Position numbers and translations under genes: made by a program. A stretch of 33,095 nt of DNA from a virus (lineage: Duplodnaviria > Caudoviricetes), in IMG/VR virus record IMGVR_UViG_3300030372_004852, positions 1 to 33,095 of that record, one strand, 5' to 3'. The notes below the pieces were generated by a model that made no database searches, was not told the DNA's origin, and worked only from the letters and a program-made list of their open reading frames with translations. Below are positions 1 to 33,095 of the stretch, in pieces. Position 1 is the first letter of the stretch; each line of letters opens with the position of its first letter.

Positions 1-132
1 ATCCCACTTTTTCTTCAGTATCTTTGCTAGCTTAAGGGATGCGGTCCCAGTGCTTCGCATAATTCTATTGGGCGGTGTGCCTTCTGTGTACCACCAATTT
101 GGACTGTCTCCTCTGCGATAAAGCCTACTCAA
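1..132 (-). CDS. N-terminal fragment of a probable tyrosine integrase (continues beyond left edge)
   Basis: Not in the ORF track. TTG at 132-130 overlaps the repressor TGA stop. It reads open to the edge as MSRLYRRGDSPNWWYTEGTPPNRIMRSTGTASLKLAKILKKKWD, resembling integrase arm-binding N-termini (LYxRxxSxxWW...RSTGT...A), and lies next to the repressor and xis-like genes. The catalytic domain is not visible. Confidence 0.6.
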   Translation of the reverse strand, partial: MSRLYRRGDSPNWWYTEGTPPNRIMRSTGTASLKLAKILKKKWD

Positions 133-959
133 TTTGAAATTCCATTAATAATAACAGATTTGCTTAATACTTTTACAGGTTTTGATTTCCAATCCAGTAA
201 AATATAACATATAGTGTTGCAATAGTTTTCATTAACTAGATATTTAACAGGAATAACCATATAATGTAACCCAGCAACCCATTTTAACGAATCTAAAACA
301 GTAGGAAGGTTGCGAGTCATTTTTTTTAATTCACTTAAGGACTCTTTGTCAATAATTTTATCAACAGGGTGTTCGTTTGTTATGTGCCATTTATTTTCTG
401 AAAAATATTGACTTCTTAAATCCTCAGGAGAAATATTTAAATTCTCACCTAATATACTTAAACCCTTTATGTTGGATATTTTTCTTTCTATTGGTTTTAA
501 GCTAAATATATTTTTCATTTCTACTGTTGTTTCCATATCAGCTTGAACATCGTCAAATTTCATTTTTTGTAACGGTTGGCTTTCTATAACATTTTTTAAC
601 ATAACTAATTCGCGTTGCTGTTGTTCTATCTTGTCTTTTTGTAAGTCAATTATATATTGACTATCTACATTCATTTTTTCCTCCGAGTCTTTAATTGTAA
701 TTTTTTTGTTTTTTATTTTTATATTATCTTTTTTATAAACTTTTAAAAAGCCATCTTCACTTGATTTTTCCTCAATATAATCAACAACCGATGTATTATA
801 TGTTTTACAATATTTTTGAATAATAGACATTGGCATTCGTTTTCTAGCTTTCCAATTTGAAACCGCTGCGGGCGATACATCAAATATTTTTGCCAGCTCG
901 GCATCTGAATAAATTTCTTGTTCTAGCTTTATTTTATTTAGTATAAATTGTATATTCAT
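129..959 (-). CDS. CI-like phage repressor (N-terminal HTH, coiled coil, unknown C-terminal domain)
   Basis: SDAELAKIFDVSPAAVSNWKARKRMP is a Cro/CI-type HTH; divergent from the xis-like gene. No S24 peptidase motif recognised. Confidence 0.75.
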   Translation of the reverse strand: MNIQFILNKIKLEQEIYSDAELAKIFDVSPAAVSNWKARKRMPMSIIQKYCKTYNTSVVDYIEEKSSEDGFLKVYKKDNIKIKNKKITIKDSEEKMNVDSQYIIDLQKDKIEQQQRELVMLKNVIESQPLQKMKFDDVQADMETTVEMKNIFSLKPIERKISNIKGLSILGENLNISPEDLRSQYFSENKWHITNEHPVDKIIDKESLSELKKMTRNLPTVLDSLKWVAGLHYMVIPVKYLVNENYCNTICYILLDWKSKPVKVLSKSVIINGISN

Positions 960-1026
960 AACAAAAAGTATTTTTTATTAACAAAATGTGTATTAACTTC
1001 ACCAAGCTTGTGTATCTATTACATAA

Positions 1027-1073
1027 ACACAATAACCATACACAAACATACACAAAAGAACACAAAAAAGCAA
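1027..1073 (+). repeat. ACACAA direct repeats at 10-bp period upstream of xis-like gene (putative operator array)
   Basis: ACACAA at 1027, 1040, 1050, 1060 and partial CAA at 1071. Confidence 0.55.
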
Positions 1074-1088
1074 GAAAAAGGGATATAA

Positions 1089-1277
1089 ATGGCAGAGTTT
1101 CTAACAGTTTCACAGGTTGCCGATGAGCTAAAAGTGTCAACAGGTACGATTAGGCAGTACATACAAACAGGAAAACTAAAAGCTAGCAAACCAGGTGGGA
1201 AGAAATTTATCATCTTAAAAGCCGAGCTTTTGAGGTTTGTTAATAAAGCAACCTATAAACCATTAGCTACTCTTTAA
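1089..1277 (+). CDS. Excisionase-like / HTH_17 (MerR-type) DNA-binding protein
   Basis: FLTVSQVADELKVSTGTIRQYIQTGKLKASKPGGKKFII is a typical HTH_17 pattern. Confidence 0.85.
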   Translation: MAEFLTVSQVADELKVSTGTIRQYIQTGKLKASKPGGKKFIILKAELLRFVNKATYKPLATL

Positions 1278-1318
1278 TTATTAGTTCTGTAACGTTAGTG
1301 AAAGAACTAATAATTAAA
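1273..1318 (+). repeat. Conserved-loop hairpin H1
   Basis: 16-bp perfect stem TTTAATTATTAGTTCT/AGAACTAATAATTAAA with loop GTAACGTTAGTGAA; contains the xis stop and precedes the next RBS. Confidence 0.85.
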
Positions 1319-1326
1319 AGGGAGCA

Positions 1327-1527
1327 ATGAAAAAAGCAGAATCAGTAGCAAGAAAAGAATGTGCCAACTATAACGGTGGCAAATGTCTAGGAGTTATGTT
1401 TACAAGAATTAATGGCAAAATAAATGTCAAGGTTGACAGCAGTTTTGCAGGCAAGGATTGTTCAAAGTGCCTAGATAAATGTTTATATTTTAACAATATA
1501 GTAATAGGGAGCAAAATACATGCCTAA
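1327..1527 (+). CDS. Small Cys-rich hypothetical protein
   Basis: GGGAG RBS; five Cys; overlaps the next gene. Confidence 0.7.
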   Translation: MKKAESVARKECANYNGGKCLGVMFTRINGKINVKVDSSFAGKDCSKCLDKCLYFNNIVIGSKIHA

Positions 1528-1702
1528 AGATGATGTCGTTTTAAAAATGCGAATAGAGAGAACGAATAAAACTACCGAAGAAGATGTTAAGAGATTTTAC
1601 ATAACTGTAAATAGAATGGCAGAAAACTTAGGATTTAATGTAATTGCACCCAAAGAAAACAGCCAACACCTAGCGCTTAGAGGAGAAACAAAAGATGAGT
1701 GA
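1520..1702 (+). CDS. Hypothetical protein
   Basis: GGGAG RBS; overlaps neighbours in the operon. Confidence 0.65.
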   Translation: MPKDDVVLKMRIERTNKTTEEDVKRFYITVNRMAENLGFNVIAPKENSQHLALRGETKDE

Positions 1703-2183
1703 GGAATTTCAAGCATTAGATGAACTTCACGATGAAGTAAAAGAAACCGATATTACAGAAATTCATGCAGACCAAATGTTATACAAAATATCTCAATTAG
1801 AAAAAGAAATTGAGGAAATAAAAGAGAAACAAATGGAATCTGCTGAGTTTTACGATAGGAGAATAGCGTCGGTTTTAAAACAAATACAATATAGAGCAAA
1901 TATTCTTGAATCTTTTATGTTAAACGAGATTAAAGCTACGAATAAAAAAACATCAAAGATGCCAAACGGAACCCTTAGGATGACAACTAGGACGGTAAAA
2001 CGATTTGGGGAAAACGATGATTTAATCAAGTTTTCTTATGCTCATAATATACCAACTAGGGTTACAGAAAAACCCGACAAGAAGGCGATTTCTGATTATA
2101 TAAAAGAAACTGCACACATTCCAGATGGCTACGAAGAGGAAGTGGAGACATCGTTTTCTTACAAGACCAACAACCAACAATAA
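1695..2183 (+). CDS. Mu Gam-like host-nuclease inhibitor / Gp157-like coiled-coil protein
   Basis: Coiled-coil N-half followed by KKTSKMPNGTLRM...EKPDKKAI; AGGAG RBS; upstream of the annealing protein. Confidence 0.65.
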   Translation: MSEEFQALDELHDEVKETDITEIHADQMLYKISQLEKEIEEIKEKQMESAEFYDRRIASVLKQIQYRANILESFMLNEIKATNKKTSKMPNGTLRMTTRTVKRFGENDDLIKFSYAHNIPTRVTEKPDKKAISDYIKETAHIPDGYEEEVETSFSYKTNNQQ

Positions 2184-2192
2184 GGAGATAAT

Positions 2193-2888
2193 ATGCCAGT
2201 AAAAATACATGGAAAAGATTATCGCACTGTAGCAGAGCGCGTAGAGCTTTTTCATCAAAATCACAAAAACGCTGAAAAAAGCATTACCACAGAAATACTG
2301 CACAACGATGAAAGTACGGTAATGATGAAAACTACCGTTACCGTAGGAGATTCTACCTATACGGGGCATGCCGTTGAGGTTTACAACAGTTCAATGATTA
2401 ATAAAACGTCTGCATTGGAAAACTGTGAGACATCAGCAATAGGAAGAGCTTTAGCTAGCGCAGGGTTAGGTGGAACTGAATTTGCATCTGCTGATGAAGT
2501 TACAAATGCTATTGCCCAACAAAATAAACCCGCAGCGAATAATGGTGCTAGCAACGGAGTTCCTAAAGTTAAAAATCAAGATATATTATTTGAGGAAAGC
2601 AAGGAAGGAGAGCCTTTTGATTGGGATGATGGCAGAGAGCAAGCTATCCGTTTTGGAAAACATAAAGGTATGAAGTGGAAGGAAGTACCATTGGATTACT
2701 TGCAATGGTTAGCGGAAGGCTCGGATAATGAGCAATGGAAAATGATGGCAAATGCTGAGATTATTGCTAGGGTTACAGATGGGGTAGAGGGCAACGGAGA
2801 GACGAAGAAAGAAACGGAAAAAGTAGTTGAGAAGAAACAAGAGTCTATGGCGCTAGCGACAGAAGACGATGACGATTTACCATTCTAG
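2193..2888 (+). CDS. Rad52/Sak-like single-strand annealing protein with DUF3820-like domain and acidic SSB-like tail
   Basis: GKDYRTVAERV...ALENCETSAIGRALASAG core; IRFGKHKG...VPLDYLQWL module; C-terminus DDDDLPF. Confidence 0.7.
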   Translation: MPVKIHGKDYRTVAERVELFHQNHKNAEKSITTEILHNDESTVMMKTTVTVGDSTYTGHAVEVYNSSMINKTSALENCETSAIGRALASAGLGGTEFASADEVTNAIAQQNKPAANNGASNGVPKVKNQDILFEESKEGEPFDWDDGREQAIRFGKHKGMKWKEVPLDYLQWLAEGSDNEQWKMMANAEIIARVTDGVEGNGETKKETEKVVEKKQESMALATEDDDDLPF

Positions 2889-2890
2889 TT

Positions 2891-3142
2891 ATGACACAGA
2901 AAAATATAATACTCGATTACTTAAAGAAGAATAAAAGCATTACATCGTGGAAAGCTATACAAGATTTCCATATTACGAGAGTTGCTGATGTTATTCTTAG
3001 ACTTAGGCAAGAAGGACACAATATAGAGACCAAAAAAGTTACCCACAGAAATTCTAGAACGGGAAAAGTTACACAGTACGCTAAATACGTTTACCATGAA
3101 CCCATTGTTATTGGAGATAATTACTCTCTTGCGTTGGTATAG
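2891..3142 (+). CDS. Winged-helix DNA-binding protein
   Basis: TQKNIILDYLKKNKSITSWKAIQDFHITRVADVILRLRQEGHNIET...YAKY is a common phage wHTH pattern. Confidence 0.75.
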   Translation: MTQKNIILDYLKKNKSITSWKAIQDFHITRVADVILRLRQEGHNIETKKVTHRNSRTGKVTQYAKYVYHEPIVIGDNYSLALV

Positions 3143-3204
3143 ACTCGATAAAAACAAAGGGGGTATACCTTTTGCTCCTCGCCCCCTTTGTCGGGAGTTT
3201 ATGT

Positions 3205-3618
3205 ATGCCAAGTAGGAGCAAGCAAAAAGGAAACCGATTTGAAAGAGAGGTAACCAATATTGCCAAAGAATACGATATAGATTCACAAAGAGCATATGCA
3301 AGTAATGGTTTATCTCTTGGACACTCAGAAGAAGTTGATGTTTTATTAAGCACACCCAATAAAGATTGGCGAGTGCAATGCAAAGTAAGAAAAAACATAG
3401 CAAGCTGGATAAAACCCGATGCTAGCGTAGTGGACCTTCAGGTCGTTAAGGAAGATAGGGGTACGATATATGCTGTACTGCCTTATGAGAATTTTCTTGA
3501 ATTAATAGCAGATGATGAAGAATATAGAAATAGCGCTCAAGAAAAACATGACGATGAAAGAGATTATCACAAAGCAAGAAGAGAGGATATAGAAAGTGGT
3601 ATTAAAGAACAACTTTAA
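3205..3618 (+). CDS. Holliday junction resolvase-like PD-(D/E)xK nuclease
   Basis: SKQKGNRFEREV...VDVLL...VQCKVRK; start moved to ATG 3205 after GGGAG. Confidence 0.75.
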   Translation: MPSRSKQKGNRFEREVTNIAKEYDIDSQRAYASNGLSLGHSEEVDVLLSTPNKDWRVQCKVRKNIASWIKPDASVVDLQVVKEDRGTIYAVLPYENFLELIADDEEYRNSAQEKHDDERDYHKARREDIESGIKEQL

Positions 3619-3787
3619 AATCGGAGACACAGTAACCGCAACAACCATAGGCAAAGATGGGGAGTCAATATTCGTAAGTGGGGAAATTACTTCCTTAACA
3701 GATAAATACGCCTTTTTATTAAAAAAATTTCCTAAGAGACAGCATTTTTCCGTAAAAGTGGAAGATATTGTACTTAGGAACAAGTAA
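3596..3787 (+). CDS. Small hypothetical protein (possible SH3-like fold)
   Basis: FKIGDTV...GEIT pattern; GAGGA upstream; operon position. Confidence 0.55.
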   Translation: MVLKNNFKIGDTVTATTIGKDGESIFVSGEITSLTDKYAFLLKKFPKRQHFSVKVEDIVLRNK

Positions 3788-3797
3788 AGGAGAATAC

Positions 3798-4778
3798 ATG
3801 CCAAGAAAAAATGGAAAAGCACCTGCATTTATGTTATATGCTAGCGACTTTGTGTCTGATATGAAAGTACAGCTTATGAACATGGAAGAAAGAGGTATCT
3901 ACATTACCTTACTACTTTATCAATGGATTGAAGATTCTTTGCCTACAGAAATAAGTGAGCTTAAAGAATTATGTAAAAATCATGAAAATTTTGAACAAGC
4001 TTGGAAAAAGGTTAGCAAATGCTTTGTTGAGAAAAATGGAAAGCTATATAATCCAAGACTTGAAGTTGAAAGAAGCGAACAAAGAAAAAGAGCTGAGAAG
4101 AATAGTCAAAATGGAAAAATAGGGGCAATGAAAAGATGGAATAAGAAAGAGGATAGCGAGGCTATAGCCACGCCATTGCCTTCTAATGAAAAAGAAATAG
4201 AAATAGAAATTAAAAAACCTAAAAAAGAAAATAAAACAAACGAATATTTAAAAGAATTTGAAAATGAATTTTGGACACTTTACCCAAGAAGAGATAATAA
4301 AAAACGAGCTAAAGATAAATATGTGCAACTTAGAAAAAATGGTACAGATAAGGAAATTATTTTAAGTGGGTTAAAGAACTACATTAAACAATGGAGAAGT
4401 GCAGGCACTGAACCCGAATTTATTCCTATGGCTAGCACTTGGTTGCATCAAGAAAGATTTGAGGATGAGTTAATTAGCAATATGAAAACCGCTGAAAAAT
4501 TGGTTATTGCTAAAAAATCATTTGAATACATGTGCATTGAATGTGGCGTAGAAAAAACATTTGAGGAAGAATCGTACGAACTATGTGATTGTGGAGAAGG
4601 GATATTAGAAGATAAGAAACATGTTCTTCAGGAGCTAGCTAGAAGAAAGAATACCCCTGGTAAACCAGGGGGCGCAGCGAAGCAAGCTAGCTCACCAGAG
4701 AAAACAAAGAACGATTCTGGAGAAATAAAAGATTTTAGTAAGATGTTAAGCAACCTTACAAACTCATTGGGGGCGTAA
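3798..4778 (+). CDS. Phage replication initiator (DUF1376/YdaU-type N-terminus, C-terminal Zn ribbon)
   Basis: APAFMLYASDF...ERGIYITLLLYQW...LYNPRLE; GKIGAMKRW; FENEFWTLYPRR...FIPMASTWLHQERFEDE; CIEC...CDC. AGGAG RBS before ATG 3798. Confidence 0.8.
   Translation: MPRKNGKAPAFMLYASDFVSDMKVQLMNMEERGIYITLLLYQWIEDSLPTEISELKELCKNHENFEQAWKKVSKCFVEKNGKLYNPRLEVERSEQRKRAEKNSQNGKIGAMKRWNKKEDSEAIATPLPSNEKEIEIEIKKPKKENKTNEYLKEFENEFWTLYPRRDNKKRAKDKYVQLRKNGTDKEIILSGLKNYIKQWRSAGTEPEFIPMASTWLHQERFEDELISNMKTAEKLVIAKKSFEYMCIECGVEKTFEEESYELCDCGEGILEDKKHVLQELARRKNTPGKPGGAAKQASSPEKTKNDSGEIKDFSKMLSNLTNSLGA
4150..4210. promoter_or_regulatory. Iteron-like palindromes plus A-rich tract inside the initiator gene (candidate origin)
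   Basis: AGGATAGC/GCTATAGC/GCCATTGC at 11-bp period followed by GAAATAGAAATAGAA; lambdoid origins lie at the equivalent place in initiator genes. Confidence 0.5.
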
Positions 4779-4850
4779 TAATTATTGTAAAAAACGGTTG
4801 GCGCGGTTTTATCAACAATAAAACTCTTTTCATGGAAAAATAAACTAAAA

Positions 4851-5096
4851 ATGGTAATTGAGAAAAAAGAGAATGATAAATACGCCCCTAAAAGATATAA
4901 AAGAAGTAATACTTTTGATGCGAAAAAAGCAGACCAAGACATTAAGTATTGTAAAAAATGTAACAGATGTTGGGAAATGGTAAGAAGTAGTAACAAATAT
5001 AAGTTGATACATTATAAAGATTTTCCAACGTACAAACGAGCAAGGGAAACTTGTTTTTTTTGTTTAGAAAAAATAAAAGGCGCGCATGTTATATAG
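4851..5096 (+). CDS. Small Zn-finger hypothetical protein
   Basis: CKKC...CFFC. Confidence 0.6.
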   Translation: MVIEKKENDKYAPKRYKRSNTFDAKKADQDIKYCKKCNRCWEMVRSSNKYKLIHYKDFPTYKRARETCFFCLEKIKGAHVI

Positions 5097-5284
5097 GTTA
5101 CCCACAACTACACATAACCTTGTTGCTCCGCATGGCATCTCCCATGTGCGCCTTACCATTAGGGAGATGTTTGAAACAAATCTTCGCTTGAAATTCAATC
5201 AAATAAATGTATTTGGAATTTTATTCAAATTAAAAACGAGCGAATGGATAAGTAAAACATCTCTCTATGTAAAAATTAAAACAT

Positions 5285-5512
5285 ATGATAATTGTTAACA
5301 TATCAGAATGGATAGTTCAACTCTTTGTATTGGGCTTAGCGCTTATATTTTGGTGCATAGGGCTGTTTTTTCTAGCTTTGCTTATTGACGTTTACTCAAG
5401 AATATTAAAAGAAACCTTTGGAGGATTATTATGCCAACTAAAAAGAAAAATATACCACATAATTTTCGCGGTAAAGAAGATATTTTCTTTGCCAAAATTA
5501 AAAAAGGACTGA
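5285..5512 (+). CDS. Small membrane protein
   Basis: Long hydrophobic N-terminal segment; the 3' part overlaps the 5431 ORF so the boundary is uncertain. Confidence 0.5.
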   Translation: MIIVNISEWIVQLFVLGLALIFWCIGLFFLALLIDVYSRILKETFGGLLCQLKRKIYHIIFAVKKIFSLPKLKKD

Positions 5513-5583
5513 AGCGCTTTCTAGCACCGCCTTCAGCTCACCAGCAAAAGAAAAAAGGTATCCAGCGAGACCCCGAATGCTAG
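5431..5583 (+). CDS. Small basic hypothetical protein (50 aa, not in ORF track)
   Basis: GGAGGA RBS then MPTKKKNIPHNFRGKEDIFFAKIKKGLKRFLAPP...; overlaps the start of the 5577 ORF. Confidence 0.5.
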   Translation: MPTKKKNIPHNFRGKEDIFFAKIKKGLKRFLAPPSAHQQKKKGIQRDPEC

Positions 5584-5858
5584 TTACGAAAACTAATAAA
5601 ACTAAAAAAAAACCTATAAGTAGAAAAAAACTTACAAAGGAATTTGCAAGCTTATATGTTCATTCTCTACCTCATTGGAGAGTAGCGGAATTGGGCGAAA
5701 AATACTTAAGAGAAGAATTGAACAAGCTTTCAGAAAAATATTTTGTCGAAAAACTAAAAAATGAACGCTTTGGTGACATTTGCGCACCTCCTGTTGACAA
5801 ATGGGAATTGTTTGTTAGGTATATAGAGCAACAAAACGCAAAGAAAAAAAGGAGCTAG
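5577..5858 (+). CDS. Hypothetical protein
   Basis: ORF tightly packed in the operon. Confidence 0.65.
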   Translation: MLVTKTNKTKKKPISRKKLTKEFASLYVHSLPHWRVAELGEKYLREELNKLSEKYFVEKLKNERFGDICAPPVDKWELFVRYIEQQNAKKKRS

Positions 5859-5859
5859 C

Positions 5860-6174
5860 ATGGAATTATTATATTACACCTGGGAAATATTTACAATGGA
5901 TGAGAAAAATGCGTGGTGGTTAATGATGGTTGTGTTCTCTGTAACTTGTATTACGTTTATTTATACAAATGTTAAAATCAGGTTAAGTCAGGAAACACAA
6001 AGAGCTAGGTTAAAAGAGATTGAATATAAAGTATCGTACATATTTGAGAAAATAAAACGCAAAGATATTAGTAATAGTCAGCTACATATGTTAATTAGTG
6101 ATAAATTTAAAGAGCTGAACGGAGCTAGCACTGCCAGCCCCGCAGCGGAGCTAGAAAAGGAGAAGCAATGCTAA
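5860..6174 (+). CDS. Hypothetical membrane-anchored protein
   Basis: AGGAG RBS; one hydrophobic segment followed by a coiled coil. Confidence 0.65.
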   Translation: MELLYYTWEIFTMDEKNAWWLMMVVFSVTCITFIYTNVKIRLSQETQRARLKEIEYKVSYIFEKIKRKDISNSQLHMLISDKFKELNGASTASPAAELEKEKQC

Positions 6175-6527
6175 AAAAAGACTATCAAGACCAACGCGAC
6201 CACTTAGGGGCGCACCTAAAAAATAGCGTAAGTAAAGTGTATCAAATAACAGACGGCATATTGCAGATTTGCCAGTATGCTAGAAAAGGAAAACTGGGGA
6301 AGGGTAGGTCGTTCAAAGAAATAGAAAAGCTAGCACTAGAGTTACGGCACTGGAACGATGTACCTGCTAATATCAGCTATAAGTTTTCGCCTTTGGGTGT
6401 GATGGATAAAGAAAAAGAGTGGGAAGAAGAAAAGGAAAAGTCTAATAAGTTTATGTTATCGAAAGATGATGCAGATAATAAAATATATCCTACGCTTAAA
6501 GATATTAAAAATGTGTTAGCTACTTAG
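6168..6527 (+). CDS. Hypothetical protein
   Basis: AAGGAG RBS; last gene of the + operon. Confidence 0.7.
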   Translation: MLKKDYQDQRDHLGAHLKNSVSKVYQITDGILQICQYARKGKLGKGRSFKEIEKLALELRHWNDVPANISYKFSPLGVMDKEKEWEEEKEKSNKFMLSKDDADNKIYPTLKDIKNVLAT

Positions 6528-6609
6528 GTGTGTGATTAATTAAATTAACGCAACAACGAGTCTTTTCTATCGGGTATTCTCCGTCTTAAAGCGCAAGTTG
6601 TTGGTTGTT

Positions 6610-6640
6610 GAAAGGGGTGCGTCAACACCCCTTTCTTTTT
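6610..6640 (+). terminator. Intrinsic terminator between convergent operons
   Basis: GAAAGGGGTG-cgtcaa-CACCCCTTTC followed by TTTTT. Confidence 0.75.
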
Positions 6641-6989
6641 ATCTAGAAGTATCTAATATTCTAACTAATTGTCGATATTGTGATGCTGAGTATTCTTTCC
6701 ACTCTTCAGATGATTCTAAAAGTTCACTTATTAAATCTCGAACTTCTTCTAGCACGCTAAACATACTGTCTCTTGATTTTAGGCTATGTATTTTTTTTGC
6801 AAAAATATTCTTACCTTTTTCATCCCTTAGATAAAGACCTAATGCGCCACACTTAACTTTGTCATTTATCCTATTCATTACCTCAAGTGTTTTATCGCGT
6901 TTTATAATTTCTGACCTTCTAGCATCGCACATCGTACAAATACAATCTTTATTGCCTTTTTCATGTAGGTATAATTTATTTTTTTCCAT
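6639..6989 (-). CDS. Hypothetical protein (CxCxxC motif)
   Basis: GGGAG RBS; DCICTMC. Confidence 0.7.
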   Translation of the reverse strand: MEKNKLYLHEKGNKDCICTMCDARRSEIIKRDKTLEVMNRINDKVKCGALGLYLRDEKGKNIFAKKIHSLKSRDSMFSVLEEVRDLISELLESSEEWKEYSASQYRQLVRILDTSR

Positions 6990-7068
6990 AACACTCCCTT
7001 ATTCTAATTAAATAACATTGTAGAATTTTGCTTTATTTTTAATTCATACATAGAGAATCAACGTTGAT

Positions 7069-7353
7069 TTATATATCGTTTAATCTAGGTAGCTTATTTC
7101 TCATAGACATAGACTCAATAATCATACGGTCTTTTTCTTTTATATTGTATCTTCTAAGGTTGTGTTCTATTATTTCATCCTTAGTCATCTTCATATCAGT
7201 TTGTCTATAACCCCTTTCAACTTTTCCTACCTCATTTGTAACTATTGCAGTTACATCCTTTATTGGGTAGTGTATATCGCTATCTTGAGTTGGTAGCCAA
7301 CTTAGAACATACCCATCACATAAATCTACTCTGACTAGACTGAGTTTCTTCAT
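7069..7353 (-). CDS. Hypothetical protein
   Basis: AGGAG RBS; ATGA overlap with the upstream gene. Confidence 0.7.
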   Translation of the reverse strand: MKKLSLVRVDLCDGYVLSWLPTQDSDIHYPIKDVTAIVTNEVGKVERGYRQTDMKMTKDEIIEHNLRRYNIKEKDRMIIESMSMRNKLPRLNDI

Positions 7354-7616
7354 TTTTTACTCCTTTTTATTTTATTATTTTTAAAATATTCTCTTAGCGC
7401 TCTCCAAACCACTACTTCGGTTGCCATTATTTTTCTAGCAAGCAAAGTTTCTGTTACTTCATCTTTCCTAAACCATTGACTTCTCCACATGTAGTACGAC
7501 TCTTCAAATAATTGCCCTATTATATCTTTAATATATTTTTCACTTATTGCAATGTCTTTGTCGTGAACTTTTACTTTCATATTATAATTCCTCATCTTCA
7601 TATACTCTTTCTGCAT
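7350..7616 (-). CDS. Hypothetical protein (true start probably ATG at 7580)
   Basis: Operon packing; GAGGA upstream of ATG 7580. Confidence 0.6.
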   Translation of the reverse strand: MQKEYMKMRNYNMKVKVHDKDIAISEKYIKDIIGQLFEESYYMWRSQWFRKDEVTETLLARKIMATEVVVWRALREYFKNNKIKRSKK

Positions 7617-7821
7617 CCTTTAGTCTCATAATAGTTATTTCTTGCCAATCTTCTTCTTTTTTTTTCATCATTGAACAATCAGAAATACGAATTTCTATTG
7701 GTTCATGTATTTTCCATCCAAGTTCTTTAATTAGTTTGTGTGGTATGTTTGCAACATCAGAAGATGTTCCTTTTAATAAACCTTTTACACATCCTTTATC
7801 TATGGCTTTTTTTCCTTTCAT
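7582..7821 (-). CDS. AbrB/MazE-like DNA-binding protein
   Basis: ANIPHKLIKELGWKIHEPIEIRI resembles the swapped-hairpin IPxxxxxxLGWxxGxxI motif. Confidence 0.5.
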   Translation of the reverse strand: MKGKKAIDKGCVKGLLKGTSSDVANIPHKLIKELGWKIHEPIEIRISDCSMMKKKEEDWQEITIMRLKDAERVYEDEEL

Positions 7822-8096
7822 TTTTTATTCCTTTTCATGTATTTATTTTTAAAATCTTCTATATCTTGCAAGCATGCTTTATAATTCAATACTCCATCTC
7901 TCCAATATGAGCAATTATCACAACCCTCTTTTCTTATATCGCACCAACATACAGATTCTTTTTCTTCACATAGGGTGTTAATTCTATCGCTACATGCTAT
8001 TGAGTAGTGTTGCAAGATAATTTCGATAGACTCATCTTTGGTTTTATTTTCAAATAGGCTCATCATGTTAATATTCCGACATAAGAAATTCGTCAA
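7818..8096 (-). CDS. Hypothetical Cys-rich protein (start probably about 8066)
   Basis: CWC...CDNC; ATGA overlap downstream. Confidence 0.6.
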   Translation of the reverse strand: MTNFLCRNINMMSLFENKTKDESIEIILQHYSIACSDRINTLCEEKESVCWCDIRKEGCDNCSYWRDGVLNYKACLQDIEDFKNKYMKRNKK

Positions 8097-8334
8097 TGTA
8101 GATTTCTAGGGTGTCCCAAGATACTCCCAAGCTAGCATCGTGATTACTTTTAACATCGCCAAGTATGTACATGCACTCTTCGTCGGTAAGTTTTACAGAA
8201 TCTCCATATTTTTTCTTAAACCAATCACGCTCTTGCATGTTTTCTAGCGTATGCTTTATATCGTCAATGTGCCATATAAGTGCGATTGAATTTTCGCTAG
8301 TATAACCATCTTGATATGTTGTTACTTTGTTCAT
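8068..8334 (-). CDS. Hypothetical phage protein
   Basis: AGGAG RBS; IWHIDDI...LTDEEC...HDASLGVSWDTL looks like a recurrent phage small-protein family. Confidence 0.7.
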   Translation of the reverse strand: MNKVTTYQDGYTSENSIALIWHIDDIKHTLENMQERDWFKKKYGDSVKLTDEECMYILGDVKSNHDASLGVSWDTLEIYIDEFLMSEY

Positions 8335-8456
8335 TTTTGCTCCTTTTTATTTTCAATTGGCGACCAAATAAACTTTACCATGTCTTTTATAATATTGTCA
8401 TACCAAATATCATGTTCTGATTTTTTCTTTTTTTTGGGGATTTTATTTTTTTTCAT
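8331..8456 (-). CDS. Small basic hypothetical protein (41 aa, not in ORF track)
   Basis: MKKNKIPKKKKKSEHDIWYDNIIKDMVKFIWSPIENKKEQK; fills the gap exactly with an ATGA overlap. Confidence 0.55.
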   Translation of the reverse strand: MKKNKIPKKKKKSEHDIWYDNIIKDMVKFIWSPIENKKEQK

Positions 8457-8457
8457 G

Positions 8458-8751
8458 CTAGCTCTCATTTGTTAGTTTATTAATTATTTTCACAGCGTTT
8501 AGGCAAGCGTTTCTGTATCCTATGTCGTATGCTATTACTTCGCCGTCGTTACTTGTGTCCCAATTTTCTATATCAAAATTCCCATTTTCATCGCCGTAGT
8601 CTTCAGCTAGCTTTTCCTCTATGTCTGTAGTTAGTTCCCCTAGTTTATTTATAAACGAATTCTTAAAAGCTTGTTTTAACAAGTTCTTTTTTGACACCAT
8701 TTCGTCTATTATCTCTTCTAGGTATTCGGGATTTTCTCTAAAAATGCTCAT
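8458..8751 (-). CDS. Hypothetical acidic protein
   Basis: Start moved to ATG 8751 (AAGGAG RBS). Confidence 0.65.
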   Translation of the reverse strand: MSIFRENPEYLEEIIDEMVSKKNLLKQAFKNSFINKLGELTTDIEEKLAEDYGDENGNFDIENWDTSNDGEVIAYDIGYRNACLNAVKIINKLTNES

Positions 8752-8761
8752 TTTTACTCCT

Positions 8762-8989
8762 TTAGATAAGTTCCATTGCTTTTTTGTATAACTCTCCAAC
8801 TATACCGCATTGTATTAACCTTTGGCTGTGTAAATAATGCGCTCTATCCACACTTATTTCGCCATCTTGATAAAAGTTTTCGGGTGCATAGTCGGGCATT
8901 ATTATTGTTTCTATTTGCTTTTTTGTTAATCTTCTGTGGTCGATTCCAACTTCTGCAAGAAGTTTTTTATAATAGTCGCTTAATTTCAT
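8762..8989 (-). CDS. Hypothetical phage protein
   Basis: AAGGA RBS; APENFYQDGEIS motif. Confidence 0.7.
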   Translation of the reverse strand: MKLSDYYKKLLAEVGIDHRRLTKKQIETIIMPDYAPENFYQDGEISVDRAHYLHSQRLIQCGIVGELYKKAMELI

Positions 8990-8990
8990 G

Positions 8991-9167
8991 CTATTCCTTT
9001 ATGTAAAATGTTTTAGGGTCTAGGTTGTTTTTTATTATGTCCACGATAGCTACATCATTTAGATTGAAACAATGTTTGCAAGAAAGAATACCACCTTGCA
9101 ATCCTACGCTATCAATAAAACGATAATCTTTTATTTTTATTTTGTGTTTAAAACATATATGGCACAT
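8991..9167 (-). CDS. Small Zn-finger protein (58 aa, not in ORF track)
   Basis: AAGGAG RBS; MCHICFKHK...LSCKHCFNL...; fills the intergenic gap. Confidence 0.65.
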   Translation of the reverse strand: MCHICFKHKIKIKDYRFIDSVGLQGGILSCKHCFNLNDVAIVDIIKNNLDPKTFYIKE

Positions 9168-9184
9168 ATTATCTCCTTTAATGG

Positions 9185-9931
9185 TTAATAAAGCCTAACT
9201 CGCTTTGCATCAGAGCATTTATAGTTGTAAATATCTTCAATCGCTCTGTTCGCATCTACAATATTCCTTATAAGCCTCAAATTTCTTATTAATTCGACTG
9301 GTTTTTGACTTAGCTTAGACATAAATCGCTTGTAGTTAAAATTGGGCGCTTTAAAAAGCTTTAACATTGCATATACAAACGCTCTATGTTTCCATCCATC
9401 GTAATATTCCCTACAAGCTCTAAGTCTCATTGCATTTTCTCTAGCTAGCTCAAAGTCTTTTACTTCAAGTGCGCCGTCATAAAACATTTGACTCATAAAC
9501 TTTTGGTCGCTTGTGTGGTCTGCAAGAATTGTAAGGGATATAGAGTGTCCAAATCCGTATTCTCTTCTGAAGATTAAATATTTTTTATAAGCACCATATC
9601 CTTCGGATTTAAAGGATTCTGCATAGTCAATTTCGCTCCAAGTTTTATTGTCTTTATTTAATCGCTTAACGTCTTCAATAGTCAATCCATTTATAACGAT
9701 ATAATAAACGGGTAGCTTGAGATTTTTAATTGCCTCAAATCTATTTTGTCCATCTGCTATCTCGTTTTTTTCATTTACAACAATAGGTACTGCATATTGT
9801 TTTTCGCTCATGCTCTTCATAAGCCTATGCACATGAGCCTCATATACGGTTCTGTTGTGTTCCATCTTTTGAAAAATAGAGTAATCATTTGTCATATAAA
9901 CCGTATTTGCAACTTGTTTTGTTTTTTGCAT
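9185..9931 (-). CDS. ParB/Srx N-terminal-like domain protein
   Basis: HNRTV...HVHRLMKSM...PIVVNEKNEIADGQNRFEAIKNLKLPV matches the ParB-N DGxxR motif. Confidence 0.75.
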   Translation of the reverse strand: MQKTKQVANTVYMTNDYSIFQKMEHNRTVYEAHVHRLMKSMSEKQYAVPIVVNEKNEIADGQNRFEAIKNLKLPVYYIVINGLTIEDVKRLNKDNKTWSEIDYAESFKSEGYGAYKKYLIFRREYGFGHSISLTILADHTSDQKFMSQMFYDGALEVKDFELARENAMRLRACREYYDGWKHRAFVYAMLKLFKAPNFNYKRFMSKLSQKPVELIRNLRLIRNIVDANRAIEDIYNYKCSDAKRVRLY

Positions 9932-9988
9932 ACTATATTTCCTTTATGTTTAGGGGTTTGGGGGCGGAAACCATGAAACCGCCCCCAT

Positions 9989-10011
9989 AAAAACCAGGTA
10001 TTTCTACCTGG
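9989..10011 (-). terminator. Intrinsic terminator after PC4-like gene, followed by a second GC hairpin (9959-9987)
   Basis: Minus strand CCAGGTA-GAAA-TACCTGG-TTTTT, then TGGGGGCGG...CCGCCCCCA. Confidence 0.65.
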
Positions 10012-10025
10012 GGTAGCGTGCTAGC

Positions 10026-10244
10026 TTATGCTTCGCCTTTGTGGTCTTCAAGTTCAAGTAATCCCTGTACTATGTCACCTGTGATTCCGAGGTCGAATGC
10101 TAAGCCTTTTTTCGTAGGAATAAACTCTTCTTTATCTTTTGGTTTCGTCCATACTCGTATCTGTCCAAAGGTTTTATCGTTTACAGTATCTTTTGTGATT
10201 AAGATTTTAGTTGTTTCTGAGATGTTTACTTCGTGAAGTGTCAT
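10026..10244 (-). CDS. PC4/YdbC-like ssDNA-binding protein
   Basis: KILITKDTVNDKTFGQIRVW...EFIPTKKGLAF matches the PC4 (p15) family pattern IRxW...PTKKGI. Confidence 0.75.
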   Translation of the reverse strand: MTLHEVNISETTKILITKDTVNDKTFGQIRVWTKPKDKEEFIPTKKGLAFDLGITGDIVQGLLELEDHKGEA

Positions 10245-10273
10245 TTTGACTCCTTGTTTGGTTGTTTTTGGTT

Positions 10274-10738
10274 CTAGGCTTTGCCTATTGTTTGGTTACT
10301 AAGCATTAATTCTTTCATCGTGTCTTCGTCTATGTCTTTGGGTAGGTCTATTGGCTTGCCTACCGCTACCTCTATATGTTGTGTGCCGTCGCCATCTGTT
10401 TTTGTATTTACTCGCATTTCCATGTCTTCGGGGATGGCTTTCATCGCCCTTGCTAGTCTTGTCGCATCAAATTTTGCAGTTCCTCTCTTCTGATTGTCTA
10501 TTTTTGTATGGATAGGGGAAATAAGTTCATCTACTTCAGCGGTTATTGTGCTAGCTATCTTTATTCTGTTCTCGATAGGTAAAACGTCTAGGGGTATGCT
10601 TGCTATTGCCCTTGCAAAACAATTTAAAAGTATATTGCTTGGTGTGGCTAATGTGTCATGGAAGATTTCTTCAATCTCGTTATTGCCCTCTGTGAGCAGT
10701 TTAATTCGTTGGATTAGTTTTTTAATATGGTCTTTCAT
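10274..10738 (-). CDS. Hypothetical protein
   Basis: GAGGT RBS downstream of hairpin H2. Confidence 0.7.
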   Translation of the reverse strand: MKDHIKKLIQRIKLLTEGNNEIEEIFHDTLATPSNILLNCFARAIASIPLDVLPIENRIKIASTITAEVDELISPIHTKIDNQKRGTAKFDATRLARAMKAIPEDMEMRVNTKTDGDGTQHIEVAVGKPIDLPKDIDEDTMKELMLSNQTIGKA

Positions 10739-10765
10739 TCGCTACCTCGTTGGTTGTTTTATTTA

Positions 10766-10806
10766 ATTAATTATTACTTTCACTAAAAGCTCAAGTAATA
10801 ATTAAT
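10766..10806 (-). repeat. Conserved-loop hairpin H2
   Basis: Minus strand ATTAATTATTACTT-GAGCTTTTAGTGA-AAGTAATAATTAAT (14-bp perfect stem). Confidence 0.85.
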
Positions 10807-10822
10807 AAATGTTTTTGGTTTT

Positions 10823-11107
10823 TCACACTTCCCAATCGGTTATAATCGTTATAGCATCTCTAGTGCCATATTGCTCTAGCCTATGCTGTTCTACGTTCTC
10901 TTGAAATGTTTTCTTATTATTAAAATATTTTGTTATTTCATCGGCAAATTCATAGTCTTTATTAGGCTCACCGTTAATAGTCATTTTCTGCTTTTCGCTA
11001 CAATTTCCACATATAGCTGTGCCACCTACTAGCACACCGCCAAATGTATCTGCTCCTTCGTTGCAAAAGTCACACACTACAAAGTTTTCGGTTCTAATTA
11101 CGGTCAC
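10823..11107 (-). CDS. Zn-finger hypothetical protein
   Basis: AAGGAG RBS with GTG start; CDFC...CGNC. Confidence 0.7.
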   Translation of the reverse strand: MTVIRTENFVVCDFCNEGADTFGGVLVGGTAICGNCSEKQKMTINGEPNKDYEFADEITKYFNNKKTFQENVEQHRLEQYGTRDAITIITDWEV

Positions 11108-11125
11108 TTCTACTCCTTTTATTTA

Positions 11126-11166
11126 ATTAATTATTACTTTCACTAAAGTTTTAAGTAATAATTAAT
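11126..11166 (-). repeat. Conserved-loop hairpin H3
   Basis: Minus strand ATTAATTATTACTT-AAAACTTTAGTGA-AAGTAATAATTAAT; includes the upstream stop codon. Confidence 0.85.
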
Positions 11167-11407
11167 AAATACTTTCAAATTCTGATTTGGTTAAGCACTC
11201 TTCATGTACTCTAGTGTATTCGTCTACCCAAATATCGTCATCTAAGGGTATAGGTTTATCACATCTGTCACATTCGTAGCATTGACATACAGCGCACATA
11301 TACCCCTCGTATTTTTTTGTGCTAGCAGGGATTCTGTTTACATATAAACCACTTCCCCAACTTGTGTCCCTATAACAAAAGACACAGTGATTTTTAATAT
11401 CTATCAT
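11162..11407 (-). CDS. Cys-rich Zn-binding hypothetical protein
   Basis: CVFC...CAVCQCYECDRC...HEEC. Confidence 0.7.
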   Translation of the reverse strand: MIDIKNHCVFCYRDTSWGSGLYVNRIPASTKKYEGYMCAVCQCYECDRCDKPIPLDDDIWVDEYTRVHEECLTKSEFESIY

Positions 11408-11409
11408 AA

Positions 11410-12312
11410 TTACCCCCTAAACCAATGTGGTTTGTTTGCTAGTTTTTGAAGTGTTTGTGCTAGACCGTCGATAGCTTCGTCGGTTGATTTACAGAATCGT
11501 TGTTCTACCGTATGAAGTAGATTTAACTCTCGTTTGTATACATCTGTGGTTTCGCATTGATACCCCATAGATGAATCGCTATCGTATCTTTTATCGAGTA
11601 ACCCAAACATATAGTCACGAAACAATCCCGAATGCCCTGCGCTCATTAGCCTATGTATATCTAATGGCTCGTTAGACATTTTAATCGGTATGGATATTCC
11701 GAGATAGCGCCAATCTCTCTCGCCACTATAGTTGACAAAATTGTAAGCTAGCACCTCGACGGCGTACCCCATTTTAGTTAGGACGTCACTAATCAAAGCT
11801 AGCGTGGCTCCAAGTCTCGCAAAATCGCTCTCTTTATGTTTCCAAGAGATAGCCATGTTCATTCCAATACGAACATTCATGCGCTGTGATTTTCTTTCGG
11901 TAGTAGACCAATATTGGTCTTGTCCGCCCATAAGTCTAGCCATGCTTAAATCGTCGCCATCGTCTCTCACTACGCGCTTTCTTTTGCATGATAAACCCTT
12001 GCCTACAAATTTGGATATTCTCGAATCCATATCCATCTCAGAGCGCAGTTTTTGGTATAGTCGAATAATATAATCCGATGATTGACCAATGGTTAAGGCT
12101 CTTTTTAGGTTATGTCTACCGACAACGTATTTTCCATAAGTCCACTCTTCGCGCTCAGAGTCTTTTTCGCCGACTCTATCGAATAAGTATTTATTTTCAT
12201 GGACACACTTCAGCATAGTTCTCATATCTGGCATGTGCATTATTGCATGCTTACCTTCAAATTCATCGTCGATAATTTTCGGTTCAAGTATTTCTTTATA
12301 TAATTCGCTCAT
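11410..12312 (-). CDS. vWA-like (CobT-like) partner of AAA+ ATPase
   Basis: Stop/start overlap with the ATPase; DDGDDLSMARLMGG then VRIGMNMAISW...GATLALISDVLTKMGYAVEV, a vWA-like topology with a degenerate MIDAS. Confidence 0.55.
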   Translation of the reverse strand: MSELYKEILEPKIIDDEFEGKHAIMHMPDMRTMLKCVHENKYLFDRVGEKDSEREEWTYGKYVVGRHNLKRALTIGQSSDYIIRLYQKLRSEMDMDSRISKFVGKGLSCKRKRVVRDDGDDLSMARLMGGQDQYWSTTERKSQRMNVRIGMNMAISWKHKESDFARLGATLALISDVLTKMGYAVEVLAYNFVNYSGERDWRYLGISIPIKMSNEPLDIHRLMSAGHSGLFRDYMFGLLDKRYDSDSSMGYQCETTDVYKRELNLLHTVEQRFCKSTDEAIDGLAQTLQKLANKPHWFRG

Positions 12313-13514
12313 TATTTATATTCCCTTTTTAGTTCTCTGATATTGACCTTATCAAGTTCCTCTTTCGTCCATCCCGTAGTTATAATGTCGAGTAACTTGC
12401 TGTTATTTTTTCCTGCTAGCATCCATTTTTGACCGTCGAGAAAAAGCCTTGTGCTAATCGTACGTCTCACATGATTCTTGTCACATCTATCTCGAAGGCT
12501 CCAAAGACAATCTGCCATATTTGTATAATCTCCTGCGAGCGCTCTTTCGATGTTTTTATCATAGTCGACATAAACCTTGACAGCTTGCAATCTATCTAGC
12601 GTAGCTAGGTCTAGTTGACCTCTGCCTGCAAAATTGAAGTCGTTACCGTCACCCCATGTATTACTCGCTACAGCTACATGAAAATCGTCATGCTTTCTAG
12701 CAAATGGATTTTCTTTATCGTTTGGAGTCGCTAAAACACCTTGATTATCTAGCACACTATTAAATACTAGACCTGCATTTGCATCGAATCCGTCAAATTC
12801 GTCCAAACATAGAAAGCTACCATCTCGAAATGCTCTTGATACCGACCCATCAATAAATGTACCGTCAAATGTCATTCTACCCGTCATATGTGACTCAGTA
12901 ACTCCTGCGCTACCTTTTAGGTACTCGTAGTTACTCTGATTGGTCGAAAATCCCAATGCTCTAGCACACTGTTCAATCAAATGGGACTTACCAGTCCCAC
13001 TCGGACCACATAACCAAACTCTTTTAAAGAGTTTCAAGCATTCTAGCACAAATGGAAACTGCTTATGTTTAAGACCCGACACATTCTTTACTTCGACGTC
13101 TTCGATAAATACTTTTATAGGTCGCTGTAAAGAGTTGATTTTCTTATCTACCTTATCGGATAGCTTTTCGGTCTCGCTACCAAAGGCTTTAATTAAATCG
13201 CCCTCTACTTTAGATACTCTGTTGTATATCCCATCCCCTAGTTTTTCTGCTACCTTGTCGGCTAGCATATCCTCTAAGCTACCTGTACCAGCCGAAGGCT
13301 GCGGTGTGCTAGCTCCTGGTGTGGGCGTCGGTGTCGGTGTTGGTTTTGGTGTTTGTTTTGGCTGAGTACCGTCAACTAAGAAAGTTATCAGTTCATCTTT
13401 ATGAAATGATTGCACCCAAGATGATTTAATGCCGTCTTGCTTGCATTTTGCCATAGCTAGCTTTTTTACTCTTTTGTGTGCCATAGCATTTAGTTCGTTA
13501 TACGAATAATTCAT
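12312..13514 (-). CDS. MoxR/CbbQ/CobS-like AAA+ ATPase with N-terminal domain and Pro/Thr linker
   Basis: Walker A GPSGTGKS, Walker B LCLDEFD, AVASNTWG, GRGQLDLATLDRL, ISTR sensor 2. Confidence 0.85.
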   Translation of the reverse strand: MNYSYNELNAMAHKRVKKLAMAKCKQDGIKSSWVQSFHKDELITFLVDGTQPKQTPKPTPTPTPTPGASTPQPSAGTGSLEDMLADKVAEKLGDGIYNRVSKVEGDLIKAFGSETEKLSDKVDKKINSLQRPIKVFIEDVEVKNVSGLKHKQFPFVLECLKLFKRVWLCGPSGTGKSHLIEQCARALGFSTNQSNYEYLKGSAGVTESHMTGRMTFDGTFIDGSVSRAFRDGSFLCLDEFDGFDANAGLVFNSVLDNQGVLATPNDKENPFARKHDDFHVAVASNTWGDGNDFNFAGRGQLDLATLDRLQAVKVYVDYDKNIERALAGDYTNMADCLWSLRDRCDKNHVRRTISTRLFLDGQKWMLAGKNNSKLLDIITTGWTKEELDKVNIRELKREYK

Positions 13515-13561
13515 GGTTTTCCTTTTGCCGATTTCGGCGATTGTTGTTGGTTGTTTTATTT

Positions 13562-13607
13562 TATTATTTCTAGCTTTTTCACTAAAGTTTCAAAGCTAGA
13601 AATAATA
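13562..13607 (-). repeat. Conserved-loop hairpin H4
   Basis: Minus strand TATTATTTCTAGCTTT-GAAACTTTAGTGAA-AAAGCTAGAAATAATA (16-bp perfect stem). Confidence 0.85.
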
Positions 13608-13721
13608 TTAAAGGGTGACTCTCAGCATTTGCAGAGCAAGTCCTAAAATCACCCATAGCACGAGAATAAATCCGAATAAATCGGATTCTAGAAAGTTTAC
13701 TACGCGTTCTAATAGTTTCAT
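13608..13721 (-). CDS. Single-pass membrane peptide (37 aa, not in ORF track)
   Basis: MKLLERVVNFLESDLFGFILVLWVILGLALQMLRVTL; ATGA overlap with the upstream gene, and the stop abuts H4. Confidence 0.65.
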   Translation of the reverse strand: MKLLERVVNFLESDLFGFILVLWVILGLALQMLRVTL

Positions 13722-13996
13722 GCTTGTTCCTTTTTTGCTAAATATTCTTTATATCTCTTGATAGTCTCGGTTGCATAGTCCTTGCCATAATCGTGCTTTA
13801 GGTAAGATATATCTCCCGACATATACTGACTAGGCTCTTTGCCATATACAATGGCAAATGATTGGTGTTTACTGCCATCTTTCCAAGTCTCTTCAAATAT
13901 GCCTAAGTCATATTTGCGACCATTTTCACTAATAAATCCTCCTAGCGGAATACAATAACTCCACATACTATGATTTTTGCCATGATAAAATTCCAT
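13718..13996 (-). CDS. Hypothetical protein
   Basis: AAGGAG RBS immediately after hairpin H5. Confidence 0.75.
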   Translation of the reverse strand: MEFYHGKNHSMWSYCIPLGGFISENGRKYDLGIFEETWKDGSKHQSFAIVYGKEPSQYMSGDISYLKHDYGKDYATETIKRYKEYLAKKEQA

Positions 13997-14009
13997 TTTG
14001 TTCTCCTTT

Positions 14010-14056
14010 TAAGGTTTCTAGCTTTTTCACTTACGTTTCAAAGCTAGAAAACCTTA
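14010..14056 (-). repeat. Conserved-loop hairpin H5
   Basis: Minus strand TAAGGTTTTCTAGCTTT-GAAACGTAAGTGAA-AAAGCTAGAAACCTTA (16 bp, one bulge). Confidence 0.85.
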
Positions 14057-14070
14057 GTTATTGGTTGTTT

Positions 14071-14736
14071 TTATAGATTGGTTGGGTAAATAGTATTTAT
14101 TGGGTCGTAATAAAGAGATTCGCCGTCGTACTTTTCAGAAAAGTAATCTGAATTTCCATTATCGTCGACAATGTTACCATCAAGACTCCATTGTAAAGGA
14201 TGTTTTTTATGTTCAAGGAATACTATTTGCTGACCTTGTTCATTTATTACTGACCATACTAAAAATGGTGGTAAATGGCTATCTATAAAGGTAATGGAAT
14301 CATCAAGATAAAATTCGTCGGCTTTTATTCCCCATGTCAAACTCTTTCGGATATTGATTTTTGTTTCCATATCATTAACGTAGTTACCTTCATCATCATG
14401 GCTGTCTAGATGATTTTCTAGCAAGATACTTGCTAGCTTATAAAGAGCCGTCCCTTCTTTAATGTGATACCGACCATCATCACCAAAGAAAACATCTTTT
14501 TTGAGTCTTTCTTTGGTTCTTTTTTCGTCGGCAAAGGTTGTTAGAACCCTATCAAATCCTTCACATACTTCAAATCTCAAAGAGATTTCTACTCCATGAG
14601 GGTGTTCTTCATCCATAAAGATGAATGGCTTTTGTTTTTTCATTCTCTCTATTTCGTTCATTTGGGTGTTTACTCCATTTCGACGGCTATGGTTATTATT
14701 CTTGCTAGGGTGTTCTATGCCGTCACTATAGGACAT
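14071..14736 (-). CDS. Hypothetical acidic protein (start uncertain)
   Basis: Long ORF in the early operon; no recognisable motif. Confidence 0.65.
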   Translation of the reverse strand: MSYSDGIEHPSKNNNHSRRNGVNTQMNEIERMKKQKPFIFMDEEHPHGVEISLRFEVCEGFDRVLTTFADEKRTKERLKKDVFFGDDGRYHIKEGTALYKLASILLENHLDSHDDEGNYVNDMETKINIRKSLTWGIKADEFYLDDSITFIDSHLPPFLVWSVINEQGQQIVFLEHKKHPLQWSLDGNIVDDNGNSDYFSEKYDGESLYYDPINTIYPTNL

Positions 14737-14812
14737 GCTAGCATTTTAGGGTGTTTAGGGTGTAGTCATAAGACTACTCCCTAGCTACTCCATGAGGGTA
14801 TTTTTCCCTCGG

Positions 14813-14853
14813 TTTATGGCGAGGCTATAGCGAGGCTATAGCTTGGCTATAGA
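14813..14853. repeat. Iteron-like cluster A: GCTATAGC palindromes at 11-bp period
   Basis: GCTATAGC 14824 and 14835, GCTATAGA 14846, degenerate TTTATGGC 14813. Confidence 0.75.
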
Positions 14854-14910
14854 ACCCTAGCTAGGACTCGAACCTAGCTATCCCAAAGGGATAGACCCCT
14901 GTCTAGGGTT
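14853..14910 (-). ncRNA. 58-nt tRNA-like element lacking D-stem and variable loop
   Basis: AACCCTAG-ACAGGGGT-CTATCCC TTT GGGATAG-CTAGG TTCGAGT CCTAG-CTAGGGTT: perfect acceptor-like stem, canonical T-arm and anticodon-like stem. Confidence 0.65.
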
Positions 14911-14941
14911 GGTTTTCGTTGTGTATCTCGTCGGTTACAGT

Positions 14942-15283
14942 CTACGCGTTGAGATGACTCCAACGCGTGTTACCGTCGGAACTTTCGTCGATGGTAAAGC
15001 CGTTAGACAGCGCGCTAATCATCGCGTAGTCTTGCGGGTTCGGTAGGTCGGATTCCTCTCGACGTTCTAACTCAGCTTCGAAGTCGTAGACCGCGCTTAA
15101 TTTCGCACGGTCTTGCGCGTTCTGGACAAAGCTAGCTAGCTCTGGTTGGCGAAAGTGTTCCTCATACGCGAGAAGAGCTTGCTCTTCTTCGTGCGTAGGA
15201 ATATCTACGCGTACTGTTCCTGCTTGGGTGTTTACGTCGTTACGGTTAACAACTTCGTTGTTAGGTGTGTATGGATGTATCAT
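14942..15283 (-). CDS. First gene of leftward early operon, acidic hypothetical protein
   Basis: AAGGAG RBS at 15293-15298; GC- and CpG-richer than the rest of the window. Confidence 0.65.
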   Translation of the reverse strand: MIHPYTPNNEVVNRNDVNTQAGTVRVDIPTHEEEQALLAYEEHFRQPELASFVQNAQDRAKLSAVYDFEAELERREESDLPNPQDYAMISALSNGFTIDESSDGNTRWSHLNA

Positions 15284-15319
15284 TTGGGTATTCTCCTTCG
15301 CGAAGGGTGTCCTTCGCGT

Positions 15320-15342
15320 ATTATATCATGCGTCAACATGAT
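15320..15342 (-). promoter_or_regulatory. Putative extended -10 promoter for the early operon with overlapping inverted repeat
   Basis: Minus strand TGaTATAAT at 15328-15320; TCATG-n6-CATGA overlaps it; palindrome CCTTCGCGAAGG overlaps the RBS. Confidence 0.55.
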
Positions 15343-15703
15343 TCGTTAAAGCCTTCGACTTAGTGCCGTCGGCGATACCCAAATTTAACCATGAAAACTA
15401 GACAAAACCTAGCAAAACATCTATAACCGACGGTATATAGCACTAAGCTAGCACAAAACAAGGCAAACCAAGATAAGGATTGTGGACGCGTAGAGAAATA
15501 AGGAACGCGAAACGCGAACTCAACGAAAATCGTCAGAGCCGAACGCGCGCGAAGGGGGGTGTCCATACGTAAAGCACAGCCCATCCATTTTTTGCACAGT
15601 TTTTTAGTATGCACACTTAATGAACACTCAGTGAACATTAAATACACACATTCTTAAATCGTGGTAAATCTTATTATTATTATACTTATATATTGTATAC
15701 TAT

Positions 15704-15802
15704 ACTATAGCCCCGCTATAGTTTCGCTATAGCGACGCTATAGCCATAGGCTATGCGTTGGCTATTAGCCATTGATAGCCTTTCTTTGAAATAGAAATAG
15801 AA
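15704..15802. repeat. Iteron-like cluster B flanked by AT-rich DNA (candidate origin)
   Basis: ACTATAGC 15704, GCTATAGT 15715, GCTATAGC 15726 and 15737 (11-bp period), further degenerate copies, then GAAATAGAAATAGAA 15788-15802. Confidence 0.7.
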
Positions 15803-15822
15803 TAAGAATATATTATATAAAT

Positions 15823-15889
15823 AACCTTAAGTAAAAAAAACTAAAAAACCTTAGGTTAAATAAACCTTAGGTTAGGTAAACCTTAGGTT
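15823..15889. repeat. AACCTTAGGTT repeats at 16-bp period
   Basis: Exact copies at 15847, 15863 and 15879; variant AACCTTAAGT at 15823. Confidence 0.8.
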
Positions 15890-15916
15890 GCGAACTCAAC
15901 CTTTTTGTTTTTGATT

Positions 15917-15938
15917 ACTGTAACATAATCGTTATATT
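15917..15938 (+). promoter_or_regulatory. Late-gene upstream motif copy 1
   Basis: ACTGTAACATAATCGTTATATT preceded by TTGATT; related copies at 19173 and 22182. Confidence 0.55.
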
Positions 15939-15984
15939 TTTAGCGGGGTATAAAATTATTTTTTAACAAATTCAGGAGTTTTAA

Positions 15985-16176
15985 ATGCCGTACGAACAAA
16001 AAGACGATACGTTTTCAATATTTAAGAATGAAAAAACAAACGAAAACCAGCCAGACTACACGGGTCAGGGCAAAATTGGCGGGAAAGAAGTCAAAATAGC
16101 AGGTTGGAAGAAAGTGGGTCAGTCAGGAGTTGAATACATTTCATTTAAAGTAGAAGACAAAAACGCGCCGTTCTAA
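15985..16176 (+). CDS. Small DUF736-like / putative ssDNA-binding phage protein
   Basis: FKNEK...QPDYTG...KIAGWKK...YISF, C-terminal APF; CAGGAG RBS. Confidence 0.65.
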   Translation: MPYEQKDDTFSIFKNEKTNENQPDYTGQGKIGGKEVKIAGWKKVGQSGVEYISFKVEDKNAPF

Positions 16177-16185
16177 TAATTTTAA

Positions 16186-16995
16186 ATGCAAGTTGAATGC
16201 AGAGGAAAGAAGTTTGACGTTTACACACCAAAAGAAGCTAAAGAGCTTGGAATTAAAGTTATTAAGGACTGGCGTCAATCCCAAATTGGAGAATGGATAC
16301 AAACTCAAGATAAAAAAGTTATCCAAGTTACTGGCAGGCGCACAGAAAATCATGCCAACATTAAAAAACCGTATATTTTTATTCGTACTGGATATGGCGA
16401 GTGTGGTGTCCACAAAAAACATGTCTATGCTCAAGAGCAACCTGATTACTACCGCGATAAATATTATTTCGGTAAAGATTTAGTTAAAAATGTACGCCCA
16501 ACCGCAAAACAAAGAACATTTGTAGATGCTTTATTTTTACATGGAAAAACAGATAAAATGGGCATGTGGGATGCTGAATCTATTATTCTTGCCTACCAAA
16601 CTATTTATAAAGACAACAACCCAGAGCAAGCCTTACGGCGCGGAATGGGAATCCTCAAAAGAAAGCATATAAGGGAGTATATAGCCTTGAATATGAGAGA
16701 TAAGTTAAGCGCAATGGGGTTGGATGACGACTATGTTGCTAGTAAATACAGAGATATGATAGAAAATGCGGAGATTCCCGCTGCAACAAAATTAAATGCT
16801 CTCAATAGAGTTAGTGATATGCTTGGTCACTTAACTAAAGAGAAAAAAGAAGAACAAATTGAAGGTGTATTCGCATTATCTGATGGCGACATTAAAAAAT
16901 TATCATCTGTACGAAAAACCATTGCAGAAACAACGTATGGCGCGCAAAACAGTAGAAACGAAGAATTACACACATCATCCACAGTCAAAAAGTGA
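16186..16995 (+). CDS. terS: Terminase small subunit (with extra N-terminal domain)
   Basis: TAKQRTFVDAL...AYQTIY...ILKRKHIREYI...KLNALNRVSDMLG pattern; upstream of terL. Confidence 0.65.
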   Translation: MQVECRGKKFDVYTPKEAKELGIKVIKDWRQSQIGEWIQTQDKKVIQVTGRRTENHANIKKPYIFIRTGYGECGVHKKHVYAQEQPDYYRDKYYFGKDLVKNVRPTAKQRTFVDALFLHGKTDKMGMWDAESIILAYQTIYKDNNPEQALRRGMGILKRKHIREYIALNMRDKLSAMGLDDDYVASKYRDMIENAEIPAATKLNALNRVSDMLGHLTKEKKEEQIEGVFALSDGDIKKLSSVRKTIAETTYGAQNSRNEELHTSSTVKK

Positions 16996-17161
16996 CCAAA
17001 TTGACGTTTCACAACCTGGATTAGTTCATATTGATGACGAACCTTATTTTGTAGATGGTGTAGTAGCTAAATTTATCTTAGAATTGATAGATGAGGTAGA
17101 TGCCTACAAAAAACAAATAGAAAATATAGAAAAATTCACAGGTGATTTCGGTGAAAGCTGA
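16937..17161 (+). CDS. Hypothetical protein (74 aa)
   Basis: MARKTVETK...; bridges terS and terL; start moved to ATG 16937. Confidence 0.55.
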   Translation: MARKTVETKNYTHHPQSKSDQIDVSQPGLVHIDDEPYFVDGVVAKFILELIDEVDAYKKQIENIEKFTGDFGES

Positions 17162-18788
17162 CAAAAAGCAAAAAATGCTAGAAGCCATGTATTTGGACAT
17201 TTTTACATTTGCTGAAGTCCTTTTTGGTGACCCTGATAATTCTATGCACTTTCATTGTCGCTCCAAATCGCCCGAATTTCACCGCGAAATAGCCAAAACC
17301 TTAATAGATATGGAAGCAGGCAATAAACTAGCCGTAGTGGCGCCAAGAGACCACGCAAAATCAACATTTATTAACCTGATATACCCACTTCATCGCATAT
17401 TATTTGGTGAAGAGCGTTTTTTACTGCTTATTTCCGAATCTGAAATGCAGTCTAAGTATAATTTAGAAGCAATCGGCAACGAAATTGAGTTTAATCCTAA
17501 AATTAAATATTTTTTTGGCGATAGAAAGGGCGCCGTGTGGGGAAAAGAAGAAAAAGAGGTAATTGGCGGGTTTGATGAGTACGGGAAACCCAATGTTATG
17601 TGTAAATGCCTTATTCGTGGTACAGGACAGAAGGTTCGTGGACTAAAGTATGGAGCATATCGTCCAACTTTAACAATAATTGACGATGGGGAAGGCGAAT
17701 CAAACAGCACTACCCCTACAGCAAGGGATAAATTCAGAAGATGGTTAAACGCAGCGGTTATTCCTGGTTCTGGAGACGCAAAACTTGTATTTATAGGTAC
17801 AATCGTAGATACAGACGCATATTTAAATAGAATTGCGGGACCACTAGCGTATGATAAAGAAGGAAATTATAAAGTCAAGGGTTGGAGGTCGTTATTTTTT
17901 CAGGCTGTGCCTCAAGATTTGCCAAAAGGAAAATTTGGAACTTCTGGCAACGAGTTTACAGACAAAAAAGGCAATGTAAAGGTTTTGTGGGAAGATAGGC
18001 GTCCCTATTCGTGGTTAATGGCGGAAAAAGAACGCTTAAAATCAGAAGGTGACATTGCATATTTTTATCAAGAGTACCAAAATATACCCGTTGATGACAG
18101 TTTTCGTATATTTAAACAAAAAGATATGCGATATTGGGAAGGTAGGTATATGTATGAGGATAAACAAAGCTTTATCATGCGTACCGATGAAGGCAGAAGA
18201 GTAAAATTACCTGTAAATATGTTTATAGGCGTTGACCCAGCATCAAGTGAAAATGTAAAAGCAGATTATACGGTTATTATGGTAATAGCGGTAGACAAAG
18301 AGTACAATATTTACGTTCTTGACTACTTTCGAGGGCAAGTCGCACCGATGGATGGAGCTGATAAATTATTTGAGCTAGCGGACATGTATCATCCAAGAGA
18401 TATTAAGATTGAAGAAACTGGACATGTGATGCTAGCTGATTATGTACGCAGACATTCAAAAGAAACAGGAAGATTTTATAATATTAATACTAGAAAGGCG
18501 ATTAAGGCAAAATACTACCGTATTAAACAAATGCAACCTCATTTTGCGTCGCATTCTGTATTTTTAAAAGAATCCCATGAGGAATTGGAAACTGAGCTTT
18601 TAAATTTTAAGGAACATGGTACATTTAAAAAAGATACTCTAGATGCACTTCGTTGGGCAATAGATGATATATGGGCGCCTGACGTAGAGCAAAACGAAAA
18701 AGGAGAGTGGTTGCCACCGCCACCTATTACAGAGGTAGATTGGGAAACAGGTCAAATGTTTAGCGCTGCGGATTTCGTTGAAGCTTAA
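17142..18788 (+). CDS. terL: Terminase large subunit
   Basis: Walker A variant APRDHAKST, RGLKYGAYRPTLTIIDDGE, FIGT coupling motif, nuclease IGVDPA and DTLDAL. Confidence 0.92.
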   Translation: MISVKADKKQKMLEAMYLDIFTFAEVLFGDPDNSMHFHCRSKSPEFHREIAKTLIDMEAGNKLAVVAPRDHAKSTFINLIYPLHRILFGEERFLLLISESEMQSKYNLEAIGNEIEFNPKIKYFFGDRKGAVWGKEEKEVIGGFDEYGKPNVMCKCLIRGTGQKVRGLKYGAYRPTLTIIDDGEGESNSTTPTARDKFRRWLNAAVIPGSGDAKLVFIGTIVDTDAYLNRIAGPLAYDKEGNYKVKGWRSLFFQAVPQDLPKGKFGTSGNEFTDKKGNVKVLWEDRRPYSWLMAEKERLKSEGDIAYFYQEYQNIPVDDSFRIFKQKDMRYWEGRYMYEDKQSFIMRTDEGRRVKLPVNMFIGVDPASSENVKADYTVIMVIAVDKEYNIYVLDYFRGQVAPMDGADKLFELADMYHPRDIKIEETGHVMLADYVRRHSKETGRFYNINTRKAIKAKYYRIKQMQPHFASHSVFLKESHEELETELLNFKEHGTFKKDTLDALRWAIDDIWAPDVEQNEKGEWLPPPPITEVDWETGQMFSAADFVEA

Positions 18789-19168
18789 TGGGAAATTTCG
18801 ACATTGATTTAAACTTCGGTCAAATATACGAAGAAAAAATAAAAGAGCTTTTTGAAGGCGAAGGAAGTATCGAAGTAAAAACCGAACGCGATATTTGGGC
18901 TGATACAGGAAATATCGCTATTGAAATTCGTTCCAGAGGAAAACCTTCTGGTCTTTCTATTACAGAAGCAAAGTGGTGGATTCAGGTTTTTACAGTAGAC
19001 AAAGATGTTAAATTTATGTTAATGTTTCGCGTTGATAAGTTACGAAAAGCCGTTAAGTACCTATATATCAATGAGTTAGCGCCAAAAATAAATGGCGGTG
19101 ATGACAATACTTCTGAATTAATCCTGGTCCCAATTTCAACTTTACTTTTGTTAAACAAAAAATTTTGA
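18788..19168 (+). CDS. PD-(D/E)xK nuclease-like phage protein
   Basis: FDIDLNFGQIYE...IEVKTERDIWADTGNIAIE...PSGLSITEAKWW. Confidence 0.65.
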   Translation: MGNFDIDLNFGQIYEEKIKELFEGEGSIEVKTERDIWADTGNIAIEIRSRGKPSGLSITEAKWWIQVFTVDKDVKFMLMFRVDKLRKAVKYLYINELAPKINGGDDNTSELILVPISTLLLLNKKF

Positions 19169-19172
19169 ATTT

Positions 19173-19194
19173 ACTGTAACATTTTTGTAACATT
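19173..19194 (+). promoter_or_regulatory. Late-gene upstream motif copy 2 (before portal)
   Basis: ACTGTAACATTTTTGTAACATT; TTGAAT-17 bp-TAACAT spacing. Confidence 0.55.
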
Positions 19195-19206
19195 TACCCA
19201 CAACAT

Positions 19207-21213
19207 ATGTTAAACTTACGTCAGCTTGAAACTAAAAAAATTTCGGCAGAAGAAGTTAGGGCAGATTACTTGCTTTTTGAAAGCTCTTCTGATGAATACC
19301 GATACCAAATGGCAGAAGACCATGAATTTTATTTAGGGTCACAGCTTACCAAGAGTCAAAAGAATTACTTGCTCAGTGTGGGTCAACCCCCCGAAGCTAA
19401 CAATAAAATACGTCCCGCCGTCGAGCAGGTTTTGGCGAATATCGCTGCATCTGCTCCTGAATGGGATGTTCACTCTGTGGGCAAAACCGATAATGATGCA
19501 GCGTTCGTCTTTGACCAATTACTTGATAAAATATGGTACGATTCTGATGCAGATGTCCATTTTCGTCAAGCATGTAAGGATTTCATTGTTAAAGGATTGG
19601 CTTATATGTATATCTACCCTGATTGGCAGGGAGATGGTGGTTTAGGAACTATTAAAGTAAAACGTATGCCACCTGAGTCTATTTTTGTAGACCCAAATAG
19701 TTCAATGCCTGATTTTAGCGATGCTAGCTCAATTATCTACTCCGACCTTCATACCAAAGAGCATTTAAAAGTATTGTTTCCTCAATACGCTAAACAAATT
19801 GATGATGCGGAAGAAAATCATCAAAGAAACGAGCAGGAATCTGGAAAGTATTCACGAGACAATATTGAAACCAGAGGAAGTAACGATTTAGACCATCAAT
19901 CTAGAGTAAGGAAATATTGTTATTTCAAAAAAGTAAATATTCCTCATTCCTTAATTCTGGATACAAATACAGGAAAAAACCAATTATACAATCAAGAAGA
20001 ATATAAAGAATTAATAAAAGACGATAAATACGAAGATTTTTTGCAAGAAGGAATTATTACAGAGCAATTAGCATATCAAACAAGAATTAGAGAAGTGTTT
20101 GTTGTTGGTGACACAGTTCTTTACGATGAGATACTTCCAATCTCTGAGTATCCTATCGCAGTAGCCTGTAATGAGCATGCTGGCAATCCGTTTCCTAGTG
20201 GCGATGTAAGGCACGCCAAAACCCCTCAACGCATGCTCAACAGGACTGAAGCGTTAATTATTTCGCATACCAATGCTACAACAAACTTTAAACTTCTTTA
20301 CGAAGACGGCGCTATTGATGCTAGTGAAATACAAAAATGGCATATACCAAATGCAATTATTCGAGCAAATCCTGGCGCATTGGCAACAGGAAAAATAAAA
20401 GAATTTGCGCCCCCTGCTGTATCTTCTCAGTTATATACTGAAAAATCAAGATATGAAGTAGATATTGAAACTGTATTTGGTGCATACAAATTTTTACAAG
20501 GAAACGCTCAAGGCGCTCCTGGTACTGTAGGAGAAGCTCAAATTATGGATGAGTCTTCTTCTAGAAAGCAAAATTGGAAAATTTTACCTATTTACGATAT
20601 GCTGACTAAAACAGCTAAAGTCGTAACACAGTGGATGCCAAGCGTATATGACCAACAACGAACATTGCGGATTGTAAGTCCAGTTGGAGATGAAAGTGAA
20701 TTAACATTAAATATTCCTGTTATTGACGATAAAACAAATGCAGTTAAAAAACTATACGACATGACAACATCACAATTTGATGTTCGAGTAGTAGTCGGTT
20801 CTACTCGTTCTAAATCTCCAATGGCAGAATTACAAAAAGATTTAACTCTTCTGAATGCAGGTATTTATGATAAAACGCAAGTTATTATGAATATGAAAGG
20901 CGATATAGATAAAGCGTCATTAATGCAACGTATGGGAGAAATAGCAAATTTACAAGCGCAGTTACAACAAGCGCAGGAAGAACTCAAGAAAATGCAAGGT
21001 GACTTGCAAACTCGTGAGAGGGAAGTGTTCCATGCCAATATGAGGGCTGAAATTAGTGAAGCTACCAAACCAGTTTCTGAAGCGGTAAGCAACATTAAGT
21101 CTAATGCAAAGTTGGAACAAGCACGACAAAGAGACAAGACTCGCATGGTCGGTGAAGAATTGTCTGTCGTAAAACAAGCGATTAACTCAGAATCCAAAGC
21201 TCCGCAAGCATAG
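19207..21213 (+). CDS. Portal protein (P22-like, long C-terminal coiled coil)
   Basis: EDHEFYLGSQ...NNKIRPAV...IFVDPNS...DFSDAS...PQRMLN; follows terL; Q-rich C-terminal helix. Confidence 0.85.
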   Translation: MLNLRQLETKKISAEEVRADYLLFESSSDEYRYQMAEDHEFYLGSQLTKSQKNYLLSVGQPPEANNKIRPAVEQVLANIAASAPEWDVHSVGKTDNDAAFVFDQLLDKIWYDSDADVHFRQACKDFIVKGLAYMYIYPDWQGDGGLGTIKVKRMPPESIFVDPNSSMPDFSDASSIIYSDLHTKEHLKVLFPQYAKQIDDAEENHQRNEQESGKYSRDNIETRGSNDLDHQSRVRKYCYFKKVNIPHSLILDTNTGKNQLYNQEEYKELIKDDKYEDFLQEGIITEQLAYQTRIREVFVVGDTVLYDEILPISEYPIAVACNEHAGNPFPSGDVRHAKTPQRMLNRTEALIISHTNATTNFKLLYEDGAIDASEIQKWHIPNAIIRANPGALATGKIKEFAPPAVSSQLYTEKSRYEVDIETVFGAYKFLQGNAQGAPGTVGEAQIMDESSSRKQNWKILPIYDMLTKTAKVVTQWMPSVYDQQRTLRIVSPVGDESELTLNIPVIDDKTNAVKKLYDMTTSQFDVRVVVGSTRSKSPMAELQKDLTLLNAGIYDKTQVIMNMKGDIDKASLMQRMGEIANLQAQLQQAQEELKKMQGDLQTREREVFHANMRAEISEATKPVSEAVSNIKSNAKLEQARQRDKTRMVGEELSVVKQAINSESKAPQA

Positions 21214-21238
21214 CGGATAACTTTAAAGGAGCATCGTA

Positions 21239-22156
21239 ATGACAAATGAAGACCAGAAAAACCAGAATGAGACAATGAGCGAAGATAACCTTCTTGCTGA
21301 ACTCGATGAGTTTAACACAGGCTCTTCACCTGAAGCTGAACAAGAACAGCAAGTGGAAACACAAGAAGCTGTCGAACAGCCAACAGAAGCTCAAGAGACT
21401 CAATCTGATGAGAAAGTTGATAAAGTAGAACCAGAGCAAAATGAATCAGAGATTGAGCAATGGTTAATCGAGAACAAATTCAAGAATGATGAGGAAGGAA
21501 AACAAAAGCTGGCAGAGGCTTACAAGCAACTCCAATCCAAAACAGATAAGGAAAGAAATGAATGGAGTAATCAAAAAGAAAAGTTTGATAAGCTAGCTCA
21601 GTTAGATGATTTTCTTGCCAACAATCCTGATGTTGTAAAAAACCTTACAGATTCTGTACAGGAAAAACAAAAGGATATGAATGCACCGCCTGTTAAGCCT
21701 GAAGATTATGATATTCTCGATGAAAGCATTGATAACTCTAGCTCCGCTAAATGGAGAGCAGAACAAGACCAATGGCTAATACGTCAAGGTGCTGCTCAAG
21801 CCATGATGGAGGTGGAAAAGTTAAAGTCTGAACTCACAGAGTCTCAGGCATTTGACGAAGAAACCATACAGCTACAGAAAATGGGGTTAAGCGATACAGA
21901 TGTTGTTGAATACAGACAATTTATGGCTGACCCAAATAATGTATCTCAGGAGAACCTAGTTCAAATTTGGAAAACTTTATCAAACAAAGGGAATAGTCCT
22001 GAACCAAAATCAAATGAGCAAGCTCCTAAGGTAAAAAATAAACAGAATAGCGCAGCCTCTGTTAGCGGGAATGCGCCTCAAGCTATTGAACCAGAAGAAA
22101 AAGCTGTAGACGATTTTTGGAAAGGGATTATGCAATTTAATAATACTAATACATAG
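21239..22156 (+). CDS. Capsid scaffolding protein
   Basis: Acidic and coiled-coil (KLAEAYKQLQSK); lies between portal and capsid. Confidence 0.7.
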   Translation: MTNEDQKNQNETMSEDNLLAELDEFNTGSSPEAEQEQQVETQEAVEQPTEAQETQSDEKVDKVEPEQNESEIEQWLIENKFKNDEEGKQKLAEAYKQLQSKTDKERNEWSNQKEKFDKLAQLDDFLANNPDVVKNLTDSVQEKQKDMNAPPVKPEDYDILDESIDNSSSAKWRAEQDQWLIRQGAAQAMMEVEKLKSELTESQAFDEETIQLQKMGLSDTDVVEYRQFMADPNNVSQENLVQIWKTLSNKGNSPEPKSNEQAPKVKNKQNSAASVSGNAPQAIEPEEKAVDDFWKGIMQFNNTNT

Positions 22157-22181
22157 TGTTATAGTCTCTTTTTTTAAGTGG

Positions 22182-22203
22182 ACTGTAGCATTATCGTAAC
22201 ATA
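22182..22203 (+). promoter_or_regulatory. Late-gene upstream motif copy 3 (before major capsid)
   Basis: ACTGTAGCATTATCGTAACATA then AGGAGG RBS; its 5' half is also the 3' arm of a G-U-containing hairpin (about 22154-22193). Confidence 0.45.
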
Positions 22204-22219
22204 AATAGGAGGTAGCATA

Positions 22220-23680
22220 ATGGCTACAAATTATGGTACGGGTACAGCTCTTCAGTTTTCAGATGCGTCTCAAAGACAAGTTCTTGAATTGGGAGAAAAA
22301 ATCCACTACTACAATCCAAATGTTACTCCCATTTTCTCATTTTTTGGAATGAAGTCAAGCGTGACTCCAGTCCCTATATTTGAGTGGATGGAAGATGAGT
22401 ACATGATTAAAAAATCCGTTAAAAAAGCAATGGTTACAGCAACTGCTGGAGATATTGCAGCAACTGCCGATGTTGGTGACACAACGACTGGTGGAATTAA
22501 TGGTCACAATACAATTGTTAGGTTTGATAAACAAGCTGATTTAGAGCTTTTTGAAGTTGGAGGCATTTACACGCTTGGAACTTCTGGGCATGCAACAAAT
22601 CAAGGTAACGTAACTCATGTTATTGCAGTTGCAATTGGAAAATCTGTTAACAGTGCAAATGCTACAGACAGGATGGTTCAATTTATTGGCTGTCATGTTA
22701 AATCTGGCGACTCTACTGTTTATCAAGTTGAACAATGTGATGATGGAAGTGACCTTTTTGGGGTTCACGCAAGCGAAGTTATGACTTTAACACACTTTGG
22801 AACCGCTGGGCAATATGATGGTGGCGCTTACAAAGGTTCTAATGGTCTTTGGCAAGCTGAAGCGCTTTTTGTTGATGACAAGGAGTTTAAGTTAGAAGGT
22901 GGCTCTGGTGTGTATGCTGAAGGTGCTGCGGTTGGTGCTGAAACTAGTAAAAAAGTTCGTAGGTTGAAAAATTGTACGCAAATTTTTCGCGAACCTTACA
23001 CTATTACTGGTACAGCAAAAGCGTCTAAACATTACGGTGGTTCAGAAATGTCTCGTTTGCAAGCTAGAAAGCTAGCAAAAATCAAAGCAGATATTGAATG
23101 GGCTATTCTTACTAATGGCGCTATTTCTCTTGATGCTAGTTCAGAAAACCCAAAAAGAACATTTCAAGGTCTAGGTCTTGGAAGTTCAAATGGTTCCATT
23201 GTTTCTTTGAATGGATATGACAACACAAATCTTCAGTTAAATAATTCTTCTGGAGCTTTAAACGATATGGATGGAGTTGTTGAATACGTTTTTTCTGACA
23301 TGGTTTCTGGAAGTATGAGAAAAACAGTGTTTGCATCAAACAAATGGATGGTAAAGCTAGCTTCAATGACAAGAGGTAGTGATACTGGTTTTTACGATAC
23401 TGGTGAAAAAACAAAAAGCGGTCTAAGAGTTCGTTCCTACATGGGACCTGTTGGAGAGCTTGAGTTTGTTCCTCATCCATTTTTAAAAGGTGCATATGAA
23501 GATTATGCAATAGCGGTTGACCCTGCGAATTTTTCAATTCGTCCTTTAGCTGGTCGCGATATGCAACTTCGTAAAGACATTGTTAAGGATGGTCGTGATG
23601 GTCAAACTGATGAATGGCTAATGGAAGCAGGTGTTGAGCTTCGTAATGAGCAAACACACGCTATCTTAAAGCTAGTCTAA
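22220..23680 (+). CDS. Major capsid protein (DUF5309/SU10-like HK97 fold with insertion domain)
   Basis: TPIFS...FEWMED...NCTQIFREPYTITGT...KIKADIEWAIL...GELEFVPHPFL...EAGVELRNEQTHAIL; AGGAGG RBS. Confidence 0.85.
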   Translation: MATNYGTGTALQFSDASQRQVLELGEKIHYYNPNVTPIFSFFGMKSSVTPVPIFEWMEDEYMIKKSVKKAMVTATAGDIAATADVGDTTTGGINGHNTIVRFDKQADLELFEVGGIYTLGTSGHATNQGNVTHVIAVAIGKSVNSANATDRMVQFIGCHVKSGDSTVYQVEQCDDGSDLFGVHASEVMTLTHFGTAGQYDGGAYKGSNGLWQAEALFVDDKEFKLEGGSGVYAEGAAVGAETSKKVRRLKNCTQIFREPYTITGTAKASKHYGGSEMSRLQARKLAKIKADIEWAILTNGAISLDASSENPKRTFQGLGLGSSNGSIVSLNGYDNTNLQLNNSSGALNDMDGVVEYVFSDMVSGSMRKTVFASNKWMVKLASMTRGSDTGFYDTGEKTKSGLRVRSYMGPVGELEFVPHPFLKGAYEDYAIAVDPANFSIRPLAGRDMQLRKDIVKDGRDGQTDEWLMEAGVELRNEQTHAILKLV

Positions 23681-23694
23681 AACCTAATAATCGC

Positions 23695-23736
23695 TTGGGG
23701 GCGGCAGAGAGCAATGTAATCGAGACCGCCCTCAAG
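23695..23736 (+). other. GC-rich stem-loop after capsid gene (no U-tract; stabiliser or attenuator)
   Basis: CTTGGGGGCGG...CCGCCCTCAAG. Confidence 0.5.
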
Positions 23737-23748
23737 ATAGGAAAAATT

Positions 23749-23868
23749 ATGAAAAAAACAACATACGGAACGGGAGCAACGACATTTAGCGATGGTTCGT
23801 CAAGAATGACAACTACGTTAGGAAAGAAAAAATCGCGAGTCCGTAAAAAACGTAAAAAGAAATACTAA
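23749..23868 (+). CDS. 39-aa basic peptide paralogous to the major capsid N-terminus (not in ORF track)
   Basis: MKKTTYGTGATTFSDGSSRMTTTLGKKKSRVRKKRKKKY; TAGGA RBS; TAATG coupling to the next gene. Confidence 0.75.
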   Translation: MKKTTYGTGATTFSDGSSRMTTTLGKKKSRVRKKRKKKY

Positions 23869-24785
23869 TGAGATATCAAGAAGCATACGAATTAATTGAT
23901 GCAGGGGTAGTTGCAGGTGGAATTGAAATTCCCGTATCTCACAATTTAATGGAAATCTACTTTGACCAGGCTGTAAATGATATTGCTATGAGAGCAGTCC
24001 GTAAAAAGGATTTTCAATCGTTCAGCTCTAGCGGTAAAGAGTATATTTTTACTAAAAACAATTATTCAGGTCAAATTTACAAGGTTGAGTTGGACCAAGT
24101 CGATGTTCCTTTTGTGGATGAATCTGCAATTATATCGAATGTTGAAGATGACGATGTTTCTAAAATTGGATACTATATAAAAACAGATACTTCAACGGGT
24201 TCCATAACAGGAATTACAGGAGCATCCCCAAGTGAAGTAACATCAGCCTCTCATGGATTAGAAACTGGAGATTATGTTATTTTTAGCGAAATAAAAGGTC
24301 ATTATACAACAGCAAGTAAGGTATCTCACTTAAATAGCAAAAGACTTGTGATTACTAAAGTAGACGCTAACAGTTTTTCTGTGGCAGTAGATTCTTCTAG
24401 CGGAACAACTGCGTATTCTAGCGGTGGATTTTGGCAGGAAGACACACATAAGATATATTTAACAAAGAATCCTGATTCTGGAGATACACTAAAAGTTTAC
24501 TATTATGCAAAACCAGAACCAAAATCCAGTATAGCTAGTAGGGTAGATTTACCCGAACAATTAATTCCAGCGGCAATTCACAATACATTAGGTCATTTTT
24601 TAAATCTTGGAGGGAACCTTCAAGTTGGTAGCGGGCATATGGGATTAGCAAAAAAGCTGGAACAAGAATACATTGACACTTCGCGAGCAAAAGAACCAAT
24701 GCCTCACTTGGTTCCAAATCCTATGCAAGTATTTGTTACAACAAGAAATGGCTCTATTGGTAACCTAACTGGAGCAGATGATTAA
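23868..24785 (+). CDS. Head-tail adaptor-like virion protein with inserted E1-FCCH-like beta domain
   Basis: ITGITGASPSEVTSASHGLETGDYVIFSEIKG...DANSFSV...YSSGG insertion, then LKVYYYAKP...DLPEQL; position after capsid. Confidence 0.6.
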   Translation: MRYQEAYELIDAGVVAGGIEIPVSHNLMEIYFDQAVNDIAMRAVRKKDFQSFSSSGKEYIFTKNNYSGQIYKVELDQVDVPFVDESAIISNVEDDDVSKIGYYIKTDTSTGSITGITGASPSEVTSASHGLETGDYVIFSEIKGHYTTASKVSHLNSKRLVITKVDANSFSVAVDSSSGTTAYSSGGFWQEDTHKIYLTKNPDSGDTLKVYYYAKPEPKSSIASRVDLPEQLIPAAIHNTLGHFLNLGGNLQVGSGHMGLAKKLEQEYIDTSRAKEPMPHLVPNPMQVFVTTRNGSIGNLTGADD

Positions 24786-25438
24786 TGGCAAATTTTCAAG
24801 AAAGAATTGAAGATATAATTGGAGCTGTTACAAGTGTGGGTTCTGATGATGTGACTGCAAATCAGCAAGCTATACAAGATGCGTTGCAAGATACTGCAAA
24901 AGATATTATTAATAAAGTTCGACCAGATATATTTATTCAATTTGCTACAAAATCATCTAATGTTACATCCAATCCTATTGCTACCGATTTAGAAAATTCA
25001 AGAATAGTTTTAGTGGAGAGAAGAGAAGAGGACGACACAACGAGTTTGTATATATCTTGCGTTTTTATTGACGCTTCTTTACAAGGGAAAATACAAAATC
25101 CACATAGTATTTTTTATGCTACAGACGAAGCTCCTAGATGGACGTTTAATGATAATGATGTATATATTTATCCAGAGCCTTCTTCTAGCAATCCAGCTAG
25201 ATATTATTCTATGAATAACCCAACAATAGAACACAACGATAGTGCTGTTGCTAAGTTTCCTGACGAGCTAGAACATGCCTTAGTTTTAGGTGCTAGCTCA
25301 AGATTAAAATTTAGAGCAATAACGTTTTACAACGAGGATGAAGACCCAGAATTAGTGACACTTCATCGCGCTCAATATCAGGAGTTGCTTACAGAATATA
25401 ACAATGCGCTAGCTCCATTTCTAGCTCGTAGTCAATAA
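24785..25438 (+). CDS. Virion adaptor / tail tubular-like protein
   Basis: VYIYPEP...FPDELEHALVLGA resembles podovirus adaptor proteins; coupled genes. Confidence 0.55.
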   Translation: MANFQERIEDIIGAVTSVGSDDVTANQQAIQDALQDTAKDIINKVRPDIFIQFATKSSNVTSNPIATDLENSRIVLVERREEDDTTSLYISCVFIDASLQGKIQNPHSIFYATDEAPRWTFNDNDVYIYPEPSSSNPARYYSMNNPTIEHNDSAVAKFPDELEHALVLGASSRLKFRAITFYNEDEDPELVTLHRAQYQELLTEYNNALAPFLARSQ

Positions 25439-28400
25439 TGGCAAAGCAGACCTATGTTATTAAAAATTTTCACGGTGGTTTAAATTCTAACGCCGACCCT
25501 AGAGATATAGCCCAAGAAGAAGCGTCAGATATAAAAGCTGGCATTACCAACCTTGGCAAGTTAACAACTTTAGGACAGTTTGATACTGGGACCACTACAG
25601 GCTCAAATACAACAGGGGACATAGTAAATAAGTATGGGCTATTTGTAATGAGTAGCGATACGAAAATAGACAATAGTGCTGGTTCTGAAACTTTAATATT
25701 TTTATATGACCAGGGAACAAACATTGATGTTTTAGATAGCTCTGGTTGGAATGCAAGTGAAATAACAGTAGCAGGTAGTTCTAAGCCTGTGTTTTTTTCT
25801 GCTGATGGTATATTAAGAGTTGGAGATAAAAACTTAAACTCTCTTGGAAGATGGTATGGGTATATTAATCGAACTGCATTTTCTTCACTAGGTTCTTCAG
25901 AAGCGATAAACGATTGGATAGATACAAACGCATATCCAGCGACTCCAAGTGCTGGAAATTGTTTAATTAGCACTCCAAATAAAGCATCTGATAGCACTGG
26001 TCCAAATTCAAATATAGCACAATATATAGGCGCAATTGGAAGCGGTTTAATTGATAATAATGCAGTAAATCTACGAGTTGGAGTTGCAGGGGTAACGTCA
26101 GTAAAAACAGACGGAACTGCAATTAACGCCAGTCATGATTCTGCAAAAGTTCCAAATGAATCTGCTAACTTAATGGATGATTATAGAAAATATACAGGTG
26201 GAAGTAGCGGGGCATATGCAAATGCTGAAGACGTATATCCGTTGTTTTTAAATAACAATATTATAATGGGCGGAAAAGAGAGCCACGATGCTTTTAACGG
26301 GGCATCAAACGAAATTAAAGATGACGGTTCAGTTGCTAATTTAAATTATACAATTAATGATAAAAAATCAGTTGCCGTTGGTGTGTATTTTTGGCAAGAA
26401 GAGTTAGATAGGGTAAATGTTGTTACTATAAAACTAGGTGGAGATTCAAGCAATTACAGAGAATGGCAAGTTCCTGTATCTAAGCTAGCAGTGGGTTGGA
26501 ATATTCTTGTTTGCGAACAAGGATTGCAAACTTCTGAAACAGGCGCACCTCCAGCTTATGGAGATAGCCATGACTATTATAGCATTACAGTAACCCAAAT
26601 TAATGCAACAAATGGAAACGCAAATACAGATGTTCCAAAGTTCTATATTAGTGGTCCAGTATTAATTGAAAATGCTGGTAGCATAGGTTACACAGAAGGT
26701 ACATATTCATTTTATTATACTTGGTTATTTGACGATGAAAAACAAGAATCTATGCCATTTAAATTTCAAGACACAGACTCAAGTGACAGTTATGCAAAAG
26801 AATTAAATCAAGTTACAATTGTTGGCTCTACTCTTCTTTTAAATTTTGACATATATATAAATGCTAAGCCAAGCGGTACATATGGATTAAATAAAAGAAT
26901 TATAGGTTCTCGCGTTTATTATAAAAAAACAGATGATGATAATTATTACTTAATTGGAGAATCTAATTTTATTGATAAAGGTTTTAAGTTTTTTCCTGAG
27001 GCAGAAACATACGATTATAGCTTTATTGATGTAACAGACACAACAACTAATCTTGCCAATGCGGTTGCTGTTACTGGAATAACTCCTGAAAGGGCAAATG
27101 TGGTTGATACTTGGAAAAGCTTAAATGGGTTTTATCAAAAAGTTGATACTTTGCAAGCATCTTGGAAAACAGGAACTGTTCAGGGAAGAAGAGCGTATGT
27201 TGGAAACGTTAAGCAAGACAACGTTACTTATCCAGATAGAATGTTAAAAAGCATGGTTAATCGCTTTGATACATTTCCAAATAAAGACAGTATTGTTGAT
27301 GTTGCGGTGCGAGACGGAGAAAATATTGTTAAACTGGAATCATTTGCGGACAGAATATTGCAATTTAAAGAAAAAACACTATATGTGATTAACGTTGCTC
27401 AAGGTTCTGAGTTTCTAGAAAATATTTATCCATATAATGGGATTGCAAATGAATACCATAGTATAAAAACAGATAAAGGAATTGCATTTTTTAATGAATA
27501 TGGTGCGTATTTATTTACAGGAAACCAGGTAGTTAATTTATTAGAAAAAAATGGAAGAACAGTTATTAGCGAAGATACATGGAGAACCTTTATTACTGAC
27601 AGCGGAATAGAGGATTCTTCTATTGGATATGCTCCTAAAAAACATCAAATTGTATTTTTAAACTACTCAGGAATAATATACGTTTATAATTTAAAATTAG
27701 GCTCGTGGATTTTTACGGGAAATGCGTTAAGTACATATAGAGATTATGATGCTAGAAAAATTACTAGGCTAGCAGTAGATGGAGACAATAATATGTTTTT
27801 TATTGGTGGCACAAATTCTACTGTTTATAAATATAGCCATCTACCGTCTACTACTCATGATTTTACATATATTACAAAAGATATTGACTTTGGTGACCCT
27901 TCAATTAGAAAAAAAATATACAAAGTATATATAACCTATAGAACGGCTGCAAATGAACTTCCTAATATAGTTTGTACTTTTGATGTAAATGGAGAAACAG
28001 CATATGATAAAACATTTAAAGACGGAACTAATTACTCTACTTTTTTATCAGATTACAAATCACTTTTGCCGTCTGCAAATTGGACAACAGCGGTTTTAAA
28101 ACCAACAACTAGCTCTGAGGCAAATAATATTTATTCATTTGCTTTAAAATTAAATATTAACTCTAATGTTCGCTCCAATACGGCTCAAGGGGCTGATGAT
28201 GCAACTCATATTACACTAGACTCAGGTGCTTCTTCAGTCGATGATTATTATAATAATATGCAAATCACAATATGGAGCGGAAATGGATTGGGTGAAACAA
28301 CAAGAATACATGATTATGTAGGTAGTTCTAAGGTAGCAACTGTAACACCTGCATGGAGTACAACCCCAAACAGTTCTTCTAAATTTATTATTGGCTTAGT

Positions 28401-28461
28401 TCCGTCCTCTTTTGAGATAAACGACATTACTATTGTCTATAGAGCAAAAAGTGTGAAATAA
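25438..28461 (+). CDS. Large tail structural protein (nozzle / tail tubular B / P22 gp10-like)
   Basis: N-terminal NFHGGLNS, beta-propeller-like middle, YITKDIDFGDPSIRKKIYKVYITY and FEINDITIVYR C-terminus. Confidence 0.7.
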   Translation: MAKQTYVIKNFHGGLNSNADPRDIAQEEASDIKAGITNLGKLTTLGQFDTGTTTGSNTTGDIVNKYGLFVMSSDTKIDNSAGSETLIFLYDQGTNIDVLDSSGWNASEITVAGSSKPVFFSADGILRVGDKNLNSLGRWYGYINRTAFSSLGSSEAINDWIDTNAYPATPSAGNCLISTPNKASDSTGPNSNIAQYIGAIGSGLIDNNAVNLRVGVAGVTSVKTDGTAINASHDSAKVPNESANLMDDYRKYTGGSSGAYANAEDVYPLFLNNNIIMGGKESHDAFNGASNEIKDDGSVANLNYTINDKKSVAVGVYFWQEELDRVNVVTIKLGGDSSNYREWQVPVSKLAVGWNILVCEQGLQTSETGAPPAYGDSHDYYSITVTQINATNGNANTDVPKFYISGPVLIENAGSIGYTEGTYSFYYTWLFDDEKQESMPFKFQDTDSSDSYAKELNQVTIVGSTLLLNFDIYINAKPSGTYGLNKRIIGSRVYYKKTDDDNYYLIGESNFIDKGFKFFPEAETYDYSFIDVTDTTTNLANAVAVTGITPERANVVDTWKSLNGFYQKVDTLQASWKTGTVQGRRAYVGNVKQDNVTYPDRMLKSMVNRFDTFPNKDSIVDVAVRDGENIVKLESFADRILQFKEKTLYVINVAQGSEFLENIYPYNGIANEYHSIKTDKGIAFFNEYGAYLFTGNQVVNLLEKNGRTVISEDTWRTFITDSGIEDSSIGYAPKKHQIVFLNYSGIIYVYNLKLGSWIFTGNALSTYRDYDARKITRLAVDGDNNMFFIGGTNSTVYKYSHLPSTTHDFTYITKDIDFGDPSIRKKIYKVYITYRTAANELPNIVCTFDVNGETAYDKTFKDGTNYSTFLSDYKSLLPSANWTTAVLKPTTSSEANNIYSFALKLNINSNVRSNTAQGADDATHITLDSGASSVDDYYNNMQITIWSGNGLGETTRIHDYVGSSKVATVTPAWSTTPNSSSKFIIGLVPSSFEINDITIVYRAKSVK

Positions 28462-29867
28462 TGGCATTTACAAGGCAAGAAAGAACACTTAGCGGTAGAA
28501 AATCAAATCTACCTTTGATTAGAAAAGGAATACCAGATTCTAGGGAAGGATTTCATGGTGATATTGCATTTATAGAGCTAGATGGGATTGGCATTGTTCA
28601 ATATGTAAAAATTGAAAATAACTGGAAAAGAGTAGGATTTCAGGAAACATTCGCAACAACACAAGCAGAAGTAATTTCAAATGAAATAAAAGAAAAAGAA
28701 GATACATTAAGTGATTCTGATTTTATTCATAGCGATGGTTCTGTTCCCTTTACTGGTAATCAATCGCATGGCGGAAATAATATTACAAACGTTGGTTCGT
28801 TAGACGTAGATGGAGCCACAACGTTAGACCAAGTAACAATAGACACTACAGATGGAGATTTTTTAGTAAGCGGTGGAAACGATATTAATTTAACAACAAC
28901 TGCGAACTGTGATTGGAATACCGCTACTCTTGATTGGGATAATTCTTCTACATTTAATCTTACTTCGCTTGGCGATTCTATTATTAATGCAACGGGAGTT
29001 GAAGCAGCACCAAAAACAATTACAATTCAAGGCGGAGATTCTGGATTTAGTGGAAGTGCATTTGGATATTCAAAAATGCTTGCTTACAATAAAATTAGCG
29101 AAGATGGCAGTATTACAGATAATTTTGATACGAATGGAATAGAAATAAAAGCAGACGCTGGCAATACAAGTGCTAAGCATAATAATATTTTAATTCAACA
29201 ATACAATACACATTCAAAAGGCAGTGGTTATGGTGTAATGATAAAAAGTTCCAATGGTATTTATATTGATTCTGTAAACAACAATCAATCTCAAAATACT
29301 GCAATTATAATGCAAGCAACTGGAACTATAGATATTGGTTTAAGTACCTCTTCGGCGTTGTCTCCGAATACAAATCAAGCAAGGACTAAAATACATGGTG
29401 TATCTGAGGTAGAAACTTTATATAGACCAGCCTCTGACGGAACCGCTCATACAGATAATCATTATCCAATAAACACAGCTACACATTCAGTAAAATTTGA
29501 CCATATAGATACGTTTAAATTATTAAGAGCAACAACATATTTAGCTAGCAACACATCTCTTTCTAATTCTTCGTCTATGACTATAGTCCATCAAGACAAT
29601 GACGATAATTTACTAGGTACTGTTTGGATGGTTACTGTTTATTGGAAACATTCAACCACAAAGAAAAATTTACAAGTTTTTTGGGTTTATTTTACTTCTT
29701 CAAGTTCTCACAATATAGTAAAAGTTGTTGAAGATTTAAATGGTAGCACTACAGCAGGTGTTTTATCTTGGACTTCTGGAGGTGGAATTGTCTGGACAAA
29801 TCAAGATACTCAAAATGCAAGGGTGCATGCCTCTGCATTAAAAATACAAGGTAGTAACGATTTTTAA
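28461..29867 (+). CDS. Tail fibre/spike-like structural protein
   Basis: Beta-rich G/S/T/N composition; HSDGSVPFTGNQSHGGNNITNVG fibre-like motif. Confidence 0.55.
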   Translation: MAFTRQERTLSGRKSNLPLIRKGIPDSREGFHGDIAFIELDGIGIVQYVKIENNWKRVGFQETFATTQAEVISNEIKEKEDTLSDSDFIHSDGSVPFTGNQSHGGNNITNVGSLDVDGATTLDQVTIDTTDGDFLVSGGNDINLTTTANCDWNTATLDWDNSSTFNLTSLGDSIINATGVEAAPKTITIQGGDSGFSGSAFGYSKMLAYNKISEDGSITDNFDTNGIEIKADAGNTSAKHNNILIQQYNTHSKGSGYGVMIKSSNGIYIDSVNNNQSQNTAIIMQATGTIDIGLSTSSALSPNTNQARTKIHGVSEVETLYRPASDGTAHTDNHYPINTATHSVKFDHIDTFKLLRATTYLASNTSLSNSSSMTIVHQDNDDNLLGTVWMVTVYWKHSTTKKNLQVFWVYFTSSSSHNIVKVVEDLNGSTTAGVLSWTSGGGIVWTNQDTQNARVHASALKIQGSNDF

Positions 29868-29880
29868 ATAAGGAATTATT

Positions 29881-30924
29881 ATGGCAACAGCAACAAATCA
29901 AGATATATTACAAGCATACCAACAAAGTATTGGTGCTGGTGAAGGTCAGGTTAATACTCAGTTATTAATACAAGCCTTAAGAGATAGGCAAAGAAAAGCA
30001 GTAGAGGAAGACGCAATGAAAGCAGAACGCTGGAAATCTGGTGGAAAATTAGGTTTAAATGCTTTAAAAGCCAGAAGAGACTTTTTGTTAGCAAAAAGAG
30101 CAAATCCTGATTTAAAATTTACACAGTTTATGTCTGACCCTCAAAGTGCGGGTAAATATATGGAGCAAGGTTCAAGCCTTATAGCGTCAGGTAAAGAACA
30201 ACCAATAGGGCTAAGAGAAACATTTGGGCTTGGAAGAAAAAAAATTGCTGAGCAAAAACCATTTTTTGGTGAAAAAGAAGTTCAAAAGCAAATGGGAAAG
30301 GCAATGAAAAACAATCCAAATTTTGCAAAAAATTTTATGTCTGAAAAACAATTTAATACAGCTCCTCAATTAGAAGGGGGGATTATGAGTCCAGAATACA
30401 ATTTACCATCTCAACCAGTTGCACCTCCACCACCAATGGGAGATGTTACTGGAGCGGGATTGCAAAATACTCTTTTATCGAAACCAGATAATATAATACA
30501 ACAAGCTGCAAGCGGTATTTCACCAAGCACTTTGCCTCCAAGTAGTCAGATAGATGCGTTACCACTAATTCAAGGAAGTAAGGCAAATCCGATTATGCTT
30601 CCTCCAGTAGATGCAGTAACAAGCACGGCAAATAACATATCTCCAATTCAAGGACCTATGGGAGATATGATACAAAAAGTTCCTGTTAAGGACCCTTTGG
30701 CTGGAGCTAGCGCAGTAAAACAAGGTTTAGGTCAAAAAGCATTAGGTAGCGTTGGTGGAATTTTACAAACATTAAAAGGTGCAAAAGGAATGGCTAAAGA
30801 AGGTGCAAATATAGGAAATGTATCTCAAAGTCTTGGTGGAATAGCAACATTAGCAGGTTTGGGACCAATAGGTCTTGGTTTAGGTTTAATGGGTGGAATT
30901 GCATCGTTAAGGAGAAGAAAATAG
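29881..30924 (+). CDS. Putative internal virion / DNA-ejection protein
   Basis: Q/A/G/P-rich with a Gly-rich hydrophobic C-terminal segment; position after tail genes. Confidence 0.5.
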   Translation: MATATNQDILQAYQQSIGAGEGQVNTQLLIQALRDRQRKAVEEDAMKAERWKSGGKLGLNALKARRDFLLAKRANPDLKFTQFMSDPQSAGKYMEQGSSLIASGKEQPIGLRETFGLGRKKIAEQKPFFGEKEVQKQMGKAMKNNPNFAKNFMSEKQFNTAPQLEGGIMSPEYNLPSQPVAPPPPMGDVTGAGLQNTLLSKPDNIIQQAASGISPSTLPPSSQIDALPLIQGSKANPIMLPPVDAVTSTANNISPIQGPMGDMIQKVPVKDPLAGASAVKQGLGQKALGSVGGILQTLKGAKGMAKEGANIGNVSQSLGGIATLAGLGPIGLGLGLMGGIASLRRRK

Positions 30925-30933
30925 GAGTTTATT

Positions 30934-31524
30934 ATGGCAAGTAAATGGCATCCAGCAGCAGGCGATTGGGGAATTTTTGGTTCTACAGAAGGAGCAGACC
31001 AAGCTAGGAAAGCTAGAACTGCAATACAGCAACAAATGCAAGACATTCAAGGTAGAAGGGAAGGTTTAACAGAATATTTTGAAGGACTACGAGGATTTAA
31101 TCAGCGAGAAAATGAACTTACTGAGGCACTTAGAGAAACAGAGCTAGCACAAGGAAGGACTGCAAAAGCAGGAAGCCAACAAGGTTATTTATCAAGTTTA
31201 GAAAACTTTTTAACAAGTTCTTATAATATTGGCTCTGAATCTGATGCTAGAGTTAGTAGAGCTAATTTAGCAACAGCAAACAATCCTCAAGAGATGTTTG
31301 CTTTACAGCAAAGAAGAAGAGCGGTAGAACAAACAGCAGACGCACAAAGGATAAAAGATGAATCTATGGGGCAAAATCTAACTGCTAGCGATTTAGCGTT
31401 TAGACAAAAACAAATAGGTCAAGAAAGAGCGGACTTACAATTAGGAATGGAAGAAACAAGGTCACAGCAACAGTTATCAGACCAATTGTTTCAATTACGA
31501 GAAGCTCTTAATCAATATTCATAG
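30934..31524 (+). CDS. Putative internal virion / ejection protein
   Basis: Q/A/R-rich helical protein; AGGAG RBS. Confidence 0.5.
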   Translation: MASKWHPAAGDWGIFGSTEGADQARKARTAIQQQMQDIQGRREGLTEYFEGLRGFNQRENELTEALRETELAQGRTAKAGSQQGYLSSLENFLTSSYNIGSESDARVSRANLATANNPQEMFALQQRRRAVEQTADAQRIKDESMGQNLTASDLAFRQKQIGQERADLQLGMEETRSQQQLSDQLFQLREALNQYS

Positions 31525-31533
31525 AGGTATATA

Positions 31534-32433
31534 ATGGCATATAGAGAAAAAGTATTTAATGCAAATGTGCTTACTGATTTATTAAGTACATACTTAACAC
31601 ATAGAGCTGGTGAGCGTGAAAAGTATTATGAAGCTGAGCAACAGGCTAATAAACCTATTTATAGAACTTTAGGCAAAAGTCTTTATGAAATAAACCCAGG
31701 GACAGGGCAATCTAAAGAAATAATAAAAGGCGAACCAACTCCAGAAAAAGCAGTAAAAGCATATAACCCAAATACCCGTAGAATGGAATTTGTTTCTCAA
31801 AGCGATGCGATTGGAATGGCAAGCGAAGCCCCTGTTATCTCAGAGCAAGATAAAGCAAAAGATTTTTTAGAAGGTTACAAAAATAAATACCCAGATATTG
31901 ACGTTTCAGATATTGAAAGTAATTTACTAGACGTAGACACAAAAGAAGAAAATACTTTTTTAAGAAGCGAACTTGGTAAAAGAGAGACTAGGTATGTTGC
32001 AAATAAAAAAGGTGGACGAATAGCAACAGCTAGGAACGTTATTAAAGCAAATGAAAGTATATATAATAAATTAGGCGATAAGTTTGCAATATTAGACGAT
32101 AATAGTAAAAACCTTGATTATAGAGCTAGAAAAAGAGAAAAAAAAGCATTACAAAGCACTATGAATGCGTATGGAATAAACAAGCAAGTTTATTTAAAAG
32201 AAGATTTGCCAAAATTAAAAGAAGAATATTTAAAATTAATTCCTAAAAGTTCAAATACAGAAAGCAATATAGAAAAAATAAAAAAAATGAATGCTGATAA
32301 GCTTTTTGACGAAATTGAAAGAATGGAAGAAAAATATGGAATAGATTTACCTTTTTGGTTGCATAGAGAAAGGTATAAAGGTTTTAATGAATTTGAAAAC
32401 TTATTAAATAGTATGGAAAATGTCACAAAATAA
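31534..32433 (+). CDS. Putative internal virion protein
   Basis: Charged helical ORF in the ejection-protein position; GAGGT RBS. Confidence 0.45.
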   Translation: MAYREKVFNANVLTDLLSTYLTHRAGEREKYYEAEQQANKPIYRTLGKSLYEINPGTGQSKEIIKGEPTPEKAVKAYNPNTRRMEFVSQSDAIGMASEAPVISEQDKAKDFLEGYKNKYPDIDVSDIESNLLDVDTKEENTFLRSELGKRETRYVANKKGGRIATARNVIKANESIYNKLGDKFAILDDNSKNLDYRARKREKKALQSTMNAYGINKQVYLKEDLPKLKEEYLKLIPKSSNTESNIEKIKKMNADKLFDEIERMEEKYGIDLPFWLHRERYKGFNEFENLLNSMENVTK

Positions 32434-33095
32434 TAAATTCGCAGATATATTTGCATCAGAGTACGGTAGCGCAAATAATGACGATTTTATTGAAGACAGC
32501 TTATCTACTTCAAATAACTTATCTGATATATTTGCATCAGAATATGGAAGTTCTGTAGAAGGAAATGAAGAAAAATCTGATTTATTATGGAATGAAGATG
32601 AAATTCAATCAGATTTAGCTGAGCTAGATAGAATTGAAAAAGAATACACAGTTCCTAACTTAACTGGGACTACGGTAAATAACGCAGATGATATTTTTAG
32701 AAAAGTGTATCAAAACCCTGATTCTGCTCAATCTATTATGGGTAGTGTTGCAAACCCAGATTTTAAAGCATCTCAACAGGTAGATAGTTCAGATTATGGC
32801 TTATTTCAAATAAACGACAAGTATTGGTCAGAAACTTCTCAAAAATTAATTGGTAAATCTCCTGCTGAATTAAATCCATTTGAACAAATAGACGTAGCGT
32901 CTGCTATTGAAAAATCTCCTTTAGGGTACAGTAATTGGGTTGCGTATCAAAACAAAGAGCATAAAGAATTTGAAGGTATAACAGATGAAGAAATAATAAA
33001 TAAGTATAATGTTTCTTCAGAATTGCTTAATTATATTAATCAACCAGGAAAATTTGATAATCCGCAATTAATAAAACAAATAATGCTAGCAGAGT
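32420..33095 (+). CDS. Virion-associated lysozyme-like protein, truncated by window edge
   Basis: Open from ATG 32420 (MSQNNKFADIFASEYGS...) to the edge; contains SSDYGLFQINDKYW and GYSNWVAYQN, resembling c-type lysozyme/SLT motifs. Confidence 0.75.
   Translation, partial: MSQNNKFADIFASEYGSANNDDFIEDSLSTSNNLSDIFASEYGSSVEGNEEKSDLLWNEDEIQSDLAELDRIEKEYTVPNLTGTTVNNADDIFRKVYQNPDSAQSIMGSVANPDFKASQQVDSSDYGLFQINDKYWSETSQKLIGKSPAELNPFEQIDVASAIEKSPLGYSNWVAYQNKEHKEFEGITDEEIINKYNVSSELLNYINQPGKFDNPQLIKQIMLAE

Follow-up and report, generated by a model that had tools for sequence, protein, structure and literature searches.

Sequence comparison indicates that the early operons of an uncultured temperate marine phage carry an uncatalogued hairpin element that is common to two unrelated marine phage groups, namely the clade of this phage and the HMO-2011-type phages, which are a very abundant ocean group. 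How early genes are timed and tuned in marine podophages without an RNA polymerase of their own is largely unexplained. The window analysed here is the whole 33,095-nt stretch of the Caudoviricetes record IMGVR_UViG_3300030372_004852. Judged by gene content, the phage is temperate, having a cI-like repressor that is followed in relatives by a tyrosine integrase. Its right early operon is headed by a cro/xis-like gene and encodes Gam, recombination, RusA-like and replication initiator functions. The features concerned are the following:

129..959, minus strand, cI-like repressor
1089..1277, plus strand, cro/xis-like HTH gene, upstream of H1
1273..1318, plus strand, hairpin H1, 16-bp stem and 14-nt loop
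6610..6635, plus strand, GC-rich hairpin followed by a U-tract, at the convergence of the two early operons
10026..10244, minus strand, PC4-like gene (weak Pfam match, E 5e-4, under the cut-off)
10750..10758, minus strand, AACAACCAA leader word, after H2
10766..10806, minus strand, hairpin H2, 14-bp stem (extending beyond a bulge) and 13-nt loop
11126..11166, minus strand, hairpin H3, same stem as H2
11410-12312, minus strand, DUF7192 partner of the AAA+ ATPase, between H4 and H3
12312-13514, minus strand, AAA+ ATPase, between H4 and H3 (present, like its partner, throughout the clade)
13562..13607, minus strand, hairpin H4, 16-bp stem and 14-nt loop, upstream of the AAA+ ATPase gene
14010..14056, minus strand, hairpin H5, 11 bp, a bulge and 5 bp, following the left early operon's first gene

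The coordinates, loops and orientation that an earlier note had given for the five hairpins were all confirmed. The window contained four perfect stems of at least 12 bp, compared with none in each of eight shuffles, and the folding z-scores of the five hairpins were -3.7 to -7.6. A covariance model scan of the whole window returned H1-H5, the same five more weakly on the reverse strand and a single further match (E 3.5), with no copy in the late operon, as the note had claimed. The five hairpins are therefore genuine, and the window holds no other copy. The stems had been described as purely Watson-Crick over 14-16 bp, which did not hold for H5 (11 perfect base pairs, a one-base bulge and 5 bp); in H2, the loop contains tandem GA/GA and a G-U pair within the apical helix. 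The proposed placement between a stop codon and the next ribosome-binding site needed some adjustment: the hairpins start from 5 nt inside to 16 nt past the upstream stop codon (H1 overlaps that of the cro/xis-like gene and H3 that of the upstream ORF) and end 8-47 nt ahead of the next start codon, while folding predicts that the extended stem of H1 pairs with the next ribosome-binding site. The reported lack of U-tracts was correct, none of H1-H5 being among the 17 terminator-like sites in the window or combining a GC-rich stem with a U-tract. The hairpin at 6610..6635, unlike H1-H5, is an ordinary terminator.

We next examined the structure of the element across the clade, using an alignment (A3) of 82 rows, from which five of 87 had been dropped (three reverse-strand duplicates and two unrelated-looking) and in which four rows were swapped for the window's own copies. 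The element consists of a 17-bp AU-rich stem topped by a GA that is left unpaired or mispaired, above which a helix of 2 bp carries a loop of 3-4 nt. Stem pairing was kept in 96% of 1310 cells, and the stem covariation was 0.74, against 0.20 in shuffled and at most 0.16 in slid alignments. Two-sided changes occurred at 15 of the 16 stem pairs, bearing out the claim that pairing is kept while the stem sequence changes. The apical 2-bp helix was Watson-Crick in 60 of the 82 rows and paired in 78 when coding-strand G-U was counted; counting opposite-strand wobble left it at 60 (shuffles, mean 51 and maximum 65). The cap is thus strand-specific. Its conserved part is UGA only and not the full AGTGAA loop: TGA ends the loop in 121 of the 141 hairpins that were selected on their stems only, and the other 20 include both unrelated hairpins and variants at equivalent positions that have UAA or are paired through to the top. 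Accordingly, the loop consensus GAA-AC-NTWA-GT-GAA proposed earlier fails across relatives, whose loops of 9-14 nt include poly-U and other forms, and TWAGTGAA alone is weakly enriched (10 matches against 4.6 expected). Several identities for this apex were considered and rejected, i.e., a K-turn (no room for the 3-nt bulge), an IRE-like loop (AGUG is not conserved), a mini-ORF starting at an NUG codon of the loop (a trivial consequence of UG, and disrupted in the UAA variants) and an integron attC site (no conserved AAC/GTT ends, and the integrase adjoins cI).

Each of ten near-complete relatives carries 2-6 copies of the element, all in early regions, on the coding strand, past a stop codon and before a start; those examined also have a hairpin at the position equivalent to H4. 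The element also occurs between early genes in HMO-2011-type phages, which are unrelated to the clade and among which are the cultured SAR116 phage HMO-2011 and the Roseobacter phages CRP-1 and CRP-345, and a 23-nt stretch is identical between HMO-2011-type copies and copies in the window's relatives. This letter-for-letter sharing between an uncultured temperate clade and the HMO-2011-type phages points to a common signal read by the host. The point can be tested directly, since three cultured phages carry the element and CRP-2, a phage of the host strain of CRP-1, apparently lacks it, the model having returned no copy there. The expectation that the hairpins match no known family was also upheld: Rfam 15 gave no match in the window at the gathering score, and hits no better than chance in 9900-14200 and five HMO-type stretches. 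Together with the covarying stems and the strand-specific cap, this supports the proposal of a dedicated, oriented and structure-conserved early-operon element.

Other searches yielded nothing further. A BLAST search with H4 against 50,697 phage records gave chance-level hits only; BLAST hits to HTVC103P/104P were discarded, the first 9 kb having no such hairpin. Model R1 had no match in 151 genomes of the likely host phylum, where 40 candidates were scored per genome without a positive control, and the integrase of a relative found none at E 1e-25 in 401 genomes of that phylum. A literature search on an HMO-2011 stem-loop found nothing. Among the hits of the loose class-B pattern, the L217-type ones represent a different long repeat and most others arose by chance.

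A question raised from these findings is whether the element is read by a phage or a host factor. The earlier note had suggested a phage factor such as the PC4-like protein, and within the clade the hairpins do co-occur with the AAA+ ATPase, its DUF7192 partner and the PC4-like gene, while more distant relatives lacking that early module showed no hairpins. However, this co-occurrence is one inheritance event, and it breaks down among the HMO-type carriers: a PC4 homologue and an AAA homologue were each found in none of five HMO-type records, the AAA+ ATPase/DUF7192 pair was likewise not found in them, and profiles of the window's conserved early proteins gave no match below E 0.03 in the fetched early regions of hairpin-bearing HMO-type phages, a search in which a small or remote homologue could be missed. 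A phage-encoded reader is therefore unsupported, and recognition by the PC4-like protein or the AAA+ ATPase pair seems very improbable. From these comparisons, a host reader appears more likely than a phage-encoded one. A Rho_N-like domain at the N-terminus of the AAA protein was also considered and dropped, as Pfam gave no support for it in eight homologues.

Of the explanations compared, we tentatively favour, at somewhat less than an even chance, that the copies are RNase III-type processing sites of the early transcript, by analogy with the T7 early region. The polycistronic early precursor of T7 carries five RNase III signals (PMC3867540), and these resemble the present element in being several long coding-strand hairpins between early genes, with about two helical turns, AU-only positions and bulges near the cut site, which is putative here. 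The fold would form in RNA, and host RNase III would cut the long early transcript into shorter units, leaving the ribosome-binding site of the next gene on a fresh short leader. The substrate helix would comprise about 21 steps in the clade (17 bp, GA and 2 bp) and about 25 pairs in the HMO-type phages, and the cut would fall near +10 to +12 after UGA, i.e., at 1311-1313 in H1 and 13569-13567 in H4. Consistent with this, RNase III requires at least 11 bp of helix and usually acts on two turns (PMC1540722, which gives the rules for the T7 site R1.1), a length reached by the median 17 Watson-Crick pairs plus cap in the clade and 25 in the HMO-type copies. Positions +7 to +12 are GC-poor in clade and non-clade copies, except for C-G at +9 in 25 of 82 clade rows, and bulges and mismatches show a local peak at +10 (16 of 53 non-clade and 8 of 82 clade copies); both features fit the rule that certain proximal-box positions admit AU pairs only, and the known confinement of cleavage to one strand by bulges. 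An RNase III gene was found in 138 of the 151 genomes searched, all from the likely host phylum, which for the clade is deduced from distant relatives only. Carriers of the element include phages of Roseobacter and SAR116 hosts, and no shared phage protein was found.

The fit of the element to RNase III rules is nevertheless imperfect, as no register satisfies all proximal and distal box rules. With pb2 at +8, where U-A is invariant in the clade (82 of 82) and replaced by A-U in about half of the HMO-type copies, pb4 is G-C in only 2 of 82 rows, but pb1 and db2 are non-canonical; with pb2 at +7, pb4 is C-G in 25 of 82, a pair that inhibits both E. coli and Aquifex RNase III. A preference of RNase III for C-G at pb4 was considered and rejected, being contradicted by PMC3074117. 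The UGA-N6-UA pattern was missing from four host 16S processing stems. Moreover, RNase III does not need a conserved loop (PMC1540722), so the strong conservation of the cap, with its sequence kept across unrelated phages, is left unexplained by processing, and in this respect the element differs from the T7 signals.

The strong conservation of the cap, which is strand-specific and the most conserved part of the element, would be accounted for if the RNA were bound but left uncut by a conserved host factor, such as RNA polymerase (the case of HK022 put), a Nus factor or non-cleaving RNase III, which would antiterminate, pause or stabilise the early transcript with the GA-capped apex as its site. 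Lambda nut consists of boxA beside a short boxB hairpin and HK022 put of two stems, and nutR follows cro. As in these systems, an oriented hairpin stands early in the early operons of a temperate phage, the first copy of the right operon (H1) comes after a cro-like gene, and neither phage group showed an RNA polymerase of its own in the stretches checked. On the other hand, the element occurs in up to five copies per operon, has a single and much longer stem, and lies in a left operon with no strong terminator between copies. Host rRNA leaders share a TTTGAAAA word, but neither this word nor any other boxA is conserved next to the copies, which speaks against the suggested kinship with nut sites; no N-like antiterminator is annotated in the window, where small unannotated ORFs remain. 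Considering also the apparent lack of a copy in CRP-2, we regard such binding as unlikely. It is doubtful, too, that the element is a mobile cassette exchanged between unrelated ocean phages with hosts in different phyla, whose apex would be recognised sequence-specifically by a conserved host machine in an undescribed mode or would act on host RNA polymerase as a DNA hairpin switch extruded by supercoiling.

The base pairs of the main stems bear on whether the element works as RNA or DNA, and they show no RNA signature, G-U being virtually lacking. The 53 non-clade stems contain 1145 Watson-Crick pairs, 59 mismatches and 134 bulges, with no G-U against 6.7 expected by composition, and the clade stems, whose rows were pre-selected for Watson-Crick pairs, contain 7 G-U and 9 A-C, compared with 15 G-U and 8 A-C in the four host 16S stems. 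This near-lack of G-U, another difference from the T7 signals, would suit a DNA-level cassette, namely an inverted repeat, rich in AT, that forms a cruciform by extrusion and/or contains a sigma70 promoter of the host, is spread by recombination and bounds swappable gene cassettes as a PeSL-like composite; this is the strongest rival reading, although less likely than processing. G-T pairs are absent from the repeat while strand-symmetric bulges are common; template-switch repair of palindromes, however, can erase wobble pairs regardless of function. The common apical loops (TTTA 20, GTAA 11, GTTA 5 and GAA 4) are of types stable in DNA hairpins. In 35 of the 53 non-clade copies, TTGAWA is followed by a TA-starting hexamer at exactly 17 nt (commonest form TATAAC, 17), more than at any other spacer from 11 to 23, but the TA-rich arms also yield TA in 26-27 of 53 at spacers 15 and 19. 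T at -7 occurs in only 1 of the 53, in agreement with what PMC8407463 reports for Alphaproteobacteria. In the clade, no such geometry exists: TA peaks at spacer 15 (41 of 82, against 19 at 17), the best promoter scores equal those of shuffles on both strands, and the host rRNA promoters are canonical, unlike the clade copies. In addition, the invariant part is the 3' UGA rather than the 5' TTGA, which several copies lack.

Two known DNA-level systems were compared in this context. T4-like PeSLs (PMC4122927) are likewise repeated between genes, ahead of a ribosome-binding site and within early regions that vary, and close relatives differ in the genes that separate the copies. Among the window's relatives, the genes between copies also differ, and the inter-copy distances vary widely (173-1558 nt and 354-2509 nt). 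In a PeSL, however, a short stem-loop precedes a near-consensus sigma70 promoter (PMC4122927), whereas here the stem has 17-25 bp, any promoter would lie inside it, and the -35/-10 geometry is absent from the clade and partial in the HMO-type copies. N4 hairpin promoters share a variable stem with kept pairing, a sheared G:A loop and strand-asymmetric structure (PMC4496689), but have a short GC-rich stem and a 3-nt loop on the template strand and are read by a virion polymerase. The present stem is long and AT-rich, its structured cap is on the coding (non-template) strand, and there was no sign of a virion RNA polymerase, so membership in the N4 type, raised by the earlier note, was not sustained. 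In two complete relatives, the largest virion protein lacks a DxDGD-type motif and matches no PHROG, and in one of them its Atlas features resemble those of ejection/lysozyme-bearing proteins (score 0.90), although a remote polymerase is possible.

If the copies are RNase III substrates, as we tentatively favour, T7-style processing would extend to abundant ocean phages, whose copies would offer naturally occurring variants on which to base substrate rules; a role as DNA hairpin promoters or polymerase-binding RNAs would amount to a new mechanism. Being repeats, processing sites of this kind would in addition provide crossover points at which the intervening genes could be swapped. Finally, the AACAACCAA word occurs seven times in the window against 0.6 expected, its positions including, besides that after H2, 13547-13555 (after H4), 14061-14069 (before H5), 10258-10266 and 2169-2177.

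The five intergenic hairpins H1-H5, which the earlier note had read from the window, were confirmed with corrections and lie above chance: four perfect stems of at least 12 bp were present in the window versus none in eight shuffles, and the folding z-scores of H1-H5 ranged from -3.7 to -7.6. They had no match in Rfam, and a search with a covariance model found them to be the sole copies of the element within the window. The window itself covers 33 kb of a marine temperate podophage, arranged as follows.

1089-6527, + strand: rightward early operon with a cro/xis-like gene, Gam, a RusA-like resolvase and a replication initiator; a cI-like repressor gene lies at 129-959 on the - strand
14736-6639, - strand: leftward early operon, including an AAA+ ATPase pair and a PC4-like gene
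Beyond the early operons: late genes (terminase, P22-like portal, capsid)

In relatives of the window, a tyrosine integrase follows cI. No cultured relative was found among 50,697 phage records, where terminase matches were all below 60% (best listed, about 28%). The capsid protein had a single GTDB match, on a contig from a Ca. Marinimicrobia genome (57%), and terminase relatives occurred in 3 of 401 genomes of this phylum, one within a 2.14-Mb contig; these matches indirectly point to Marinimicrobia as the likely host. The integrated relative in that contig (G187:C1, about 205000-238000; L137, L138) shares the head and tail-joint module, with 61% terminase identity, but its early region differs and lacks these hairpins; none was found in the stretches read of distant Marinimicrobia-genome relatives. 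Four genomes from the likely host phylum (L147-L150) have in their rRNA leaders the common word TTTGAAAA, after which comes a conserved 16S processing-stem box. The N-terminal 50 residues of the AAA+ ATPase (window 12312-13514) are conserved, basic and probably helical and have no Pfam match; the protein also has a Pro-Thr linker.

The element is a real, uncatalogued feature of marine phage early regions that crosses phage groups. Loci of the window's relatives (the clade) were gathered by ATPase, recombination protein and terminase searches, with terminase identity up to 64%. Stem criteria alone picked 141 hairpins in the window and the first 34 loci; in 121 of these the loop ends in TGA. The alignment A3 holds 82 distinct copies whose selection required TGA and strong Watson-Crick pairing; both features are therefore built in. 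Of its cells 96% are paired, and 15 of 16 pairs show two-sided change, counts that relatedness inflates, as it does the covariation (0.74 versus 0.20 in shuffled data). Numbered from the A of UGA as 0, stem pair +8 is U-A in all 82 rows and +7 is A-U in 75, while +3, +5, +6 and +9 alternate between G-C and A-U types. The stem is topped by GA/GA, GAA/GAA or a bulged GA; next come a 2-bp helix of several pair types and an apical loop, most commonly UUUA or GUAA. The pairing indicates that this cap folds on the coding strand, because admitting coding-strand G-U raises the rows with an apical helix from 60 (Watson-Crick) to 78 of 82, while opposite-strand wobble leaves them at 60. Each of ten relatives, nine of them at least 90% complete, has 2-6 copies, in early regions in every case, and close relatives differ in inter-copy spacing and in the genes between copies.

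Variant hairpins were also seen. At the H5 position of seven relatives' loci (L011, L018, L020, L021, L030, L031 and L033), fully paired forms that lack UGA and have a loop of 7-8 nt retain CTAG boxes at unchanged spacing. Distant relatives have, upstream of their AAA gene, hairpins in which the apical helix is longer, the loop measures 3-4 nt and UGA is replaced by UAA or GGA.

L019:6233-6281: UAA/GGA variant hairpin
L090:4963-4977: UAA/GGA variant hairpin
L095:6544-6560: UAA/GGA variant hairpin
L099:4777-4793: UAA/GGA variant hairpin

A pattern scan turned up further copies on contigs that carry no clade gene; the first early gene of these contigs has its match in gp01 of the Roseobacter phages CRP-1 and CRP-345, both of HMO-2011 type (for CRP-1, PMC6918029). 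Both phages carry one copy directly upstream of gp01 and one after gp02, and HMO-2011 carries three. No copy was found in CRP-2 or CRP-207 by the model (whole record) or by a stem scan (ends); the model missed 3 of 7 real copies, so some may have escaped it in these two phages as well. HMO-2011 and three clade loci have a 23-nt stretch in common without a mismatch. Exact matches to the 21-nt core were found in 119 IMG/VR loci, of which 79 have HMO-type neighbours, 15 belong to the clade and 25 are unassigned, and in at least 126 metagenome loci (about 440 estimated); among the 126 listed, 91 are HMO-type, 2 are clade and 4 have no neighbour that is found in any of these sets. Stems of the HMO-type copies have bulges and a greater length, with a median of 25 pairs. 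In three HMO-2011-type early regions (L173, L159, L330), another small repeated hairpin, GTCC...GGAC, sits immediately ahead of early-gene ribosome-binding sites, often directly following the large one. A literature search covering few subscription journals found nothing on HMO-2011 and stem-loops, and two RCA-phage papers do not mention RNase III, hairpin, stem-loop or promoter in their main text; an earlier mention of the element, including in the original HMO-2011 description, is possible. The element is of interest above all because it can already be tested, with cultured carriers and an apparent non-carrier that share a host.

The earlier note had suggested, as a possibility, a phage-encoded reader such as the PC4-like protein, which the carriers speak against: no PC4 or AAA homologue was found in five HMO-type carrier records (two being fragments), and clade early-protein profiles matched only two non-carriers. 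These absences suggest that a host-encoded reader, or no protein reader at all, is more likely than a phage protein, which now seems highly improbable.

The reading we tentatively place first, at somewhat under an even chance, is that the element works like the RNase III punctuation of T7. It would be an RNase III-type site in the early transcript, cut near +10 provided that the distal side is the cap end, and it has the position, orientation, number and helix length of the T7 early signals (PMC3867540, PMC1540722). Clade and HMO-type stems share a GC-poor stretch from +7 to +12 with irregularities peaking at +10, and genomes of the likely host phylum generally encode RNase III. However, the enzyme requires no conserved loop, no register satisfies all box rules, and the motif is absent from host 16S stems. 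The main stems also lack G-U (in the non-clade copies, 0 in 1145 pairs plus 59 mismatches, 6.7 expected); host 16S stems have 15.

This lack of wobble pairs favours a DNA hairpin or promoter cassette, an unlikely but serious alternative that follows closely. The apical loops, which look stable as DNA, count for it as well, and 35 of 53 non-clade copies show a TTGAWA-17-TA arrangement. These lack the -7 T, which is often missing from alphaproteobacterial promoters too (PMC8407463). Clade copies, however, have no such promoter-like geometry, and no virion polymerase is evident. The conserved cap would be best accounted for by an RNA that a host factor binds for antitermination or stabilisation; this reading is less probable still, with no boxA conserved beside the copies, no annotated N-like gene and no strong intervening terminator in the left operon.

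Other words and repeats recur in the window. CTAG is about twice its base-composition expectation in the early operons and non-coding gap (window 1089-15984; 28 versus 16, 56 versus 25 and 11 versus 5) and near expectation in the late region (60 versus 55). AACAACCAA occurs seven times where 0.6 would be expected, chiefly close to ribosome-binding sites in intergenic leaders, and is possibly an unstructured translation enhancer. An 11-nt GCTATAGC-type family flanks, in inverted orientation, the non-coding gap that precedes the packaging genes, and occurs once inside the replication initiator gene; its members are candidate iterons or packaging signals.

Window 2169, 6601, 10258, 10750, 13547, 14061, 30197: AACAACCAA sites
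Window 4153-4179: GCTATAGC-type repeats
Window 14816-14853: GCTATAGC-type repeats
Window 15707-15755: GCTATAGC-type repeats

Arrays similar to the GCTATAGC-type repeats occur in relatives.
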